A DNA stretch of 64,000 bases from a virus, in IMG/VR virus record IMGVR_UViG_3300024509_000014, positions 8,377 through 72,376 of that record; one strand, written 5' to 3'. Shown piece after piece: positions 1 to 64,000 of the stretch. The notes under the pieces are model-generated. The model did not search any database and was not told the DNA's origin. It saw nothing but the letters and a program-made list of their open reading frames with translations. Made by a program: the position numbers and the translations under genes. The number at the start of each line of letters is the position of its first letter. Positions within the stretch are counted from its first letter, which is position 1.

Positions 1-1
1 C

Positions 2-679
2 TTGTCACCGATTGAGAATAAGCCAGCCAATCTTGTCTCATCCAGCGTCGATTGGAAGGTGTTTGAGGGGAACACCCCCAAACGCGTTCGTCCAACCGGC
101 GACGGGATTTTCTTTGGCGCTGGTGTCACGCCGAAAAAACTACTTGTCATTGCGTCCGTCAGTTACTTATATGTAACTAAGGAGGGCGACAAGATCACAG
201 ATGCTCAGACCAGGATCAAAGTCCTGACCGCTGAGCTACAAATTGGCCAGTCCGAACCGATCCCGGGTCCAACTCCCAACCCCACCCCAGGCCCGGGACC
301 CGCTCCGACCCCCACCCCCACCCCAACGCTGCCGGACGGGCGGTTCGGGCTGGCCAAAACCACCTACCTGTTAGCCACATCCAAGGTCGCTGCCCCGCGA
401 GACAAGGCCGCATCGGTTTTGTCGGAAGCCTTTGAGTCCATCGCTTCTTCCGTGGCCGCTGGCGCCTACAAGACCGGCGACGCCATCCTGAAAGCGACCA
501 AGGATGCCAACAACTCGGCTTTGGCCTCGGCCAACCTGACCCCGGAGCCGTGGGAGGAATTTGGCAACGAACTACAGAAAGTTTTGTACGACATGTACAA
601 GACTAAAAAAATCACCACCGCCGAAGACTACGCCGATGCTTGGCGGGAGATTGCCACCGGCCTGAAAGCCGTGAAATAA
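2..679 (+). CDS. Hypothetical protein with Pro/Thr-rich linker and helical C-terminal domain (5' partial)
   Basis: Open from the window edge; linker PIPGPTPNPTPGPGPAPTPTPTP; ends TAA. Confidence 0.75.
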   Translation: MSPIENKPANLVSSSVDWKVFEGNTPKRVRPTGDGIFFGAGVTPKKLLVIASVSYLYVTKEGDKITDAQTRIKVLTAELQIGQSEPIPGPTPNPTPGPGPAPTPTPTPTLPDGRFGLAKTTYLLATSKVAAPRDKAASVLSEAFESIASSVAAGAYKTGDAILKATKDANNSALASANLTPEPWEEFGNELQKVLYDMYKTKKITTAEDYADAWREIATGLKAVK

Positions 680-687
680 CTTGTCGT

Positions 688-735
688 TCTGTCCGGAGCC
701 TACTCCGGACAGATGACCGTTATGTCCGGACAGAA
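688..735. promoter_or_regulatory. Perfect inverted repeat plus a third copy of the TCCGGACAGA element
   Basis: TCTGTCCGGAG-ccta-CTCCGGACAGA (688-713) and palindrome TGTCCGGACA (723-732) in an intergenic gap. Confidence 0.55.
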
Positions 736-760
736 ACATTAAGATTTTGGGTGAGATGAC

Positions 761-1696
761 ATGGACAACGAGATTATTGACGCCTACAAGAATGGCAACC
801 AGTCTGGCTGGCCCGGGGCCGAAGAAGCGGCTATCGGCTACCAGATGGTCAAGGACGATTACAATTTCGTTGACTTCCAGATTGTCGGAGCCATCGGCGC
901 ACCCCCGAAGTTTTCAGAAAACTACCGGGTTGCCCGCAAAGTCCTGAATCGTGACATTGGCGGCAAGCTGAGCGTCCAGCTGATCGGGGACTGTGTCTCC
1001 TGGGGGATGAAGCACGCCGTCGAGTACCTTGCGTGCTGCGACATCCTCGTGCGCGGCGACGCAGAAGAGTTTCATCCGGTCTTTGCCCCCTACATCTACG
1101 GCGTCAGCCGAGTGCAGATCGGTGGTGGGCGCATCTCTGGGGATGGCTCCATCGGCTCCTGGGCAGCTGCTGGCGTGATGAAGCACGGCACCATTTTTGC
1201 CGACAAGGATGGTTGTCCGCCTTATGGCAAAGACATAGCCAGGGCCTGGGGCAAAAAGGGGCCAGACAGCAAGTTTCTGGAAGTCGGCAAGAAGTATCTG
1301 GTGCGCTCGGCGGCCAAGGTGAAGACTTGGGATGACCTGATCGCCGGATTGGCCAACGGTTATTCCTGCACGGTTGCCAGCGACCAGGGTTTTGAGATGA
1401 CACCTGGGGCAGACGGGTACCACGACCCCTCCGGATCTTGGGCGCACCAAATGTGCATCTACGACTACTGCCTGGTTGATCAGGAGCATGTCTACATCGC
1501 CAATTCCTGGGGGGATGTCCACGGCGTGGTCAAGAACCCTGGAACGGGCGAGGAGATGCCACGCGGCACCCTGAAGGTCAAACGCAAGACTATTGAGCGA
1601 ATGATCGGGCAGGGCGACACTTTCCTGGTCAGTCAATACGACAACTTCCCCAGCCAGGATATCCACATGGCCCTGTTTGATCTGGTCGGCAAATGA
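761..1696 (+). CDS. Papain-like (C1-type) cysteine peptidase
   Basis: QLIGDCVSWG (oxyanion Gln and catalytic Cys), WAHQM (His), ANSWG (Asn). Confidence 0.85.
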   Translation: MDNEIIDAYKNGNQSGWPGAEEAAIGYQMVKDDYNFVDFQIVGAIGAPPKFSENYRVARKVLNRDIGGKLSVQLIGDCVSWGMKHAVEYLACCDILVRGDAEEFHPVFAPYIYGVSRVQIGGGRISGDGSIGSWAAAGVMKHGTIFADKDGCPPYGKDIARAWGKKGPDSKFLEVGKKYLVRSAAKVKTWDDLIAGLANGYSCTVASDQGFEMTPGADGYHDPSGSWAHQMCIYDYCLVDQEHVYIANSWGDVHGVVKNPGTGEEMPRGTLKVKRKTIERMIGQGDTFLVSQYDNFPSQDIHMALFDLVGK

Positions 1697-1905
1697 AAAG
1701 TGCTTTCCTTGGAACACTCCTGATAGGCACTGCGCCGCCCGCTGAAGCGTTCAACCTGATTCCGTCCGCTGACTGGCTGGCTCCCTATGGTGCCGCTCTC
1801 GCCCACAATCCAGACAATCTTGAGCGTTGGTGGTGGGACAGCAAAGTGAAGTGCTGGTGGCGCAGGGGACCAAGGAGGCCTATCGATGACAGATTCGGAA
1901 ATTAA
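1693..1905 (+). CDS. Small hypothetical protein, hydrophobic N-terminus and Trp/Arg-rich C-terminus
   Basis: ATGA overlap with the peptidase stop; fills the gap to the next gene. Confidence 0.5.
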   Translation: MKSAFLGTLLIGTAPPAEAFNLIPSADWLAPYGAALAHNPDNLERWWWDSKVKCWWRRGPRRPIDDRFGN

Positions 1906-2215
1906 ACCGGCCAAGAGCGGCGAATTCCCGGTACTGCAAGGTTATCTGGAAGAAAAACTGGTCGGTTTCGACCCGTTCACCATCCTGATGATTATCTCCG
2001 TCGGCATCCAGGCATTGCGATTGCTTTGGGAATGCAAGAAGGCGCGTTCTGCCCTTCAGGGGCTGGCTCGAGGTAACGGCCCCATCACCCGGATGTACAC
2101 CCGCCACAAGGTGTATAAGCAGTTGATCCGGGCCGGTTTTTCCGACGAACAGGCGCAACAGGCGACCGAGGCCCTTCGACTAGCTTTTGCCGAGGGGCGG
2201 TTCGACGATGACTGA
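1886..2215 (+). CDS. Small membrane protein (one predicted TM helix, basic C-terminal part)
   Basis: AGGAGG RBS; hydrophobic FTILMIISVGIQALRLLW segment. Confidence 0.7.
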   Translation: MTDSEIKPAKSGEFPVLQGYLEEKLVGFDPFTILMIISVGIQALRLLWECKKARSALQGLARGNGPITRMYTRHKVYKQLIRAGFSDEQAQQATEALRLAFAEGRFDDD

Positions 2216-3326
2216 TTTCCGGCGATTTGGCGGTGCTGCAACGACACTCTTAGAGTCAGTCGATGCGGTTTCCAACCAGATTGTCGTCAATTACTCGCCG
2301 GAGTTTCCCCAGAATCCCCCTTTCGACATCGTCATCGATTCAGAAATCTGTACTGTCCAAGCCTTGTCATCCCGGTTAGCGTTGCCCGTCGGCCTACTTC
2401 TTTCCCTCACCCAGCCCTCACCCGAATTGATCCTGACCGTTCTACGCGCTCAGGAATCCACCCAGGCCGTCAAGCATCTTGTTGGTAGGCCAGTCCAGCC
2501 CGTTTTGACCCAAAAAGCCTTCCTGACCGTTGCCGACGACAAGGGATATGTCTCTGTCCGTCCCGTCCCTGGCATCTCCATCACACTTCAGCCCTTGAGC
2601 GGGAACGGTGTTTCGCTGCTCGACCCCATGACAAATGGCTGGAGACGCTTTCCGGCGGGGACGGAAACCCTGCTGCCGATTCTGGCTGACGGGGAAGCCG
2701 CTGACATTTTTGCCCATTGGAATGAATCGCTCCAAAAGGTCATGTATTTCATGGCTGTTTGGTCAACATCCAGCTCTCGCCCGACAACGACCCTCAGGGA
2801 TGGGGTGGCGACTAGAACAGATAGCTACAGCCTTGTCCCTAGGCGTTATGTCGGGACAATTCAGAAACAAGGTACCTTGTTCACGCCAAATGCGTACCGG
2901 GTCACCTTGAGTGCGGCCAATAATTTGACCGCCCGCCACGAAGGATTCAAGGTTGTGCGGCTTAATCCGACCGTGAGCGCCGTGGTCTTGCACGGCCTAC
3001 AGTCAGCGCGAGACGGCAAGATGGTGATCCTGAGCAATGTGTCATCTTCCCAAGGAGTGTTGCTGAAGCACGCTTCTGCGTCGGCGTTGACCAACGAGAA
3101 ATTCCTACTGCCCCAAAAAGGCGATCTGCCCATCCCGCCAGGCGGGGGCGTGGCCTGCATCTACGATGTGGTCAGCCGAGCCTGGAGATTTGTGGCCAAC
3201 TGTTTCTTCCGCCCTTCCCGCGAGACCGATCCAGACATCGTTCAAGACGCTCTGGAAGACGGAGAGGGCAATCTGCTGGCATACGCCAATGAATCCGGCG
3301 ACATCATTCTTTACCGAGGGAACTGA
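2208..3326 (+). CDS. Putative virion structural protein, paralog of the N-terminal ~330 aa of 4040..7681
   Basis: Colinear shared motifs (PPF, LTVLR, DIFAHWN/DVFAYWD, LKHAS, GGV..IYD); ATG 2208 chosen as start. Confidence 0.7.
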   Translation: MTDFRRFGGAATTLLESVDAVSNQIVVNYSPEFPQNPPFDIVIDSEICTVQALSSRLALPVGLLLSLTQPSPELILTVLRAQESTQAVKHLVGRPVQPVLTQKAFLTVADDKGYVSVRPVPGISITLQPLSGNGVSLLDPMTNGWRRFPAGTETLLPILADGEAADIFAHWNESLQKVMYFMAVWSTSSSRPTTTLRDGVATRTDSYSLVPRRYVGTIQKQGTLFTPNAYRVTLSAANNLTARHEGFKVVRLNPTVSAVVLHGLQSARDGKMVILSNVSSSQGVLLKHASASALTNEKFLLPQKGDLPIPPGGGVACIYDVVSRAWRFVANCFFRPSRETDPDIVQDALEDGEGNLLAYANESGDIILYRGN

Positions 3327-3328
3327 CA

Positions 3329-4036
3329 ATGGCCGACAATGTGCAAATCACTCCGGGTGCTGGTGTGTCCATCGCCGCCGACGAGGTCAACGATGCCACG
3401 CTGGGATCGTGCAAGGTCCAGTATGTGAAGCTGATGGACGGCACCCTGAACGGCACCAGCAAGGCCACGGTGGGGGCCAGCGGTTTAGCTGTTCACGCCG
3501 CCCAGAATGGCACCTGGAATGTGGCGGTTTCCGGAATTGCTGCTTCTCAACCTACTTCTGGCGGTATTCTTCCAGGATTTGGCGCCTCCATGTCTAACGG
3601 CAATGCTTGGACTCCTTTGAGCAATGCGTTTACTGCGGCAAACATAGGGCCAGTGGGTGTCTCAACACTTGCGGTTGCGCCATTTGTTTTCAATGGCACT
3701 GCGTATTCTCCCACCCTTATTCCGGCTGTTTACAAAGACCTCAGCGCCGTTTCCGTCGGTGTTTTGGCAACTGTCTGGACTCCGGCTTCCGGCAAGAAAA
3801 TCCGGCTGTTGGGCGGTATCCTGTCGGTCTCCGGCAATGTCTCGCTGCTCTTTGAAGACAACTCATCCGGCAACTTTGTCTTCCGCACCCCCATGATCAC
3901 GGCAGACACGGCCTTCCGGTTTGACCTGCCGGGTGGGCGCCTGTTGTCAGCAGCCAACAATGTCCTCAAACTCACCCAAACCCCCAACTCGCCGTCCGTC
4001 ACCGTCACCGGCACGCTGTTCGGCATCGAGGAATAA
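3329..4036 (+). CDS. Putative virion structural protein
   Basis: MADNVQITPGAG N-terminus, beta-rich Gly/Ser/Thr composition, lies between fibre-like genes. Confidence 0.6.
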   Translation: MADNVQITPGAGVSIAADEVNDATLGSCKVQYVKLMDGTLNGTSKATVGASGLAVHAAQNGTWNVAVSGIAASQPTSGGILPGFGASMSNGNAWTPLSNAFTAANIGPVGVSTLAVAPFVFNGTAYSPTLIPAVYKDLSAVSVGVLATVWTPASGKKIRLLGGILSVSGNVSLLFEDNSSGNFVFRTPMITADTAFRFDLPGGRLLSAANNVLKLTQTPNSPSVTVTGTLFGIEE

Positions 4037-4039
4037 TTC

Positions 4040-7000
4040 ATGGCCGGTCAACTCCACCGTTTTTCCAACCAGGCTGTCACCTACCTCGGTTCAGCGATCA
4101 GTTCAACCGACACCGAGATCGTCGTTGTCAATATCCTGAAGTTCCCCCACCCACCCTTTGAAGTGACCTGCGGTCAAGAGGTGATGCGGGTCACAGCTGT
4201 TGATGACCAGACAAACACGCTGACAGTTTTGCGAGGAAGGGAAGGTACCACAGCCGTCCTACACGCCGCTGGCGACCCCATCGCCCACACCGTGACGCGG
4301 GATGGTCTTCTAGATGTGTTGGACAATAACGGTATTGCCAATGCTGCCCTGTCGTTTTCGGCGACGGACACAGAGGCTCCAGGCTCTGGAACTGTCTATT
4401 TGGCTCCACTTCAGGGCAACAACATTTCCTTGTGGGACACCTTGGAAAGCCGTTGGCGCAAGTTCACGCTGAATATCGCCCCCTATGTGTCGGCCAACGA
4501 AGTAGCTGGCAAATGCGTGGATGTGTTTGCCTACTGGGATAATTCTGCCCAGGCTGTGGCTTTGCAGAAGGTGGTTTGGGACAGAGACACCGGCAGGCCT
4601 TCCGGCTATGACCTTGTGCGCGTCGACGGCGTGATGGTCAGCCAGCACTCAACCGCCTGGAGGCATGTCGGCACTTACCAGATGTTGGCGAACTCGGCGG
4701 TCGCCCTCTCAAGCCACACCCCGTCTCTGTCTGGGGTAAGCACTCTGGAACTGCCTCGCTATGGCAAGAATATCCTGCGTGTTGATCCGCCGATCAATGG
4801 TTATGAAATCCATGGCGTAGAGTCAATCGCAGATGGTGAAACTGTCTATCTGCTGAATATTTCCGAGACTGACACATTCTACCTAAAGCACGCTTCGGTG
4901 ACAGCACCGTCCGGCTCCAAACTGCTGGTTCTTGATCTGGATGACTACCCTGTTTTTCCGTTGGGTGGGGTAACGCTGGTTTATGACGCCGCTTCTTTGG
5001 GTTATCGCGTCCTGGGAGCCTGTTGCACCACGACCACAACCACTACAACAACCACGACTTCCACGACAACTTCCACAACGACTACCAGCGGCCCGACCAC
5101 TACCACAACCAGCACGACCACCAGCACAACAACCACGACCGCAAGCCCCTACCCGCTGCCAGCAACATGCCTCAAATCCTTAACCTATGTCCGCTCGTCT
5201 TCCAACACGAACGGTATCTCCGGCAATCATTTTGAGTTCAGCGACGACGGCACAAACTGGTATGTGGTCAGCAGCATGATCCCCAAATCAGTCGCCAATT
5301 TGACCTACACATTCCGTCTGCAAAACACCAGCACTCATCCTTTTCGTTTATTTGACACAGATGGGTTCAACCGACTGGTTCCTTCGGCCACCAATCCTGC
5401 GTCTGGCAATGTGGCAGATGGGTTCTGGGGCGGCGATGTGGTCTTAACGGTAACATTAGAAGAAAAGGCGCCTTTTAGCTACGATTGCTCGTTGCATGGC
5501 TACGAAAGTGGTATCGGTGAAGACGCCATCATCTATGATCCGGTCTGTACTTATTGCGCACAACCGGACATGTTCATTCGTATCAACATGGACCCGGACA
5601 CACTTCCCCCACCACCAGCGTGGCCTTCCAATGTTCCGGAAGTCCAGATGCAATTTACCAACCCTCCTGGTGAGGCAACCGGCGGGGATGTTTACAGGAC
5701 GAGCCTCCAATTTTCTGGCATGTCCGGCGTCATAGCTGGTTTGAAAGTAACTCTGCACGATGTGTCATCTTTTTCTTCGGTTGGCACAAGCGTGTTGATG
5801 TTGAAAGCACCGTCAGGCAAAGATCTCTTGCTGGCTGGCGCCCTGGCAAATAGCGGCAATATCACAGAACAGACTTATGTCTTTACTAACGACAGCGGAG
5901 ACTCGTTGTTTTCTTTCGGTTCTGGAGGAAATTTCCGCCCCAATCCCAACGGCAATCAAAATGTCACATATTGGCCGGATTCATCGGCCCCGTTTGGCAC
6001 AACATTGACTGATCTATTTGGAGACAGCCCCAACGGAGAATGGAAGCTCGGCATGATTGCCGATACGGGTTATGGATCAAGAATCTTGCGTGTGCCAAGT
6101 TGGTCTGTGGAAGTCTTAACATCAACCAATGAAAGCCATACTGTTCGTGCGACCGATCCACAGTCAGGCGGTTACACGCCCGTTAACGCATGGCCCTACG
6201 AAGCTGATACTGAACTTCAGGATTTGGAAGAGCTTGGTGGCGTCAATTACTTCACTTCGACTGTTGACGCTGGCGAAACCCGTTATTATCGATTTAGGTC
6301 GAAATATTCTGCCAATTATTATCTGTGGGCTGGTGGACAGAATTCTGGCGGAATTAAGCTAGAAATATTCCGCAACTGGAATGCTTCTGGGTCACCATCT
6401 GTCACTTACACAAACCTGTATGACTCTTCGCAAAAGCGATTGGCTTGCGACGCAGGCGAATTCATTGTTTTCAAATTCACGAACACATCAATTGTCTTCA
6501 AATATATCACGCTAAAATTGCAGACTCCCGGCGTTCATTACGAGATGAGTGCCAACGAGACAGACTGGTATCTTCCGGAAAGATGGAAGTTTGGTGGAGC
6601 CAATCCAACCGGGCCAGCCACCTACAATCTCAATTTGAAATATTTGAAAAATCCCAAATTCGCCATGAGGATGACGGGTGCTTTCTCGCCTGTTTGGTCT
6701 GGTGGCTCTGGAATTGGGACTGTTTCCAGCAATTCCGTAAATTATTACCACTTTGATTCGACCAAAGCGGCTACCCAGGAATTGTCCTTCACGATGGGTG
6801 GAACCTCTCCTTCGATTCGTTACATCACCACCATAACTGGCACGCTAGTTATTCAAAATGATGATCTAGACGACAATCGTCAGTCGATTATTTATGGTGC
6901 TGGATGTTTTGGAGACGATCCTGTACCTGACACGACTTCCCCGCCCACCACTACCCCAGCACCTTGGGTGGCTGGATATTATTGTGTCAATGATTCTTAT

Positions 7001-7681
7001 CAAGGCACTACTGGGTGCAGCTATATATCAACGCGCCCACCCGCCAATCCTTTGGTGACTTATACCGGGCCTTATGTCTCATCGGGCGCGTGCAATGTGG
7101 CTTGTGCTTCGTTGGGAACGACCACAACTACGACGGCTGCGCCGACCACCACCACAACAACACCCCCGTTTGTAGCTGGTCGTTATTGTTTTTATTCAAG
7201 AGATAAATTTACTGGCGCAATGATTTTAGATAGATGTGGATATCTTGATAGCTTAGATAGCCCTCAATATGAACATACTATTGTTGGTGGACCTTATACC
7301 AGTAATAATGATTGTATAAACTCGGGGTGTGGAACTACTACCACCACAACAACCACAACAACCACGACCACTACGACGGCTGCGCCGACCACAACGACTA
7401 CCACAACTGGTTCGGCTACAACGACCACGACAGCTGCTCCGGTTACTACGACCACAACCTCAACAACCACAAGCACCAGCACGACTTCAACAACAGCTGC
7501 GCCGTCTTACAGGTACAATTGTGAGATAGTCGCAACTACCGGGAACAGCTTTATCTATGGCTGTGTTTCCACAGGAAGCTACACGGTTGGAACTTACGCT
7601 TCCGAGCAGGATTGCCTCAATGCAGGATGTGGTGGGGGTGGTGGAGGTGGCGGGGTGACCAGCACATCTCCGCCAGGATAA
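4040..7681 (+). CDS. Modular tail-fibre/adhesin-like protein with Thr-rich tracts, cupredoxin-like and P-domain-like modules and Cys-rich repeats
   Basis: Poly-Thr linkers; HPF...YDCSLHG; LMLKAPSG...GDSPNGEWKL...SWSVEV resembles a proprotein convertase P-domain; three YxC/YC...C...G(P/T)YxSxxxC repeats. Confidence 0.7.
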   Translation: MAGQLHRFSNQAVTYLGSAISSTDTEIVVVNILKFPHPPFEVTCGQEVMRVTAVDDQTNTLTVLRGREGTTAVLHAAGDPIAHTVTRDGLLDVLDNNGIANAALSFSATDTEAPGSGTVYLAPLQGNNISLWDTLESRWRKFTLNIAPYVSANEVAGKCVDVFAYWDNSAQAVALQKVVWDRDTGRPSGYDLVRVDGVMVSQHSTAWRHVGTYQMLANSAVALSSHTPSLSGVSTLELPRYGKNILRVDPPINGYEIHGVESIADGETVYLLNISETDTFYLKHASVTAPSGSKLLVLDLDDYPVFPLGGVTLVYDAASLGYRVLGACCTTTTTTTTTTTSTTTSTTTTSGPTTTTTSTTTSTTTTTASPYPLPATCLKSLTYVRSSSNTNGISGNHFEFSDDGTNWYVVSSMIPKSVANLTYTFRLQNTSTHPFRLFDTDGFNRLVPSATNPASGNVADGFWGGDVVLTVTLEEKAPFSYDCSLHGYESGIGEDAIIYDPVCTYCAQPDMFIRINMDPDTLPPPPAWPSNVPEVQMQFTNPPGEATGGDVYRTSLQFSGMSGVIAGLKVTLHDVSSFSSVGTSVLMLKAPSGKDLLLAGALANSGNITEQTYVFTNDSGDSLFSFGSGGNFRPNPNGNQNVTYWPDSSAPFGTTLTDLFGDSPNGEWKLGMIADTGYGSRILRVPSWSVEVLTSTNESHTVRATDPQSGGYTPVNAWPYEADTELQDLEELGGVNYFTSTVDAGETRYYRFRSKYSANYYLWAGGQNSGGIKLEIFRNWNASGSPSVTYTNLYDSSQKRLACDAGEFIVFKFTNTSIVFKYITLKLQTPGVHYEMSANETDWYLPERWKFGGANPTGPATYNLNLKYLKNPKFAMRMTGAFSPVWSGGSGIGTVSSNSVNYYHFDSTKAATQELSFTMGGTSPSIRYITTITGTLVIQNDDLDDNRQSIIYGAGCFGDDPVPDTTSPPTTTPAPWVAGYYCVNDSYQGTTGCSYISTRPPANPLVTYTGPYVSSGACNVACASLGTTTTTTAAPTTTTTTPPFVAGRYCFYSRDKFTGAMILDRCGYLDSLDSPQYEHTIVGGPYTSNNDCINSGCGTTTTTTTTTTTTTTTAAPTTTTTTTGSATTTTTAAPVTTTTTSTTTSTSTTSTTAAPSYRYNCEIVATTGNSFIYGCVSTGSYTVGTYASEQDCLNAGCGGGGGGGGVTSTSPPG
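5027..5140 (+). repeat. ACN-codon low-complexity tract (poly-Thr)
   Basis: Encodes TTTTTTTTTTTSTTTSTTTTSGPTTTTTSTTTSTTTTT. Confidence 0.9.
7118..7500 (+). repeat. Thr-rich repeats with an exact 23-bp duplication
   Basis: ACTACGACGGCTGCGCCGACCAC at 7127-7149 and 7370-7392; TTTTAAP units. Confidence 0.85.
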
Positions 7682-7702
7682 TCTTTTCAAAAAACAGTTA
7701 GA

Positions 7703-7729
7703 AAATAGGTCGTTTTCGGCCTATTCTTT
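7703..7729 (+). terminator. Putative intrinsic terminator after the fibre gene
   Basis: AATAGGTCG-TTTT-CGGCCTATT hairpin followed by CTTT. Confidence 0.45.
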
Positions 7730-7831
7730 GACAGGTCCCAAGATGGGGTCTTGGTGTACTTTTTTGTTGCCGTTATTTACTAGCGTTTTACTCAGGGCCG
7801 GTTCGGCATCGGTTCCTTGGAGGTTTTTGTC

Positions 7832-9481
7832 ATGTCTGCAAGCGTTTTTCGTAACAAGTTTTCAGAAGATATCTTTAACTATAAGTATAGGCACGAAGGT
7901 TGTGAAACCTGGGAAAAATTGGCCAAAGTGCTGGTCGAAGATGTCTGCCGGGAATGGATGACCGCCGACGAAAAAGCAACCCTGACCCAAGCCATCGCCG
8001 AAATGAAATTTCTGCCCGGCGGTCGCTATATCTATTATGCTGGCAGGCCTATCAAAGCATTTAACAATTGCTATCTTTTGAGAGCAGAAGAGGATACTCG
8101 TGAAGACTGGGCCATGTTGTCCTGGAAGGCAGAGTCGTGCTTGGCAACTGGTGGTGGCATTGGGGTGGACTATTCCATTTACCGCCCCAAAGGCACGCCC
8201 CTGAAGCGGACGGGTGGGGAGGCCTCTGGCCCTGTCTCTAAGATGAGGATGATTAACGAGATCGGTCGCGAGGTCATGCAGGGTGGCTCCCGGCGGTCGG
8301 CGATCTACGCCTCGCTGAACTGGCAGCACCAAGACATTAAAAACTTCTTGTACGCCAAGGATTGGCACTCCATGAAGGTGCCAGGGACCGACAAGACGGT
8401 GTGGGACTGCAAGGTCGCCGATTTCAACTATCCCGCCCCGTTGGACATGACCAATATTTCGGCCAACTACGATGACGCTTGGCTGAACCTGCCCGACCGC
8501 CACAAGAACGAAGTCTTTTTGATCAACTGCCGTCAGGCCATGGAGACCGGGGAGCCTGGATGGTCTTTCAACTTCGGCGACAAGCAGAACGAGACCCTGC
8601 GCAATGCCTGCACGGAAGTGACCTCAGAGGACGACTCTGATGTGTGTAATCTCGGCTCTCTGAACATGTCTCGTATTGAGACTGCCGAAGAGTTCCGTCA
8701 GATTGTCGAGTTGGCCACCAAGTTCTTGATTTGTGGCACCATGGTGGCGCATCTGCCCTACGACAAAGTCTACGCAATTCGTGAGAAGAATCGCCGACTT
8801 GGGCTGGGGCTGATGGGTATGCACGAGTGGCTGGTGCAGCGGGGCAGTCGCTACGAAGTCACCGATGACCTCCACAAGTGGCTGGCGATCTACCGGGACG
8901 AGTCTGATGCCGTTTCCCGTTCGTTCTCGGCCAAGCTGGGCATCAGCGAACCCGTGGCCAAGCGGGCGATTGCCCCCACCGGCTCCATCGGTATTCTGGC
9001 TGGCACGACCACCGGCATCGAACCGGTCTTTGCCGTGGCTTACAAACGACGCTACCTCAAGAACGGTACCCAGTGGCACTATCAATATGTCGTGGACAGC
9101 GCCGCCAAGGACCTGATCGAGCGATACGGCGTGGACCCCCACAAGATCGAGTCGGCCATCGACCTAGCCCGGGATTACGAGCGTCGCCTCAAGTTCCAGG
9201 CTGACACCCAGGATTATGTTGACCAGTCCATCTCGTCGACGATCAACATGCCCAGCTGGGGGTCGGAACTGAACAACGAGGACAAGATTGAGGACTTCGC
9301 CGCAACCCTGTCCAAGTATGCCCCTCGCTTGCGTGGCTTCACGGTTTACCCCGATGGTGCCCGCGGTGGCCAGCCCCTAGTCTCCGTGGACTATGACGAG
9401 GCCGCCAAGCAACAGGGCGTGGAGTACCTAGAGCATGATGTCTGTGTAATTGGTGGCAAGGGTGGAACTTGCGGTAGCTAA
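7832..9481 (+). CDS. nrdJ: Class II (adenosylcobalamin-dependent) ribonucleotide reductase
   Basis: FLPGGR, NNCY, QGGSRRSA, RNACTE (NxCxE), CNLGS, RRLGLGLMG, IAPTGS, VDQSISSTIN, C-terminal Cys pair; no Tyr pair and no beta subunit nearby; GGAGG RBS before ATG 7832. Confidence 0.88.
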   Translation: MSASVFRNKFSEDIFNYKYRHEGCETWEKLAKVLVEDVCREWMTADEKATLTQAIAEMKFLPGGRYIYYAGRPIKAFNNCYLLRAEEDTREDWAMLSWKAESCLATGGGIGVDYSIYRPKGTPLKRTGGEASGPVSKMRMINEIGREVMQGGSRRSAIYASLNWQHQDIKNFLYAKDWHSMKVPGTDKTVWDCKVADFNYPAPLDMTNISANYDDAWLNLPDRHKNEVFLINCRQAMETGEPGWSFNFGDKQNETLRNACTEVTSEDDSDVCNLGSLNMSRIETAEEFRQIVELATKFLICGTMVAHLPYDKVYAIREKNRRLGLGLMGMHEWLVQRGSRYEVTDDLHKWLAIYRDESDAVSRSFSAKLGISEPVAKRAIAPTGSIGILAGTTTGIEPVFAVAYKRRYLKNGTQWHYQYVVDSAAKDLIERYGVDPHKIESAIDLARDYERRLKFQADTQDYVDQSISSTINMPSWGSELNNEDKIEDFAATLSKYAPRLRGFTVYPDGARGGQPLVSVDYDEAAKQQGVEYLEHDVCVIGGKGGTCGS

Positions 9482-9503
9482 AACCACCAAAAAACAATTC
9501 TTG

Positions 9504-9532
9504 AGGCCCGGTCGAGTCATTCGGCCGGGCCT
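9504..9532 (+). terminator. GC-rich hairpin after nrdJ (terminator or processing site)
   Basis: AGGCCCGGTCGA-GTCAT-TCGGCCGGGCCT; weak U tract. Confidence 0.6.
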
Positions 9533-9577
9533 TCTGGTTACTATCGGTAGGATCAAACCCACCCCTAAGGGACCGTC

Positions 9578-10096
9578 ATGAGCAAGAATAGCAACACACC
9601 CCTCAATATTTTCCTGGAAGAAGTCGAGGCGATCCTCCAGCAGGCCGGGCTGAATCCTAAGCAAGCTCTTGAGTTTGTCAACGAGAACAAGGTCAATGAG
9701 GCCTGCACGATTCTGGCCACCGAAGTCCTGAATGTGTTGAGCAAGGCCTCGGAGGGATATGACCCCCCTGAGTCGGCCCGCAACAATGCCCGCAAGGTTT
9801 TGAAGTGGAAAGAGAAGTATGGCAAGGAATGCAAGGGAATGACGCCTGTGGGCTGGGCACGCGCCCGCGATCTGGCAAACGGCGCCAAGCTTTCTGCGTC
9901 GACGGTGAAAAGGATGGCCTCTTTCAACCGGCATCGCAGCAATTACGAGAAAGCCCGCAATAAACCCGAGGCGAAGACCAAGCCCTGGACCATACCGGCC
10001 ATTGTCGCCTGGTTGGGTTGGGGTGGCACCTCTGGCGTGGAATGGGCCATCCGCACCTCGCAGTCCATTCAGAACAAGGCAAAAAAGAGGAAGTAA
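9578..10096 (+). CDS. Conserved phage protein of unknown function
   Basis: TPVGWARARDLA...TVKRMASF.RH...AWLGWGG motif recognised from phage head-associated proteins. Confidence 0.65.
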   Translation: MSKNSNTPLNIFLEEVEAILQQAGLNPKQALEFVNENKVNEACTILATEVLNVLSKASEGYDPPESARNNARKVLKWKEKYGKECKGMTPVGWARARDLANGAKLSASTVKRMASFNRHRSNYEKARNKPEAKTKPWTIPAIVAWLGWGGTSGVEWAIRTSQSIQNKAKKRK

Positions 10097-10099
10097 TCC

Positions 10100-10849
10100 A
10101 TGCACAAGATCGCCTTCATCGTCCCCGCCTCCAAGTCTGCCGATGTCAACGGTTTTCTGGATGCGCTCACCAAACAGATCGCCAAAAAGAATCCCGATCT
10201 CAACTACGAGGTTGTGGTGGTACGCCAGGCCGACGAGGGGCCGTTGAACGCTGGTTGGTTGTGCAATGTTGGGGTTCAGGTGACGGACGCCGCTTATTTC
10301 GTCTTCCATTCTTCCGAGCCGCTTACTGGGTCGGATGCCGACTACCGCCTGGAAGACGCCTTCGTGGAGATGGGCGGCGTGCAGATCATGCCCGTGGAAA
10401 TCTACAGCGAGGTCAACGGTTACTCCAACTGCTATCCCGGCACGAATGTCCACACCGCCGACATGTTTGAGCGATGCATCCGCAAGGGCATTTTCATGTC
10501 CCGTCGCGAGGCAAACTTCCCACCATTGACATTTGATGTCATGGAGCAGTTCAAGGCTGGCAAGCGGGTCGGCACCAACTACGACCGATCCAAGGATGGC
10601 ATGTCCAGTCTGGTTTACCGGATTCTCTCGACAGACAGTCTGCCTGGGATCAAGGGCAAGGTTGTCCTGGCAACAGCTGAGCTTGGCTCGACACCAGCCC
10701 CAGCCATCCCCACGACTGAAGCTCCGGCCACCACCCAGGCTCCTCCTGCGGTGGAAGAGCTTGCCAACACAGACGGAACTGATCCGGATGAATTCCACAC
10801 TTTCTGGCGCACACGAGGGGAAGACGATGGCGCGGAGCGAGGGGTTTGA
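10100..10849 (+). CDS. GT7 (beta-1,4-galactosyltransferase)-like protein with degenerate active site
   Basis: VVRQ...LNAGWLCNVG, YFVFH, GGV...VNGYSNCY match the GT7 layout; DxD and WGWGGEDDD motifs are absent. Confidence 0.65.
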   Translation: MHKIAFIVPASKSADVNGFLDALTKQIAKKNPDLNYEVVVVRQADEGPLNAGWLCNVGVQVTDAAYFVFHSSEPLTGSDADYRLEDAFVEMGGVQIMPVEIYSEVNGYSNCYPGTNVHTADMFERCIRKGIFMSRREANFPPLTFDVMEQFKAGKRVGTNYDRSKDGMSSLVYRILSTDSLPGIKGKVVLATAELGSTPAPAIPTTEAPATTQAPPAVEELANTDGTDPDEFHTFWRTRGEDDGAERGV

Positions 10850-11066
10850 GGTTGGAGATGTCGTCTGCCTGAACAGCGGTTCGCCGCCGATGACTGTGAT
10901 ATCTTTTGCCAGCGATGACACTCTGGTCTTGGCGTATGCCGACCTGAATGGCAATCTGTTGCGGGAAAACCTCCCTCGCCAGGCTGTCAATCTGACCGAG
11001 TCACGCTGGTGTCTTGATGTCACTAATGCGGATGTCGACTTCGACGACGAGGAAGAGGACTACTGA
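10827..11066 (+). CDS. YodC/DUF2158-like small protein
   Basis: FEVGDVVCLNSGSPPMTV signature. Confidence 0.75.
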   Translation: MARSEGFEVGDVVCLNSGSPPMTVISFASDDTLVLAYADLNGNLLRENLPRQAVNLTESRWCLDVTNADVDFDDEEEDY

Positions 11067-11440
11067 TGCCGACCTACGATTACCGCTGCAACAGCTGCGG
11101 GCATGAGTTTGAGGTCTACCAGTCGTTCACCGACAAGGTCAAGCGCACCTGCCCAGACTGCAAGAAGAAAACCCTGGAACGACTGATCGGGTGTGGCATC
11201 GCCGCCTTTTGCCAACAAGACCCGACCACCATCGGTCAGCTGGGTGAGCGGAATGCCAAATCGGCCGGCAAAACCAAGGTTGACGAGATTGCGGCTGAGA
11301 CCGAAGCCAGCAACAAGAAGGCCCAGCAGATGCTTAGCAAGGAGGCTGGGAAAAAGCCCTGGTGGAGGGACAGCGACAAACCGCTTGATCTCAAGAAAAT
11401 CAAGAATGTCAAAAAATACATCGAGGAGGGCAAGGGCTAA
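11066..11440 (+). CDS. FmdB-family zinc-ribbon protein
   Basis: MPTYDYRCNSCGHEFE...CPDC. Confidence 0.85.
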   Translation: MPTYDYRCNSCGHEFEVYQSFTDKVKRTCPDCKKKTLERLIGCGIAAFCQQDPTTIGQLGERNAKSAGKTKVDEIAAETEASNKKAQQMLSKEAGKKPWWRDSDKPLDLKKIKNVKKYIEEGKG

Positions 11441-11652
11441 TGACCACTCCGAACGACCCGACCAATCCGCATGTCGCTGTCATCTATCTTTTTTCAGAGG
11501 TTCACGAGAGGCTACCGGACGGATCGGCCTCCGGGAATCCCGTCGAGAAGAAGAGGCTCACCCTTCATCTCAAGGGTGTTGACAGATGGACTTGTGAGCG
11601 TCGTCTGAACGAGGCAATCGAGGAGTTGATGAAATGTTGCGCAACATCGTGA
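11440..11652 (+). CDS. Hypothetical protein
   Basis: TAATG coupling with the upstream gene. Confidence 0.6.
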   Translation: MTTPNDPTNPHVAVIYLFSEVHERLPDGSASGNPVEKKRLTLHLKGVDRWTCERRLNEAIEELMKCCATS

Positions 11653-11969
11653 ACACCCAACCACCCACCAAGTTCGGCTTCCAGGATGGCGGGCATGTCA
11701 TTCTGGAATGTTCAAGTTGCAACAAGCCTCTGGTGGATGTTTGGGCCGTGCAGCCCGACCAGCCGTTTGAATGGCAGGTCAAGGCCAAATGCTGCTACTG
11801 CGGGGACACTTCTTTCCAGAAAGAGGTGAAGGGTCTCTTTCGTTATTCTGGCGCACAGAAGCCCAGCGAGACCGATGCGGAAGATACTGTTCTCGTCACG
11901 CAGGTGACTCATCTGGAAGCTGACGGGCAGAATGTGCTGTTCTACACGGCACCCGGAGACAAAGCATGA
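11634..11969 (+). CDS. Hypothetical zinc-ribbon protein
   Basis: CSSC...CCYC; operon context. Confidence 0.6.
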   Translation: MLRNIVNTQPPTKFGFQDGGHVILECSSCNKPLVDVWAVQPDQPFEWQVKAKCCYCGDTSFQKEVKGLFRYSGAQKPSETDAEDTVLVTQVTHLEADGQNVLFYTAPGDKA

Positions 11970-12334
11970 CCCGTCGCATCATCGACGAAGCCAAGAAATT
12001 CCTGGAGAAGAAAGTCAATCCTGTTGAGGTGACTTCCTACGACAAGAAAGCCAACCTGATCGATCCTGAAAATCATGGGTGTGTTGCGCGTATTACTGTG
12101 CATGAGAAAACCGGCCTTGAGAAATGCGAGGTGCGTGTCTGCACCCGCGGAATCGATTCTGGCCTGTTCTACAACCCGCTCAACCATCACCACGATGACC
12201 TTGTGCGTTTTGACAGCCACACCGGAAAAATGCGTTTCTGTTGGCGAGAGGTCAGCAGGACATCGTTCGACCAATATGTCGAGTTTTTGAAAAGCGGAAA
12301 TCAAGCCATGTTGCGCATGGCTCAGAGGAGTTGA
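11966..12334 (+). CDS. Hypothetical protein
   Basis: ATGA overlap; operon context. Confidence 0.65.
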   Translation: MTRRIIDEAKKFLEKKVNPVEVTSYDKKANLIDPENHGCVARITVHEKTGLEKCEVRVCTRGIDSGLFYNPLNHHHDDLVRFDSHTGKMRFCWREVSRTSFDQYVEFLKSGNQAMLRMAQRS

Positions 12335-12336
12335 TC

Positions 12337-12642
12337 ATGGCCAAGAAGAAAGTGGAACCAAAGGTTCTAACCAAGGCTGAGCATTACTATCTGGAGTCTC
12401 TGGCGGGCCTGAAGAATCTTGCCGAGATCGCCGAGGATTTGGGTTGCCAGCCTGAACAAATCGCTGACGCCTACAAGAAAGCTAAGGCTAAGTCGCCCGG
12501 CAAGTTCGGTCGCCCCTCCCAAGGCGTGACCGTGATGACGGAGGCGGCTGCCATTGAGGGAGACGACCACGGCAAGGCTGTGCGGGCTGGCAATAAGTTC
12601 ATGACCCGCTACGCCAAGGATCTCTACCGGGGCGAAGCCTAG
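12337..12642 (+). CDS. Hypothetical protein, possible HTH
   Basis: GAGGAG RBS; LAEIAEDLG helix-turn-helix-like segment. Confidence 0.6.
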   Translation: MAKKKVEPKVLTKAEHYYLESLAGLKNLAEIAEDLGCQPEQIADAYKKAKAKSPGKFGRPSQGVTVMTEAAAIEGDDHGKAVRAGNKFMTRYAKDLYRGEA

Positions 12643-13052
12643 TGAGATACGGGACGCTGGCCCAGGCTCTCTCCGATGCCCCCATGGACCGGGCTTTCCT
12701 GTTGGTCGAAATGGCCGAGGGGAACTTTGCGGTGGTGGACGGGACGAATGAGGACTGGGCTAATCTCGCCAGGTTGCCTGAGAAAATCCGTGCGGTCTGT
12801 GTCCGCTTCCGTTCTTCCAGGCTGGAAGTCAGCCCGAGGGATGCCAAAGGTTATTTCTTTCGACCCGGGGTGGGCGCTTCGCTGTCGGCGCAAATCCAAC
12901 AGTACAACTTATTCGTGCTTGGGCATCTTGAAGAAGATGGGCAAACTGTACAAACCTTTACCGTGGTAGTGCCCGAGCTTTTGGTTGTAAATTCTGATCG
13001 TCGAAATCGTCACGATCAAGAAACTGTGGGTAAGTCCTTGATAACATCCTAG
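12642..13052 (+). CDS. Hypothetical protein
   Basis: TAGTG coupling with the upstream stop. Confidence 0.6.
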   Translation: MRYGTLAQALSDAPMDRAFLLVEMAEGNFAVVDGTNEDWANLARLPEKIRAVCVRFRSSRLEVSPRDAKGYFFRPGVGASLSAQIQQYNLFVLGHLEEDGQTVQTFTVVVPELLVVNSDRRNRHDQETVGKSLITS

Positions 13053-13058
13053 TCTCAC

Positions 13059-13086
13059 CCCTATTCTCTCACCTGAGGGGTTAGGG
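13059..13086 (+). promoter_or_regulatory. Hairpin sequestering the RBS of gene 13088
   Basis: CCCTAtTCTCTC-ACCT-GAGGGGtTAGGG ends just before ATG 13088. Confidence 0.5.
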
Positions 13087-13087
13087 A

Positions 13088-13543
13088 ATGGCAAAGAAAG
13101 CTACTGAACACAGTCGGTACGAAAGTCGCTATGGCGGTGGATGGGTTGCTCCGCAACAAATCCTGGCCGAAGTGATGTGCGAACGCCAGGCTGCCAAGGA
13201 AAAGACTTCTCTGCCAGCGAAGTTCTGGGAATTGCCGCGCTGGAAGAAGATTTTTCTTCTTCAGTTGCGATTGGCGCTCAAGCTTTTGGAAAAACACCAT
13301 CCCTCCGTTATCTCAAGGGCGATCCGGTCACCCGAGGGAAAAAAGGTTTTTTCGTTTGGGGCACCCTTCTTCAAGGATGTCTTGGCTAGGGAGCAGGAAA
13401 AATACGATGCGGAAATAGCCAGTCTGGCTGCTGCGCCGCCACCGCCCCCGCCCGATCCAATCGTCAACGACCAAACACCTAGGCCGGATTTCATTCCCCG
13501 TCGTTCTTTGCGCAGCAAATTGGAGGATTTTGAGCGTGAGTAA
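13088..13543 (+). CDS. Hypothetical protein
   Basis: 151-aa ORF directly upstream of and overlapping recA. Confidence 0.7.
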   Translation: MAKKATEHSRYESRYGGGWVAPQQILAEVMCERQAAKEKTSLPAKFWELPRWKKIFLLQLRLALKLLEKHHPSVISRAIRSPEGKKVFSFGAPFFKDVLAREQEKYDAEIASLAAAPPPPPPDPIVNDQTPRPDFIPRRSLRSKLEDFERE

Positions 13544-15632
13544 GAGCAAGCAGGAAAGTCATGACACACAACTGCAAAAAGAACTGGTCAAGCAGTACGG
13601 GGAAGGCGTGGCTGTTTCTGCCAGAGACATGCTGGAGGAAGAAGGCCACAAGAAGATGGTGGTGCCGGTTGGCCCGGCCCTGAATGTCGGCCTGCACGGA
13701 GGCATTCCCGAGGGTTCCTGGATCACCTGTTCAGGCCAGCCCAAGACCGGCAAGGAACAGCCAATTTCCGCTACTGTTTACACCCCCAACGGCCCGCGCA
13801 AGATCGGCGACTTGGCGGTGGGCGATGCCGTTTGCCACCCCGACGGCTCGGTCTGTGCTGTGGTTGGCGTTTTTCCTCAGGGAGTCAAGCCGGTTTACCG
13901 CGTCACCTTCGACAACGGGGACACGGCTGAATGCGGCATGGATCATCTTTGGGAGGTTTCGGCCAAGGCGCGCAAGTCCCCCGAAGTCGTTGCGTTGAAA
14001 GACATCAAGAACGATCTCTACTACAAGGAAAAAAATAATCGGTGGGGACAGCGGCCCAAGTGGCATGTTCGACTGACTGCGCCGGTATTTTTCCGTCCCA
14101 GGCCGGTTCCTGTCCATCCGTATGTTGTTGGTCTGATGCTTGGCAACGGCTCCATGACCGAAAAACAGCTGAGTTTTTACGCTGCCGACAAGGAATTGGC
14201 TGTTGCTGTCGCCGATCATGGCGAGTGCGATATCTCGGCCTCCAAGTCAAACAACTACAGTTATTGGCTGACCGGGGCCAAGCAACTGAAGACCGCCCTG
14301 AAGCGTCTGGGGTTGATTGGCAGGAATTCGCACACCAAACATGTTCCTGACTGCTTTTTGTACAACTCGGTCGAGGTTCGCCAGGCTGTCTTGCAGGGGC
14401 TGATGGATACCGATGGCACCGTTGGCAAGGCTGGGAGCGCAGAGTTCACCACCGTGTCACAGCGGCTGGCCGATCAAGTGAAATGGTTGGTGCAGTCTTT
14501 GGGCGGTCTCTGTTCTGTCAGGGCTTGCCGTCGCATCTTCAATGGCAAGCTTTTCCGGTTTTATCGCTGCCACATTCGTATGTCGGACATGTCGTCCATC
14601 TTCCGTCTCCCTCGCAAGAAGGCCCGCTGCCAAAAGCGAGTCAAGACGGTCATGACCCGCAGGATTGTGGCGGTGGATTATGTGCGGGATGAACAGTCTG
14701 TCTGCATCAAGGTCTTCCGTGAGGACGGCCTGTATTTGACCGACAACTTCATTGTCACCCACAACACTTCCACGGCGTTGTCCTTTGCCGCCCAATGCCA
14801 GAAACCAGAATACGGCAATCGGCATGTCTACTACCTGAATATTGAGGGGCGCCTCAAGGAGATGAACCTCAAGGGGACGGCGGGACTCAACCTCGACAAA
14901 TTCACCATCTTCCGGTCAACGCCCGAGCGGATTCTGACCGCCAAGGATTATTTGACCTTGGCCATGAAGGCGATCAACACCGATCCCGGCTGTCTGGTCA
15001 TCATCGACTCGGTCTCCGCTTTGTGCGACGAGAAGGAAATGGACGAGGGGGTCGGCTATGAGAACCGCGGTGCTGGCAACAAGATTTTTGCCGGGTTCTG
15101 CCGTCAGGCTTCCAATGTTGTGCCCGTTCGCAATTGTTTTGTCTGGGCGATCCTTCACCTGACACAGTCCCAGGGGATGTATGGCGGTTTTGTCGAAAAA
15201 GGAAGTCGCACCCTGCAATACCAGGCCGATGTCCAGATGCGGGTCAAGTTTGATCGGGCCTGGAAGGTCGGTTCTGGCGGCAACGAAAAACAGATTGGCC
15301 AGCAGGTTCACTGGCTGATTGAGTCGTGCGCCCTCGGCCCGCCCCAGATGGAAGTGGACAGCTATATCCGCTATGGCATCGGTATCGACCATGTCTATGA
15401 GGCGATCAATCTGGGTGCGCAACTCGGCTTGATCGGCAAAGCCGGGGCGTGGATGAGCCTGGACTACATGGAACGGCACCTCGACCTGATGGGCGTCGAC
15501 AAGTGGAATGATGATGCCATCAAGAGGGTCAAGACCCAGGGTGGAGAGAAGCTGTACAAACTGCTTCAGGACAACCCCTCCTGGATTGCGGCGCTTGAGT
15601 CCGAAATCAACGCCATGCTCCACCCGTCATGA
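13530..15632 (+). CDS. recA: RecA/UvsX-like recombinase interrupted by an intein
   Basis: GLHGGIPEG, Walker A GQPKTGK|T restored after splicing, YLNIEGR, Walker B LVIIDSVSAL, IRYGIGID, AGAW. Confidence 0.9.
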   Translation: MSVSKSKQESHDTQLQKELVKQYGEGVAVSARDMLEEEGHKKMVVPVGPALNVGLHGGIPEGSWITCSGQPKTGKEQPISATVYTPNGPRKIGDLAVGDAVCHPDGSVCAVVGVFPQGVKPVYRVTFDNGDTAECGMDHLWEVSAKARKSPEVVALKDIKNDLYYKEKNNRWGQRPKWHVRLTAPVFFRPRPVPVHPYVVGLMLGNGSMTEKQLSFYAADKELAVAVADHGECDISASKSNNYSYWLTGAKQLKTALKRLGLIGRNSHTKHVPDCFLYNSVEVRQAVLQGLMDTDGTVGKAGSAEFTTVSQRLADQVKWLVQSLGGLCSVRACRRIFNGKLFRFYRCHIRMSDMSSIFRLPRKKARCQKRVKTVMTRRIVAVDYVRDEQSVCIKVFREDGLYLTDNFIVTHNTSTALSFAAQCQKPEYGNRHVYYLNIEGRLKEMNLKGTAGLNLDKFTIFRSTPERILTAKDYLTLAMKAINTDPGCLVIIDSVSALCDEKEMDEGVGYENRGAGNKIFAGFCRQASNVVPVRNCFVWAILHLTQSQGMYGGFVEKGSRTLQYQADVQMRVKFDRAWKVGSGGNEKQIGQQVHWLIESCALGPPQMEVDSYIRYGIGIDHVYEAINLGAQLGLIGKAGAWMSLDYMERHLDLMGVDKWNDDAIKRVKTQGGEKLYKLLQDNPSWIAALESEINAMLHPS
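13755..14765 (+). mobile_element. Intein (337 aa) with LAGLIDADG homing endonuclease, class 3-type signature
   Basis: Starts EQPISATVYTPNG, block B DHLW, LAGLIDADG motifs YVVGLMLGNG and LQGLMDTDG, block F VCIKV, ends IVTHN followed by Thr. Confidence 0.9.
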
Positions 15633-16033
15633 AAGTCAAGGGCTTAGACGGCAGGACCTACACTTGGTCCTTCACCGGCAGATCTCATTCGGGGGCCGAG
15701 CTGGCCCCTCTCCGTTCCGGTTTGCACGGCCGCGTCCGGACGATCCTGCGCAGGATTTATCCCGTCGACAGGATCATGGAGGAGGTCGGATTGCCGGGGT
15801 CGAACGGCTTGCGGGTGGACTTTTATCTGCCCCTGCGCAATCTGGTGGTCGAGGCGCACGGGGAGCAGCACTATCGTTTTGTCGCCCATTTTCATGGGAC
15901 GATCATGGGTTTTCTGGAATCAAAAGCCAGAGACCAGAAGAAGTTGGACTGGTGCCATCTGAACGGCATCCAGGTGATTGAGTTGCCCTACAACGAGGAG
16001 GACGAACAGTGGGAGAAGAGGCTGAGGCAGTAA
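15629..16033 (+). CDS. PD-(D/E)XK endonuclease (DUF559/Vsr-like)
   Basis: LRVDFYLP...VVEAHGEQHY...RDQKK..WC..NGI.VIELPY. Confidence 0.75.
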   Translation: MKVKGLDGRTYTWSFTGRSHSGAELAPLRSGLHGRVRTILRRIYPVDRIMEEVGLPGSNGLRVDFYLPLRNLVVEAHGEQHYRFVAHFHGTIMGFLESKARDQKKLDWCHLNGIQVIELPYNEEDEQWEKRLRQ

Positions 16034-16482
16034 AGTCATCGTCCCAGTCGGTCGATGAAATGCTGGACAGTTACGAGAAGATGATCCTCCCAGCGGAAGA
16101 CAAGGGCGCAATGCGCTACATCAACATGTCGCAGCACGAGCTGAACGCCATGTCCGCAGAGGAGTGCAATGAGGCCGCCGTCATGTTGACGAGTCTGGCT
16201 TTCCATGTCGCCAAAGCCTGCAACAAGCTGCGGGCGAAAATCCGGTATTGCAACGAGGCGATCCTCAAGTGTATTGCCAGCAAGACCGCAAATTATCGGT
16301 ACAACTCGCCCGACGAAAGGAGGGCGTTGGCAATCCAGGAGGATGATTTCGCCAGCAACACGAAAAGGCAGGAGGTTTCCCTCTCCTGTCGTCTGGAGAG
16401 GATTGATTACCTTTCCCTGCGTCTGGAAAAGGTGGCTGATATGTTTGCGTCTTTGGCTGCGACCAAGAGGAGACAACAATGA
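16009..16482 (+). CDS. Helical hypothetical protein (possibly UvsY-like mediator)
   Basis: Coiled-coil composition, GAGGAGG RBS, located between recA and dnaB; function is inferred only. Confidence 0.55.
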   Translation: MGEEAEAVKSSSQSVDEMLDSYEKMILPAEDKGAMRYINMSQHELNAMSAEECNEAAVMLTSLAFHVAKACNKLRAKIRYCNEAILKCIASKTANYRYNSPDERRALAIQEDDFASNTKRQEVSLSCRLERIDYLSLRLEKVADMFASLAATKRRQQ

Positions 16483-16898
16483 GTGACAAGGATTTGCTGA
16501 AAAAGATGGCTCTGGCGATGGCGTCGGAGGACTGGGCGACTGTTGCCGAGGTGGCCAGCCAGATGGCTGGCAAGGAGACTACCCCTCCCGAGGTCGCTGC
16601 AAAACCGAAGAAAGCGCCCAAAAGCAAAAAGGCACCAGAACCTGCCAAGTCTGTATCGACCAACCAGTTCAAGGATGACCTGTCTCTTGAGAAGGGGCAT
16701 ATTGCCACCGACAAGAAGCTGAACCGGAAGATGCGCCCGGCAGCCCGCAGACCTCCTTCGCAAAACCAGAGGATGGTTGATGTGGTCTGTCCAAAGTGCA
16801 ACAGGACGCATCAGGTGGCAGCCGTGCAGGCGGCGTTGCGGCGCGAGATCGATTCCGGGGTGGTTTGTCCTGGTTGTCTGAAGAGGGGGAGATCATGA
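16479..16898 (+). CDS. Hypothetical basic protein with C-terminal zinc finger
   Basis: CPKC...CPGC. Confidence 0.65.
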   Translation: MSDKDLLKKMALAMASEDWATVAEVASQMAGKETTPPEVAAKPKKAPKSKKAPEPAKSVSTNQFKDDLSLEKGHIATDKKLNRKMRPAARRPPSQNQRMVDVVCPKCNRTHQVAAVQAALRREIDSGVVCPGCLKRGRS

Positions 16899-18346
16899 AT
16901 CAAGATCCGGCAGCAGAGAGGGCCGTTTTGGCGGCTCTTCTCAAGGGTGGGCACGAGGCATGGGTGGATGTCTCCGATGTGTTGTCGGCAGACTGTTTCA
17001 GCTGTGGCACCAACGCCGTCTATTACCGTTGCCTGGAGAAGGTTCTTGCCGAACCGAACTCCAAGGCAGACATCCCCTCCATTGTGTCGGCGGCTGGCAC
17101 CCTGGGGTTTGCGGACACCTTCAAGTCCCAGGAAGAGCAGAAATACCTGCGGGCCTTGGCTGTTACTCCGGTTGAACCATCCAATTTGCGCAGGTTGGCT
17201 GCGCGTTTGGTGAAACTGCACAAGGCCAACGAATTCTCGGAAGTGATGAAGGAGTCGGCCCAGAAATTGGCCAGCATTTCCGGGGACGAGACGCTGGGCG
17301 AAATCCTGGGGATCGGTGAAGAAGCGGTTTTCAATTTCGTTGGGAGCCTGGGCAACCAGTCCGAAAGCCTGGCGCATATCTCCAAGGATCTGGACGAATA
17401 CATCGACTATCTGGCCGCAAACCCGTCAGATGTCATGGGGATCAGTTCTGGTCTTCCCCAGTACGATGCCGCCATTGGCGGGGGGTTCCAGCGTGGCACA
17501 GTCAATGTCATCGGTGCCCGACCCAAGACAGGCAAAACCCAGCTGGCAGACAATATCGCCCTGCATGTCGCCTCCAAGCTGAATATTCCCGTGCTCAACC
17601 TGGACACGGAAATGTCCGCAAAGGAGCATTGGCACCGCATGTTGGCGAACCTAGCCAATGTGACCGTGGACGATGTCAAGAGTGGCAAGTTTGGCGCCGA
17701 CGAGGTGAAGTCCAAGGCGGTCTATGAGGCCAAGGAGAAGCTGAAGAACATCCCCTACCACTATGCCTCCATCGCCGGCCAGCCGTTTGAGGAGACGGTC
17801 GGGTCGATGCGTCGCTGGCTGTACCGGCATGTCGGTTTCGACGAGTCTGGACAGACCAAACCGGCTCTCATTGTCTTCGATTACATCAAGCTGATGGACG
17901 ACCGCAGCATCACCAAGAACATCTCGGAATTCCAGGCGTTGGGTTTCCTGATGACTAACTTGCACAATTTTGCGGTGCGTTATCAGGTGCCTGTCTTGGC
18001 TTTTGTCCAGTTGAACCGGGACGGCATCAACGCCGAGGACACAAGCACGGCCAGCGGTTCCGATCGCATCATCTGGCTCTGCTCAAATTTCAGCATCTAC
18101 AAGTGGAAGTCCCAGGAGGAAATGGCCGAAGAGGGTGTGGGTCCGGACGGGGTCAGGTACAACCTGAAGCTCATTCCGGTGGTGTCTCGGCACGGCAAGG
18201 GTCTTGATGGTGGGGATTACATCAACATTCAGGGGCAGTACGAATATGGCAGACTCAAGGAAGGACCGACGCGGAACGGACTACTCCGAAGCAAACCCAC
18301 GCGGTCAGGCTTCGACAATCCCACCCAAGAGTCCGCAGAATTTTGA
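16895..18346 (+). CDS. dnaB: Replicative DNA helicase
   Basis: AERAVLAALL N-terminus, GARPKTGKT, DTEM, LIVFDYIKLM, VQLNR. Confidence 0.93.
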   Translation: MNQDPAAERAVLAALLKGGHEAWVDVSDVLSADCFSCGTNAVYYRCLEKVLAEPNSKADIPSIVSAAGTLGFADTFKSQEEQKYLRALAVTPVEPSNLRRLAARLVKLHKANEFSEVMKESAQKLASISGDETLGEILGIGEEAVFNFVGSLGNQSESLAHISKDLDEYIDYLAANPSDVMGISSGLPQYDAAIGGGFQRGTVNVIGARPKTGKTQLADNIALHVASKLNIPVLNLDTEMSAKEHWHRMLANLANVTVDDVKSGKFGADEVKSKAVYEAKEKLKNIPYHYASIAGQPFEETVGSMRRWLYRHVGFDESGQTKPALIVFDYIKLMDDRSITKNISEFQALGFLMTNLHNFAVRYQVPVLAFVQLNRDGINAEDTSTASGSDRIIWLCSNFSIYKWKSQEEMAEEGVGPDGVRYNLKLIPVVSRHGKGLDGGDYINIQGQYEYGRLKEGPTRNGLLRSKPTRSGFDNPTQESAEF

Positions 18347-19367
18347 GCGGCTGCGCAAAATAGCAGCTGCCGCCACCCAAAAGCTGGAGACTGTTCTTGA
18401 CGCCCTCGGGCTGGAGTACAAGCCTGCCGAGAATTCCTTCTTTACGGCATGCCCAGTCCATGGTGGCGACAACCCGACCGGCTGTAGGGTTTACTACAAC
18501 GCCTCAATGGGCTACTGGCAATGCTTCACTCGTGGTTGCGAGAAAGTCTTCCGGGATGACACTTTCGGGTTTGTGCGGGGAGCATTGTCCCGCCAGCGTT
18601 ACGGGTGGGTCGCTGAAGGAGACAAGGTCGCCACGGTCGCAGAAACCGAGAAGTTCCTTTCGGCTCTGTTGGCGATTGCCCCGGGGGCAGACATACCCCA
18701 GGTTGACAAGAGTCAGCGGGAATTCGTCACGGCAACCCGGATCATGCAGGTCGAGAGCGGTCCCGTGGGCAAATGGGGGCGTGATCTTGTCCGATCCCGG
18801 ATGGAGATACCCAGCAAGTTCTTCCAGGGGCGCGGATTTGGCCAGGAGGTCTTGAACCATTTCGATGTCGGCGACACGAAGCAGGGGCCTTTTGCTGGCC
18901 GCGCTGTTGTCCCCGTTTATGACTACACGGGCCGCATGGCCGTTGGTTTTTCTGCCCGGGCCATCGGGGACATGCAGCCAAAGTGGCGTCATTCCGAGGG
19001 GTTCTCCCGCTCCCGCGTCCTTTACAACCAGTTTGCTGCGTTTCGGGATGCTCGTCGCAACGGAACCATCATCCTGACTGAAGGCCCCTGTGATGTTTGG
19101 CGCCTTTGGGAAGCCGGTTATCACAATGCGGTGGCACTGTTTGGCGTTGCCTTGAGCGATGCCCAGCAAGTCCTGCTGGAGTCATCTGGAGCAAGCCGTG
19201 TGATCGTCTTCCTGGATGACGATGAGGCTGGCCAGATAGCTTCACAAAAAATCATCGGCCAGCTTTCTCGGTCTTTTCGAGTGCTTTCAGCCCAGGCTGG
19301 CAAGGGACGCGATCCTGCCGATTTGTCTGTCGACGAAATGAAAGAGATTTTAGGGAGACTCAAGTAA
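18246..19367 (+). CDS. dnaG: DNA primase (zinc finger plus TOPRIM)
   Basis: CPVHGGDN...WQCFTRGC, GFSARAI, ILTEGPCDV, FLDDDEAG, DPAD; start uncertain. Confidence 0.9.
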   Translation: MADSRKDRRGTDYSEANPRGQASTIPPKSPQNFERLRKIAAAATQKLETVLDALGLEYKPAENSFFTACPVHGGDNPTGCRVYYNASMGYWQCFTRGCEKVFRDDTFGFVRGALSRQRYGWVAEGDKVATVAETEKFLSALLAIAPGADIPQVDKSQREFVTATRIMQVESGPVGKWGRDLVRSRMEIPSKFFQGRGFGQEVLNHFDVGDTKQGPFAGRAVVPVYDYTGRMAVGFSARAIGDMQPKWRHSEGFSRSRVLYNQFAAFRDARRNGTIILTEGPCDVWRLWEAGYHNAVALFGVALSDAQQVLLESSGASRVIVFLDDDEAGQIASQKIIGQLSRSFRVLSAQAGKGRDPADLSVDEMKEILGRLK

Positions 19368-19984
19368 TGCTGATAGGAATCGCTGGACGCAAGGGTGCCG
19401 GTAAAGACACTTTGGCCATGGATTTGGTGAGAAGTTCCTACCGCATCAACAGTTATTTCGGCGGCGGCAAGGTCTTCCATATGGCCGACACACTCAAGGA
19501 AGTGTGCATCAAGCTGCTTGGTCTTCAGGCTGAGTTGGTCTATGGCACCCAGCAGGACAAGGAAAAGCCCACCCATCTGAAATGGGAGGATATGCCCACC
19601 TACCCGCTGATGACGAATCCGAAACCTTCCGGGGTCATGAGTGTGCGGGAGGTACTGCAATATTTTGGCACCGAAATCTGTCGCAAAATGTACCCGAAAG
19701 TTCACATTGACGCAACATTGAACGCAATTGCGCAATACGAGGAAAAGTCAGACTCCAAAGGGATTTATGTCGTTGCCGACCTGCGTTTTCCCAACGAGTG
19801 CCAAGCCATCAAAGAAGATGGTGGAATCGTCATAGGTTTAACACGAGGTGAAAAAGGTGACAATCATACTAGCGAAAATGCTTTAGACGACTATTCTTTT
19901 GATGTGTTGATAGACAATATCGGCATGTCTCGCGAAGAACAGCTTGAAGCCGCCATAAAATCCCTGAGAAGGAGCTACCGTTGA
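19367..19984 (+). CDS. Deoxynucleoside monophosphate kinase
   Basis: IGIAGRKGAGKDT, ADTLK, REVLQYFGTE, DLRFPNE, HTSE. Confidence 0.88.
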   Translation: MLIGIAGRKGAGKDTLAMDLVRSSYRINSYFGGGKVFHMADTLKEVCIKLLGLQAELVYGTQQDKEKPTHLKWEDMPTYPLMTNPKPSGVMSVREVLQYFGTEICRKMYPKVHIDATLNAIAQYEEKSDSKGIYVVADLRFPNECQAIKEDGGIVIGLTRGEKGDNHTSENALDDYSFDVLIDNIGMSREEQLEAAIKSLRRSYR

Positions 19985-21042
19985 TCGTCACTTTTTTGCG
20001 ATCCAGCTCAGTTGGGTCTTACGGGTGGTGTCCTCATAAGTTCTTTATCACAAGCAACTTAGGACACAAGGAACCATCCGGCAAAAAAGCAGAATCTGGC
20101 AATATTGTTCACAAGGCCCTGGAGTTGTTGGCCCGCAAAAAATTAGCGCATCAAAATAGAGAGCGAACTTTTTCTGATCCAGAAGTCGAAAAAGAGTTTG
20201 ATACGGCCACCTTCACCCCGGAATTGGCTATAGAAGCTGGTTGGGATCACTACACCAACCCAGAACGGACTATTCATCCCTGGACCAAAGGTGATCGTAA
20301 AAAATGTGAACAATGGACTTGGGATGTCCTGCTGTTTAACGACGGCATGTTCTCTCCGGTCAATCGCAATGTTGTCATGCCAGAGCAATATTTTGAAATC
20401 ACTCTGCCGCACGACTGGGCCAAGTACGAATATTCCCTGCCTGATGGCCGTCGCTACGAAGGCCAATTGATTTTGCGTGGCACGATGGATCTCGTCACCA
20501 GGGTGAGGCCTGGACTCATCGAATACATCGATTGGAAAACAGGCAAGCGTCGATGCTGGGTAAAAGACAAGGTAAAAGAATACGAAGATATGTACGAAGA
20601 TTTTCAGCTTCGTCTATATCATTATGCATTGTGCGAGCTTTATCCAGACGATGATATCTTAATGACGATCTTTTTTGTGCAGGATGGTGGTCCTTATTCT
20701 CTCTGCCTGCAACGATCCGATCTGCCCGACACCCTCCAGATGATCCGTCGTGAGTTTGAGAAGATCAAAAGAGACAACGCTCCCAGTCGGATTCTTGACC
20801 GCGACCCAAACAATTGGAAATGCAGTCGCCTCTGTTCTTTTTTTGATGACGAACATCCAGAATCTGGTCTTTCGACCTGCCAACACTACAGGAACGAAAT
20901 TGTTCAACTTGGCATCGACCGGGTTGTTGCCAAATACGCTCTGGGCGAACCCTGGGCTGGATATGGGTCTGGTGGCGGTAGAACAGAAAGGGTTGACGAA
21001 ACCGCCAATCAAACCGTAGTATCTTCGGGAGTTGTGTCGTGA
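19981..21042 (+). CDS. PD-(D/E)XK exonuclease, Cas4/AddB-like
   Basis: WCP, GNIVHKALE, GTMDL...IDWKTG, QLRLY, C-terminal Cys cluster. Confidence 0.82.
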   Translation: MIVTFLRSSSVGSYGWCPHKFFITSNLGHKEPSGKKAESGNIVHKALELLARKKLAHQNRERTFSDPEVEKEFDTATFTPELAIEAGWDHYTNPERTIHPWTKGDRKKCEQWTWDVLLFNDGMFSPVNRNVVMPEQYFEITLPHDWAKYEYSLPDGRRYEGQLILRGTMDLVTRVRPGLIEYIDWKTGKRRCWVKDKVKEYEDMYEDFQLRLYHYALCELYPDDDILMTIFFVQDGGPYSLCLQRSDLPDTLQMIRREFEKIKRDNAPSRILDRDPNNWKCSRLCSFFDDEHPESGLSTCQHYRNEIVQLGIDRVVAKYALGEPWAGYGSGGGRTERVDETANQTVVSSGVVS

Positions 21043-21539
21043 CTAACTGTCATTTGAAAATCGGGACTAAGATCACATTAAACGAAGCCGAGCAAAGATT
21101 GGCTAAGTTCTTGGCAAAGTCCAGATATATGCAAAACAGGAAGTCCAACACAAAAGACGGCAAGGTGGGGCCGCAGGACTGCGAGACAACTGATCTGGAA
21201 GGAATCGCTGCCGAGATCGCTTTCTGCAAGATGACCAATGTTTATCCAGATTTGCAACTGGATGAACGCCCCGACTTCGACGCAACTTTGCCCTGTGGCA
21301 CCACTGTGGATGTCAAGGCCACTCGCTATAGAAGCGGTCGCCTTTTGGCTGTCCCCGGCAAGGCCAACAAATCAGACGATCTTGATGCGTATTCGCTCAT
21401 TGTGGGCGAGTTTCCAGGCCCCTATGAGTTTAGGGGCTTTATGAGAAGTGATGACCTCTTGCGGCAAGAGAGACTCACCAATTTGGGCCACGGCCCGACC
21501 TACGCCGCGGATCAGAAGGAGCTTGTTGAACAACCATGA
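21039..21539 (+). CDS. Conserved phage protein, possible PD-(D/E)XK fold
   Basis: GIAAEIAF...PDFD...VDVKAT. Confidence 0.6.
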   Translation: MTNCHLKIGTKITLNEAEQRLAKFLAKSRYMQNRKSNTKDGKVGPQDCETTDLEGIAAEIAFCKMTNVYPDLQLDERPDFDATLPCGTTVDVKATRYRSGRLLAVPGKANKSDDLDAYSLIVGEFPGPYEFRGFMRSDDLLRQERLTNLGHGPTYAADQKELVEQP

Positions 21540-21862
21540 GTCTTGCCAATTATCAGGTGGATGCCCGCACGACTGCTATCTACCCGCCCGAAGTGAAGGT
21601 GATCTATCCGGCTCTTGGTCTGGCCGGGGAGGCCGGTGAGGTCTGCAACAAAACCAAGAAGATTTTGCGCGACGACGGTGGAAGGATGACTGAGGAGAAG
21701 CGGACTCAGCTGATCGACGAGTTGGGCGATGTCCTCTGGTATGTCGCCAACCTCGCCACCGATCTGGGAGTGACCCTTGACGAAGTGGCCAGGATCAATC
21801 TGGCCAAATTGAACAGTCGCAAAGAGCGTGGCACCATCACGGGCAGCGGGGACAATCGGTGA
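21536..21862 (+). CDS. mazG: MazG-like nucleotide pyrophosphohydrolase
   Basis: LGLAGEAGEV...DELGDVLWYVA...NLAKL..R. Confidence 0.9.
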   Translation: MSLANYQVDARTTAIYPPEVKVIYPALGLAGEAGEVCNKTKKILRDDGGRMTEEKRTQLIDELGDVLWYVANLATDLGVTLDEVARINLAKLNSRKERGTITGSGDNR

Positions 21863-22440
21863 CCAAGCTGACCTGCTATTTGGATTTGGACGGGGTCCTG
21901 GCGGATTTTACCGCCGGGGCCATCTCCCTCCACAAGCTCCCGGTCACCCACAAGGATGTGGACTGTTGGGATTTTCACCACAAGCTAGGCTTCCAGGGCG
22001 ACAACGAGAAGAAGTTTTGGGAGCCTATGGGCTTCGACTTCTGGGCCAACCTACCCAAGACCAGAGAGCACGATGCCGTACTGTCGATCGTGGAAGAGGT
22101 TTTTGGCGACAAAGTAGTAATAGCTACTTCTCCAGCATCAACGCCAGGGTGTGTTGAGGGCAAGATTGCCTGGATCAACAAACATCTTCCGGCTTATTCG
22201 CGTAGGTTTGTTGTGGGCGCCTCCAAACACCTCATGGCCAGTTACGGCAAAATCCTGATAGACGATTACGAAGTCAACACAAAACGCTTTTTTGAGCACG
22301 GTGGAACAGCTATTCTTTTCCCTAGGTTGTACAACAGTCGTGGCCATCTGACTGTCGACGGTCATTTTGACAAGATGGACACCTTTCATATGTGGCTAAA
22401 GGATGCGGTGCGTTACCATAATTTTTTCGGGGATGCTTAG
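21859..22440 (+). CDS. HAD-family 5'(3')-deoxyribonucleotidase
   Basis: DLDGVLADF, ATSP, K..WI, LIDD. Confidence 0.85.
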   Translation: MTKLTCYLDLDGVLADFTAGAISLHKLPVTHKDVDCWDFHHKLGFQGDNEKKFWEPMGFDFWANLPKTREHDAVLSIVEEVFGDKVVIATSPASTPGCVEGKIAWINKHLPAYSRRFVVGASKHLMASYGKILIDDYEVNTKRFFEHGGTAILFPRLYNSRGHLTVDGHFDKMDTFHMWLKDAVRYHNFFGDA

Positions 22441-22482
22441 GGGTAGGGGTTGGTCTTTGTCTTTCAGGGGTGGGGGTTGTCA

Positions 22483-24408
22483 ATGAGTTGGGTTCCGCTG
22501 CATTGTCACAGCATGTATAGCTTGCTTGATGGGCTTAGCAAGCCTGATGCTATTGCTAGCAGATGTGAGAAGTTGGGCTACAAGGCTTGTGCGATTACTG
22601 ATCATGGCACGCTTTCCGGCGTCGCCGCTTTTTCCAAGGCCCTTCGCAAGAAAAATATCAAGCCGATCCTTGGGTCGGAATTTTATCTTTGTTCTGGACC
22701 CGCACACGACAAGCGCCCCGAGAATGGATCGCTGTCGCACCTGTGTGTGTTGGCAAAGGGCGAGGAGGGATGGAAGAGACTCGTTCAAGCCTCGAGCGAC
22801 TCGAACGACCCCAATCATTTTTACCGCAAGCCTAGGCTGGACTTGGAGTTGCTGGCAAAACATGCGGACGGCAAGTTCATCGTTTTTTCTGGACATCCTG
22901 GTAGCGACCTCTGCAATGCCTTGTTTGAAAATCCCAAAGCTGCCTATGGCTGCCAGACATACGAGCAGGCCAGGGCAATGGTGCCTTCCGACTGGGAAAA
23001 GCGCCTTCTCGCAGTTACAAATCGATACAGGAATCTGTTCGGGGACAAAAATTTTTGGATTGAGATCCAAGCTGTCGATCAGGACAACCTTCCGGCCGCT
23101 GCCGTGACGGTCAAGGCATTGCGTCATTTTGCCAAGAAATACAACATTAAAACGCTAGCTACTCCAGACGCCCACTATCCAGCCAGCGAAGATGCTGCGG
23201 ATCAAAGAGTTCTGCTTTGTTCTGCTATGCAAACAACTCTTCCTACGATACACTCAGCATTATCCAAGCAAGAAGATGTTTCTCTTGGTGGTTTCTTCAG
23301 GTCTAATCGCTATCATATTCCAGATTTTGATGAGGTGAAAGGCCTGCACACGCCTCAGGAAATTGATGCGTCTCTGGAGATCAGCGATTTATGCGGGGAT
23401 TATGACATCCTTTCCAAACCTCAGCTGCCTGAGTTTGCCTGCCCCAACGGCATGAGTGCCGACGAGTATGTGCGTCAGCTTTGTCGTGAAGGCTGGAAAA
23501 AGAAATTGAAGCACGCTGCTCAGGGCACGCCTGAATTTGTCGCCTACGGCGATCGGGTCAAGAAAGAGCTTGGGGTTATCACCGAGGCTGGGTTGTCTGC
23601 CTACTTCCTGATCGTGTCTGAATATTGCGATTGGGCGAGGAGCCAGGGGTGGTTGGTTGGCAAAGGACGCGGTTCTGGTGCCGGATGTCTGGTCAGCTAC
23701 CTGCTCGGCATCACCAATGTTGACCCCGTCAAATACAACCTGCTGTTTGAGCGTTTTTACAACGCAGGTCGCAACCAGCCTGGTCGCGTGAGCCTGCCGG
23801 ATATTGATTGCGACTTCCCCATCTCGCACCGTGATGAAGTTGTGCAACACATGCGCGACCGCTACGGCGAGGATCGTGTTGCCCAGATGGTCACTTTTTC
23901 TAGACTACAGGGGCGTGCTGCCATCAAGGATGTTTTAAGGGCGCATGAAAAGGGGACTTTCGATGAAATCAACAAGATTACCGACCATATTCCTGACGAG
24001 GCAGCCATCTCTGATGAACTTCAGGAAATGCGCGAGGAGACAGGCGAAGCATCAATCTTGATGTGGGCCTTGGAGAACAACGCCAAGGAACTAGCTCCCT
24101 GGTGTCGCATCGGAGACAGCGGTCAACTGGAAGGGCCTCTGGCCGTAGAGTTTGCCCAAGCTATCCGTCTTGAAGGAACTAAGCGAAATCAATCAAAACA
24201 TGCGGCTGGCGTGGTGATTGCGCCTAGATCGTTGGCCGACTGCTGTCCTATGGTATTTGACAAGTCTACGAACCGTCGCATCTGCGGTGTGGAAATGTCC
24301 GACTTGGAAGCCATGGGCTTTGTCAAGTTTGACATCTTGGGGGTCGCAGCCCTCGACAAGATGCAAGGTGCTATTTCTTTGCTGAAGGGGGGGTCTGTCC
24401 GTGTTTGA
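22483..24408 (+). CDS. dnaE: DNA polymerase III alpha, N-terminal half (PHP plus palm)
   Basis: LHCHSMYSLLDG, AITDHG, DAHY, GRGSGAG, LLFERF, PDIDCDF, KHAAGVVI, GFVKFDILG then stop. Confidence 0.93.
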   Translation: MSWVPLHCHSMYSLLDGLSKPDAIASRCEKLGYKACAITDHGTLSGVAAFSKALRKKNIKPILGSEFYLCSGPAHDKRPENGSLSHLCVLAKGEEGWKRLVQASSDSNDPNHFYRKPRLDLELLAKHADGKFIVFSGHPGSDLCNALFENPKAAYGCQTYEQARAMVPSDWEKRLLAVTNRYRNLFGDKNFWIEIQAVDQDNLPAAAVTVKALRHFAKKYNIKTLATPDAHYPASEDAADQRVLLCSAMQTTLPTIHSALSKQEDVSLGGFFRSNRYHIPDFDEVKGLHTPQEIDASLEISDLCGDYDILSKPQLPEFACPNGMSADEYVRQLCREGWKKKLKHAAQGTPEFVAYGDRVKKELGVITEAGLSAYFLIVSEYCDWARSQGWLVGKGRGSGAGCLVSYLLGITNVDPVKYNLLFERFYNAGRNQPGRVSLPDIDCDFPISHRDEVVQHMRDRYGEDRVAQMVTFSRLQGRAAIKDVLRAHEKGTFDEINKITDHIPDEAAISDELQEMREETGEASILMWALENNAKELAPWCRIGDSGQLEGPLAVEFAQAIRLEGTKRNQSKHAAGVVIAPRSLADCCPMVFDKSTNRRICGVEMSDLEAMGFVKFDILGVAALDKMQGAISLLKGGSVRV

Positions 24409-24691
24409 TGAAGAATCTGAAGAAGTTGGTCTTTCCAAGCGCATGGTGGCACACAATCTGGCTTTGTTGGACGCCCTTGCTGAAGCTTCTGAGGCCAAGA
24501 AACGCATGGCCGAGGAGATGGGCAATGTCATCAAGGCGATCCTGATCAAATTCGGGGGGGAGATCACGCTGGATGGCACATTCATCGCCGCTGCTGAATC
24601 GCCAACCTGCACATTGAATCACGAGATTCTGTCCAACGGCGAAGTCCTGCGGTTTTGGGTCGAGGAAGTCGAAGAGGGGGACGACGAATGA
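24401..24691 (+). CDS. Small acidic hypothetical protein
   Basis: Overlaps both neighbours; lies inside the split dnaE locus. Confidence 0.65.
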   Translation: MFDEESEEVGLSKRMVAHNLALLDALAEASEAKKRMAEEMGNVIKAILIKFGGEITLDGTFIAAAESPTCTLNHEILSNGEVLRFWVEEVEEGDDE

Positions 24692-25344
24692 CCACCAACA
24701 TCATCATTTGTTTTGACTTTGAGACGGGCGGTTTGGACATCAGAACCACCGAGCCAATCGAAATCGCTGCGGTCGCCATCAACCCCAGGACTCTGTCGGT
24801 AGTGCCGGATGGCACATTCTACAGCCTGTGCAAGCCGACCGATTTCTCCCTCCTGCAAGACCAGGCTCTGGCCGTCAACGGCAAGACGCGTGACCAGCTG
24901 AGGGCTGCGCCTGAGCAGGAAGCGGTCTGGCGTTCTTTCTGTTCTTTCATCAAGCGGTTCAATCCCAAGGGGAACAGCTTCACGACGGCGCCCATTGCCG
25001 CCGGGAAAAACATCCGCGCTTTTGACCTGCCGATTTTCAATCGTCTTTGCGCCAAGTACGGCTTTGCCGACAAGAACGGGGATCAAAACCTGTTCCATCG
25101 CCGGAAGGTCTATGACTTGGAGGATCTGCTGGAGTTCTGGTTTCATGACTCCGAAGAGCTTCCCGATCGCAAGATGGACACCTTGCGCGGATATTTTGGG
25201 ATGAGCCGGGACGGGGCGCATTCGGCCATGGTGGACACGAAACAGACGGCAGAATTGATCGTCCGCTTTTTGAAAGTGCATCGGTATTATGCCGCCAAAA
25301 TCCCGTTCCGTGGAGCTTGCGCCAAGAACCCGGTGATCATCTGA
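24688..25344 (+). CDS. DEDDh 3'-5' exonuclease (DnaQ/epsilon-like)
   Basis: FDFETGG, NIRAFD, HSAMVD. Confidence 0.88.
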   Translation: MTTNIIICFDFETGGLDIRTTEPIEIAAVAINPRTLSVVPDGTFYSLCKPTDFSLLQDQALAVNGKTRDQLRAAPEQEAVWRSFCSFIKRFNPKGNSFTTAPIAAGKNIRAFDLPIFNRLCAKYGFADKNGDQNLFHRRKVYDLEDLLEFWFHDSEELPDRKMDTLRGYFGMSRDGAHSAMVDTKQTAELIVRFLKVHRYYAAKIPFRGACAKNPVII

Positions 25345-26975
25345 TGGCCGAGTATCACATGTCCTGTGGTTGTTCCTGGCCGATAGTCGGGGATTCGCCA
25401 CGCCAAGGCGCTCTTCCCCTGCTTGATGTCGATGTGTCCAAGCTGCCGGATTGTCATCTGGCCTGGGACATCATGTCGATTGGCAATACCAAGGGTGTCT
25501 TCCAGCTGGAAAGCCGGCTGGGGGCAACCTGGGCCAAAAAGCTCAGGCCCAGGAATGACGAGCACCTTTCGGCTTTGGGCGCTTTGTTGCGCCCGGGCTG
25601 TTTGGCCGCCAAAGACGAGAACGGCATCAGCCTGACCGAACACTACTGCCGTCGCGTCAACAAAGAAGAGCCTGCTGACTCGTTCGACCCCGCCCTAGAC
25701 GAAATACTCGGGCCGACTGAGCAGATTTTGGTTTATCAAGAACAAGCCATGCAGATTGGAGCAAAGTTTGCTGGCTTCGATCTTAAAAATGTCGACAGGC
25801 TACGCAAGGCCATCGGCAAGAAGGATCAGAAGGAAATGGCCGAGGTCAAGCGGCTTTTCCTTGAGGGGGCAGAAAAGGTCAAGGTCGTTTCCATGGATGT
25901 GGCCGAGACCGTTTGGGGCTGGATCGAGAAGGCTGGACGGTACTCTTTCAACAAGTCCCACAGCATGAGCTACGGGCTGACTGGGTACGACACCGCCTAT
26001 CTCAAGTCCCACTTCCCGGTGCAGTTCTATACCTCGTGGCTGGCCTACGCCGAAGACAAGGTTGATCCGGATCAGGAAGTCATGGAGTTGGTCGAGGATG
26101 CCCGCAGGGCCGGGATCACCGTGTTTCCGCCCGATGTCCGCCACAAACAGATGATTTTCTGGACAGATGGCGTCGATATCTTTTTCGGGCTGTCAAACAT
26201 CAAGGGGTTGGGACAGTCCAATCTACACAAGCTGTTTGAGATTATGGAAAAAGCCGAGAAGGATTTGGGCAAGAAATCCACCGAATTCACTTGGGTCGAA
26301 TGGCTTGTGCATGTTGCCGCAGAAACACCTTCGGTGAATCACAAGCTGATCATGGCGGGCGCCCTGGATTGGGCGGGACGCAAGCGGCAACGAATGCTGG
26401 CCGAGATCGATGTTGTCGCCTCGCTCACCAAGAAGGAGCAGGCCTGGATTCTGAAGAACTGCAATGGAGACGAGCCGTTTGTCGATGTGCTTCGACGGTT
26501 GGCCAAACCGAAGAAGGAAGGCGGTGGTGTGGCCAATGTGAAACGCGGGTCTCTGGTGAATGGCCAGGCGACCCTTCTGGAGAATCCACCCACCCCGTTG
26601 AGCGACCATCCGGCTTGGATGGCTTGGGCAGAAGAGCAGGTCTTTGGGTTCGCCCTGACCTGTTCTCGCGTTGACGGTTGCGATCTGGGTGACGCAAACA
26701 CGACCTGCGGCGAATTCTTGGCTGGAAAGACTGGATTTCTTCTCCTTGGCGTTGAGGTGAGAGGGGTCAGGTCGTTTAAGACAAAGAAAGGGACCATGAT
26801 GGCTTTCCTTTCTCTATCGGATTCGTCCGGGATGCTGGACGATGTGGTGTGTTTCTCTGAGCCTTGGGAGGAGTACAAGCATCTCCTGTCTGAGGGGAAC
26901 ACGGTTTTGGTGCAGGGCGAACGAGACCCCAAGAAAGGTTCGTTGGTCGTGCGCAAGGTTTTTCAGATGTCATGA
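25344..26975 (+). CDS. dnaE: DNA polymerase III alpha, C-terminal half (fingers, HhH, OB)
   Basis: GVFQLES, LRPG, VYQEQAM, LRKAIGKK, YSFNKSHS, GLSNIKGLG, TKKGTMMAF. Confidence 0.93.
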   Translation: MAEYHMSCGCSWPIVGDSPRQGALPLLDVDVSKLPDCHLAWDIMSIGNTKGVFQLESRLGATWAKKLRPRNDEHLSALGALLRPGCLAAKDENGISLTEHYCRRVNKEEPADSFDPALDEILGPTEQILVYQEQAMQIGAKFAGFDLKNVDRLRKAIGKKDQKEMAEVKRLFLEGAEKVKVVSMDVAETVWGWIEKAGRYSFNKSHSMSYGLTGYDTAYLKSHFPVQFYTSWLAYAEDKVDPDQEVMELVEDARRAGITVFPPDVRHKQMIFWTDGVDIFFGLSNIKGLGQSNLHKLFEIMEKAEKDLGKKSTEFTWVEWLVHVAAETPSVNHKLIMAGALDWAGRKRQRMLAEIDVVASLTKKEQAWILKNCNGDEPFVDVLRRLAKPKKEGGGVANVKRGSLVNGQATLLENPPTPLSDHPAWMAWAEEQVFGFALTCSRVDGCDLGDANTTCGEFLAGKTGFLLLGVEVRGVRSFKTKKGTMMAFLSLSDSSGMLDDVVCFSEPWEEYKHLLSEGNTVLVQGERDPKKGSLVVRKVFQMS

Positions 26976-26984
26976 GGTGAATTC

Positions 26985-27407
26985 GTGAACAATTGCATTT
27001 TCATTGGGAACTTCGTGCGTGACCCCGAGCTTCAGAGCGTGGGGGCTGAACACCGCGTGGCAAAATTTGCCATCGCTGTCAACGGTGGCCGCAAGAACCG
27101 CAACGGAGAGGAGGAGGTCGCATTCATTGAGTGCGAAGCCTGGGACAAATCCGCTGACACCATCAGCAAGTACATGAAGAAGGGGTCGAAGATCGCCATC
27201 CAGGCGACCGCACGCACCGACACCTGGACTGACAAGTCGAGTGGCACCAAGCGTTCGACCTTGCGTTTTCGGGTGAACAACTTCACCTTCCTGGGAGCCA
27301 AGAACACCGAAGCCAGATCGGATAAGGCCGTAGCAGCCGGGGTGGGTGCCGAGGACGAGGGTGTCGGTTTTGCCAGTGGTGCTGACGGCGAAGAAATCCC
27401 CTTCTGA
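26985..27407 (+). CDS. ssb: Single-stranded DNA-binding protein
   Basis: IGNFVRDPEL, F.IAVN, KKGS, C-terminal EEIPF. Confidence 0.93.
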   Translation: MNNCIFIGNFVRDPELQSVGAEHRVAKFAIAVNGGRKNRNGEEEVAFIECEAWDKSADTISKYMKKGSKIAIQATARTDTWTDKSSGTKRSTLRFRVNNFTFLGAKNTEARSDKAVAAGVGAEDEGVGFASGADGEEIPF

Positions 27408-27415
27408 GAAAAACA

Positions 27416-29017
27416 ATGGCACGCATCCTTCTGGTTGGTGAGGCGACTTGGTTGCAGACTGGCTATGCCACATACGCAAGCCAGATTGCCCACAAGCTTA
27501 AAGCAGCCGGTCATGAGATCGGGGAGTTGGCTTGTTACGGTGTTCCAAGTGATCCGAGGCGGGCGTCAAGCCCGTGGCCGGCTTTCTTCGTGACCACGAA
27601 CACGGACAACTATCCGCCTCTGGCCATCAACCAGTCCAATCCCGCGCTGGGGGCCACGATCTTTGAGGAAACCGTCCTGCGTTTCAAGCCGGATGTTGTT
27701 ATCTCATTGCGTGACCCCTGGCAGGATGCGTTCATTGCTTATTCGCCGCTGCGTTCTTACTATCGCTGGGTGTTCATGCACCCCGTCGACGGCGAACCTC
27801 AGGATGACGAATGGATTTCGGTATTGAATCAGGCCGATGCCGTACTGTGTTATTCGGAATACGGCCTGAATGTCCTGAAGCAGTATCCCGGCCTAAACCT
27901 GGCCGGGGTCGCTTCCCCCGGAGCTGAGCCGGATGTATTCTTCCCGCACTCTCAGCACGAATCCCGCGAGGCTCTGAACATCCCGCAGGATGCCCTGGTC
28001 GTGGGCACGGTGATGCGCAACCAGGGGCGCAAGCTGTACCCCGATCTTTTTGAAAGTTTCAAGAAGTTGCTGGACACGGCACCATCCCACATAGCCGACC
28101 GACTTTACCTGTACTGCCACACGGCTTGGCCCGATGTTGGCTGGGACATGCCCAAGTACCTGCTGCGACACGGTGTTGCCCACAGAACCCTGTTCACATT
28201 CGCCTGCAAGAAGTGCGATCGGGCCTCTGCCCTGCTCTGGCAGATGCCAGCCGGGTACTGTCCGTACTGCGCAAGTGGCGAATTAACCACCCCCGGCGTG
28301 GCTTCCGGCCTTCCTAGGTCGTTCATGCGGCCGGTGTATTCATCCATGGACGTATTCGTGCAATACTCGGTGTGCGAGGGCTTCGGAATGCCGCAGGTTG
28401 AAGCAGCCTGTTGTGGTGTCCCGGTGGTCTCGGTTGACTTCACCGCCATGTCTTCTGTGGCCTCGGCTATCGGGGCCGAAACCATCCCAGTCCAACGCGC
28501 TTTCCCCGAATTGGAAACCGGACGGATGATGGCTTTGCCGGACAACAATGCCTTGGTGTCCGCCCTGACCAACCTCTTCTCGTCGCCGCCCGCATTGCGT
28601 CGAGCGATTGGTCAAAAACATAGAGATATGGCTAGTGCTACATTCAGCTATGAAAAAGCAGCTAATGTGTGGCTAAATACAATATCAAGCTTGCAAAAAC
28701 CAACAAAAAGCTATCAAGATAATAAAAGAATATTGCCTAATTTATCTAAACCAGAAGAATATCTATCAAATAAAGAATGGGTTGACAAGGCTTTTGTTTC
28801 AGCCCTGGGAATCTCTTCTGCTCAGGCCGGATACCTAGCCCAAAGGATGCTGCGGGATCTTTCTCGTGGTTATTGTGATACCACTTTTGTCCCCTCTCAA
28901 TACACAAGTTTTGGCCCGGGTGGCAAGCTGGGAGCTTTCAACCGGGAACATGCTTGGGAACAACTGTGTGCCGAACGTCACAGGATTGAGTTTTGGGAGG
29001 AAATGCGGGCATCATGA
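27416..29017 (+). CDS. GT4-like (GT-B) glycosyltransferase with zinc-ribbon insertion
   Basis: TGYA, VMRNQGRK, EGFGMPQVEAACCGVPVV. Confidence 0.85.
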   Translation: MARILLVGEATWLQTGYATYASQIAHKLKAAGHEIGELACYGVPSDPRRASSPWPAFFVTTNTDNYPPLAINQSNPALGATIFEETVLRFKPDVVISLRDPWQDAFIAYSPLRSYYRWVFMHPVDGEPQDDEWISVLNQADAVLCYSEYGLNVLKQYPGLNLAGVASPGAEPDVFFPHSQHESREALNIPQDALVVGTVMRNQGRKLYPDLFESFKKLLDTAPSHIADRLYLYCHTAWPDVGWDMPKYLLRHGVAHRTLFTFACKKCDRASALLWQMPAGYCPYCASGELTTPGVASGLPRSFMRPVYSSMDVFVQYSVCEGFGMPQVEAACCGVPVVSVDFTAMSSVASAIGAETIPVQRAFPELETGRMMALPDNNALVSALTNLFSSPPALRRAIGQKHRDMASATFSYEKAANVWLNTISSLQKPTKSYQDNKRILPNLSKPEEYLSNKEWVDKAFVSALGISSAQAGYLAQRMLRDLSRGYCDTTFVPSQYTSFGPGGKLGAFNREHAWEQLCAERHRIEFWEEMRAS

Positions 29018-30144
29018 ACGACATCCTCTACATTGGCAATTTTCATGACGGAACGGGTTATGCCAGGGCCTGTTGCGAGACAGCCATTGCGTTAGAGGAG
29101 GCTGGAGCCAGAGTTATTTGTCGGCCAATCACCTTCAACGGTGCCTCCCACCCCTGCCATGAGAAAATCTACGGGCTGGAAGAACGCGCTATGCCCGCCA
29201 GGTTTGATGCGGTCATTCAGCACACCCTGCCGCCCATCATGAAGTTTGACCGCAGGCTCGGTCTGAATGTGGCCAATTTTTACTACGAGGCTAGCAGGTT
29301 CACCAGCGCAGGGTGGGATTTGCACCTGAACATGATGGATGTGGTTGTCACGACACCAGGAATCTCAACGAAAGCTTGCTCCAACAGTCGGGTGAACAAG
29401 CCGACCATCAGCCTGCCCCTACCCAGCGATGTCCATCGCTATCTGAAAAAGTATCCGGTTCCGGATTTCATTCGACAGTACGTCAACGAGAAGAAGTTTG
29501 TCTTCTACACGATCGGCGAGAATGTCCGACGCAAAAATTTGGGTGGGTTGATCAAGGCCTATTACAGCGAGTTTCTGCCGACCGAAAATGTCGTGCTCGT
29601 CATCAAGACAAACGGCGATCCGCGCCATGTCCAATCGATGATGCGCGAGATCGGACAGGGCATGAAACTGCCTTATCTTCCAGAAATAGTCGTGATCACG
29701 GAACGGTTGACAGAAGATCAGCTGATGGGTCTTCATGCTCACGGATCATGTTTTGTCCAGGCCTCTTGTGGTGAAGCCTGGTCTTATCCGGCCTTTGACG
29801 CAATGGCGATGGGCAGGACTCCGGTTGTGCCAGACACCGGAACCTATCGCTCCTATATCTCGGATGAGACCGGCTATCTCGTTCCCGTCTACGACGAGCC
29901 ATGCTCGGGCGGTCAGGACGAGTCAGCCGAGCTTTACCGTGGCGACGAACAATGGGAGGTTCCTTTTACCAAGGATCTGTCCCATGCGATGCGAAGGGCT
30001 TACAGGGAGGATGACCAGCGTCAAGCGAAAGCTTCGCTCGGTCTGGAAGTGGCGTACCAATTCATCCCCCTGAAGGTCGGCAAGACCTTCCTGGAGGCTC
30101 TTGACCATGCGACGCAAAAACAAGCTGTGGACCGATTTTCTTGA
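29014..30144 (+). CDS. GT4-like glycosyltransferase
   Basis: GTGYARA, RRKNLGGLIKAY, GEAWSYPAFDAMAMG. Confidence 0.85.
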   Translation: MNDILYIGNFHDGTGYARACCETAIALEEAGARVICRPITFNGASHPCHEKIYGLEERAMPARFDAVIQHTLPPIMKFDRRLGLNVANFYYEASRFTSAGWDLHLNMMDVVVTTPGISTKACSNSRVNKPTISLPLPSDVHRYLKKYPVPDFIRQYVNEKKFVFYTIGENVRRKNLGGLIKAYYSEFLPTENVVLVIKTNGDPRHVQSMMREIGQGMKLPYLPEIVVITERLTEDQLMGLHAHGSCFVQASCGEAWSYPAFDAMAMGRTPVVPDTGTYRSYISDETGYLVPVYDEPCSGGQDESAELYRGDEQWEVPFTKDLSHAMRRAYREDDQRQAKASLGLEVAYQFIPLKVGKTFLEALDHATQKQAVDRFS

Positions 30145-30850
30145 AGATGATAATGACCCAGAACTGATTCCGTGGCAACAAGTTAGGGACGCCGATGTTG
30201 AAAAACGGTTTGATGCTAAGAAGCCTGTTAAGAAGATCAAGGCCAGGACGCCCAACCAACAGAACTACATCAACAATATTGAGGCCTGCACTCTGACTAT
30301 CTGCACTGGCCCGGCTGGTTGCGGTAAAACCTACATCCCCTGCGGTCTCGCCGCCAACTGGCTCCACGAGAACAAGATCGAAAAGGTCATTCTGACCCGA
30401 CCCATCGTTGAGTGCGGTCAAAGGCTGGGCGCCCTGCCTGGCACTTTGGGTGAAAAGACCGACCCTTTCATGGCCCCCATGTTTGATGCCTTCGGGGATT
30501 TTCTCGACCCGGGATTCCTCAAGCACTGCCGGAACAAGGAGACCATTGAGGTGGTCCCCCTGGAAACGATGCGCGGTCGAACATTCCACAACTCGGTGAT
30601 CATTCTGGACGAGGCCCAGAATGTGACCCGTCGCCAGATGAAAATGTTTCTCACCCGTTTTGGTGAGAATTCCAAGGTCATCGTTTGCGGAGACGTTACC
30701 CAGACAGACTTGCCCCACTCTGAAGGCAATCCGCTCATCTGGGTGTGGGAAAAGTTAGGTCATCCTGACATCGCCAAGGTCACTCTGGGGCCAGAAGATG
30801 TTCAGCGCCATGGCTTAATTCGCCATATCCTTGAGCGTTTGGGAGACTGA
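30107..30850 (+). CDS. phoH: PhoH-family ATPase
   Basis: GPAGCGKT, LGALPG, MRGRTF, ILDEAQN, GDVTQTD, VQRH. Confidence 0.93.
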   Translation: MRRKNKLWTDFLEDDNDPELIPWQQVRDADVEKRFDAKKPVKKIKARTPNQQNYINNIEACTLTICTGPAGCGKTYIPCGLAANWLHENKIEKVILTRPIVECGQRLGALPGTLGEKTDPFMAPMFDAFGDFLDPGFLKHCRNKETIEVVPLETMRGRTFHNSVIILDEAQNVTRRQMKMFLTRFGENSKVIVCGDVTQTDLPHSEGNPLIWVWEKLGHPDIAKVTLGPEDVQRHGLIRHILERLGD

Positions 30851-30859
30851 CCCCTGTGC

Positions 30860-30920
30860 GGCATGGGTAAGATCGTTAGCGACGGCCATCCGGGCCGTTT
30901 CAACGGGTCTTATCCATGCC
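30860..30920 (+). promoter_or_regulatory. Long hairpin burying the start codon of gene 30916
   Basis: GGCATGGGTAAGATC pairs with GGTCTTATCCATGCC (two G-U pairs); inner GACGGCC/GGCCGTT stem. Confidence 0.65.
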
Positions 30921-31938
30921 AGACATTGCCAGCATCCTAAAATCTGCCGTCCGCAAGACTGACAGGATCAATGTCCTCACTTTTGTTACCCACGAGCGGT
31001 ACCAAAGTGCTTGGGGCGGGGTGGACGCCAATTTTTTCCTGTGGAATGATGAAAACGCCAAGCCGTGGATGCGCCAATATGCGCCCATGCCAGCCAACCA
31101 CATCCTGCTGCCCTTCCATCCGTCGACGCCAAATGTTCCTGTCGGCATAGACATAGACCTCGTGATCACGCACCATCTCAGCCAGTACGACCGGGCTTTG
31201 CAGGCTGCGACGCATTTGGGTGTCCCGTTGCTGCGCCTGGAACATTGTCTGCCCGACGAGACTTGGTCTCCTGAGCAAGTTCGCTTCGCCAAGGCCAAAT
31301 CGGGCGATGTGAATGTCTTCATCACCCAACACCAGCTGAAAGCCTGGGGTGGGTGCGAGGACGATTTCGTGATCTACAACGCCATCGACACGGATTTGTT
31401 CCGGCCGCGGGATGGTGGCAGCCGAGATCCGGTTTGCCTGAGCGTGGTCAACGACTGGATCAAGCGTGATTATGTCTGCGGCTTCAGTTTCTGGAAACTG
31501 GCCACGAAAGACCTTCCCGTCCGTGTGCTGGGCGACACGCCAGGCCTGTCCAAAGCAGCCGCCAACGTCGAAGAGTTGGCTGATGCCTACCGCAGTTCGT
31601 TGTTGTTTCTCTGTACTGCCACCAACAGTTCCCTGCCCACGACCGTCCTTGAGGCCATGGCCTCCGGTTGTTGTGTGGTGGCCTACCGTGCGACCGCTAT
31701 CGAGGAAGCCATTGAGCATGGCGTGAATGGTTTTCTCGTCGACAGTCCAGAGGAGATGAACGCCACCGTCAAAAGACTGCTGGCGAATCCGTCCTATTGC
31801 GAGATGATCGGCGCAGCAGCCAGGGAAAGGGCTGTTGGCCGTCACAACCTGGATGTTTTTGTGGAGAAGTGGAGCCAGGCCCTGCGTCTGGCCGTAGACG
31901 CCCCGTGGTGGAGGAAACAATGGTCAAGTTGCGCTTGA
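30916..31938 (+). CDS. GT4-like glycosyltransferase
   Basis: IYNAIDTDLF, PTTVLEAMASGCCVV, IEHGVNGFLV. Confidence 0.85.
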   Translation: MPDIASILKSAVRKTDRINVLTFVTHERYQSAWGGVDANFFLWNDENAKPWMRQYAPMPANHILLPFHPSTPNVPVGIDIDLVITHHLSQYDRALQAATHLGVPLLRLEHCLPDETWSPEQVRFAKAKSGDVNVFITQHQLKAWGGCEDDFVIYNAIDTDLFRPRDGGSRDPVCLSVVNDWIKRDYVCGFSFWKLATKDLPVRVLGDTPGLSKAAANVEELADAYRSSLLFLCTATNSSLPTTVLEAMASGCCVVAYRATAIEEAIEHGVNGFLVDSPEEMNATVKRLLANPSYCEMIGAAARERAVGRHNLDVFVEKWSQALRLAVDAPWWRKQWSSCA

Positions 31939-32369
31939 GTGTGGGCGACTCAAAGATGAGCCTGCCTGGATTTGTCCATATCGACCCGTTTAGCCAAGAG
32001 AATCCAGGCAATCCAGCCGATCTGTCCAGGCATGCCGAGGAAGGCGAGGCCCTTGAGATCGTCGCCGCTGATGTCTTGGATTTCTATCCCGGTGAATTCC
32101 GGCATCGCTTGCTGGGCCATTGGGTTTCCAGGCTCAGTCGTGGCGGCGTGATCCTTGTCGGCACCCGAGAAATCGTCGAGGTTTGTCGCCATGTCATGTT
32201 GGGCGAAACCGACAGCTTCAGCCAGCTGGTCTTTGGGAGCAGCGGTCAGCGTCGCCAGAGTGCTGGCACACTGCCCGAGTTGAAGTCGATGCTCTCGCTG
32301 ATGGGCACGACCCTTGTGCGTTCGTATGTAAAAGACTTCATGAGCTATGTGGAGGCAGTCCGTGATTAG
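31920..32369 (+). CDS. Class I SAM methyltransferase-like protein (degenerate)
   Basis: LRLSVGD...PGFVHID, DVLDF, W..RLSRGGV resemble small phage methyltransferases; GxG loop eroded. Confidence 0.55.
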   Translation: MVKLRLSVGDSKMSLPGFVHIDPFSQENPGNPADLSRHAEEGEALEIVAADVLDFYPGEFRHRLLGHWVSRLSRGGVILVGTREIVEVCRHVMLGETDSFSQLVFGSSGQRRQSAGTLPELKSMLSLMGTTLVRSYVKDFMSYVEAVRD

Positions 32370-33159
32370 TACATCGTGCCATAATTGCCGGTTCGCCATC
32401 AAGGATGTGGGTGGCAATCAGACCGGATGTTGGACCAGCATGCTCAAGCGTTTCCAGGAGCAGGGCAGGGTCGAACTGGAGAATGTTGCTGGCGCCGACT
32501 CGTACAGGACGATCGATTGCTTCTGCCCGATGTTCCGTCCGGCAGACTGGATGAGCGAACTGAATCACGACCAGGCGATCGCCGAAGCCCGCAAGGAGCG
32601 AACGCTGGCTGTCGCCGCAATTGTCTCGTGCGAGAAGGGCGAACTGTCTGATGTCGCCCGAACCGCCGAGATGCTGGAACAGCAGACCCTCAAGCCCACC
32701 GAGGCCGTTTTCGTCATCACCCCGCGCTCCGTTGTCAAACCAAAGAATGTCTTGTCAACCCTGCGCGACCTTGACCTGTCCTACCAGTATTCGTTGCGTT
32801 TTGTCATGGACGCCTCGTACACCGAGACGGACGCCCTACAGGAAGGGGCCGGCAACAACCTGAAGTCCGTGTTCATCCTGTTCGCCGAAGCGGGACAACA
32901 TCTGGAAAACTGCTACCTAGCCGATCTGGATCATCTGATCAACGAACAGAACCAGCGGGTTGTGCTAGTCGATCCTGGCAAGATTCACGGCATGCTCGTC
33001 CAGACCATGGCCTTCAACATGGTCGGAGGCTTCCACGAGGTGGTCTGGGAAGGAACCGAGGAAAAGATCGCCAGCGTTGCCGAGAAGCTCAAGCGCATCG
33101 CCAAAAGCCAGAACTCGCAGTATCTGATCCTTGACGGGGAGGTTCCCCATGTCGCTTGA
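32362..33159 (+). CDS. Hypothetical protein with Cys-rich N-terminus and possible degenerate GT-A domain
   Basis: CHNC...C...CFC; AFNMVGGF resembles a GT2 C-terminal motif. Confidence 0.55.
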   Translation: MISTSCHNCRFAIKDVGGNQTGCWTSMLKRFQEQGRVELENVAGADSYRTIDCFCPMFRPADWMSELNHDQAIAEARKERTLAVAAIVSCEKGELSDVARTAEMLEQQTLKPTEAVFVITPRSVVKPKNVLSTLRDLDLSYQYSLRFVMDASYTETDALQEGAGNNLKSVFILFAEAGQHLENCYLADLDHLINEQNQRVVLVDPGKIHGMLVQTMAFNMVGGFHEVVWEGTEEKIASVAEKLKRIAKSQNSQYLILDGEVPHVA

Positions 33160-33898
33160 CCGGGTGTCGGTTGTCATCGCCAACCACAACTACGGTCATT
33201 TTTTGGCAGAAGCACTTGACTCTGCCGCTTCCGAGAAGCCTGGCCGCATCATCGTTGTCGACGACGGGTCAACCGATGACTCCGTGAGCGTTGTCTTTCG
33301 CAAATTGTCCGATGCGACCGAGCAGGATCATGCTGGGGTGCCATCTCTGGTCGGCCATATTGATGGCGTGCAGGTTCGTTTGTTCTCGGCCCACGAATCC
33401 CGCGGCCCTGCCGCAGCCCGCAACTGGGCCATGCGCGTAGCCTGGGATCAGACGGACTACTTTGCCGTCCTAGACGCCGACGACAGATTCCTGAGCGGAA
33501 GACTCGGTGCCTGCGTGCAACTACTGGAAAAATACGGAGAATCAGCCGGTGCGATTTATACGGACTATTACCATGTGCGCAATGGTGTTCATTTTCGTCA
33601 CTGCAAAAAATCTTTCGTAAAACGCGAACTGGCTTTTGACAACATGGTGCATTCAGCCTGCGTGATAAGGAAGTCTGCTTTGAACGAAACCGGACTGTAT
33701 GACGAATCGATGCCTCCAGCGGAAGATTATGAATTGTGGATGAGGATAGCAAGGAACCGAGTCATCCTTCATTTGCCGGAGGCGATGATGGATGTGAACG
33801 AGGGCGATTACCAGCTTTCGCGCCGAACCAAGCCTGACTTCTACGCCCAACAACTCCGAACCATCAGGGAGCGACATTGTCAGAGCTTGTTGTCGTAA
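33149..33898 (+). CDS. GT2 glycosyltransferase
   Basis: VSVVIANHN, IIVVDDGSTD, GPAAARN, LDADD, EDYELW. Confidence 0.92.
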   Translation: MSLDRVSVVIANHNYGHFLAEALDSAASEKPGRIIVVDDGSTDDSVSVVFRKLSDATEQDHAGVPSLVGHIDGVQVRLFSAHESRGPAAARNWAMRVAWDQTDYFAVLDADDRFLSGRLGACVQLLEKYGESAGAIYTDYYHVRNGVHFRHCKKSFVKRELAFDNMVHSACVIRKSALNETGLYDESMPPAEDYELWMRIARNRVILHLPEAMMDVNEGDYQLSRRTKPDFYAQQLRTIRERHCQSLLS

Positions 33899-34581
33899 TA
33901 TCGGCCGCTGGAGCCGGTCGTCGCATGAAAGCCAGGGGGCCTAAGGCTCTCATCGATATTGGCGGTGGCGAGACCGTTCTCAGCAGACAGCTTGCGCTGG
34001 CGAGAAGAGCCATGCCGAATGCCGAATTGATCGTGGTGGTCGGCTACCAAAAGGAAAGGGTGATCAAGACCCTGCCCAAAGATGTTCGCTGGGTAGAAAA
34101 TGCGGATCACGAGCAGACCAATGTAGCCCGCTCATTGTTGATGGGAATTGCTGAGTGTCCGACGCGCAGAGCCGTGCTCATGTGCGGCGACCTCGTTTTT
34201 GGCCCTGAGTTTTTATCCAGCGTACCCAACGAGGGTTCTGTCGCCGTCATCGACGAAAACCACAATCACCGTTCCTCCGAAGTCGGCTGCAATATCGACC
34301 AGGGACGAATCTGTCATTTTAGTTACGGCGTCTGGCCCAAGTGGGGCCAGGCTGTGGCGCTTGGGGACAAAGAACTTGATCTTTACCGCAGGATAGCGTC
34401 GAGGGATCAATGCGCACGATGGTTTGCTTACGAAGTGTTGAACGGCGTCATCGACGCTGGTGGCGTGATTTCGCCAGCCTATCCCAAAAAATCCTATCTC
34501 GTTGAGATCGACAGCACCCAGGACATCGACAGGGCCAAAAGTATGGTCAGCAAACTGCGTCGGAAAGGAGTGGTCGCATGA
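33877..34581 (+). CDS. Sugar-phosphate/phosphocholine nucleotidyltransferase (LicC-like)
   Basis: AAGAGRRM...PKAL, VVGY, GDL, EIDSTQD. Confidence 0.82.
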   Translation: MSELVVVISAAGAGRRMKARGPKALIDIGGGETVLSRQLALARRAMPNAELIVVVGYQKERVIKTLPKDVRWVENADHEQTNVARSLLMGIAECPTRRAVLMCGDLVFGPEFLSSVPNEGSVAVIDENHNHRSSEVGCNIDQGRICHFSYGVWPKWGQAVALGDKELDLYRRIASRDQCARWFAYEVLNGVIDAGGVISPAYPKKSYLVEIDSTQDIDRAKSMVSKLRRKGVVA

Positions 34582-35372
34582 ATGTCTTGATAGTCAACGA
34601 CGACAACGGTGTTGGCAGCGGTGCTTTGGCCCACGGTTTTGCCATGCTGAAACATGATGTGGCGATGTGGTCTCCGGAAAAGATGCCAGCCTATCAGGCG
34701 TTCGGAAGACAAAAGCCAGACTTGTTCATCGGCCCGACATCCTCTTACACACCAGCTGTTCAGCGTTCAGCAGGCAATGCACAAATGGCCCTGTGGCAGG
34801 ATGACACCACTTTTTTCGACAAGGTTCCGCCGAATGTCTTTCTGTTCGCCGCCGACGAGGGGAAGGGCGACCTGCCCCACATCCCCTGGCCGTATCTGCC
34901 ACTCGCCGAAACTCCTTACCGGGATGAGATGGCGACCGACATTCTGTTCCTGGACGAGTACAGGCCCGGGTTCGACGCTTTCTTCATGCCGCTTTTTGAA
35001 AAACAGGGTGTCGTTGCCAGAATCCACAGCGACAAACCCTGGCCGGTGCCCTATTACGCTGGCAGCCTCAACCAGCAGGAGAGGATTGCCGCCATCGCAT
35101 CGACCGTGATTTGTCCGATGTATGCCGACGAGGCGGCCGACATCCGCAAGATGTACGAGATCGTGCGGGCCGGGGCGGTGCCGATGGTTGTCGGGGACGA
35201 GAAGCTATTGCCCTACGGCGGTAAGCCGGACGGCTACATCGAGCTAATGCTTGAGATCATCCACGAAAGTGGCTCCAAGGAGAGAATCAACGGCTATCTT
35301 GCCGATCTGTTCTCGGCCAACAATCCAGTTGATGCAGCGCAAACCCTCCTGAGGACCATGATCACATGCTGA
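34578..35372 (+). CDS. Hypothetical protein, possible divergent GT-B/CgeB-like fold
   Basis: MNVLIV...GFA...HDV, KPDLFI; cluster context. Confidence 0.55.
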   Translation: MNVLIVNDDNGVGSGALAHGFAMLKHDVAMWSPEKMPAYQAFGRQKPDLFIGPTSSYTPAVQRSAGNAQMALWQDDTTFFDKVPPNVFLFAADEGKGDLPHIPWPYLPLAETPYRDEMATDILFLDEYRPGFDAFFMPLFEKQGVVARIHSDKPWPVPYYAGSLNQQERIAAIASTVICPMYADEAADIRKMYEIVRAGAVPMVVGDEKLLPYGGKPDGYIELMLEIIHESGSKERINGYLADLFSANNPVDAAQTLLRTMITC

Positions 35373-35992
35373 GTCTCATCCTTGACAAGCCACACAATCT
35401 GGATGTGTTGTGCCGATGCCTGTCCATGGTTGCGGCCTATCGACCCTCGCCTGACACGGAAGTCATCGTGCCGTGGGACGGCAAACCCAGAGAGGTGCTG
35501 CCAATACTCAAGGCGTTCAGCTCGCGTTTCTTCTGGAAAATCGGATTGTGTCCGGAAGGGACAGCCGGCTATTTGGCCGTTGCCCACCTCGCCAAGTCCG
35601 AACATCCTGTCTTCATGAGTCATCGCCTGCTGATGACCGGCGAGGCTTTTTCAGCCCTTGAGTCGGCCACATCCGGCAGGGCGTGCGTCTACAAGACAGA
35701 TGGCATGCTGCTGGAATATGACCCGTACAGCTACTGGTTCCCGGAAGGTTACCGCCAAAACTGCCTGAAGATGCCGCATCAGATCCAGGAGGTTCAGGTT
35801 GACCAGCTTCCTTACTGCGTGGTCGGTAAGGCAGAATCGCTGGGTGGCGTGGCTGACCTTCCTTTTGTCGACGCTCAGGTTTTTCTGATGGACGGACCAC
35901 CTGTGTCGCTTGGCCAGGCTCTTCCTGAAGACATCCCCATCCTGTCCAGCACCGACACCCCTTGTTTTCCTCCCGATGAAGATCGAGTTTGA
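35366..35992 (+). CDS. Hypothetical protein, possible degenerate GT-A fold
   Basis: RCL.....EVIV N-terminal pattern; overlaps both neighbours. Confidence 0.5.
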   Translation: MLSLILDKPHNLDVLCRCLSMVAAYRPSPDTEVIVPWDGKPREVLPILKAFSSRFFWKIGLCPEGTAGYLAVAHLAKSEHPVFMSHRLLMTGEAFSALESATSGRACVYKTDGMLLEYDPYSYWFPEGYRQNCLKMPHQIQEVQVDQLPYCVVGKAESLGGVADLPFVDAQVFLMDGPPVSLGQALPEDIPILSSTDTPCFPPDEDRV

Positions 35993-36665
35993 CCATGTCG
36001 AGGGCTGGGGCAAGATCACCCAGCACGATCTCATTCACGCCCCCTGCTGGGTTGTCCGGGAGTGGGAATCTCACGACCAGATGCTGGAGGCGGGATTCCT
36101 GCCGTGGGCTGGCAAGTGGTTCCCGGCCCGCTCCGTCCGTTACGATCTGGAGCGCATGACCTTCGGGCGCACGGTCGAGAAAAGCTTTCGCAAGGCCATC
36201 AAGACCGTCAGCTGGCACGAGGAAAAGCCCAACGAGGATGACTACGGGCGTATCGTGTCTGGCTATCTGGCCCACCACCAGTTTGACAGCGGGCATGTGT
36301 TCGCCGAATTGGCAGAAAACCGGGAGTTTTCCTGGCTGACTTACAAGGCAGACGGCAGGGCGGTCGCCTTCCTGGCCTATCTGAGTTATCCCCGCTCCTT
36401 TGTCGGTCTCCAGTTCGCCTGGGACTACGCCGACCCCAAGCTCTCCCTTGGCTCGGTTAGTACATATGTCGAAGCCACGCTTGCCCGGTCAAACGGCTGC
36501 CGCTGGTATTACGTCATGGGAGGTTACGAGAATGCCAGTCTCTACAAGTCAAACCACGAAGGCTTTCAGTTTTGGACCGGCAAAGAATGGTCGGAAGACA
36601 AAGAACTCTATATCCAACTCTGTCAGCGAGACTCGAGGATCACATACGAAAATGTTTATTCTTGA
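35976..36665 (+). CDS. Ate1/Bpt-like aminoacyl-tRNA-dependent transferase
   Basis: MLEAGF...RSVR; WDYADPKLSLGSVSTYVE..LA...GCRWYY.GGY....YK matches the ATE_C pattern. Confidence 0.72.
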   Translation: MKIEFDHVEGWGKITQHDLIHAPCWVVREWESHDQMLEAGFLPWAGKWFPARSVRYDLERMTFGRTVEKSFRKAIKTVSWHEEKPNEDDYGRIVSGYLAHHQFDSGHVFAELAENREFSWLTYKADGRAVAFLAYLSYPRSFVGLQFAWDYADPKLSLGSVSTYVEATLARSNGCRWYYVMGGYENASLYKSNHEGFQFWTGKEWSEDKELYIQLCQRDSRITYENVYS

Positions 36666-36858
36666 GCCAAAACAGTCTCTGGAAGTGGAAACCCCAAAGG
36701 GTAAAGGGCGCGTCTGGCTTGTCACAGACTACGGGCCGGAGACAGAAAAGTTGTTTGCGGTCATCCTTTACGAGTCCGGAGAAATCTGGGAATTCACCAA
36801 CAAGGATGTGAAGGCCACAAAAAACCTAACCATGGGGCGCGGGAGCTGGTCAAAATGA
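36652..36858 (+). CDS. Small hypothetical protein
   Basis: VETPKGKG..W...DYG.E phage-type motif; overlaps both neighbours. Confidence 0.65.
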   Translation: MFILEPKQSLEVETPKGKGRVWLVTDYGPETEKLFAVILYESGEIWEFTNKDVKATKNLTMGRGSWSK

Positions 36859-37589
36859 GAATCGCATTTTCGCCCTATGTGTTGACCTTGGTGGGCACCG
36901 ATCAATGCGGTGTCGTCAACGGTGAGATTCACACCATCAAGGTGGCTCTCCGATCCGGCGTCTGGGCGGTTCGACACAAGGAACGGGTTCAATGTTTCCA
37001 GGACTTCCCGGACGCGCATCTCAGCCAGGATTTGTCCTGCAACCTCTCGACAAAAATCTTGCAGGATGACGGGTGGTATCCCGGCAAGGTGGACATATCC
37101 GAAAGCATCGATGAAATCTGTGCGCGGGCTGGCGGGTTGGTTTCTCTGGCCAAGGACAGCATCGGTGTGAACGGCCCGTTTGTCTTGCCCTTTGGCGAAG
37201 GGCTGGAGAAAAACGGCATTCTGCTGCGCGTGGACGGCAACGCAAACGAGTGGCAAAGACCATATGATCCCAGACACGCCACCAGCCTGACGATCATGGC
37301 AGGCATGCTGGTCAAGAACATGGCTGCGGGCGACTGGGAAAAGGCCGGGGATGTGCTGGAGCAATCCTGGAAACTCATCCGCGAGGAGGCTCCGGCAGAG
37401 ATCATCCGCGCTTACGCCGACGCCAGAATGCATGGTGCCTGGGGTTGCGTCTGGTGTGGCGACAATACGCTGTTTTGTCTTGCCTCCCCAGAATGGCACG
37501 CGTCGATTTCAAGCATGGTCGGCGTGGAGAAGCTGCCTTTCCAGATCAGCTATCAAGGGGCAGGCCTGAGGGCTGCGCTGAAGCCATGA
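36855..37589 (+). CDS. GHMP kinase-like (HddA heptose-7-phosphate kinase-like) protein, degenerate
   Basis: N-terminal P..LTLVGTD; C-terminal GDWEKAGDVLEQSW...AY..AR.HGAWG...PFQISYQG; GSGLGSS and GAGGGG loops missing. Confidence 0.6.
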   Translation: MRIAFSPYVLTLVGTDQCGVVNGEIHTIKVALRSGVWAVRHKERVQCFQDFPDAHLSQDLSCNLSTKILQDDGWYPGKVDISESIDEICARAGGLVSLAKDSIGVNGPFVLPFGEGLEKNGILLRVDGNANEWQRPYDPRHATSLTIMAGMLVKNMAAGDWEKAGDVLEQSWKLIREEAPAEIIRAYADARMHGAWGCVWCGDNTLFCLASPEWHASISSMVGVEKLPFQISYQGAGLRAALKP

Positions 37590-38038
37590 AAGTCCAATTC
37601 CTTGTCCCGACATTGGCTTCGTCCCACCAAGCCCTGGCTCTCGTCCATTGTGGCAACGAACTCGTGCGCAAGGGCCATGAAGTCCATGTCTTTGTGGAAG
37701 ACAAGGGGTCGCCGCCTTCCAGACCCCATTTTCCAGTCTTTGACGCCGCCTACGCCTACACACAACCGGGACCACTCATTGTCACGACACTTTCAAGCTT
37801 GGCTTTGGCCGTGAGTTCGCCAATCAAGCGGGAACTCTGGTTTTATGCCTGGGACATGGAATGGCTCAATGGCGAGTCGTTTGCCTGGCGAGACTTGCAT
37901 CCCATGTACACAGCAACCCCCCTAGTCGCAAGATCAAGCCACCACAGGCGCATTCTTGAAAACACCTGGGGAAAAACCGTGAACCATATCGTCGAAGATT
38001 TCAGCGCAGATCAGATTGAGAGGCTGCTATGTCCATGA
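37586..38038 (+). CDS. Hypothetical protein resembling a GT-B N-terminal domain
   Basis: MKVQFLV...NELVRKGHEVHVF. Confidence 0.55.
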   Translation: MKVQFLVPTLASSHQALALVHCGNELVRKGHEVHVFVEDKGSPPSRPHFPVFDAAYAYTQPGPLIVTTLSSLALAVSSPIKRELWFYAWDMEWLNGESFAWRDLHPMYTATPLVARSSHHRRILENTWGKTVNHIVEDFSADQIERLLCP

Positions 38039-38811
38039 CCTACGAGTATCTCGTGGAAGAATACGTCAACAAGCAACGGTCAACCCACGAGATTGCCGAG
38101 GAGCTTGGGACTTACCCCAACCGGGTTCGTCGGGCACTGAACAAGTTCGGCATCCCCGTCCGCAGCCGCTCGGAAGCCCAGTTGGTCGCCCTGGAGCAGG
38201 GTCGCCAGGAACACCCGACCAAGGGCAAGAAACTGTCTCCTGAGCGCAAGGCCCAGATTGGCGAGAGGATGGCCGAGCAGTGGGGGTCGATGTCGGAGGA
38301 GGAACGGAAGCGCCGCTCGGAAATCTCCAAAAAGCAATGGGAGACCATGGACGAAGGGCGTCGGGAATCCTTGCAGAAAAAAGCCCTGGACGCTGTGCGT
38401 GTCGCCGCTGACACCGGTAGCCGTTTGGAAAAGTACCTGATCCGCGGTCTGACCCAGGCCAGGTATCCGGTGGATTTTCATGTCCAGCTGGATCGCCAGC
38501 ATATCGACATGGTTGTTAGCCGTAAAGTGGGTTCCTTCAAGGGGATAGCGATCGAAGTCAACGGTCCTTCCCACTACAAACCGATCTGGGGGGATGATTA
38601 TTATGAAAAAAGAGCAGCCTCTGATGCGAAGAAGGTAGGGATGCTCGTCGGAAGTAATTTCCTAGTGATCATTATCAAAGACACTAAGGGAAGTCCTTCT
38701 GAAATTCGTATGAAGCACACTTTACAAAAGTTGTTGAGCATCATAGAATTGGCGAAGACCGACCCCGGGGTGGGGTCATATCATGAGATTGAGGTGGCGG
38801 TCGATGGCTAA
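38029..38811 (+). CDS. Putative homing endonuclease (HTH, NUMOD3-like and Vsr/DUF559-like nuclease domains)
   Basis: STHEIAEELG, HPTKGKKLSPERKAQI, SRLE, ID...IAIEVNGPSHY. Confidence 0.7.
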   Translation: MSMTYEYLVEEYVNKQRSTHEIAEELGTYPNRVRRALNKFGIPVRSRSEAQLVALEQGRQEHPTKGKKLSPERKAQIGERMAEQWGSMSEEERKRRSEISKKQWETMDEGRRESLQKKALDAVRVAADTGSRLEKYLIRGLTQARYPVDFHVQLDRQHIDMVVSRKVGSFKGIAIEVNGPSHYKPIWGDDYYEKRAASDAKKVGMLVGSNFLVIIIKDTKGSPSEIRMKHTLQKLLSIIELAKTDPGVGSYHEIEVAVDG

Positions 38812-39655
38812 GAAGAAACCCGTTTCCGTTGCGGATTTGGACGGCGAAAGCGTTCTGGACACGGTCTCTCTGGACACCCCTGTGGTGGTCGAGGACGGCA
38901 TCCAGTTCAACAGCGATGTTCTGGTAACCCAGGTTGGCCAGGAAGTGGTGGACAAGCCCAACTTCGATGCTGATCTGTACAAGGAACACTGTCCGACCGA
39001 CCCGGACTGGACCGAGTATGTGTTGTCCAAACTGTCCCCAGACGAACTGTCCCCTGAAGGCCGTCCGACCTGCGATGGCCTGCGCCGGGTAGCAGAGTTG
39101 GTTTTGGGGCCGACCCTGAAATCGACTGTGCGGATCGTCCAGTCCCCCGCTCCCGACAACGGCATGACGGCTGTGGCTGAATTCAGCTACACCTACCATT
39201 CCATCCACACCGACCGGGAGGTGACTTTCACCGCTGCGGCCGATGTCAACTCGGGCAACACCGACGGGATGTTCTCCAAGTTCGCCACGGCGATGGCTGA
39301 AACACGCGCCGAGGGGCGGGCCTTGCGCAAGGCTTTGCGTCTGCGTCGGGTGCTGACCGCCGAGGAGCCTTCGGCCCTGTTCCACGATGTGGATTTGAGC
39401 AACGGCGGCAAGTCCACCGAGATGCAGCATTCCTTCATCAAGACCCTGTGTGAACGCAACGATATCAACATCGACGCCTACCTGGGATCATCCAAATCAT
39501 TCAAGTGGAACGGCAAGCTGGAGGATATCCCCCACAAGTCTGCCGTACTCATCATTGCGCATCTGAACGAGCTTCAGAGGGACAGAGCTAAAATCGACCC
39601 CAAATTCAAGGGGTACGATGCTAGCTGGAAAAACAGCAACAAGACCACGGAGTAA
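38804..39655 (+). CDS. Putative single-strand annealing protein (Rad52/Sak-like)
   Basis: GLRRVAE...AMAETRAEGRALRKAL motif. Confidence 0.5.
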   Translation: MAKKKPVSVADLDGESVLDTVSLDTPVVVEDGIQFNSDVLVTQVGQEVVDKPNFDADLYKEHCPTDPDWTEYVLSKLSPDELSPEGRPTCDGLRRVAELVLGPTLKSTVRIVQSPAPDNGMTAVAEFSYTYHSIHTDREVTFTAAADVNSGNTDGMFSKFATAMAETRAEGRALRKALRLRRVLTAEEPSALFHDVDLSNGGKSTEMQHSFIKTLCERNDINIDAYLGSSKSFKWNGKLEDIPHKSAVLIIAHLNELQRDRAKIDPKFKGYDASWKNSNKTTE

Positions 39656-39657
39656 CC

Positions 39658-40023
39658 ATGAAAGCCCACATCCCGACAGCGCACGGCACGATTGAAATTG
39701 ATGCCACCGATGTCAAAGAACTGTTCCGTCAAATTGCCGCCACCCACGAGGTTTTCGGGGATCATCGTTGCGGTGCCTGCGGTGAGGATCGCATCGCCCC
39801 CCGTGTTCGCCGGGTGACCAAGGGCAAGGTTGAGTACGAGTATTTTGAAATCTGCTGCAACAATCCGAAATGCCGGGCGAAGCTGGCTTTCGGGCAATAC
39901 CAGGATGGTAGCGGCCTGTTCCCGGTGCGGAAGCTGGACAAAGACGGCCAGCCAGACCGGGAAAACGGCACCTACGGCCCACACAACGGGTGGAGTAGGT
40001 ACCGAGGCGAACAGAAGGACTAG
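39658..40023 (+). CDS. Hypothetical zinc-ribbon protein
   Basis: CGAC...CCNNPKC; GGAG RBS. Confidence 0.7.
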   Translation: MKAHIPTAHGTIEIDATDVKELFRQIAATHEVFGDHRCGACGEDRIAPRVRRVTKGKVEYEYFEICCNNPKCRAKLAFGQYQDGSGLFPVRKLDKDGQPDRENGTYGPHNGWSRYRGEQKD

Positions 40024-40046
40024 GGAACCTTGGCGGGATTCCCTTG

Positions 40047-40084
40047 AAGGGGGCGGGGGGTGTGTTGCCCCCCGCTCTTTTTTT
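40047..40084 (+). terminator. Intrinsic terminator at the convergence of the two transcription blocks
   Basis: GGGCGGGGGG-TGTGTTG-CCCCCCGCTC followed by T7. Confidence 0.8.
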
Positions 40085-40268
40085 ATTCTGCCGCTGGCGG
40101 GCTAGGAAGCTCGGTCTCGACCACCACCAAATCGATGGGGTGGGCGACGACCTGGAACGGCAAAAAGACTCGCGGGTCGATCAACACGCTCTGGTCTGTC
40201 GTGGCCGTAAACTCCGGGGTCGGAGATTCGAGGGCCGGAGTAATATCGATTTCTTCTGGACCTGTCAT
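40083..40268 (-). CDS. Small acidic hypothetical protein
   Basis: GAGG RBS; ATGA overlap with the upstream gene. Confidence 0.55.
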   Translation of the reverse strand: MTGPEEIDITPALESPTPEFTATTDQSVLIDPRVFLPFQVVAHPIDLVVVETELPSPPAAE

Positions 40269-40501
40269 GGTTGAATCCTCGTTCGTTCATCAGTCACTTC
40301 ACCTTTGATCGGCCCACCGGCTAGGGCGCCACGCAAGTTACGCATCAGGCCAGCAACCAGAGGGCCAATCTCGGGTTGATATCCGCCCCACTCACAGAAG
40401 GGCAGTCTTTCTTCGAGCGTCGACAGGAAAGCGTCAGCAGCCGCCCATCCCGCCATTTCCACGGCGTCTCGAATGTCCTTGGGGAAGTCTTCCAGTCGCA
40501 T
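40265..40501 (-). CDS. Small hypothetical protein
   Basis: TGATG coupling to the GT2 stop; starts MRLEDFPK. Confidence 0.6.
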   Translation of the reverse strand: MRLEDFPKDIRDAVEMAGWAAADAFLSTLEERLPFCEWGGYQPEIGPLVAGLMRNLRGALAGGPIKGEVTDERTRIQP

Positions 40502-41538
40502 CAGACTTCCTCGTAGTCGTTGCAGTTTTGACAGCAGCGAATCCCATCGCCGTAGTCCCTGAACGGTCGGCATTTCTCGTGAAGTTCGCACTTGTACACA
40601 AACTTGAGCGGGCAGTTGCAGTCCCCGGTGTCGATCGGAGTGGTGCTCCGATGGAAACAGGGGAGGGTCCGCCGAACTGTTTTGATGGTGCGAAAGCGTT
40701 CAGGAAAAACACCTTGGTTTGGGTCAAGAGCTTCGGCTTCCGCAAGCACATTGTTGAAGTTGGCCTCGGGCACTTTGGGACGAAAATGTTCAACCACATC
40801 CTCGTAGGGCAGGCCGAGTTCACGGCGACCAACGACATAGTTGAAGATTCTGTCTTCCAAAAACAGGCGATAGGGAACACCCTTGGGTCGGCCGAACCGG
40901 TGCAGCCAAGTCATCCAGGGGACACACATCGCCTCGCCGCCGAACTTGCGGACCTTGGCATGTATATACCCCTCCTCACCCCCGAAGCCTCTGAATAGGG
41001 TGGAGAAGCCTGGCCACTCTTCCTTGCACATCATGAACTGGCCGAGGCCCTGCATGGGGATCGGGAACGGCTCACCGAGCTTCACTCTTTCGTCGGTCGC
41101 CCAAGTGCCATACATGGAGTCGCGCCAGACTGGGTCGAAGTGCGTGGCCATGTTGATGTGGTCGTCGTACAACAACGGGCCTTGATAGAGGTTCTTCCTC
41201 CCGGCCTTGCCTGAACGGATGAACTCCTTGACCTTGGACACAACCCCTTGCGTGAGCAAGACATGGCTATCCACACACATCACCCACTCGCCCTGTGCCT
41301 CTTCAAAGACCAGTTGGCGCGGCAGGGAGGTGCCAGTAGCGTGGCCCCTGTGCAGGTAGCGGGCCTTGGCCCATTCGGCGGCACTCTTGGTGTGGGGACA
41401 GCCATTGGGCAGATTGTCCACCACCAGCAACTCGACATCGTTCAGATCGTGATAGGCCCGCAACGCTTGCAGGGTGAAGTACACCCCATCGTAGTCGTCG
41501 TAGGTCGCCATGCCGATAGTCAGAAGTGGTTCCGCCAT
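40501..41538 (-). CDS. GT2-like glycosyltransferase with Cys-rich C-terminal extension
   Basis: LTIGMATY, LLVVDN, MCVDSH, FRGFGGEEGY, WLHRFGRP; seven Cys in the last ~45 aa. Confidence 0.82.
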   Translation of the reverse strand: MAEPLLTIGMATYDDYDGVYFTLQALRAYHDLNDVELLVVDNLPNGCPHTKSAAEWAKARYLHRGHATGTSLPRQLVFEEAQGEWVMCVDSHVLLTQGVVSKVKEFIRSGKAGRKNLYQGPLLYDDHINMATHFDPVWRDSMYGTWATDERVKLGEPFPIPMQGLGQFMMCKEEWPGFSTLFRGFGGEEGYIHAKVRKFGGEAMCVPWMTWLHRFGRPKGVPYRLFLEDRIFNYVVGRRELGLPYEDVVEHFRPKVPEANFNNVLAEAEALDPNQGVFPERFRTIKTVRRTLPCFHRSTTPIDTGDCNCPLKFVYKCELHEKCRPFRDYGDGIRCCQNCNDYEEV

Positions 41539-41542
41539 ACAT

Positions 41543-41578
41543 CCTCCTCGTCATATGGTTGTATGCACGCCAAGGAGG
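41543..41578 (-). promoter_or_regulatory. Anti-SD hairpin sequestering the AGGAGG RBS of the GT2 gene
   Basis: Minus strand CCTCCT-tgg-CGT-g-CATA-caacca-TATG-ACG-AGGAGG, 4 nt before ATG. Confidence 0.55.
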
Positions 41579-41590
41579 GTTTGGTTAAAC

Positions 41591-41620
41591 GAAAAGACCC
41601 GCCGTTTTGGGCGGGTCTTC
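41591..41620 (-). terminator. Intrinsic terminator after gene 41644..42315
   Basis: AAGACCCGCC-CAAAAC-GGCGGGTCTT followed by TTCGTTT on the minus strand. Confidence 0.78.
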
Positions 41621-41643
41621 TCGCTGCGGTAGGAGGGGATCGA

Positions 41644-42315
41644 TCAGAGGTATTCCAGTTGGACCCAGAGTCCGAACTGTTTGCTTCCGATCCCGTCCGG
41701 TGATGCCGACAACGCCAGATACCAGTCGTGACGCACATCTGTCGTGTTTGCACCCGACGGACGCAGTCCCGAGGTTCCTGGCGAAGCGGTCAATGTAACT
41801 GGCTCACGCTGCGCCGGATTGGCCTGGTTGGCGGTCGTGAAGACCTCCCAGGCTGTCGAACCCGAACCCGTTGGATTTCCTGAATCCTGCACGGTCACGG
41901 GATGAATAATTTCGGCTAGATAAGTGGTTACACCGGAAGCGGGGTTGGTTGGCAAAACTCTGTCGTAAATGTAGGCCTTGACATTCTGCGTCTTGACCGC
42001 CGAGTCAGCGGTAAAACGCACATTCAGGCTGCTTTGCCAGTTGGGTATAGCTCGGAGGGGAATGGCAGAAGTGCCTCGTCCCACCAAGCCACTTCCTGCG
42101 TTGGCGTATTTGACATTCCAAGCTTCGGGGCCTTGGCTGGTGCCCGTCGAGTTGGTGATGAAGGTTTTGTCCTGCGCTTCGCCGACCGGTACGGACATAC
42201 CGAACCCGCCGCCATAGAAACCAAGACCTGAGCCAGCCAGACTGGCTATTTGGAACGTTGAGAACGTGCCGCCGTCCTCAAACTGTCCTGCATAAAACGA
42301 AAGCGACGCTGGCAT
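41644..42315 (-). CDS. Putative virion structural protein
   Basis: AAGGAGG RBS, own terminator, Gly/Ser/Thr beta-rich composition, HDWYLALSASP motif. Confidence 0.7.
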   Translation of the reverse strand: MPASLSFYAGQFEDGGTFSTFQIASLAGSGLGFYGGGFGMSVPVGEAQDKTFITNSTGTSQGPEAWNVKYANAGSGLVGRGTSAIPLRAIPNWQSSLNVRFTADSAVKTQNVKAYIYDRVLPTNPASGVTTYLAEIIHPVTVQDSGNPTGSGSTAWEVFTTANQANPAQREPVTLTASPGTSGLRPSGANTTDVRHDWYLALSASPDGIGSKQFGLWVQLEYL

Positions 42316-42331
42316 GGTCTAGTACCTCCTT

Positions 42332-42345
42332 CAGAAATTACACCG
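42332..42345 (-). promoter_or_regulatory. Putative late-promoter motif CGGTGTAATTTCTG (copy 1)
   Basis: Exact 14-bp match to 61618-61631; immediately upstream of the RBS. Confidence 0.5.
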
Positions 42346-42735
42346 TCACCACTTGCCGTCCGGACACTTCTGCTCATCCCAGGACGCCTTCAGGTTCATA
42401 TAGCACCCACAGCCTGAACAGCGGTTATCGGGCCGGAGTTTGGGGCAGGTTTTGCAGATTGCCATCCTCTTTTGATATGTCTCGCTATCAGCTGATTGCA
42501 AACCTCCGGCGACATGTTGAGCGAGGGCCGCAACGAAATTGACCCCCTGCTGGAGCAGGCTGGGCAGTTTGTTCTCCTTGTCCCACATCAGTTTGCCGGT
42601 ACACAAATCCTTGATGAAAGCGATGCGTTCTTCTGGGGTGACGCCCTCCCCGTTGCAAACGCGGTATTCTGCCTCGGAGAGGACATAACCTTTTCCTTGG
42701 CTGCACGGCACATTGGGTTGGCAGGGGCAATTCAT
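42346..42735 (-). CDS. Small Cys-rich protein (DUF6171-like)
   Basis: RMAICKTCP...CSGCGC...KASW...CPDGKW. Confidence 0.72.
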   Translation of the reverse strand: MNCPCQPNVPCSQGKGYVLSEAEYRVCNGEGVTPEERIAFIKDLCTGKLMWDKENKLPSLLQQGVNFVAALAQHVAGGLQSADSETYQKRMAICKTCPKLRPDNRCSGCGCYMNLKASWDEQKCPDGKW

Positions 42736-43241
42736 GAGTAGTCCGGCATCTCAAAGGTGAAACTGAAACTCGCTCCGCTACCGCCAGAATAGACTGTGTT
42801 CAAAAAACGGCGACACATGACCCATTTTTGCTGTTCTTCGTCAAAGTAAACTCCAGCCACGACCACATTGCCGAAGTTGCCGTTGTTGTTGTTCTGGATG
42901 TTTTGCATCACCAACGTGTTGGTCCTGCCTTCCAGTAGATCGCCAGGATTGAGGGTCACTCTGGTCATACCTTTGGGTGTGCCGTTCTCGGCATCGTTGC
43001 CACAGCAGGAAATACCTGGCTCCAGCAGGTCGATGGTCGGCTCGATGGTGGGGTTGGTGCGGAAAAACTTGCCTATGCAGTTGTTGGAATTGAGGATGAT
43101 GTCACCCATGTTCTTGCCATTGAGGATCAAACGGTAGTTGTCGTCGGTGGCTGCATTGCTGTTGCAGACATAGATGATGTAGTCGGTTTCGCGATCACAG
43201 CCCAGACAGCAGGGGGCGCAATCGATGTACTCAATCTCCAT
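42732..43241 (-). CDS. Cys-rich hypothetical (putative virion) protein
   Basis: TGATG coupling, GGAGG RBS; CAPCCLGC N-terminus. Confidence 0.65.
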   Translation of the reverse strand: MEIEYIDCAPCCLGCDRETDYIIYVCNSNAATDDNYRLILNGKNMGDIILNSNNCIGKFFRTNPTIEPTIDLLEPGISCCGNDAENGTPKGMTRVTLNPGDLLEGRTNTLVMQNIQNNNNGNFGNVVVAGVYFDEEQQKWVMCRRFLNTVYSGGSGASFSFTFEMPDYS

Positions 43242-46200
43242 CAGACGACCTCCACGGCACCCAGGAAGTCGTAGGTCTTCTTGGTGACCTGGAGCAAGCC
43301 ACTCTGGCAAACGAGATTGGTGACAACCGTGATGCGCTTGTAGTCGCTGGCGTCAAAGCTGTTGCCACCGCCGCCGCTGTACCATTTGCCCTCATTGGGC
43401 ACAAAATGGGCCAGCGCAAAGCCAGCCTTGATCTGGCCGGAGCCGACCGGGTAAACCGGGATCGCCTTATTGACCAGAGAGTTGCCGACATAGGGATAGC
43501 CAGAAGCTGGTGTTCCGGAAGCTGCGGCTGCGTAGACGTAAACCCGGGTAACTCCCACCCCAGACCAGACCTTGCGGATATCGTCCCACAACAGGTCGGT
43601 CGGTCCTGCTTTGTGCTGGTCAGATCGATAGGCGAGATCGACATTGGCCGGGGCGATCTGGCCCGGATTATAGATATCCTGACCGTAGCCGACCACCATC
43701 AGGGGGCCGCGCAGCCCCATGCTGCGCCCTTCAAAAGCGCCGTTGCCAGCACCGGAATTCCAGTTGTTGATCTCGCACGGCAATCCGTTCGCCTGCTGAT
43801 AGGTGACAATGGAGATGTCTGTCTGTCCAGGGTAGGCGGTCGGAGTCAGGCTGGTTGCTGTTGTCGTGCTGGAGATGTTGACAGGAAGCTCGACCTTCGG
43901 CAACAGGGAAGTGCTGGGCAGGGATTTGTACGACAAGCCATACTGGTTCACCGTGACACCGCCGTTGACTGTCGGCGTTCGATACGGCCTGAAGAGGGCG
44001 TCCTGGCTGGTGATCGCCCTGTTGGCGTAGACATCCGGGCTGTCTGCGTCCGTGTTCGACATCAATTCATGCAAGGGGGCCGATTTCACATCCAGTCGCA
44101 CGGCACTGCCGTTGGCGCTGGCAAATCCAGCCATGCATTCGTGCGGCGTTTGCACGCGATGGAACTTGTCAAAGGCCCCGGCGGTCATAGACAAAGAGAA
44201 CGCCCCGGCACTGGCTCTGGTCGCCCCCTGACGAACCTTGTTCTGGTCGATGGCCAGCTTGTAGAGATTTCTGCGCAGTTGAAGACCGAGTTGGCCGGTC
44301 TTGCGCATTCGATCAATAGTTTGCCTAGGAATAACGCCGAAACGCGGGCTGTAATTCTGGAAAGCGTAGGTTGACGTGACGCCACCCGTGCCGATGGAAA
44401 TCTCAATTGAGGTCACGGCTGGACCGCTGGCCTGAAGAGCCTGACCCAGAGAAACTTTTGGGTAGTCCACCTGGGTGACTCTCCCGTGTTCCGTCAAAGC
44501 CATGCGACTTGATCCGTCAAAAAGTCTGGCCATGGCCACCCGGTTCATCACATATATTGAACCGAAGTTGCTCGGCACCAACTCGTTGTCCACCTCCACC
44601 TTTACCCGACCAGGCACACCCGAATAAACCCAGTAAGGGCCGTAGGTGATGCGATTGCTTTTGAGTGGAACCACAAAAAAAGACGGATAAACTGGGGGTG
44701 GATGGATGCGTGTTTTTGACGATTCAGCATTAGTTTGGTAGAGGTTTGCTGGCGTTCCCAGAAGCCTGCTGATAATGCTGTGGTCACCGGATGGATCTAG
44801 AGTCTTTGAAAAAATAGGTGTTTGAACGGTCACCCTGACCAATGGGCCACCCAGATAAATCATGCCAGCACCAGCAAGGACATAGCCGATATACTGGCTG
44901 GTTCTGTATGGTGTTGTGACTGAGGGATAATACATTTCCTCAATCTTCTCGCCCAGCGACGCCTTGACATAGGCGCCCAGCGAATCCATGACCACATCCT
45001 GCGGATTGTCGATGGAAGCTCTTGTTTGAATCAGTCGAGCATAGTTGTAGACGACGAAAGGCTCAAAACGACTCTGGTCATCAGAAAAATAGGTGCAGGA
45101 AAGTGGGCTTAAACCAAAGGGGGCGCCTTCAGCCTCCATGAAGGCGCTTCTGGCGATATCGAACTCGTAACGGATATTGGGGCGCAGGTCGGCTTTGAAC
45201 GGCACATTGGCGTCGAGCGTCGACGCAGAAATGCCAAGGCTGACGATGAACTCCTTGCCAAGATGCTGGTTGGCCACCCCAGACAACCAACTGAAGAATC
45301 TCCGACGCGCCTCTGATCTGTCGTAAGTGGCCTCTAGAGCGCGGGCCAAGATGGCTTGTGGGTTGGTTTGCACCAGACTGCCAGTATTGACGCCGCTCAA
45401 GAGGACCTGATTCCCGCGGGTGCTTTCAAAGCCGGTCATGGCGAAGAAGACATCTGGGCGGTATTTCTCGATGTATTCCATCCAGCTATCGATGCCAGCC
45501 ATGGCGAACTGAAGCTCAAGCGTCGAGCAGAAATAATATGATGACCCGATGACATCCTCGACACCCTGAGCGTAGAGATTCATCATCTCGCAAGGGTAGG
45601 AGATGGCTGGTTCGCCTGGCAACTTAGGAGCGAGGATGACGAAGCCGGGATGCCCAAGGATTGGATTCTTATTTTGGTCGTATCCCCAGAAAGAGCAATA
45701 GTTTGCTTTTCCGTACATACCCTCATACGGACCACCGATCAGCATCGCCGCCGTCTGGTGACCCTGCGCCATTTCAATGCCGTGCTCGATGGCTGTAGCA
45801 TTGGAGCCTGGCTGATTGACGATAGCTCCGATAGTCCCTAGGCTGGGCGCAAACCTTCGATCGATGACACGAATCTTGATCGTGTAGCCGACTAATTCAA
45901 CGACAAAATCAAACCCGGCATCTTGACAGACCTTGTTGATGACATCATACAGGCTGACTACCGAGTTGCCTTCGATGCGATAATAGGGGTCGGGTATGGG
46001 AAGTTCGCTCAGATCAAGCGAATAATAAACGCCATCAGGGAATTCGCGTGTCGGCAGACCCCACCGCATCGGCCCACCGAACGGTGTTGTCAGAGGCTGG
46101 TTGCAGATTGACAGCACAGCCCTGAAGAAAGTGATCCACGGCATGCCGATTTCATCGGAGCCTGAAAAACCAAAACCGACATTCTCCCAAAAACCATAGG

Positions 46201-46594
46201 CGTTGATGACATTGGTGACGCCTACCGGAATCGCCCCGACATATTGACCAATGATTACTTGTGTGGCTTGCAAGATTTCTCGGGGGTCCACCACGACGAT
46301 ATCGTAGCCAAGACCCGAAACCTGTTTTTTCTGTGTGACCTTGGACAGGATGCCGCCGAAAAAATAACCGCCCAAGCGAAAACGCAAGGGATGGCCAACC
46401 TGGCAGGGGAAGTCATTGTAAGAATAATTAAAATCAGAATTTTCTTTAACAAGAGATATATTTAGAGAACTTCCGTTATCTCCCCAAGAGACGCTGCTGC
46501 TAGCTTGTTGAACATAAAATCCCAACAAGGTCCGGTTATTGGAACCGTGTGTGATTTGCGGAACAAGGTATTGGAAGTCACTTTCCGTAGGCAT
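43241..46594 (-). CDS. Large putative tail-tip/baseplate hub protein
   Basis: 1117 aa, third gene downstream of the tape measure gene; LRGPLMVVGYG and GPTDLLWD motifs. Confidence 0.65.
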   Translation of the reverse strand: MPTESDFQYLVPQITHGSNNRTLLGFYVQQASSSVSWGDNGSSLNISLVKENSDFNYSYNDFPCQVGHPLRFRLGGYFFGGILSKVTQKKQVSGLGYDIVVVDPREILQATQVIIGQYVGAIPVGVTNVINAYGFWENVGFGFSGSDEIGMPWITFFRAVLSICNQPLTTPFGGPMRWGLPTREFPDGVYYSLDLSELPIPDPYYRIEGNSVVSLYDVINKVCQDAGFDFVVELVGYTIKIRVIDRRFAPSLGTIGAIVNQPGSNATAIEHGIEMAQGHQTAAMLIGGPYEGMYGKANYCSFWGYDQNKNPILGHPGFVILAPKLPGEPAISYPCEMMNLYAQGVEDVIGSSYYFCSTLELQFAMAGIDSWMEYIEKYRPDVFFAMTGFESTRGNQVLLSGVNTGSLVQTNPQAILARALEATYDRSEARRRFFSWLSGVANQHLGKEFIVSLGISASTLDANVPFKADLRPNIRYEFDIARSAFMEAEGAPFGLSPLSCTYFSDDQSRFEPFVVYNYARLIQTRASIDNPQDVVMDSLGAYVKASLGEKIEEMYYPSVTTPYRTSQYIGYVLAGAGMIYLGGPLVRVTVQTPIFSKTLDPSGDHSIISRLLGTPANLYQTNAESSKTRIHPPPVYPSFFVVPLKSNRITYGPYWVYSGVPGRVKVEVDNELVPSNFGSIYVMNRVAMARLFDGSSRMALTEHGRVTQVDYPKVSLGQALQASGPAVTSIEISIGTGGVTSTYAFQNYSPRFGVIPRQTIDRMRKTGQLGLQLRRNLYKLAIDQNKVRQGATRASAGAFSLSMTAGAFDKFHRVQTPHECMAGFASANGSAVRLDVKSAPLHELMSNTDADSPDVYANRAITSQDALFRPYRTPTVNGGVTVNQYGLSYKSLPSTSLLPKVELPVNISSTTTATSLTPTAYPGQTDISIVTYQQANGLPCEINNWNSGAGNGAFEGRSMGLRGPLMVVGYGQDIYNPGQIAPANVDLAYRSDQHKAGPTDLLWDDIRKVWSGVGVTRVYVYAAAASGTPASGYPYVGNSLVNKAIPVYPVGSGQIKAGFALAHFVPNEGKWYSGGGGNSFDASDYKRITVVTNLVCQSGLLQVTKKTYDFLGAVEVV

Positions 46595-48221
46595 AGGTCA
46601 CACTGAAGTTGTAGCGGCCAGTCGTGTAGTTGAATCCATCGGTTATCTTTTCGATGAATAACTTTGGGTAAATGGCTGTGTTGGGGATGATGTTCAGTTG
46701 AGCAAGCGCCAAGAAAGCGTCTTCCCTGCTCGGCTTCAACGGGCGCCCGTCCAACTGATTGATCGTGCCCACCACCACTTCCATGTTGATGTCGCGGGTC
46801 GTCTTGGTGATATTCATCAAGTTCTGATAAATAGGCCCCTTGCCGAGGGGGTTAGCTCCATCGACTCGACCCAAGACATCGATTGCGGCAAAAAGCGGCC
46901 CGCCACCATTGTCTGTGAAGCTGACCTCAAAGAACTTGGCGTCAACAAACACAGGTGGGCGGTACTTGTTGTTGAACTCGACATTGTAGGTGATCGTGCC
47001 AGCCACCTTGTTGTGGCCGATGGTTACTTGGGCTGGCTTGTTTGAAAGGTACTCGGAACCCAAAACCGCCACTACTCGATCACGAACTAGCTTGTAGTTG
47101 TTGGCGGCTAGCAAATCCCATTTGCTTTTGGCGTGAACATATTTGGTTTCTGGCTGTTCAAACGCCCCTGTCCTGCTGGTCCGCAAAGCAGTAATCGTGC
47201 CGTCGATTGAGATCGTTTTCAGCGTGGATTCCGCAGAATCCTTAATGCTGATATTGAACTCTTCCAAAGCTGGAATGTAATTGCTGCCAGACAAGGCTCC
47301 AAATAGATCGGCGTTCGCCTTGGCCAAATCAACGATGGTCCACGACTCGCTGACGCTGAATTTGCCGCCCGCCTCGTCAACAGTAATGGTGCGGATAGCA
47401 TCGTAGGCCCTGACGGTATCTTGGCCCGAGGATGGCTGTTCGCTGAAGGCGTTGGCTAACGACCCGCCGAGACCAAAGTAGCTGAGTCCAGCTGGTTGAT
47501 CATTCAGCTTGAGTCTGCTGGAAGGTGGGGATGATAAAGCGGCATTGTCGGAAAGATCAAGATCCGACGCCAGCTTCTTCAGGACAGCAGCCCGGGCAAT
47601 CTCAAACCCGCGGACATTCCGGTTGGTCGTGCCCCCCACCCAGCGCGTTGTCGCCTGTGCGCTGACCTGATGCGTCAGCTTGTATTTGCGTAAACTGTCA
47701 TCCGGCTCCATCGACCAGGATTCTTCCACTCCCACATCGTCCTCAGCATCCATGCCGATGGTGTTGGTACCAATCCTGAGATAGTCGGCTTCCAGGTTGA
47801 TCGTGTATTCAAAGTAATCGGTAAATGGCCCTTCAGGTATTTCGATTGATTTGACACGCGGATAGCAAAGAATGGTGGAGTTTGCGCCAGAGGCATCCCA
47901 GGGGGTGATCTGAAGGCTCACTCGTTCAGTAGGATTGAGCGGGGATTTGGGTCGGAACAATTCATTAAGTTGACCGATTTTTTGTTGAATTTTTGCTTGG
48001 CGACTATTTGGTGGTACAACTTCCAAAGCGCCTTGAAGCGGATCAGTCGTGTTGTTAAGAACGCCACCCTTGTAGGCCAACATCCGGCCCTTCAATGTGA
48101 TGTTGAACAAATACTTTTTGACACGACCGTCTTCAAATCTGTCAATCTGAGTGGAGATAGACACAAACGGGGCGGGAGTCAGGAGTTTTTCTTGTCCCTG
48201 TGGTCCGTAAAGAACAGGCAT
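46578..48221 (-). CDS. Putative tail protein (distal-tail/tube-like)
   Basis: Position after the tape measure gene; repeated E(E)SW and ITYNVEF beta motifs. Confidence 0.6.
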   Translation of the reverse strand: MPVLYGPQGQEKLLTPAPFVSISTQIDRFEDGRVKKYLFNITLKGRMLAYKGGVLNNTTDPLQGALEVVPPNSRQAKIQQKIGQLNELFRPKSPLNPTERVSLQITPWDASGANSTILCYPRVKSIEIPEGPFTDYFEYTINLEADYLRIGTNTIGMDAEDDVGVEESWSMEPDDSLRKYKLTHQVSAQATTRWVGGTTNRNVRGFEIARAAVLKKLASDLDLSDNAALSSPPSSRLKLNDQPAGLSYFGLGGSLANAFSEQPSSGQDTVRAYDAIRTITVDEAGGKFSVSESWTIVDLAKANADLFGALSGSNYIPALEEFNISIKDSAESTLKTISIDGTITALRTSRTGAFEQPETKYVHAKSKWDLLAANNYKLVRDRVVAVLGSEYLSNKPAQVTIGHNKVAGTITYNVEFNNKYRPPVFVDAKFFEVSFTDNGGGPLFAAIDVLGRVDGANPLGKGPIYQNLMNITKTTRDINMEVVVGTINQLDGRPLKPSREDAFLALAQLNIIPNTAIYPKLFIEKITDGFNYTTGRYNFSVTYAYGK

Positions 48222-48832
48222 TAGATGTCCCCTATGTAACCATGCGTGATCAAATCAACAGAATTGGTATCCACGCCTGTGCCTGCCGTGATCATGTCCA
48301 GCGACCCTGTCGATCCCACGGGACCAACCAAATACAATACGCAGCCAGCACTGGCCTCCTGGGCATATCCGGTGATAGTGAGCGGCAACGTGGAAAAGGT
48401 TTCGGGCGTGCGCCAAACCACGAGATTCAGCCCGGTTCCGAAGACCGGAGCTTCCAGAATCAGCGGCAATGCGTTCTCCACCAACTCGGTGGCGCTGTTG
48501 ACTGTCAGCAAAGGCAACGAACTGGAAAGGTTTTTGTTCGCCCCCTCTACAAACAGGTTCATGTTCTGTTGGATATCAGATTTATTACACAATATATATA
48601 AATTTAGCCCTTTGCCATAAGTTTTACCACTGATAATCAGGGGTAAGGTGTTGGCAACGCCAGAAAACACGCCGAGGGTGTGGAGGGGAAGAGAATCCCC
48701 ACCCGAAGGTATTTCGGCAACCTTGAGGAACAGGTTGAGCGGTTCCCAGGAGAGAGACTCGCCCCCGAACCCGAGGACTAATCCCCCGGGTGTGGCCAGT
48801 ATGTCCCCCAGCCTGCCCGTGAAGACACTCAT
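48221..48832 (-). CDS. Putative tail protein with internal L(P/N)L repeats
   Basis: Recurring LNL/LPL-x-x-x-G units about every 14 aa; TAATG coupling to the tape measure gene. Confidence 0.65.
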   Translation of the reverse strand: MSVFTGRLGDILATPGGLVLGFGGESLSWEPLNLFLKVAEIPSGGDSLPLHTLGVFSGVANTLPLIISGKTYGKGLNLYILCNKSDIQQNMNLFVEGANKNLSSSLPLLTVNSATELVENALPLILEAPVFGTGLNLVVWRTPETFSTLPLTITGYAQEASAGCVLYLVGPVGSTGSLDMITAGTGVDTNSVDLITHGYIGDI

Positions 48833-51800
48833 TACTGCGCCCTCTGCTCAACCGGCTGGCTATCCCGGATTGCCTGGGCGATCATCGGCCCGATAGCCTC
48901 GGTGACCGCCTTGACGATGGAATCCTGACCCATCAGGTTGACCGAGATGTCGTTCGCCCCGGACAGTTCGATCTGGCCTGGAATCTTGCCAACCGCCTCG
49001 TCGAACTTGTCCACAAAGGTGCCGAAATTAGCCACGGCCCCGTTAAAGGTACTAACCGAGGTGGAGAAGCCGGACAACCCCTGGCTGATCTGGGTGGCGG
49101 CTTGGTTGAAGCGGGCGGCGACGTCCAGAAGGTCAGGTCCGCCCTGTGCCATTCCTCCGTTGGCGAACCCTTGAATGCCGCCCACTACGCCACCGTTAGC
49201 AAACTTCTGGACCTGCCTTTTGGGGACAACCAGTTCGCCAGGTTCCAGCATGGCTGGCACAATATCTCCGGAACCGACGCCGGGAACAATGCCGCCGGAG
49301 GCGCGCTTGATTGCAACCCCAAGGTCCTCTCCTCGTATTTTCCTGCGCAGTTCGTCAGCAGCCACGTCATTGGAGGCCAGTTTTGCCTCGAACGCCTGCC
49401 TGCTCTTGGCTTTTTCCTCATAGAAAGCCCGCATCTTCTGTTCTTGGGCTTCCTGCTCCTTCCTCTCCCGCTCGGCCTTGCGCTTGACGCCGCCTGGATC
49501 GCGAATGTCCTCGATACCCTCTTGCACATGCCATTGGGCAATCTTGTTGTTCTCTGCGTCCTTCTTTTGTTGGGCGCGGTATTCGTCCATGACTCGTTGA
49601 GCTTCGGCTTGTTCCTGGGCTTTGACTTGTCCTGGGTTCTTTAGTTTGTTGATTTCTTCGAGGAAACGCGGATCTCCGGTCTTCAGGTAGTTCTCCTGGG
49701 CGGTGTCCAGCATCTTCTTGAGATGGTCGGCCCTGGCAGCTTCCGGATTGGGGGCGGGACGATCCTGTTCCCTAGCCTTGACCCTGGCGTTATGAGCAGC
49801 AACCGCTTCGGGTCCGCTCAGCTGCTTGCCGCGACGAATCTCCACGCCGATATTGTGTTGCTCAACAGCTTCTGGGCCGTTTTTGGGAATTTTTCCGGTG
49901 GCGCGCATCCGTTCGTTGTGAGCCGCGACATCGGCGCGTTTCTTTTCCCACTCTTTTGCGATCAGGTCATTGTTGGCTGGTCCCTTCGGCTGATTGTTTC
50001 CGGCCATTGCCGCCCGCAGAGCCTGTGGAGGTATCATTCTGGCCGCAAAAGAATACTCTTCGTATTTTTCTTTGGCTGCTAGGCGCTCCTTGTAGGACTT
50101 CTTCTTGTCTGACATTTCGGCGCGGAAGCTGTTGACCAGGGCGAAGAATTCCTTGGGGGAATTCTGGAAAAGTGCGAGAGCCTCCTCGGCGCTGCTTCTG
50201 CGTTTTTCAGCATCCATCTGGGCAATCACCGGATTGCTCAGTTGGGCGTAGAGTTCGCGTAGTCTGGCGACATTTTCCTTGGTCCTGGCGCGTGGGTTGC
50301 GCATCTGGTTGCGAAGCTGATAGAACTCCGCTTTCGCGCCCAGGATATCAAGGTCCTTATTGGCGGCCATCAGGTTGCCCGCCATGATTTGCTCAAGCTC
50401 GGCGGCAGCGTTGCCTTCATTCTGACCAGGCATCTTGACGGCGCCTGCATTGCCGTTGGCCCCCTGACCCATGGCCATGCCCATCAGCGGGTTGTTGATC
50501 GGCATACCAACCTGGGCGGGCGGCATTTGGACGTTGACGCCTGGCATCATGCCGGGCATCATGTTTTGCGCGGCACCCCAACGCGCCCCACCGGCTTGCA
50601 CCAGACGGAATGTGCCGTCCCCGTTGGGGATCATCTGCCAGTTGGGATCGTTGAATGCTGGAGGCTTTGGAACCCCGAAGCCATTGGCCGCAGCTGCCCG
50701 CGCATTAGCGTCTGCTTTGACGCCACCTGGCGTGCCCCTTTCAAAGCCTGGCAATTTGCCGTTCTTGTTGATGTAATCGAGATTGCCAACGCCTATCTTG
50801 GAAGCTTCTTCCGGAGTGTAGATGTGTTCGCCGGGCATGACCATGGCCGGGACCACGCCACCCTTGGCCAGGTGTGGCAACGAGGCCAGGGTGTTCGCGC
50901 CCAGACTTTGCACCGAGGACTTCCGGATGACATAACTGCCGACCGGGAGATTAGTGCGAACGGAGTCGGTGTTGCCGACGCCCGGGACCAGACCGCCCGT
51001 GGCAAATTTCATCCCGCCCGCTTCTTCCATGCCGAATTCGGCCGGGGCAACCGGCGCTTGTTCCGCGCCCACCTTGGCGCCCGGAGTGATCGGTCTGTCC
51101 TTGAACACCTTGGCCACGCTGGGGAAGGTGGTCGGTTTGCCAAGTAGACCCAGGATCATGCTGAGCAAGGCCGCTTCTTCAGCGTATGTTTTAGCTCCTT
51201 TTTCTTCCGCGTCGGACATACGGGCCTGGATCAGCGCCGGATTGGCAATCAGGAAGCGGCCAAACCTGTCGAGCTTGATGCGCTCCTCTTTGTCTTGAAT
51301 CCTTTCTAGGGCATAAGATTGAGCGATCCTCTCTTGGTTCATCAGATAGAGAGTTTTTTCACCTTCGTTAAAAGTGTTTGGGTCCCTTTTTAGGAGATCG
51401 GCCTTAAAGCTTGCTTCTCTCATTAGGTGACGCAAGTAGGCACGTTGAATCACCGGCATGTTCGGTTCTTGTTCGCGGTATTTCTCTAGCTCTTCAGCTG
51501 AAATATTGGACGTGTCTGTTAGGTCCAGACCCATGCTTTTAATCAAATCCAGCTCACCGGGCTTGTATTTGCCGGTTTCAATCCGACTCATAGCGTCGTT
51601 AAGTATTTTGGTCTGCAACGCCGGATTGACTTTGTTGAAGAGTTCTGCTTCTTTGGCCAGTCCCTGCTGTTTCACCAGACCAACCATGGTCTTCGCGTCT
51701 ATTGCTTCCGGTTTGACGCTCGACACCATTTCCGCCAGACGCTTTTCCGGCGTGACAAAAGCATTTCGGCGATTGTCCGCAGATACCTTTGCTGTACCAA

Positions 51801-54800
51801 AATTGGCCATCAGCCCAGGGAATTGTTTGTTGTCCTCCTTCAGTTTGGCGATCGTCTGGTCGATGGCCTCCAGGATGGCCTGGTCGAAATCGGGAGCTTT
51901 GATCTCATCGAACTTGCGTCGGCTTCTGAGGACCGACTCGACATTCTTGCGCAGATCCTCGGCGGACCTGATCTTGGCCGACACCTCACCAACCATCAAC
52001 GCGTAGATTTCCTTGGTGTACTCCTCAGGCCCCTGGGGATAATTCTGTTCGGACAGTTCCTGGTTGGCCTTTTCGCGCAGCGCATTCTTGCCTGTGTACA
52101 GTCCTTCGATGACAGAGATCGGATGGTTTTTCCGGATCATCCGCAGCGACTTGTCTTTTTCCATTTGTTTGTCGGTATAATTCCACTCTCCCAGTGTTTC
52201 AAGACCGCGGAAAGCCGGGGACGACAAGGCCTGGCGGTACATGAAGTCGTTGATCAGATTCTTGAACTCAATGAGCCGGGGTTCGTTGTTGATCAGATCT
52301 TCAATGCTCTCGCCGGCCGAGGCGGAAAACGCCTTGCTCACATCCTTCGCGGCGGTCCTTTGCGCTTCTTCCTGGGCAGCCAGGCTGTCGACCGTGTCCT
52401 TGATGCCGGAGATGATGCTTTCAACCTGGAACGGCGGACTGCCAAAGGCCTTGCTGACGGAGGCCTGTCGCAGGGACAGGTGGTACCCGTCCAGTTTTGG
52501 CAGAAGATCCGGGAAAACAGGGGCGTTCTTCTGGTCTTCCTGGGCCTTGATGGCGTCGTCGTAAACCTTTTTCTTTTCCTGGCGAATCTTGATGACCTGC
52601 ATCAGAGCGTCGAACACCCCGGCCTGCTGATCGTTCTTGGGCAGCTCCTTGCCGATCATGCCGATCTGCTTGTCGAGGAAAGCTGTCCGCTTCTCCTTGT
52701 CCATGCTCTTGATCTGGGACAGGAACAGCAGGGTGGCGTTCTTCCGGATCAGCTCTTTGGACTTCTCAAGGTCATCCTTGCTCATGGTCGAATTGGCAAG
52801 ATTGGAGTCGAATTTGACGCCCTTGCCAAGATCACCGATGCGGCCAAAGGCCTCGTTTGCCTCGCCTCCCTCGGCAAAGGCCGGCATGCCGGAATTGATC
52901 CGCTCCAGGAGGGCCTTGTTCTTTTGGGCGGCGACGGAAGAAACCACAAACTCGTTCGGTGCGATGCGGGCGTTGACCGTGTCGGAGGAGTGGGGCGTGC
53001 TACTGCCCTCCGAACCCCACCCACCCTTGTTGAAGAATCTGATCGGACCACCGCCAGCCCGTCGGACAGGAGCCACATCCCCTATGGCCTTGTTCAGGCT
53101 GTCCAGCTTGTCTTTGGCTTCCTTCAGCAACTCGCCCATCTTGGTGAAGCCGACATTCATGCCGTTGACGATGCCGACCGACCTCTCCAGCGATGACAGC
53201 GTGACGGTGTCGAAGTCCCTCTGGGCACCCTGGGCAAGATTCTTGATGATCGAATCGGGCAGGGAGGTGCTGTTGCGCAGGCCCGTTTCAGCCCTGGAGA
53301 AATCGTCCCGGGCGGACTTGGTGCGCTCCCCGATCACGGACGCCGACGCAGCAATCAGGGCCTTCTTCACATCCTCTTCGGCGTTGACGAAGTTCTTGTT
53401 GATGCCGCGATCGCGGAAATACTGATCCATCTTGACGAGGATGTTGCTGCGGTCCTTCTCGTCGGTGAAGCCGATTTCCTCAAGCTGGGTCTTGATGGCC
53501 CCAGCCGCCGTGCCGACGGTCTCCCGGACACTCATCTCCCCGACCGAACCCGCAAGCTTGCCGGCGAAATTGTCGGCCCCGCCGCGGGCGCGTTCCATCA
53601 GCTTGTCGCCGCCCATGATCCTGTTGCCAGCTTCGAGCATGGCGCCGACATTTGGATTCCTGATGGCTCCGGCGAACATCTTGAACTCGTCGTCGGTCTT
53701 GACGCCAAGCTTGCCAAGGATGGAAGTGTCCCCGACATTCTTCTCCAGGTCCTTGACGCGGGTGATCGCCATCGACCGCTGCGTTTCCAGACCCTGTTTG
53801 GCGACGTCTGCCATCGCCTTGGCCATATTTTCAAGGAAAGCCTGCTGGTTGCTTTGCAGCTTTGTGAAGAAGTCCCCGAGCAATTGCTCCTGGGTGTCGA
53901 CTTGAAGTTGCGCTGCCCTGGAGGCAATATCAAAATTTTGCTGAACAAAGCTGTCGAGCGCCTTTTCCATGGCGGCGGACTGCGGGTCCAGATCGAACGC
54001 TCCCCCAAAGGTGCTGTTGAGAAGCTGGGTGGTCAATTCCTTGACCGAAATACCGCCGAGACCTTGCAGGCGCATCTGCGGCGACAGCGAAGAGAGGGTG
54101 CTGAAGATCTGATTCTGGTCGCGCACAGAGAACGGCGCGGCGCTGCCCATCTGTGCTGCCTGACTGATCAACGAGAAGGACTTGGCGATTTCCGAGCGAC
54201 CTTCCAGATTGGAAGTGGCGTAGCGAAGGCCGAGGCTCTGCCGTCCCTCGCGGTCTGCCTGGATCTTATTCAGTCTATCTTGGGCAACAGCGTTCCTCTC
54301 GGTAGTGTCGGTAAGGTTCTTGAGGGCTTGTCCAAGGTCGGCGGCACGCACCTTCAGTTTGGACATCTCGTTCTGGGCGTCAAACTGCGCTTTGTTGTTG
54401 CCGTCCCTGTTGGCGGCGTTGATTTTCTTCTCTACAGCGGCTATCTGGGCGACGGTCGCACGCAGGGCTTCGTTGATTTTCTCGGGATTCTGGGCGTTGG
54501 CGATGTCCTGAGGTTTCCTGAATACCGCGTTGCCGCCGAAACCGGTCAGCCTGGCCTGTCGCAAATCCTGCTGGCGCAACGCTAGATCGAACAGGGCTTC
54601 TTCGCCGGAGTCGTCGCGGATAGCGCCTCGGCGCAGCATTGTCTGCACGCGATTCCGTTCGGCGTTGATCTGGGCGCTGTTGGCGCGGTCCATCAGCTCC
54701 CCGACAGCGCGGACCCTGGAACCGAGTTCGCTCAGGTCGTTGGCGAAAATCTTGGCTTTTTCGGCCAGGTTCTGCCCCATGCTGCCGAGGTTTTTTCTCA

Positions 54801-57800
54801 GGGGTTCGGCGATCGGGGCCAGGAGGTCGTTGACGACCGCCCCCATGTCCTCGCCGGTCTTGCGCAGCAGTTTGGTGAAATCCTCCTCGCCAAGCTGCGA
54901 CTGGATCAGGTTGGTGACGGACGAGATGGCATTGGCGTCGAGACCCTGGTCCTGGAGTCTCTGTCGCAGCATATCAGCGATCTGTACGGAGAAGTTCTGG
55001 CCGACTGCCAGTTCACGCGAAGGTTGCGACCTGATGGCACTGATGATGCTCGGCAGAATCCTGCCGGTGACGGACACGACCTCGGCTGACTTCTCGACGT
55101 CGCCGCCAGCGGCACCGGCCATCGATGTGATCGACCTGACAGCCGACATGAACTCGCTGGTGTCGCCCGAGAAGGGGCGCTGCAACGAGTCGGCCAGGCT
55201 GGTTCCAGCCGAAACCGACACGGAACCGTCCATGATGTCGGTCAGGCTCTTCGTGGCCGAAGCCATCGATGTCAGCCTCTGGGTGGCAAAACTCAGAACC
55301 GAACTGAAGTTGTTGAACATGGCGGCGGCGTTGTTGACGCTGCTTTCCACCGTTTCCTGCTTTTTGCGGGACACCTCGTTCTCTTGGATGCGCTTGAAGG
55401 AGTCGAAAAGCTTCTTTTCGAGGGACTCGAAGCTCTGGTTGGTGCCGGATGCCACCCGACCCAGCAACGATCCGCCCAGCCCCTGCCTGGACCGGTAGAT
55501 GGCTTCCTCGAACAACTGACGCCGGGTGCGCTCATTGTTGATGGCATTGTCGTTGGCGTTGTTTTTGGCCTGCTCCTCGATGATCTTGGTGAGGGCGTCC
55601 ATCTGGGCCGGGACCTGAGCCGATGCCATCTCGCGTCGACGCACGTCCAGTTCGCCGTTGAAGCTTTCGTTGGAGTAGTAGGGGATCAGTCCGAAGATGG
55701 AGGAGTTCCTCCGGGCCACCTGCGACATCTGGTTGTCGATGTCAGTCTGGAGCCTGCGGATGGTCGTCGGGTCGATCGTCGTCATGCCCTTGGCGAAGTT
55801 GGACAACGAGTCGTTCATCTTCTTCATGGAGGAGGCGATGGAGGCCTCGGACACCTCGTTGGCAGCCGCCTTCAGCGAGTCGGTGAACATCAGGAGGGCG
55901 CCGGCAGCCGCCGACACGCCAAGGCCTATGCCGGTGAAGCCAAGCCCCATGGCCACAGAGGCACCCAGACCGGCCCCCTGGAGGGCCGAGCCGCCGGCCC
56001 TGGTGTTAACAAAACTGTTTTGTGAACCCGATTCAACGGCCGCCTCGGCGCTTCCGGCCGAACGGCTGGCGTAGTCGCCCAGGAAGGAGGCTCCGGCTTG
56101 CAAGGCAAAGAATCCGGTTTGGCTAGTGAACATGCCGCCGATTTTCTGGGCAGCCATGCCGCCAAAAGCGGAAAGCCTGGAGCCTGGACGATCGTACCCG
56201 CGCCTTGCCGTGTCCTGGAGGACAGCGCGTCCGTTCCTGTCTTGAACATCTACGTTGTTTTCGATAGCGTCGGCCAGCCGCCTGTTGGCCATCTCGAGCA
56301 CGACTTCGCTGTCGTTGATCCTGTTTTCCAGGCGGACATGCGTTTGCAGCGACGCGAGGAGCTGCTCGTTGGTCTGGTTGATCACCCTTTGCAGGAGTCT
56401 GGCTCTGGTTTGTTCCGGCAGATTGGCACCAGCTCCAGTTGGATCTACCCTTCGCATTTCGGTTGCTAGACGCCGATTGATCACATCTTGATAGCTGTTT
56501 GACCTGGCGTCGCCAGTGTTGCCTCGGTCGAAAGACTGCCTGTTGACAACGACATTACCGGTGGCCGTTTGCCGCTCGATTGCACGAGTGCCATTTTCAA
56601 GCGAACGCATGAATTCTTCTGAGGCGGCTGTGGTGGCAGCCGTCATATTAGTCAATCCGCGCTCTGCTGCGATCTGATTGCGACGACCATTGACCCATTC
56701 GTCATGTAGACGACGGGTTTCTTCTTGTTCAACAGACTGTCTAGTAGCGTCGCTGATGTTTCGACCACGACCATTTGGATCAATTTGTGCGATGCGATCG
56801 TTGATTCTGCGCTCAAGAATTCTACCAAGAGAATCTTGAGGCATTTCGTTGACAATATTGGTGCCGGCGCCAAAAAGATTGGCCCCTCCCGCAAACTGAA
56901 CAGACTCCAGCCCGTTGGCGTCGCGGCTTATGTTGGCACCAATACCCTCAAGTTGACGGGCAAGCTGTTCGGCCTGTTCACGCGCTCTTGTTGCTTGACG
57001 AGTGGCGTTTTCCGCCATGATGTCGTTTTCACGAGCGGACGCATCAAGATTTCCTTGGTGTACCGTCGACATCCGCATGCGGCCGTTTTCCATGCCGACA
57101 AGAAGATTCGGGTCGATGCCCTCATTCATGCCGATCCGACGAGCAGTTTCGTTTAGCTCGTTAAAAACACGCGTATATTCTGCATGAAAAGTCGGGTCAG
57201 CAATTGCCCGTTCACGCAAATCGTTGACGGTGCTGACCATTTGCGGAAGATTGCGGATATCTTGCGACCGCTGTTGCGCTTGTGTTCTCCGAAACTCAGC
57301 CTCGTTTGCTGTCTCTTGTGCTCTAATGATAGAGTTTGCATTATCAAAAATATTTGTGGCTTGCTCTTGAGCCATTTGATAACGCTGATTATTACTGAGT
57401 TCTGGGCGAGTACGCTCCAAAGCCCGCAATATGGTTCTTGAAAGAATGTTGCCAGTTTCTTGCGTTCGAGACATTTCAGACAAAAAGCGTGGCATATCTT
57501 CCGCGCCAATTGTCGAAACTGTCCTGCTGAGCGGACCAATATCGTTGTTGTTTCTAGATATTGTCGCCAACCGAGCAAAAAATCGATCGGGAGAACCACC
57601 GTATAGATCAAAGTTTCTGCCGTAGGTGCGGGCTGGATCAAAAGGGTTGTCGGGAGGACCACCACCACCTGAACCACCTCCAGGTCCGCCTGGACCACTA
57701 GGACCGCCTGGGCCACCACCCCCAGGACCGCCTGGACCGCCTGGGCCACCACCCCCAGGACCACCACCGCCACCTCCTGGACCCCCAGGACCACCACCGC

Positions 57801-60800
57801 CTGGACCGCTACCCCCACCACCACCTGAGCCATTTCCACCAGATCTACCTGAACCGCCTTGGCCGCTACCGCCAGACCCACCCGAGCCACCACCACCAGG
57901 ACCGCCAGGTCCACCGCCACCTCCAGGTCCACCTGGGCCACCGCCACCCGGACCACCAACCATCAGCCTCATAGACTCAAAGTCAGGCAAGATGTCCATC
58001 ATATTGGTGGGGCCAGCACCAGCTCTAGAGCGTGAACGACGATTTGAGCCATCATCGCTACCGCCACTGTCACCGCCAGAAACAGAAGGTCTTAAAACCA
58101 AATCGGGCAAAACATCAGGCAAATTAGTTGGACCAGCACCAACCGTTAAGCGCCAACGACGTGGTGTTTGATTTCCGGTTGGGATTGGCTTCAGATCGTC
58201 TGGAATAGTGCCGCCTGCCGGATCAATCAAATTACCTTGATTTTTGGGTTCTTGATAAATAGGCAAAGTCTGCAAGAATTTTTCGGTCGCGCCAACAGCT
58301 GGTTGTGTCGATAAAGATTCTTGCTTTTGAACGTCTGCCACCTTGGCGTCTACTGCTTCCTTTTTAACCTTGGCGGCAGTTTTTTTCGCGTTGGATTTGA
58401 CAGCTTCTTTTGTTGCCGTTTTCGCCGCAGCAATGTCCTTGCTTTCTTGTTCAGCGGCTTGTTCACGCGCCTTCATGGCGGCTACAAGAGCCGGCGGGGC
58501 CTGTCCGCTGAATCCGGGACTGCTGACTGCGTCGGCGATCTCGTCGTACTGTTCCTGGGAAAGCAGACTTTGCTTCTTCAGCTTTTCCGCCAGCCTTCGC
58601 AAATGCATGGGCGACATGTCATTGATGTCGACCCCGGTCCTTTGAGGCAAACCACTTTGAAGAATCTCTGTCTTCTGTTCAAGAGTGGCCACTTCTGCAA
58701 ACTGCTGCCTCCTTGCTGAAACAGCTTTTGCGGTCACAATGTTCTGACCCAGGATGCCTGTCGACGGAGCTTGTCCGCCAACTTTTTCCAGTTCTTGTTG
58801 ATCAATCCTCGCTCGTTTCTCTAGTTCTTTTTGTTCAGCTTTCAGCCGCTTCGCTTCGGCCATAGCCTCTTCGCGTTCTTTTTTCTTGCGTTCTTTTTCT
58901 TTTCTGTCCTGGTATTCTTTCTCTTTCTTTGCTTCTTCTTTTTGTTGTTTTTTAATGGCGGCTTCGCGTTTTGCCAATTCAGCTTTGGTGGGCGGTTTGA
59001 CATCTTTGCCAGTCATGCTGGCGTAATCGGCTACAGATTTGCCTTCATCCTGAAAAGGAACCAGATATTTGCGTACTGACGCTTCGAGAGGATCAAAATC
59101 AGATCCAATGTCATATGTCGACCTCAACTGATCGTATTGCTCGACCAGCTTTTCGCTGAGTCCAGGCTTGGGGCCAACACCGCTTTTCAGCAGATTCCAA
59201 ATTTGATTTGTGTCGAAGCCAGCCCCAGAACGACCAGGCCTTGTGACGTCAGCGATAATGTCATCAATGCCGAGCGAATCAATATCTTCGTATTTCTCGC
59301 CAAGCTGAAAAGCCGGAGGGAATTTCTTCTTGTTGCGCGCCTCGTACTCCTTGACAATTTCGGAGCGCAGTGTCTTCATCGTCTCATAACTTGATCCTTC
59401 TCCTGTCGAACTTTTCAGGTTGGCTTTTGCTTCTTCAAGTATCTGCGAAAAAACATCGCCAGACGAATATATTGTTCCGTTAGTTTGGAGGCCGGTTCCG
59501 GCCATGTCCATGCTGAGAATATTTTTAATGCGTCCTTGAGTGCTGGTCGGATTCAGTTTGTCCATCAAGGAAGTTCTGAGACCGGCGCCGGTTTTGCCAG
59601 TGATATCCAACCCCATAGTATCGGCAAGTGTTTTGACGCCCTCGTTGTTTAGTTTTTTAATGGCTTTTTGGACATCGTGCATGCCCGTGCCAATCATGTT
59701 CACGTCGGTGGCCGAACGGGCCTTTCCCCTGATCTCACCGATCATTTTCATGTCAGGCAAAGCTTTTTCGACGTTTTCAAGTAGTTTGTTCAATTCGGTT
59801 GCGGTCAAATTAAAACCATTTTTACGAGCTATCTGCTCAATCCGATTGCGCAAAAAGATGCCAGACTCTTCGATCTCGCCGCCATCATTGAAGCCCGGAA
59901 CCATGCCGGACGCGTTCAGATGCTTCAGTCGGGACAGGCCGATCTTCCTGGCTTCGCTGGGGGAGAAGACATATTCGCCGGGCGTCAACATCGTGGGCAC
60001 GGCACCGCTGGCCATGCGCGCCAGGTTGGAGGCGCCAGCTTTCTTGACCGAGGACTTGCGGACGACAAAGGAACCCGGCTGCAACGCCATGGGCACGCTG
60101 TCACTGTCGCCGACACCGGGAACGATACCGCCGCTGGCCCTGGTCAGCAGGTGCTGGTTGCCGGTGGTGGCGCCTCGGCCAAAGTTGGCGATAAACGGGC
60201 CGATATTGGAGCCGATCCGGACAGCGGCGAAGGCGGTCAGCAGGGGCAGGACCGGACGCAGGGCGTTGGTAATCGACAGGATACCCTTGGCGATCTCCTC
60301 GAACGCCCCGAAGGTCGCCTTGAATCCTTGCGTATCCATCATGGAACGCCCGAACTCCAGGTAGCTCTCCTTGAGCTTGGTCAACTTATTGGCGTAGCTG
60401 TCAGCAGCCTGGGCGGCATTGACATTGAGGCTGATGCGCCCGGCTTCCGCCACCATCAGGGCGCGTTCGCTGACCGCGAACTCCTGGATTAACGGAATGA
60501 CCTTGGAGATTTGACGATAACCACCCAGGTTTTCGACGATGGCGCTGTAGCGTGGATCAGCCTGGGGAAGCTGGGTGAGGGCGGCCGAAAGTCGACGCAC
60601 CGCCTCGTAGGCACCGACGAACTGGTTCTCCAGCCCCAGATCCCCCGCCTTGGAGGCCTCGTCACGCGTGAAGCGCAATTGTACGCCGATCTGCTTCAGC
60701 GACTCCACGGTGTCGTTACGCTGGATGCGGGTGAAGATGGTGCGCAAGCCGGTGGCAATCGATTCGGCCGATTCGCGAGTCGTCTGACGCACCGAAGTGA

Positions 60801-61533
60801 ACAAACCGAGCAGTTGGTTGAGGTCGCCACCCGTCGCGGCGAACGCACCACCAGCCCGACGCACCACTTCGATCAAGTCGCTGGCTTCGACGGCGAACTC
60901 GCCGGCTACCGCGTTCATGGAGCCGAGGGCGGCCTCCAGGTCCTTGCTCTTGATCTTGAACTGGTTCATCACGGCGATGGCGCCTTCGACCGTCTGCTCG
61001 ACTGAGTCGAAGTTGGGGGCCAGGGCGGACTTGGCCAGCGCCTCCAGGGCGTCTCGGGTCTCATTGATCGACAAGTTGGCCTGTTTTAGCGTCACCGCCG
61101 TCTTGATCAGGTCTTGGCTGGAAACGCCCAGGCTGGTCGACAAACGGCTGACCTCGCGGCCAATCGCCCCAACCTCGGAACCCGCCCCGGTGGCAACCTG
61201 TCGCAGGCGGACCATCTGTTTGTCAAATTCAACAGCCTCGCTGATGGCGGACCTGATACCTGAGGCAACCTGGATAAAAGGGATAGCGGCGATACTGAAA
61301 GCGGTGAAACGCTTGAAGGCCAAGCCGGACTGCTGGGCGAACCGCTCCACAGCATTGGTGGCCTGACCAATCTCGTTGACCACGCTACGGATGGCATTGA
61401 CGTCGGCACGGACTGGCACATTGACGGCGCCAACGCCCGAAGCGCGTAGTCCTGAGTTGATTTCATTGGCGATTTGGCGAACCGCCCCAGAGGCCAAACG
61501 AAGATTTAGCTGTCCAGTGATATCAAATGCCAT
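48832..61533 (-). CDS. Tail tape measure protein (TP901-family core), 4233 aa
   Basis: AISEAVEFDKQM, AVEASDL...RRAGGAF, TTRESAESIATGLRTIFTRIQ, LGGYRQISK; helical body; tail-module context. Confidence 0.92.
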   Translation of the reverse strand: MAFDITGQLNLRLASGAVRQIANEINSGLRASGVGAVNVPVRADVNAIRSVVNEIGQATNAVERFAQQSGLAFKRFTAFSIAAIPFIQVASGIRSAISEAVEFDKQMVRLRQVATGAGSEVGAIGREVSRLSTSLGVSSQDLIKTAVTLKQANLSINETRDALEALAKSALAPNFDSVEQTVEGAIAVMNQFKIKSKDLEAALGSMNAVAGEFAVEASDLIEVVRRAGGAFAATGGDLNQLLGLFTSVRQTTRESAESIATGLRTIFTRIQRNDTVESLKQIGVQLRFTRDEASKAGDLGLENQFVGAYEAVRRLSAALTQLPQADPRYSAIVENLGGYRQISKVIPLIQEFAVSERALMVAEAGRISLNVNAAQAADSYANKLTKLKESYLEFGRSMMDTQGFKATFGAFEEIAKGILSITNALRPVLPLLTAFAAVRIGSNIGPFIANFGRGATTGNQHLLTRASGGIVPGVGDSDSVPMALQPGSFVVRKSSVKKAGASNLARMASGAVPTMLTPGEYVFSPSEARKIGLSRLKHLNASGMVPGFNDGGEIEESGIFLRNRIEQIARKNGFNLTATELNKLLENVEKALPDMKMIGEIRGKARSATDVNMIGTGMHDVQKAIKKLNNEGVKTLADTMGLDITGKTGAGLRTSLMDKLNPTSTQGRIKNILSMDMAGTGLQTNGTIYSSGDVFSQILEEAKANLKSSTGEGSSYETMKTLRSEIVKEYEARNKKKFPPAFQLGEKYEDIDSLGIDDIIADVTRPGRSGAGFDTNQIWNLLKSGVGPKPGLSEKLVEQYDQLRSTYDIGSDFDPLEASVRKYLVPFQDEGKSVADYASMTGKDVKPPTKAELAKREAAIKKQQKEEAKKEKEYQDRKEKERKKKEREEAMAEAKRLKAEQKELEKRARIDQQELEKVGGQAPSTGILGQNIVTAKAVSARRQQFAEVATLEQKTEILQSGLPQRTGVDINDMSPMHLRRLAEKLKKQSLLSQEQYDEIADAVSSPGFSGQAPPALVAAMKAREQAAEQESKDIAAAKTATKEAVKSNAKKTAAKVKKEAVDAKVADVQKQESLSTQPAVGATEKFLQTLPIYQEPKNQGNLIDPAGGTIPDDLKPIPTGNQTPRRWRLTVGAGPTNLPDVLPDLVLRPSVSGGDSGGSDDGSNRRSRSRAGAGPTNMMDILPDFESMRLMVGGPGGGGPGGPGGGGGPGGPGGGGSGGSGGSGQGGSGRSGGNGSGGGGGSGPGGGGPGGPGGGGGGPGGGGPGGPGGPGGGGPGGPSGPGGPGGGSGGGGPPDNPFDPARTYGRNFDLYGGSPDRFFARLATISRNNNDIGPLSRTVSTIGAEDMPRFLSEMSRTQETGNILSRTILRALERTRPELSNNQRYQMAQEQATNIFDNANSIIRAQETANEAEFRRTQAQQRSQDIRNLPQMVSTVNDLRERAIADPTFHAEYTRVFNELNETARRIGMNEGIDPNLLVGMENGRMRMSTVHQGNLDASARENDIMAENATRQATRAREQAEQLARQLEGIGANISRDANGLESVQFAGGANLFGAGTNIVNEMPQDSLGRILERRINDRIAQIDPNGRGRNISDATRQSVEQEETRRLHDEWVNGRRNQIAAERGLTNMTAATTAASEEFMRSLENGTRAIERQTATGNVVVNRQSFDRGNTGDARSNSYQDVINRRLATEMRRVDPTGAGANLPEQTRARLLQRVINQTNEQLLASLQTHVRLENRINDSEVVLEMANRRLADAIENNVDVQDRNGRAVLQDTARRGYDRPGSRLSAFGGMAAQKIGGMFTSQTGFFALQAGASFLGDYASRSAGSAEAAVESGSQNSFVNTRAGGSALQGAGLGASVAMGLGFTGIGLGVSAAAGALLMFTDSLKAAANEVSEASIASSMKKMNDSLSNFAKGMTTIDPTTIRRLQTDIDNQMSQVARRNSSIFGLIPYYSNESFNGELDVRRREMASAQVPAQMDALTKIIEEQAKNNANDNAINNERTRRQLFEEAIYRSRQGLGGSLLGRVASGTNQSFESLEKKLFDSFKRIQENEVSRKKQETVESSVNNAAAMFNNFSSVLSFATQRLTSMASATKSLTDIMDGSVSVSAGTSLADSLQRPFSGDTSEFMSAVRSITSMAGAAGGDVEKSAEVVSVTGRILPSIISAIRSQPSRELAVGQNFSVQIADMLRQRLQDQGLDANAISSVTNLIQSQLGEEDFTKLLRKTGEDMGAVVNDLLAPIAEPLRKNLGSMGQNLAEKAKIFANDLSELGSRVRAVGELMDRANSAQINAERNRVQTMLRRGAIRDDSGEEALFDLALRQQDLRQARLTGFGGNAVFRKPQDIANAQNPEKINEALRATVAQIAAVEKKINAANRDGNNKAQFDAQNEMSKLKVRAADLGQALKNLTDTTERNAVAQDRLNKIQADREGRQSLGLRYATSNLEGRSEIAKSFSLISQAAQMGSAAPFSVRDQNQIFSTLSSLSPQMRLQGLGGISVKELTTQLLNSTFGGAFDLDPQSAAMEKALDSFVQQNFDIASRAAQLQVDTQEQLLGDFFTKLQSNQQAFLENMAKAMADVAKQGLETQRSMAITRVKDLEKNVGDTSILGKLGVKTDDEFKMFAGAIRNPNVGAMLEAGNRIMGGDKLMERARGGADNFAGKLAGSVGEMSVRETVGTAAGAIKTQLEEIGFTDEKDRSNILVKMDQYFRDRGINKNFVNAEEDVKKALIAASASVIGERTKSARDDFSRAETGLRNSTSLPDSIIKNLAQGAQRDFDTVTLSSLERSVGIVNGMNVGFTKMGELLKEAKDKLDSLNKAIGDVAPVRRAGGGPIRFFNKGGWGSEGSSTPHSSDTVNARIAPNEFVVSSVAAQKNKALLERINSGMPAFAEGGEANEAFGRIGDLGKGVKFDSNLANSTMSKDDLEKSKELIRKNATLLFLSQIKSMDKEKRTAFLDKQIGMIGKELPKNDQQAGVFDALMQVIKIRQEKKKVYDDAIKAQEDQKNAPVFPDLLPKLDGYHLSLRQASVSKAFGSPPFQVESIISGIKDTVDSLAAQEEAQRTAAKDVSKAFSASAGESIEDLINNEPRLIEFKNLINDFMYRQALSSPAFRGLETLGEWNYTDKQMEKDKSLRMIRKNHPISVIEGLYTGKNALREKANQELSEQNYPQGPEEYTKEIYALMVGEVSAKIRSAEDLRKNVESVLRSRRKFDEIKAPDFDQAILEAIDQTIAKLKEDNKQFPGLMANFGTAKVSADNRRNAFVTPEKRLAEMVSSVKPEAIDAKTMVGLVKQQGLAKEAELFNKVNPALQTKILNDAMSRIETGKYKPGELDLIKSMGLDLTDTSNISAEELEKYREQEPNMPVIQRAYLRHLMREASFKADLLKRDPNTFNEGEKTLYLMNQERIAQSYALERIQDKEERIKLDRFGRFLIANPALIQARMSDAEEKGAKTYAEEAALLSMILGLLGKPTTFPSVAKVFKDRPITPGAKVGAEQAPVAPAEFGMEEAGGMKFATGGLVPGVGNTDSVRTNLPVGSYVIRKSSVQSLGANTLASLPHLAKGGVVPAMVMPGEHIYTPEEASKIGVGNLDYINKNGKLPGFERGTPGGVKADANARAAAANGFGVPKPPAFNDPNWQMIPNGDGTFRLVQAGGARWGAAQNMMPGMMPGVNVQMPPAQVGMPINNPLMGMAMGQGANGNAGAVKMPGQNEGNAAAELEQIMAGNLMAANKDLDILGAKAEFYQLRNQMRNPRARTKENVARLRELYAQLSNPVIAQMDAEKRRSSAEEALALFQNSPKEFFALVNSFRAEMSDKKKSYKERLAAKEKYEEYSFAARMIPPQALRAAMAGNNQPKGPANNDLIAKEWEKKRADVAAHNERMRATGKIPKNGPEAVEQHNIGVEIRRGKQLSGPEAVAAHNARVKAREQDRPAPNPEAARADHLKKMLDTAQENYLKTGDPRFLEEINKLKNPGQVKAQEQAEAQRVMDEYRAQQKKDAENNKIAQWHVQEGIEDIRDPGGVKRKAERERKEQEAQEQKMRAFYEEKAKSRQAFEAKLASNDVAADELRRKIRGEDLGVAIKRASGGIVPGVGSGDIVPAMLEPGELVVPKRQVQKFANGGVVGGIQGFANGGMAQGGPDLLDVAARFNQAATQISQGLSGFSTSVSTFNGAVANFGTFVDKFDEAVGKIPGQIELSGANDISVNLMGQDSIVKAVTEAIGPMIAQAIRDSQPVEQRAQ
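57654..57958 (-). repeat. Gly/Pro (GGPGG)n low-complexity repeat inside the tape measure gene
   Basis: About 100 codons of GGPGGGGPGGPGG... Confidence 0.9.
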
Positions 61534-61544
61534 ATTAACCCCGC

Positions 61545-61595
61545 AAAATAAATAGGCGGTGGCCCCTGCTCACAAAGGAGAAGAGACCACCGCCC
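61545..61595 (-). terminator. Terminator/attenuator-like hairpin upstream of the tape measure gene
   Basis: GGCGGTGGTCTCT...AGGGGCCACCGCC followed by TATTTATTTT on the minus strand. Confidence 0.6.
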
Positions 61596-61617
61596 GCAGT
61601 AAGCCTGTCCGGTTCAA

Positions 61618-61631
61618 CAGAAATTACACCG
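61618..61631 (-). promoter_or_regulatory. Putative late-promoter motif CGGTGTAATTTCTG (copy 2)
   Basis: Exact match to 42332-42345; overlaps the upstream stop codon. Confidence 0.45.
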
Positions 61632-62448
61632 GGGGAACAACCTCGGGAGCACTAACAATCGGGTTTCCTTCGTCATCCAGGAAGGGTTTCTCGTCGACGA
61701 GGAAATTGCCTTCCTCGTCCACCAGATTCCCCTCCCGATCGACAAATTGACCCGCCTCGTTGATGTACCGGCCGTTCTCGTCCACCAGCCGACCGTCGGC
61801 ATCGACCTTGCGGCCCTGCTTGTCGATCAGATGGAGGGTTTCGTCGGCAAACTTGTACTTGACCAGGAACTGGTTCTCGGGGAGCTTCTTCTCGTAGTCG
61901 TCCTCGAGGTTGTAGATGATCTTGGCCAGGGCGGATGCGGCGGGGCCGACGGCGGGGTCATCCTCCTTGGTCATGTACTCCTCGTAAGACCTGAAGTAGG
62001 GCTTGCCGTCGTTGGCGTGGACGGTGCAGACCGATACCCAGTAGTTAAACTGGGCGTTGTCGGCCTGGGCTTCCGCCGAGTTGTTGTCCAGGCTCATGCG
62101 CTCCGAATTGAGGCTGCGCAGCTCGGCCCGGTCACGGCGAAGCTGGATGGCCAGATCGCGTGCCTCGGACAGCTTGATGCCGCCGGAGCGGACCTTGCGT
62201 TCCTTGTCGCCGATCGCAGCCTGGAGCTTGCGCAGCTCGGCTTCCTTGTGGTCGTCCCAGAGCTTCTGTTCGCGCATCACGCTCTCGATCTTCGCCCGGA
62301 GGATTGCTCCGGACTCGACCGCCTCACGGAAAGCCTTGTTGTAGACTTTCTGTGCTTCCTGGCGCTGCTTGGCGTTGGGGCGAAGGACGGCCAAATCGAC
62401 CTCCTTGCCACCGATCTCAACCTTAAACGTCTTCTTGTTGGCGCTCAC
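61624..62448 (-). CDS. Putative tail assembly chaperone with C-terminal DxxG repeats
   Basis: Directly upstream of the tape measure gene; GGAGG RBS before GTG 62448; (V/I)DxxG units. Confidence 0.65.
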   Translation of the reverse strand: MSANKKTFKVEIGGKEVDLAVLRPNAKQRQEAQKVYNKAFREAVESGAILRAKIESVMREQKLWDDHKEAELRKLQAAIGDKERKVRSGGIKLSEARDLAIQLRRDRAELRSLNSERMSLDNNSAEAQADNAQFNYWVSVCTVHANDGKPYFRSYEEYMTKEDDPAVGPAASALAKIIYNLEDDYEKKLPENQFLVKYKFADETLHLIDKQGRKVDADGRLVDENGRYINEAGQFVDREGNLVDEEGNFLVDEKPFLDDEGNPIVSAPEVVPPV

Positions 62449-62813
62449 GATTCCTCCTCCACGGGTAGGGTCTTCTGACAACGGTTCCAGCTAACCGTGT
62501 ATTGGGCCAGTTCTGATTCGACGGCACGCAGCTGGGCGTTGCCGTTGTTCAGGATCGAGGAGCGACAGGTTTCCCAGATCTGCTTCCATTTCTCCTTGGC
62601 TGCTTCCCGCTGCTCCGGCGTAGCGTTGTGGCCCCACAACTCGCCGAAGCTTTGTTCCACGGCGCTCAGGGCGCCGATGAAAGCGGTTCGCATTTTCGTG
62701 GAAAGAATCCTCTGGAGACGAACGCGTGAATTGCGCTCGTGGTTCCTGGCGGCTTCCTCCTCCGTCCGACGGGCCGCGTCCGCAGCGGCCTCCATCTGGT
62801 TATAAGCATCCAC
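62445..62813 (-). CDS. Hypothetical helical protein
   Basis: AAGGAGG RBS; GTGA overlap with the next gene. Confidence 0.7.
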   Translation of the reverse strand: MDAYNQMEAAADAARRTEEEAARNHERNSRVRLQRILSTKMRTAFIGALSAVEQSFGELWGHNATPEQREAAKEKWKQIWETCRSSILNNGNAQLRAVESELAQYTVSWNRCQKTLPVEEES

Positions 62814-62824
62814 GGGGGTCCTCC

Positions 62825-63868
62825 TTATTGACCGGGCAGGGACCGCTGAGCCATCATCATGATCTCCCGACGGGAGTCGGGCATGTGCTGTTCCTCGACC
62901 TCGCCCTTTTTGGCGATGTGTGCCAGTCTCTCTCTTTTAATCGCGGCAGCCTGGGGGCTGTTCAAAGATTCGATGTTTTGCAGGTCCTCGTCGGTTTCCG
63001 CGACCAGGAAGATCTCGCCGGAGTCGGGCAGTTTCATCCCGGAAAGCACGGCCTCGGCTGTGGCTTCCTTCCGTTGGCGCTCACGCTCCTTGCGCTGGAT
63101 GATCAGCCACCCGTCGAACGCGTCGTCATCTTTCAAGATGTCGTCATGCGGCGGATTGGGGTGTTCGGCGACATTGTCGTAGAGTTGCGACCAGGAGAGC
63201 AGGCTGCGCTGTTCCTCGGTCAGATCAACGGCGCACTTACCGAAGATATCCAGGCAGTTGGCCTTGCAGTTCCAGACCGAACGCCAGTGGTCGGATCGGG
63301 CGATGGCGCGCATGGCGGAATCGGATATCTGGGCGTCCGAATAGGTCGTCACGGCCTCGTCCAGCAGGGAGTCGTTTCCCTTGTAGAAATCGTCACCTTT
63401 CCAGACCCGCTTGCCCTTGTCGTCCAACAAGCCACTGCCGACCAGATAACGGGTGCGGGCAACTTGCGCAAAACCGCTGGCGCCCATCGACGCGTAGACA
63501 TTCTTCTGGTTGTAGAGGGAGGCGAGTTCGATCCTGGCGACCTGAAGAGCTTTCCGTGAGAAATCCCGCTCCTTGGACTTGAAGAAAGCCCTGAAGAGGC
63601 CGACTTTCAGTTTCTCGATATCCTTGTTGAGCGTCTCGATCTTTTTCTCGCGCTCATCATCCCAGAGACCGCTGGAACGCATCAGGGCGTCTATCTCGTC
63701 ATCGCTGTAGAGTTCGTCGACCAAACCCTCAGCCAGGGCTTCCTGGTAGACCTGTTGGGCCTTGTAGCGACGCAAACGGCCTGGCTGGCGGATCAGGTAC
63801 CGCTTGCCGTCGACGGAGAAGCGCAGACAACCCGCAATGATGCGGGCGATCAGAAGCTCGAAATCCAA
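62825..63868 (-). CDS. Putative tail assembly chaperone (distant paralog of 61624..62448)
   Basis: AQQVYQEAL versus AQKVYNKAF, GLWDDEREK versus KLWDDHKE, ARIELASL versus DRAELRSL; TTG start with GGAGG RBS. Confidence 0.65.
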   Translation of the reverse strand: MDFELLIARIIAGCLRFSVDGKRYLIRQPGRLRRYKAQQVYQEALAEGLVDELYSDDEIDALMRSSGLWDDEREKKIETLNKDIEKLKVGLFRAFFKSKERDFSRKALQVARIELASLYNQKNVYASMGASGFAQVARTRYLVGSGLLDDKGKRVWKGDDFYKGNDSLLDEAVTTYSDAQISDSAMRAIARSDHWRSVWNCKANCLDIFGKCAVDLTEEQRSLLSWSQLYDNVAEHPNPPHDDILKDDDAFDGWLIIQRKERERQRKEATAEAVLSGMKLPDSGEIFLVAETDEDLQNIESLNSPQAAAIKRERLAHIAKKGEVEEQHMPDSRREIMMMAQRSLPGQ

Positions 63869-63883
63869 GGCGTCCTCCAAAGA

Positions 63884-63911
63884 GAAGAGGGGGCCTTGCG
63901 GCCCCCCCTCC
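63884..63911 (-). terminator. Terminator-like hairpin with GCAA tetraloop
   Basis: GGAGGGGGGGCC-GCAA-GGCCCCCTCTTC followed by TCTTT. Confidence 0.7.
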
Positions 63912-63937
63912 GTCATTCCTTACTAACCGGGCAAGAC

Positions 63938-64000
63938 TCAGACCTTGTTCACGGTCAGGTCGTTGAAGGTGCGGAAGCTGTAGGTCACCGTGCGGTTGGC
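63938..64000 (-). CDS. 3' end of a probable major tail (tube) protein (partial)
   Basis: Reads ANRTVTYSFRTFNDLTVNKV-stop; followed by a terminator and chaperone-like genes. Confidence 0.45.
   Translation of the reverse strand, partial: ANRTVTYSFRTFNDLTVNKV

Follow-up and report, generated by a model that had tools for sequence, protein, structure and literature searches.

A conserved phage gene island rich in glycosyltransferase folds with an embedded ATE/Bpt-like gene pair

Gene content and conservation of the island

A total of 14 co-directional plus-strand genes (g1–g14) fill positions 27416–38038 of the window, the 64,000-nucleotide stretch of viral DNA analyzed here, starting directly 3' of ssb (table 1). 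Adjacent genes overlap by 4–38 nt with the exception of a single gap of 65 nt (30851–30915), in agreement with an earlier note on this DNA that had described about 14 tightly coupled genes after ssb. Start sites were chosen by eye and are backed by full-length tblastn matches in orthologues. The dN/dS values of the 14 ORFs, relative to the L002 orthologues, lie between 0.007 and 0.15: all 14 are under purifying selection and are therefore real genes. The gene order upstream of the island is dnaE, an exonuclease gene and ssb, and a 5' deoxynucleotidase is encoded within the replication module. Replication genes and island run co-directionally, no strong terminator was found between them and the island appears to share their transcription unit, which is closed by a terminator-like hairpin.

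Table 1. Features of the island and related features elsewhere in the window
Feature	Position	Strand	Description	Evidence
GT7-like gene	10100–10849	+	GT7-like (GT-A), near ribonucleotide reductase	Glyco_transf_7N E 1.3e-4, Glyco_transf_7C E 5e-4
1213-aa protein	4040–7681	+	Candidate O-glycosylation acceptor	Three long poly-Thr/Ser tracts
ssb	26985–27407		SSB	Pfam SSB 83 bits
g1	27416–29017	+	GT4/GT-B glycosyltransferase, 533 aa	Pfam Glycos_transf_1 35.7 bits (cut-off 26.4)
g2	29014–30144	+	GT4/GT-B glycosyltransferase, 376 aa	Glyco_trans_1_4 31.2 bits, Glycos_transf_1 27.6 bits
g3	30107–30850	+	PhoH-like ATPase, 247 aa	PhoH 234.6 bits
g4	30916–31938	+	GT4/GT-B glycosyltransferase, 340 aa	Glycos_transf_1 60.2 bits
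g5	31920–32369	+	Weakly methyltransferase-like, 149 aa	CheR SAM-binding domain, below cut-off
g6	32347–33159	+	N-terminal 4-Cys domain, then GT-A fold, 270 aa	AF2 and Foldseek
g7	33149–33898	+	GT2 glycosyltransferase, 249 aa	Glycos_transf_2 68.2 bits
g8	33877–34581	+	MobA/GlmU-N/IspD-type nucleotidyltransferase, 234 aa	NTP_transf_3 56.1 bits
g9	34578–35372	+	GT-B fold, CgeB/Glyco_trans_1_2-like, 264 aa	Atlas structure clusters
g10	35366–35992	+	GT-A-like, 208 aa	AF2 and Foldseek
g11	35976–36665	+	Divergent ATE/Bpt-superfamily GNAT-like protein, 229 aa	Acetyltransf_6, ATE_C
g12	36652–36858	+	Constant g11 partner, no known family, 68 aa	Adjacency to g11
g13	36855–37589	+	GHMP-kinase-fold protein, 244 aa	Atlas structure search
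g14	37586–38038	+	Possibly GT-B N-domain-like, 150 aa	Glyco_transf_4, below cut-off
Hairpin	40046–40082	+	Strong, intrinsic-terminator-like	17-bp stem, 9 GC pairs, T run
GT2-like gene	40501–41538	-	GT2-like, distal end of tail module	Glycos_transf_2 (PF00535) E 1.3e-7

Seven island proteins have a supported glycosyltransferase fold (GT-B in g1, g2, g4, and g9; GT-A in g6, g7, and g10). With g14 as a weakly supported eighth, their number among 14 genes is clearly not due to chance. The three GT4 proteins (g1, g2, and g4) and the GT2 protein (g7) named in the earlier note all match Pfam families above cut-off. The g1 protein carries an internal four-cysteine insert (C264, C267, C282, and C285, invariant in six orthologues) and a C-terminal extension of ~100 amino acids, and its distant homologues are glycosyltransferases of the cyanophages S-CBS4, S-EIVl, and Mae-JY09 and of the Tetrasphaera phage TJE1. 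The weak NCBIfam matches of g4 include SdgA and SdgB (E ~2.5e-5, far under the cut-off), which O-glycosylate Ser-Asp-repeat adhesins.

The earlier note had also listed several glycosyltransferase-like unknowns. In the island, g6, g9, and g10 now have a fold assignment as glycosyltransferase-like proteins and g14 stays weak. The g6 family (417 representatives at E ≤ 1e-3) is not in Pfam; 4 out of 61 members touch the Pfam GT2 family, and C11, C14, C28, and C60 are invariant across 61 sequences. The AF2 model of g6 (pLDDT 95.3) retrieved 156 PDB matches at E ≤ 1e-3 with Foldseek, and those listed are, apart from a few nucleotidyltransferases (e.g., IspD), almost exclusively GT-A glycosyltransferases. 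The best matches are WrtF, TarP, and PcManGT, together with viral GT2 proteins that belong mostly to giant viruses and uncultured phages. The g9 protein resembles Glyco_trans_1_2 clusters in the Atlas (feature score 0.96, TM 0.71–0.77). Only eight homologues of g10 were found, all within the clade of the window; its AF2 model is moderate (pLDDT 68, with the first ~100 residues above 80) and gave 15 Foldseek matches at E ≤ 1e-3, among them K4CP, TarP, EXTL2, and SpsA (E 1.6e-5 to ~1e-3). For g14 (dN/dS 0.032), Glyco_transf_4 was matched below cut-off in three out of four orthologues scanned (E 0.014–0.084) and nothing was found in the PDB, which hints weakly at a GT4-N-like protein. Outside the island, the additional GT2 gene that had been noticed in the tail module is corroborated by Pfam, and the proposed GT7-like gene near nrdJ matches both halves of GT7, each below cut-off.

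The PhoH-like ATPase (g3), also recognized earlier, is the most conserved large gene of the island (73–97% identity across the clade). In gene maps of another phage lineage (L031 and L076), the ATE-like gene directly follows PhoH, and despite its place within the island g3 is probably part of the backbone and not of the glycan machinery. The methyltransferase-like assignment of g5 (dN/dS 0.044) remains weak: a CheR SAM-domain match (E 1.1e-4, below cut-off) was found in one out of five orthologues (L018) and not in the window's own copy, and the orthologue profile finds nothing in the PDB. The nucleotidyltransferase of the earlier note is upheld as a MobA/GlmU-type enzyme (g8) whose best partial NCBIfam matches, all below cut-off, are to the GlmU N-terminal domain, making it a putative producer of an NDP-sugar or CDP-alcohol. 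The supposed HddA-like kinase (g13; eight homologues, all in the window's clade, and no Pfam match) has the fold of GHMP kinases (TM 0.82–0.87 to their Atlas clusters), but its activity as a kinase is uncertain because the canonical GHMP phosphate-loop motif is absent from the orthologue alignment. The modeled fold suggests a putative sugar kinase, and g13 and g8 are a putative sugar-activation pair.

The gene order of the island is the same in 10 distinct related IMG/VR contigs, for all genes that each contig reaches, at ~35–100% protein identity. The gene set is present in every related contig reaching it: the genes do co-occur in related phages. This synteny is seen in one clade only, and as all evidence on the island comes from that clade, kinship alone could explain it. 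In a deeper branch (L107), g6, g9, and g13 are 34–39% identical to the window proteins, compared with 77% for PhoH and 74% for g12. These three are the fastest-diverging island genes (g9 is 35–55% identical across the clade), which fits a changing glycan specificity. Families, folds and synteny together bear out the dense, conserved glycan-building island that had been proposed.

The ATE/Bpt-like gene g11 and its partner g12

The Ate1/Bpt-like protein predicted in the island corresponds to g11, which matches Acetyltransf_6 (27.7 bits, cut-off 22) and ATE_C (19.1 bits, short of its cut-off of 25); ATE_C is matched at E ≤ 0.01 by 26 out of 26 family members. The region shared with ATE1/Bpt (yeast ATE1 8e3s, 7tif, and 7wg1) is the core GNAT motif region, where positions 117–189 of the family profile align to ATE1 residues 233–307 (E 5.6e-6). 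The protein is only ~225 amino acids long, a conserved region without a Pfam match makes up its first ~100 residues, and it lacks the ATE_N domain or N-terminal zinc-finger that contacts the tRNA 3' end in yeast ATE1. Unlike ATE1/Bpt, the family is found almost exclusively in viruses (no fewer than 546 viral stretches were confirmed vs one match in 185,579 species genomes) and always occurs with g12. The g12 protein (63–68 amino acids, dN/dS 0.007) adjoins g11 in 81 out of 81 loci, and also in a MAG contig, and has no Pfam match and no significant PDB match.

The earlier note had placed the Ate1/Bpt-like protein in the glycan pathway, so that all 14 genes would form one system in which this enzyme would add an amino acid to the glycan or to an acceptor that carries it. 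The two genes do lie between glycosyltransferase genes, stop codons overlapping the next start codons, their position is kept in every clade member reaching it, and two phage records of 206–221 kb that carry the pair are also rich in glycosyltransferase genes. However, among 14 other viral records that carry the pair, 11 lack any Glycos_transf_1 or Glycos_transf_2 match; three of these 11 are estimated to be 100% complete, and the 11 include three of the five records with a completeness of at least 90%. Homologues of the island glycosyltransferases within 10 kb of g11 are confined to the window's clade with two exceptions (a g2 homologue, 23% identical, in one lineage and a g1 match, 22%, in one further locus). 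At other loci the pair has a PD-(D/E)XK nuclease, an HU-like protein, a GNAT and PhoH as neighbors, and the conserved partner of g11 is g12, not a glycosyltransferase. The lack of GT1/GT2 matches in 11 of the 14 records therefore identifies g11–g12 as an independent two-gene module that occurs widely in uncultured phages, whether or not they carry glycosyltransferases. A single integrated system is highly improbable, and what stands of the proposed multi-step pathway is the conserved glycan island with its putative sugar-activation pair. The module itself probably attaches an amino acid to a protein or a small acceptor molecule, presumably in an aminoacyl-tRNA-dependent manner, with g12 as a possible substrate or specificity partner.

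Candidate targets of the glycosyltransferases

Phage DNA, virion proteins and the host envelope had all been suggested as targets. Glycosylation of a modified base, as in T4, RB69 or 5hmC systems, would let the phage DNA evade restriction and would suit an island located right after dnaE, the exonuclease gene and ssb, apparently in their transcription unit. Further points in its favor are the Cys4 zinc-ribbon-like elements in g1 and g6, the 5' deoxynucleotidase of the replication module and an Atlas cluster near g9 (rank 28) with T4-Gluco-transf on 40% of its members; clusters of phage DNA glycosyltransferases making up to trisaccharides are documented. The published glycosylated-DNA routes depend on a ThyA homologue or on a methyltransferase with 5mYOX, but ThyA-type hydroxymethylases/hydroxylases were found in none of three records (two of them 97–100% complete; control positive in 10 out of 14 genomes), nor were TGT/DpdA (control 14 out of 14) or TET_JBP. 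A search with the T4-Gluco-transf profile was also negative; this result and that for TET_JBP are soft because their controls were weak or silent. All three records encode an ordinary ThyX, a C5-methyltransferase and a 2OG oxygenase occur only in one of them (G002), and no oxygenase or hydroxymethylase fold was found among the island genes. DNA is thus disfavored as the target and its hypermodification is considered quite improbable.

The host envelope would be remodeled if soluble glycosyltransferases acted at the cytoplasmic face on lipid-linked or nascent polymers (LPS/O-antigen, capsule, teichoic acid, EPS), altering the cell surface during infection and leading to superinfection exclusion, progeny release or decoy production. 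The structural neighbors of g6 and g10 include the wall-teichoic-acid glycosyltransferases TarP and TarS, WrtF, K4CP and heparosan polymerases. TarP is prophage-encoded, and soluble enzymes of its kind modify host lipid-linked polymers without a phage membrane partner. Glycosyltransferases for EPS, LPS and teichuronic acid are weakly matched by g1, g4, and g7 in NCBIfam, although all these matches are far under the cut-offs. No Gtr-, Wzx- or Wzy-like protein and no lipid-carrier, flippase or polymerase component was found in the phage. In a crude hydropathy scan of a complete relative with terminal repeats (G002, 149,106 bp), none of the 201 ORFs had more than one predicted membrane segment and 12 had a single one. 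Phage-encoded membrane components thus give no support to an exported glycan or a host O-antigen target. Furthermore, no integrase or lysogeny module was seen among the window genes covered by a general, not targeted, scan, seven to eight glycosyltransferase-fold proteins plus sugar activation are a big investment for a lytic-cycle surface edit, and the phage's own Thr-rich proteins are a simpler candidate acceptor. Envelope remodeling is therefore judged fairly unlikely.

These Thr-rich proteins favor virion proteins among the proposed targets, as acceptor-like sequences exist in the phage itself. The 1213-aa protein contains tracts of 76–90% Ser/Thr at residues 330–370, 1098–1134, and 1136–1156, and its G002 orthologue contains seven such tracts. 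Ser/Thr tracts (11–47 residues, ≥70% Ser/Thr) are found in 1 out of 73 ORFs of the window's contig and 3 out of 201 in G002, one of the latter a 333-aa protein inside the structural module. Weighing against this target, the 1213-aa protein is encoded on the early/replication strand and has neither a Pfam match nor a significant PDB match; tblastn gave a single partial match, in a phage record without annotation. The large Thr-rich proteins are probably virion-associated.

The region is best read as two things, a clade-specific glycosylation island (g1, g2, g4–g10, g13, and g14) and the embedded g11–g12 module. As the island proteins are soluble, and neither a lipid carrier, flippase or polymerase nor a base-hydroxylating enzyme was found in the searches above, a cytoplasmic, sequential pathway is the most likely. 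We give a little less than an even chance to the full reading, in which this pathway attaches O-glycans to Thr-rich, probably virion-associated proteins of the phage itself and g11–g12 stands apart. A sugar would be phosphorylated (g13) and then nucleotide-activated (g8), after which several glycosyltransferases would assemble an oligosaccharide directly on the protein acceptor, for which the mucin-like poly-threonine tracts are the best candidates. The families and folds, the synteny, the purifying selection and the separateness of g11–g12 from the glycosyltransferases rest on the data above, and we infer which sugar and acceptor are used, how the steps follow one another and the tRNA dependence of g11.

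Relation to known glycosylation systems

Phage-encoded soluble glycosyltransferases without lipid carrier or export machinery are shared with mycobacteriophage virion O-glycosylation (Freeman et al. 2023, in the form cited in PMC12619734). The mycobacteriophage enzymes glycosylate the phage's own structural proteins at C-terminal tails of capsid and tail-tube proteins, whereas the acceptors here are candidates from sequence, with internal poly-Thr linkers. Mycobacteriophage systems reportedly comprise two or three genes; the island has seven to eight glycosyltransferase-fold proteins plus a putative kinase and a nucleotidyltransferase, and is located in the replication/early arm. Chloroviruses and mimiviruses rely on many GT-A and GT-B enzymes of their own, together with nucleotide-sugar genes, for the cytoplasmic assembly of complex glycans on their virion proteins. 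The island shares this combination of genes, but it belongs to a prokaryote-infecting tailed phage of ~145–149 kb and, beyond the fold, there is no sequence-level relationship.

The DNA glycosylation clusters (T4 alpha/beta-GT; methyltransferase, 5mYOX and glycosyltransferase, Pyle et al.; 5-hydroxycytosine arabinosylation in RB69 and DLP3) likewise have several glycosyltransferases related to LPS or teichoic-acid enzymes, sometimes with sugar-nucleotide genes, and lie near replication genes; unlike in these clusters, a ThyA homologue or TET/5mYOX was not found in complete relatives of the window phage. Among 50,697 deposited phage records, cassettes with a g1 homologue (22–25% identical) were found only in S-CBS4 (gp014–016) and TJE1 (orf9–14). 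The homologue lies beside a second glycosyltransferase and a methyltransferase, between portal and protease genes, in S-CBS4, and beside a nucleotidyltransferase, an epimerase and a methyltransferase in TJE1. Both cassettes differ from the island in having three to six genes of putative function, located within or close to the head-packaging module, and no ATE-like gene; the S-CBS4 layout is counted as a precedent in gene arrangement for the proposed reading. If the proposed pathway is correct, the island would represent a so far undescribed variation on the known phage and giant-virus glycosylation systems.

Gene content and conservation of the glycosyltransferase island

The 14 genes that follow ssb overlap their neighbors by 4–38 nt, with a sole gap of 65 nt, and all 14 show dN/dS values between 0.007 and 0.15 when compared with their orthologues in the related locus L002. 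Sequence searches assign seven of the genes (g1, g2, g3, g4, g7, g8, and g11). Members of the GT4 family of glycosyltransferases (GTs) were defined by a match to Pfam PF00534 or PF13692 above the gathering cut-offs (26.4 and 27), as found for g1 (35.7 bits), g2 (27.6 and 31.2 bits), and g4 (60.2 bits). Using PF02562 above its cut-off for PhoH and either PF00535 above its cut-off or a GT-A fold for GT2, g3 is a PhoH protein (234.6 bits) and g7 a GT2 (68.2 bits), and g8 matches the nucleotidyltransferase family NTP_transf_3. The dense 14-gene GT island described in the earlier note, with three GT4s, a GT2, PhoH, and a nucleotidyltransferase, is therefore borne out, and so is the further GT2 gene that closes the tail module. 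Two labels are soft: that of g14 and the methyltransferase-like label of g5, which is weak and comes with no significant match in the PDB. A GT7-like gene suspected near the ribonucleotide reductase gene (RNR) drew only sub-threshold matches, and one small gene of the island, g12 (68 aa), lies beyond the gene list of that note.

Fold-level evidence adds four assignments (g6, g9, g10, and g13). The g6 family comprises 417 representative sequences outside the coverage of Pfam (4/61 members touch PF00535); g6 has four invariant N-terminal cysteines and is assigned to GT-A by fold only, on a predicted model with a pLDDT of 95.3. A moderate model of g10 appears GT-A-like, and g9 is a CgeB-like GT-B. 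The kinase proposed for g13 holds at the level of the GHMP fold, with an Atlas structure search giving TM values of 0.82–0.87 to clusters that are 95–100% GHMP_kinases_N/C, but the protein matches no Pfam family at E≤0.01. Where the phosphate loop would be expected, an alignment of its orthologues retains only Pro-x3-Gly-x-Glu as a remnant, presumably atypical compared with the canonical Gly/Ser-rich GHMP motif, and a Gly-rich C-terminal motif. Nothing significant was found in the PDB by phmmer with g6, g9, g10, and g13 or with profiles of g5, g14, and g12; a PHROGs search returned no family for eight island ORFs and NCBIfam gave only generic sub-threshold matches for the island proteins. Recent amplification as the origin of the GTs was rejected, as blastp among the island proteins revealed no recent paralogy. 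Of the three genes that follow the island, g15 is HNH/REase-like (weak PHROG matches), g16 (290 aa) has no assignment, and g17 encodes a Cys-rich protein of 121 aa.

IMG/VR was scanned with g11, an alignment of the g11 family, and an alignment of g1. Ten distinct related contigs were found, each of which has the full set of island genes over the stretch that it covers, in unchanged order and at protein identities to the window of about 35–100%. The scan with the g1 alignment (44 pattern matches, of which 10 were confirmed, in nine loci) stayed within this clade, and the eight homologues each of g10 and g13 among 5.8 billion clustered proteins all fall within it. The conserved order, the outcome of the g1 scan, and the clade-restricted homologues of g10 and g13 show that a single phage clade stably maintains the island. 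The genes thus co-occur in related phages, the check that the earlier note had named, although these observations are not independent because the relatives share ancestry.

Genome setting

The contig of the window (record G000) is a single viral contig of 72,376 bp, estimated to be about 49% complete. Two close relatives are estimated to be 97% (G001, 145,196 bp) and 100% complete (G002, 149,106 bp). Direct terminal repeats are present in G002, as are terminase, portal, and head-decoration-like genes. The phage is siphovirus-like, and the tape-measure length rule applied to its 4233-aa tape-measure protein would imply an exceptionally long tail; the G002 orthologue has 3868 aa. The replication arm contains RNR, RecA, DnaB, primase, a PD-(D/E)XK nuclease, DnaE as two ORFs, an RNase_T exonuclease, and SSB, and the insert in the RecA-like protein looks like an intein. 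Among 50,697 deposited phage records, the best relative of the N-terminal part of DnaE has an identity of ≤34%, and megablast with the island returned no match.

Features of the window and of related records (window coordinates unless a record is named)
Feature	Coordinates	Strand	Remarks
1213-aa Thr-rich protein	4040-7681	+	Three tracts of 21-41 residues, 76-90% Ser/Thr
Small Zn_ribbon_8 protein	11066-11440	+	62.8 bits; near the GT7-like gene
RecA-like protein, 700 aa	13530-15632	+	Split by LAGLIDADG/Hom_end homing-endonuclease domains
NT5C-type 5' deoxynucleotidase	21859-22440		Replication arm
DNA polymerase III alpha, part 1 and part 2	22450-24408; 25317-26975	+	PHP and NTPase core; finger, HHH, and OB domains
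RNase_T/DnaQ-like exonuclease	24655-25344		Between the two polymerase III alpha ORFs, beside a 96-aa ORF
Island, g1-g14	27416-38038	+	14 genes
g15-g17	38029-40023	+	Three genes after the island, conserved with it in the clade, then a strong terminator
Tape-measure protein, 4233 aa	48832-61533	-	PhageMin_Tail domain near the N-terminus
ThyX	G000, C1:6008-6802		Upstream of the window
333-aa protein	G002:28536-29537	+	Structural module; starts with a 47-residue Thr-rich tract
2OG-Fe(II) oxygenase, PF13640	G002:58304-58534	-	P4H-like (locus L111); adjoins the orthologue of the tail-module GT2
Orthologue of the 1213-aa protein	G002:92973-97010	-	Seven Ser/Thr tracts
ORF of about 815 aa	G002:119250-121697	-	C5 DNA methyltransferase domain (loci L009, L010)

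Candidate acceptors of the glycosyltransferases

The favored explanation is that the GTs O-glycosylate Thr-rich, candidate virion-associated proteins of the phage itself in the cytoplasm. The kinase-like g13 and the nucleotidyltransferase g8 would supply an activated sugar, the GTs would lengthen the chain sugar by sugar, and the acceptors would be the phage's own Thr-rich proteins, which are probably associated with the virion. One candidate acceptor is the 1213-aa protein, in which Ser/Thr tracts separate folded, Cys-containing modules. Only one of 73 ORFs in the contig of the window and three of 201 in G002 contain such tracts. The 1213-aa protein belongs to no Pfam family and has no significant match in the PDB; tblastn returned one partial match, in an unannotated phage record of 595 kb. 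A dip in GC content at 6001-8000 coincides with the poly-Thr tracts. Collagen-like Gly-x-y repeats, as sites of hydroxylation or glycosylation, occur only in the tape-measure protein (10 in a run) and in one G002 ORF (five repeats). That g6, g9, and g13 diverge fast would fit a change in glycan structure between relatives.

Published pathways that lead to glycosylated DNA are reported to begin with the product of a ThyA homologue or with a methyltransferase together with a 5mYOX enzyme. No ThyA-type enzyme (PF00303, good control) and no TGT was found in any of the three records (G000, G001, and G002), and the same holds for TET_JBP (PF12851), for which the control was weak (1/14 genomes and below the cut-off). 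A search for the T4-Gluco-transf family gave no match, but its control was silent everywhere and the result is uninformative. All three records carry an ordinary flavin-dependent ThyX, and a C5-methyltransferase (PF00145) is limited to G002. An enzyme that would create the base hydroxyl acceptor is thus not predicted from sequence in the records searched. The PF13640 oxygenase is also present in G002 and absent from G000 and G001, and together with the adjacent GT2 it could represent a pairing of protein hydroxylation with glycosylation. A small probability is nevertheless retained for DNA modification by the island GTs, because the island appears to be cotranscribed with the replication genes (the first strong terminator is at 40046-40082), Cys4 elements are present in g1 and g6, g9 is tied to the T4 glucosyltransferase by one Atlas lead, and two of the searches for DNA routes (TET_JBP and T4-Gluco-transf) had poor controls.

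The glycan might instead be destined for the host envelope. Surface modification of the Und-P-linked or Gtr type needs polytopic components (GtrA/B/C, Wzx, Wzy, or an initiating phosphoglycosyltransferase), and in a crude Kyte–Doolittle scan none of the 201 ORFs of the complete G002 contained two or more hydrophobic segments, indicating that no flippase, polymerase, Gtr protein, or initiating transferase is encoded by the phage. A membrane protein from the phage would not be needed, however, by soluble GTs working on lipid-linked polymers of the host, and TarP-like enzymes are among the fold neighbors of the island GTs; remodeling of the envelope by such enzymes is therefore considered unlikely but is given more weight than DNA modification.

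Glycosylation of the phage's own Thr-rich proteins would have relatives among known systems. The glycosylation machineries of giant viruses are a known kind, and in systems that glycosylate virion proteins the glycan is attached covalently to structural proteins and depends on phage GTs. Phage-encoded virion glycosylation is likewise a known kind according to one source (PMC12619734). The island differs from the phage virion and giant-virus systems in scale, in its private activation pair, in location, and in the type of candidate acceptor. In cyanophage S-CBS4 the segment from the portal gene to the protease gene holds the remote homologues of g1 together with a second GT and a methyltransferase. 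The literature searched, which covered subscription journals little, listed no paper in which phage GTs glycosylate poly-Thr proteins of the virion.

The g11-g12 gene pair

The Ate1/Bpt-like reading of g11 holds at the level of the superfamily. The window's g11 matches the FemABX-like GNAT family Acetyltransf_6 (PF13480, 27.7 bits, cut-off 22), as do only 8/26 family members, and scores 19.1–19.4 bits against ATE_C, below the cut-off of 25; the two families presumably belong to the same clan. Among 27 homologues of about 225 aa, 21 have a precomputed ATE_C annotation, and each of the 26 aligned sequences reaches E≤0.01 against ATE_C (best 1.4e-8). The family profile matches five ATE1 sequences in the PDB (E 5.6e-6 to 8.7e-6, yeast ATE1) over the GNAT core. 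Judged by these profile matches, g11 belongs to the ATE1/Bpt superfamily, an assignment at superfamily level and not one of orthology. ATE1/Bpt enzymes use an aminoacyl-tRNA as donor and an N-terminal Asp or Glu as acceptor. The likeness of the g11-g12 pair to these enzymes is confined to the core fold: the ATE_N domain, with its N-terminal Cys motif (zinc or Fe-S site), was found neither in g11 nor in any of the 26 family members, and the N-terminal region of about 100 residues is conserved within the family and matches no Pfam family.

The alignment of the g11 family matched at least 598 viral stretches, with confirmation for at least 546, and the 80 top-ranking loci were carried forward. 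In 81 of the 82 loci examined g11 is present, and g12 accompanies it in the same 81; the remaining locus, L006, stands apart at 26% identity, needed a looser threshold to be matched, and showed no g12. The examined loci contain 46 distinct g12 sequences, and outside the clade g12 is better conserved than g11 (44–71% vs. 35–46% identity). Across the 82 loci, the window's clade is the only one in which island GT genes lie beside the pair, with two remote exceptions: a 23%-identical homologue of g2 in one lineage of 206–221 kb and a 22% match to g1 in one further locus. When 15 whole records with the pair were searched for Glycos_transf_1 and Glycos_transf_2, four had matches, one of them a 3.7-Mb MAG, and 11 of the 14 viral records had none, including three that are 100% complete (114, 124, and 130 kb). 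The neighbors of the pair elsewhere are a PD-(D/E)XK nuclease, an HU-like protein, and a GNAT, with PhoH directly upstream in some loci. Among genomes representing 185,579 prokaryote species (one each), a single g11 match was found, with g12 adjacent. These results identify the pair as a two-gene, almost virus-restricted module that is in the island by chance of place. A tblastn search with g11 against the 50,697 phage records returned no match, and a predicted complex of g11 and g12 scored 0.01, which gives no answer and bears neither way on binding.

The single prokaryotic match (L101) is on a 118-kb contig in a MAG labeled Chitinophagaceae; this contig probably derives from a phage or prophage that was binned with the MAG, and it offers a possible hint to the host of the L101 lineage. 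In the loci L020, L024, and L029 (records G011 and G012, 206–221 kb), the pair occurs in genomes with 6–8 Glycos_transf_1 and 6–7 Glycos_transf_2 matches scattered genome-wide, and one record of this lineage carries two copies of the pair about 150 kb apart.

The single multi-step pathway of the earlier note keeps its GT island with a putative activation pair, but g11, paired with g12 in 81/81 loci, occurs without Glycos_transf_1 or Glycos_transf_2 matches in most of the other viral records searched, and an integrated pathway for an aminoacylated glycan appears very improbable, more so than DNA modification. The pair defines a compact, near-virus-only module whose basis is the fold of aminoacyl-tRNA transferases, and its import is broader than that of the island, the confirmed viral stretches numbering at least 546. 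No paper on a phage-encoded arginyltransferase-like enzyme was found in the same literature.

As a possible but by no means probable overall reading, this uncultured siphophage of about 149 kb would carry its own mucin-type O-glycosylation factory, with at least seven GTs and a private sugar-activation pair, that coats the poly-Thr linkers of virion fibers, and embedded in it a virus-only ATE-like transferase with an obligate 65-residue partner that, in hundreds of phage lineages, would use charged tRNA outside translation and the classical N-degron pathway. Should Thr-rich proteins of the phage itself prove to be the substrates of the island, this would be, to our knowledge, the largest self-contained protein-glycosylation pathway in a tailed phage. 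Virion glycosylation would then extend beyond actinophages to uncultured environmental phages, with shielding of the particle, changed adsorption, or greater particle stability as possible outcomes.

Follow-up and report, generated by a model that had tools for sequence, protein, structure and literature searches.

On a virus record of 72,376 bp (IMG/VR IMGVR_UViG_3300024509_000014) we identified a gene for a 229-residue protein that, judged from its sequence, belongs to the Ate1/Bpt superfamily as a Cys-less form specific to phages, together with a gene for a 68-residue acidic protein that follows it in every locus of this transferase branch surveyed. We propose that the larger protein is a tRNA-dependent aminoacyl transferase with a protein acceptor and a donor that is probably basic, and that the 68-residue protein encoded downstream is its prime candidate acceptor; we assign this reading a probability of roughly 0.4. 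Features of the window (the whole 64,000-nucleotide stretch of the record that was analysed) on which the following account draws are:

27416 to 35992, plus strand: co-directional block of three GT1/GT4-type glycosyltransferases, PhoH, GT2, an NTP transferase and genes of unknown function (Pfam, NCBIfam, PHROGs)
35976 to 36665, plus strand: ATE_C transferase gene, 229 residues (open reading frame, translation, Pfam, family profile)
36147 to 36221, plus strand: Lys/Arg-rich segment, residues 58-82, candidate counterpart of a tRNA-binding helix (net charge)
36294 to 36548, plus strand: GNAT/ATE_C core, residues 107-191, with W149, the S-L-G loop, E166, Y178 and Y190-K191 (Pfam, profile alignment, conservation)
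36561 to 36593, plus strand: C-terminal motif G-F-x-x-W-T-G-x-x-W-S, residues 196-206 (conservation in 119 sequences)
36652 to 36858, plus strand: gene for the 68-residue acidic protein of no known family (junction sequence, downstream homologues)
40046 to 40082, plus strand: terminator-like hairpin, 17 pairs, with a T run after it (consensus scan, pattern match only)

The transferase frame comprises 229 codons, from an ATG at 35976 to a TGA at 36663-36665, and overlaps the gene upstream (35366-35992) by 17 nt. A longer alternative starting from a TTG at 35910 is possible, but 25 of 26 aligned homologues start with M-K-I, the first residues from the ATG. A word-indexed search returned 27 proteins of 143-246 residues at E<=1e-3, with E-values for the homologues spanning 1e-123 to 1e-29, and an exhaustive search of 1.84 billion proteins yielded 142 cluster representatives (50% identity clusters) at E<=1e-3; 80 of these reach E<=1e-10, and 6 reach E<=1e-30. 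The strength of these homologues, together with the 142 cluster representatives, indicates that the gene is real and no chance open reading frame. The record that carries it (CheckV completeness 49%) also encodes a tail tape-measure protein, a ribonucleotide reductase and, for replication, a DnaB-like helicase and a DnaE-type DNA polymerase. The sequence-only reading had called the enzyme phage-encoded, and this is supported. Records of its relatives are 145-149 kb long, one of them with terminal repeats. Phage tRNA genes were sought as a hint of the donor amino acid: the window's record contains none, and one tRNA-Met gene was found in a complete relative, G003, which is also the only one of the records searched in the window's lineage with a C5-methylase.

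Assignment of the protein to a family required relatives as well as the window protein itself. Taken singly, the window protein passes the Pfam cut-off of 22 for Acetyltransf_6 (PF13480; 27.9 bits, residues 107-186), and its match to ATE_C (19.4 bits, residues 119-180) falls below the gathering cut-off of 25. Across the 26 aligned relatives, ATE_C matches all 26 at E<=0.01 (best 1.4e-8), compared with 8 for Acetyltransf_6, and in a precomputed list PF04377 is annotated on 20 of the 27 homologues. A family profile searched against 177,635 distinct PDB sequences recovered only Ate1 chains (E 6e-6), as did the profile of a second, distant subfamily (E 7e-8); neither profile recovered FemX, L-PGS or L/F-transferase chains at E<=1. 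The nearest clusters in the Atlas were likewise viral ATE_C proteins, followed by Bacteroidota "GNAT" clusters carrying ATE_C. Neither Leu_Phe_trans (Aat, PF03588) nor an Acetyltransf_1-type domain was among the Pfam matches of the window protein at E<=0.1, and the NCBIfam arginyltransferase models (named PRK01305) reached only E 0.04-0.06. The N-terminal domain of the characterised enzymes, ATE_N, found no match on the protein (E<=0.1), on the 26 relatives (E<=0.01) or on the whole record (E<=10). Residues 1-100 contain one Cys (C24), the N-terminal half has no conserved Cys in the alignment of 26 homologues, and the sole invariant Cys of the family alignment is C175. The sequence-only reading had placed the protein with Ate1 and Bpt while noting that an N-terminal Cys cluster is missing, and both statements hold; the ATE_C profile search that it had put forward as a check matches all 26 relatives at E<=0.01, the window protein by itself staying below the curated cut-off.

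To relate the phage family to known catalytic residues, profile alignments with Ate1, which pair family positions 117-189 with Ate1 positions 233-307, were compared with the mutagenesis of the Kluyveromyces lactis enzyme (klAte1) given in excerpted text of PMC9351520, the chain numbering being offset by 4. The printed alignments map the tRNA-end residue W260 of klAte1 to W149 and its pocket residues S255 to G144, S273 to S162, E277 to E166 and Y289 to Y178 of the phage protein, and the catalytic Lys with its preceding aromatic residue (Y303-K304) is present as Y190-K191. FemX, to which the literature on Ate1 compares it as another aminoacyl-tRNA transferase, has an equivalent pair of Lys and aromatic residue. 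Conservation was assessed over 119 superfamily sequences of at least 195 residues, all rows being kept, including six with unrelated N-termini. K191 is present in 118 of the 119, Y190 in 104 (with Trp in a further 12), E166 in 99 and W149 in 84; in the C-terminal motif G202 occurs in all 119, W205 in 118, W200 in 115 and G196 in 112. The C-terminal motif described in the sequence-only reading is present in its residues (W149-D-Y-A-D-P-K-L-S-L-G159, E166, L169-A170, G174, W177-Y-Y, G182-G-Y184 and Y190-K191) but its spacing had been drawn slightly off, since the gap from G159 to E166 holds six residues, that from Y-Y to G-G-Y two, and that from G-G-Y to Y-K five.

Acidity at klAte1 E277 is necessary for arginyl transfer, and Bpt, which transfers Leu, has Gln at the equivalent position of its donor pocket, as set out in those portions of PMC9351520 that concern the pocket. 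Given the acidic E166 and this contrast between Ate1 and Bpt, one aligned residue suggests that the donor amino acid is basic, most likely Arg and possibly Lys. Thr stands at the E166 position in an ATE_C protein of cellular origin that also lacks the Cys cluster, encoded by a Chitinophagaceae MAG (hhalign probability 30%). Residues 58-82 carry a net charge of +2 to +7 in all 26 family members and occupy the same place in the chain order as Ate1 residues ~108-146, a correspondence whose alignment is not significant (-2.9 bits). In Ate1 a basic helix contacts the tRNA acceptor stem (excerpts of PMC9351520 and PMC10115844), and residues 58-82 are a candidate counterpart of that helix. Since ATE_N was not detected, the pocket for acidic N-termini (klAte1 Arg80, Tyr25 and Tyr87) has no counterpart that can be mapped by sequence; the near-universal R55 (116 of 119 sequences) and R52 (112 of 119) are candidates only for such a pocket.

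We also surveyed the distribution of the family. A pattern scan of IMG/VR returned at least 598 stretches, at least 546 of which encode a relative, and a corresponding scan for the distant subfamily found a relative in at least 529 of at least 598. Among genomes covering 185,579 species, one for each, a single locus was identified; the MAG contig that carries it is 117,852 bp long, and phage-like small genes surround the locus. Searches with four family members (tblastn) matched none of 50,697 GenBank phage records, in which a polymerase control found 1,379; therefore no deposited phage in that GenBank collection carries the family. Together, these counts describe a large transferase family that appears to be essentially phage-only. 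Searches of one full-text collection, in the text that they returned, yielded no description of a phage-encoded Ate1/Bpt-like enzyme, nor did the literature searched describe the pairing of such a transferase with the small gene.

The sequence-only reading passed over the 68-residue gene, which proved to be the sole neighbour conserved everywhere. The two genes overlap by 14 nt, the ATG of the small gene falling within the end of the transferase gene, and a homologue of the small gene directly follows the transferase in all 80 viral loci kept from the first IMG/VR scan of at least 546 relatives, as well as in the MAG locus (81 of 81). Over the 80 viral loci, the small-protein homologues are 63-72 residues long and begin between -10 and +26 nt from the end of the transferase match, an arrangement in which the two genes are probably translationally coupled. 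The small-protein alignment has 16 invariant columns, and all 34 members examined have a pI of 4.9-6.8. Mean pairwise distance is 0.29 for the small protein against 0.45 for the transferase, the former evolving more slowly, and the distance matrices of both proteins correlate (r 0.83 over 54 unique pairs). Up to three extra residues (0-3) precede its conserved I-Y-E, and this variable N-terminus argues against an intact N-terminus as the acceptor. No usable match was found for the small protein in PHROGs, PADLOC, a profile search of the PDB, the Atlas or Pfam (searched with the single sequence and with 34 members at E<=5), and defence and anti-defence models gave no matches. A likeness to an EF-P/KOW or cold-shock loop around T-P-K-G-x-G was considered and rejected, because some members have Arg, Asn or Gln in place of the Lys and because the protein is acidic. 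Fusions of transferase and small protein were not found among the sequences surveyed, which included 17 longer proteins with the small domain, all lacking a transferase, and no longer transferase; we regard this as weak evidence.

The association was also approached in reverse, with each gene taken alone. Using the small protein as query, a relative was found in 344 of 388 stretches; among the best 80 of these 344 loci, 59 have a transferase directly upstream and 21 do not, absence being judged by three HMMs at E<=1. One of the 21 has too little upstream DNA, leaving 20 of 79 informative loci in which the small gene stands without an adjoining transferase, and one small-only locus agrees in its downstream genes with a class that bears the transferase. 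Conversely, in the distant transferase subfamily a small-protein homologue was detected in none of 80 loci at E<=10. Each gene thus occurs alone, and therefore neither protein needs the other in general; the strict part of the pairing is that the present transferase branch was never found without the small gene. The position upstream of the small gene may just vary in content from locus to locus. In six of the small-only loci (L172, L174 and L176-L179) it is occupied by a NodU/CmcH carbamoyltransferase gene, which in L174 shares an ATGA overlap with the small gene and whose product matches NovN (E 1.2e-15) as well as GdmN and TobZ. A dCMP/CMP hydroxymethylase homologue (MilA, 2.4e-21; T4 gp42, 6.5e-19) adjoins the carbamoyltransferase in all five loci containing upstream DNA, and excerpts of PMC8670742 show such an arrangement to make 5-carbamoyloxymethylcytosine in DNA. 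Another small-only locus has a QueE-like gene nearby, recognised by eye from the sequence.

Comparison of 31 unique transferase-linked small proteins with 14 unlinked ones from the reverse search revealed a difference at position 11, which is Glu in all 31 linked sequences and, in the unlinked, Glu in 6, Gln in 4, Asp in 3 and Lys in 1; Asp occurs there in a few linked sequences of the first set. P6 is present in 30 of 31 linked against 8 of 14 unlinked proteins, and K51 in 30 of 31 against 11 of 14, with E5 and E30 invariant in both groups. The four Gln-11 sequences are one lineage, and the contrast at position 11 is therefore a lead and no test.

Neighbourhoods of the pair were compared on the basis of crude ORF calls and blastp clustering, with ORFs that overlap the cassette left out. 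The 80 loci fell into eight classes (33, 24, 12, 6, 2, 1, 1 and 1 loci) that share few flanking families. One class has the pair flanked by an exonuclease gene on one side and by terminase, portal and head genes on the other, and in a second class it adjoins tail-fibre-like genes. In the window itself it is surrounded by six glycosyltransferase-type genes (one of them a sub-threshold match) and an NTP transferase; the genes of the block at 27416 to 35992 are common only to loci L001-L005 and L018, which represent the window's own lineage. As a pattern match, the hairpin at 40046 to 40082 closes the plus-strand block holding the gene pair.

Building on the homology, residue conservation and gene pairing observed here, we propose that an aminoacyl group would be taken from host aminoacyl-tRNA and moved onto a protein amine. 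Catalysis may follow Ate1-type chemistry, K191 and Y190 being placed at the 3' end of the tRNA, and the acidic pocket residue E166 suggests that the donor is basic (Arg, possibly Lys). The enzyme of this branch would work together with the 68-residue acidic protein encoded immediately downstream, on which the invariant E5, E/D11 or K51 are candidate acceptor sites; less likely, the small protein might act as a targeting or regulatory partner. We infer from these comparisons the tRNA dependence, the donor, the acceptor and a physical contact between the two proteins alike. A more specific version, which we consider rather unlikely, holds that the 68-residue protein is a tag-like dedicated acceptor served by interchangeable group-transfer enzymes encoded upstream, mostly Ate1-like and of other kinds in some phages.

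Among the explanations that compete with aminoacylation of the small protein, one gives the enzyme a place in N-degron biology: a residue added in the manner of Bpt or Ate1 would send host or phage proteins whose N-termini are suitable to ClpS-ClpAP, either directly or through one more step, and the small protein would have an accessory part in this or no connection with it. This is the function of the nearest characterised relatives in excerpted text of PMC9351520, and the sequence-only reading had raised redirection of ClpS/ClpAP proteolysis as one of its two suggestions. Weak support comes from ClpS homologues above the Pfam cut-off, which 3 of the 28 viral records with the cassette encode (G014, G015 and G021), at ~10-14 kb from it, as does the cassette-bearing MAG contig; three more records have sub-threshold matches within ORFs of 357-358 residues. 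ClpS was found in none of 9 small-only and 8 distant-subfamily records, and one phage ClpS used as a tblastn query, a method that differs from the HMM counts, matched only 3 of 50,697 GenBank phage records. The difference between 3 of 28 and 0 of 17 is nevertheless not significant, the three positive records may be one lineage, and in the window's own lineage ClpS was found neither in the window's record nor in four relatives, two of these five records being 97-100% complete. No L/F-transferase was found in the five records searched, ATE_N, which holds the pocket for acidic N-termini, is undetectable, and this model offers no reason why the small gene is so strictly paired with the transferase. 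We therefore consider rewiring of the N-degron pathway improbable; were the enzyme to feed ClpS, it would represent a phage takeover of this bacterial pathway.

A non-protein acceptor is equally improbable in our estimate. FemX-type enzymes aminoacylate peptidoglycan precursors, and on this model the acceptor of the phage enzyme would be a modified DNA base, a glycan or a nucleotide sugar. The small protein would then serve enzymes that modify nucleic acids or glycans as a shared accessory. The glycosyltransferase-type genes and NTP transferase around the pair in the window are in keeping with such a role, as are the small-only loci in which the small gene adjoins carbamoyltransferase and hydroxymethylase genes, a DNA-modifying arrangement in the excerpts of PMC8670742, and the one with a QueE-like gene. 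The sequence-only reading had argued from the neighbours to a glycan, lipid or modified base as acceptor; that argument is weakened because only 6 of the 80 loci, those of the window's lineage, have the glycosyltransferase and NTP-transferase genes as neighbours. Moreover, a hydroxymethylase homologue lies within 10 kb of none of the 80 transferase loci (tblastn), a hydroxymethylase of the thymidylate-synthase family is absent from the window's record and four relatives, and Tet/JBP models gave no match there, their control likewise matching nowhere. The published carbamoyltransferase modified DNA oligonucleotides in vitro with no partner mentioned in the excerpted text of PMC8670742, and the closest sequence relatives of the phage enzyme are protein transferases and not FemX. 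Taken together, a glycan or base acceptor is neither excluded nor favoured. Less probable than either alternative is an ordinary acyl-CoA-dependent GNAT that merely resembles ATE_C, or an inactive remnant. The former could be argued from Acetyltransf_6 being the best Pfam match of the window protein and matching some of its relatives too, but ATE_C matches every relative, the Ate1-type S-L-G loop, Y-K pair and Trp are conserved, and Acetyltransf_1-type domains are missing from the matches; strong conservation over more than 140 sequence clusters speaks against the latter.

If the dedicated-acceptor reading is true, the cassette would carry out a phage-specific, tRNA-dependent protein aminoacylation, probably an arginylation, with no described viral counterpart. 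To our knowledge, aminoacyl-tRNA is used outside the ribosome by only a few enzyme families. Should the small protein be aminoacylated, the pair would constitute a new type of phage protein modification and a possible protein-tagging tool, and the enzyme would offer a compact (229 residues), cofactor-free model of Ate1-type catalysis.

Among known systems, Bpt belongs to the same Pfam ATE_C family as the phage protein and is similar to it in size. The two are set apart by the donor pocket, which excerpted text of PMC9351520 describes as hydrophobic or neutral in Bpt, with Gln at the position of the Glu that is invariant in the phage family. Eukaryotic Ate1 (PDB 7WG1, 7TIF and 8E3S) is the only solved relative found by sequence. 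It shares with the phage protein the GNAT/ATE_C core, the S-L-G loop, and the correspondences W260/W149, E277/E166 and Y303-K304/Y190-K191; a basic segment that comes at the same point in the chain order is a candidate further likeness, its alignment not being significant. Unlike Ate1, which has ~500 residues, the phage protein has 229 and no detectable ATE_N, Cys/zinc or Fe-S cluster or variable domain; G144 replaces S255, Arg80 lacks a mappable counterpart, and a small partner gene is present. FemX/FemAB and the Acetyltransf_6 group are approached by the window protein, which passes the PF13480 cut-off, but by only 8 of its 26 relatives. Lastly, the carbamoyltransferase of the 5hmC cluster (excerpts of PMC8670742) takes, in six loci, the place that the transferase otherwise has just before the small gene, a likeness that concerns the partner protein and not the transferase itself: the carbamoyltransferase has an unrelated fold, takes its group from carbamoyl phosphate with ATP and places it on the hydroxyl of DNA 5hmC.

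The region in and around the transferase locus carries five glycosyltransferase genes together with an NTP transferase and PhoH, and these lie in the window with the following features:

27416-34581 (+), 37445-38038 (+) and 40501-41538 (-): glycosyltransferase-rich region in and around the transferase locus
38029-38811 (+): 260-aa HNH-endonuclease-like protein, weak PHROG matches (E 7e-10)
22450-24408 and 25317-26975 (+): DnaE-type DNA polymerase, two ORFs, PHROG matches
24655-25344 (+): RNase_T/DnaQ-like exonuclease gene between the two polymerase ORFs
48832-61533 (-): single tape-measure ORF, 4,232 aa, PhageMin_Tail domain

A sixth glycosyltransferase-type ORF (37445-38038, +) gave only a sub-threshold GT4 match (E 0.024). 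Candidate targets of the window glycosyltransferases are the virion, the host envelope or DNA. Hydroxymethylase and Tet genes were not found in the complete relatives searched; the control for the Tet/JBP search also matched nowhere. The HNH-like gene forms part of the co-directional block of the transferase gene. A single PHROG family spans both polymerase ORFs, the two halves matching its positions 41-615 and 634-1074. The PhageMin_Tail domain of the tape-measure protein lies near its N-terminus (E 1e-23), and the great length of this protein implies an unusually long phage tail.

The transferase cassette also occurs in genomes encoding ClpS homologues, a gene identified by tblastn in only 3 of 50,697 GenBank phage records. 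The phage-encoded homologues comprise:

G014:C1:100469-100657
G015:C1:101562-101759
G021:C1:109833-110021
G001:C153:4446-4634

Two contigs each possess two copies of the cassette region (L007 and L016 on 221,321 bp; L190 and L195 on 206,326 bp), with L007 and L016 sharing 74-83% DNA identity across ~14 kb. Such pairs reflect either genuine duplication of a large segment within a jumbo phage or two related genomes joined together.

Among cellular sequences, a 253-aa ATE_C protein of a Chitinophagaceae MAG (L163:1216-1977; ATE_C 67.9 bits) likewise has no detectable ATE_N, so that Cys-less Bpt-like proteins may constitute a wider, uncharacterised group in Bacteroidota. Within the distant transferase subfamily, the gene directly downstream encodes a ~98-aa protein in 12 of 80 loci (L095-L101, L117, L119, L120, L122 and L138), beginning M-P-I-Y-E-Y in 11 of the 12 and M-P-L-Y-S-F in L138. 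The small partner begins M-x-I-Y-E-P, which the M-P-I-Y-E-Y start resembles; the likeness may be due to chance.

At six loci bearing the small-partner gene without the transferase (L172, L174 and L176-L179), this gene ends a row that starts with a kinase-like ORF and continues through a dCMP hydroxymethylase homologue and a carbamoyltransferase (e.g. L174:28-3231) wherever the locus includes upstream DNA, and in L174 the last two genes overlap by ATGA. The small partner may belong, so far unrecognised, with the published system for 5-carbamoyloxymethylcytosine as a companion protein.
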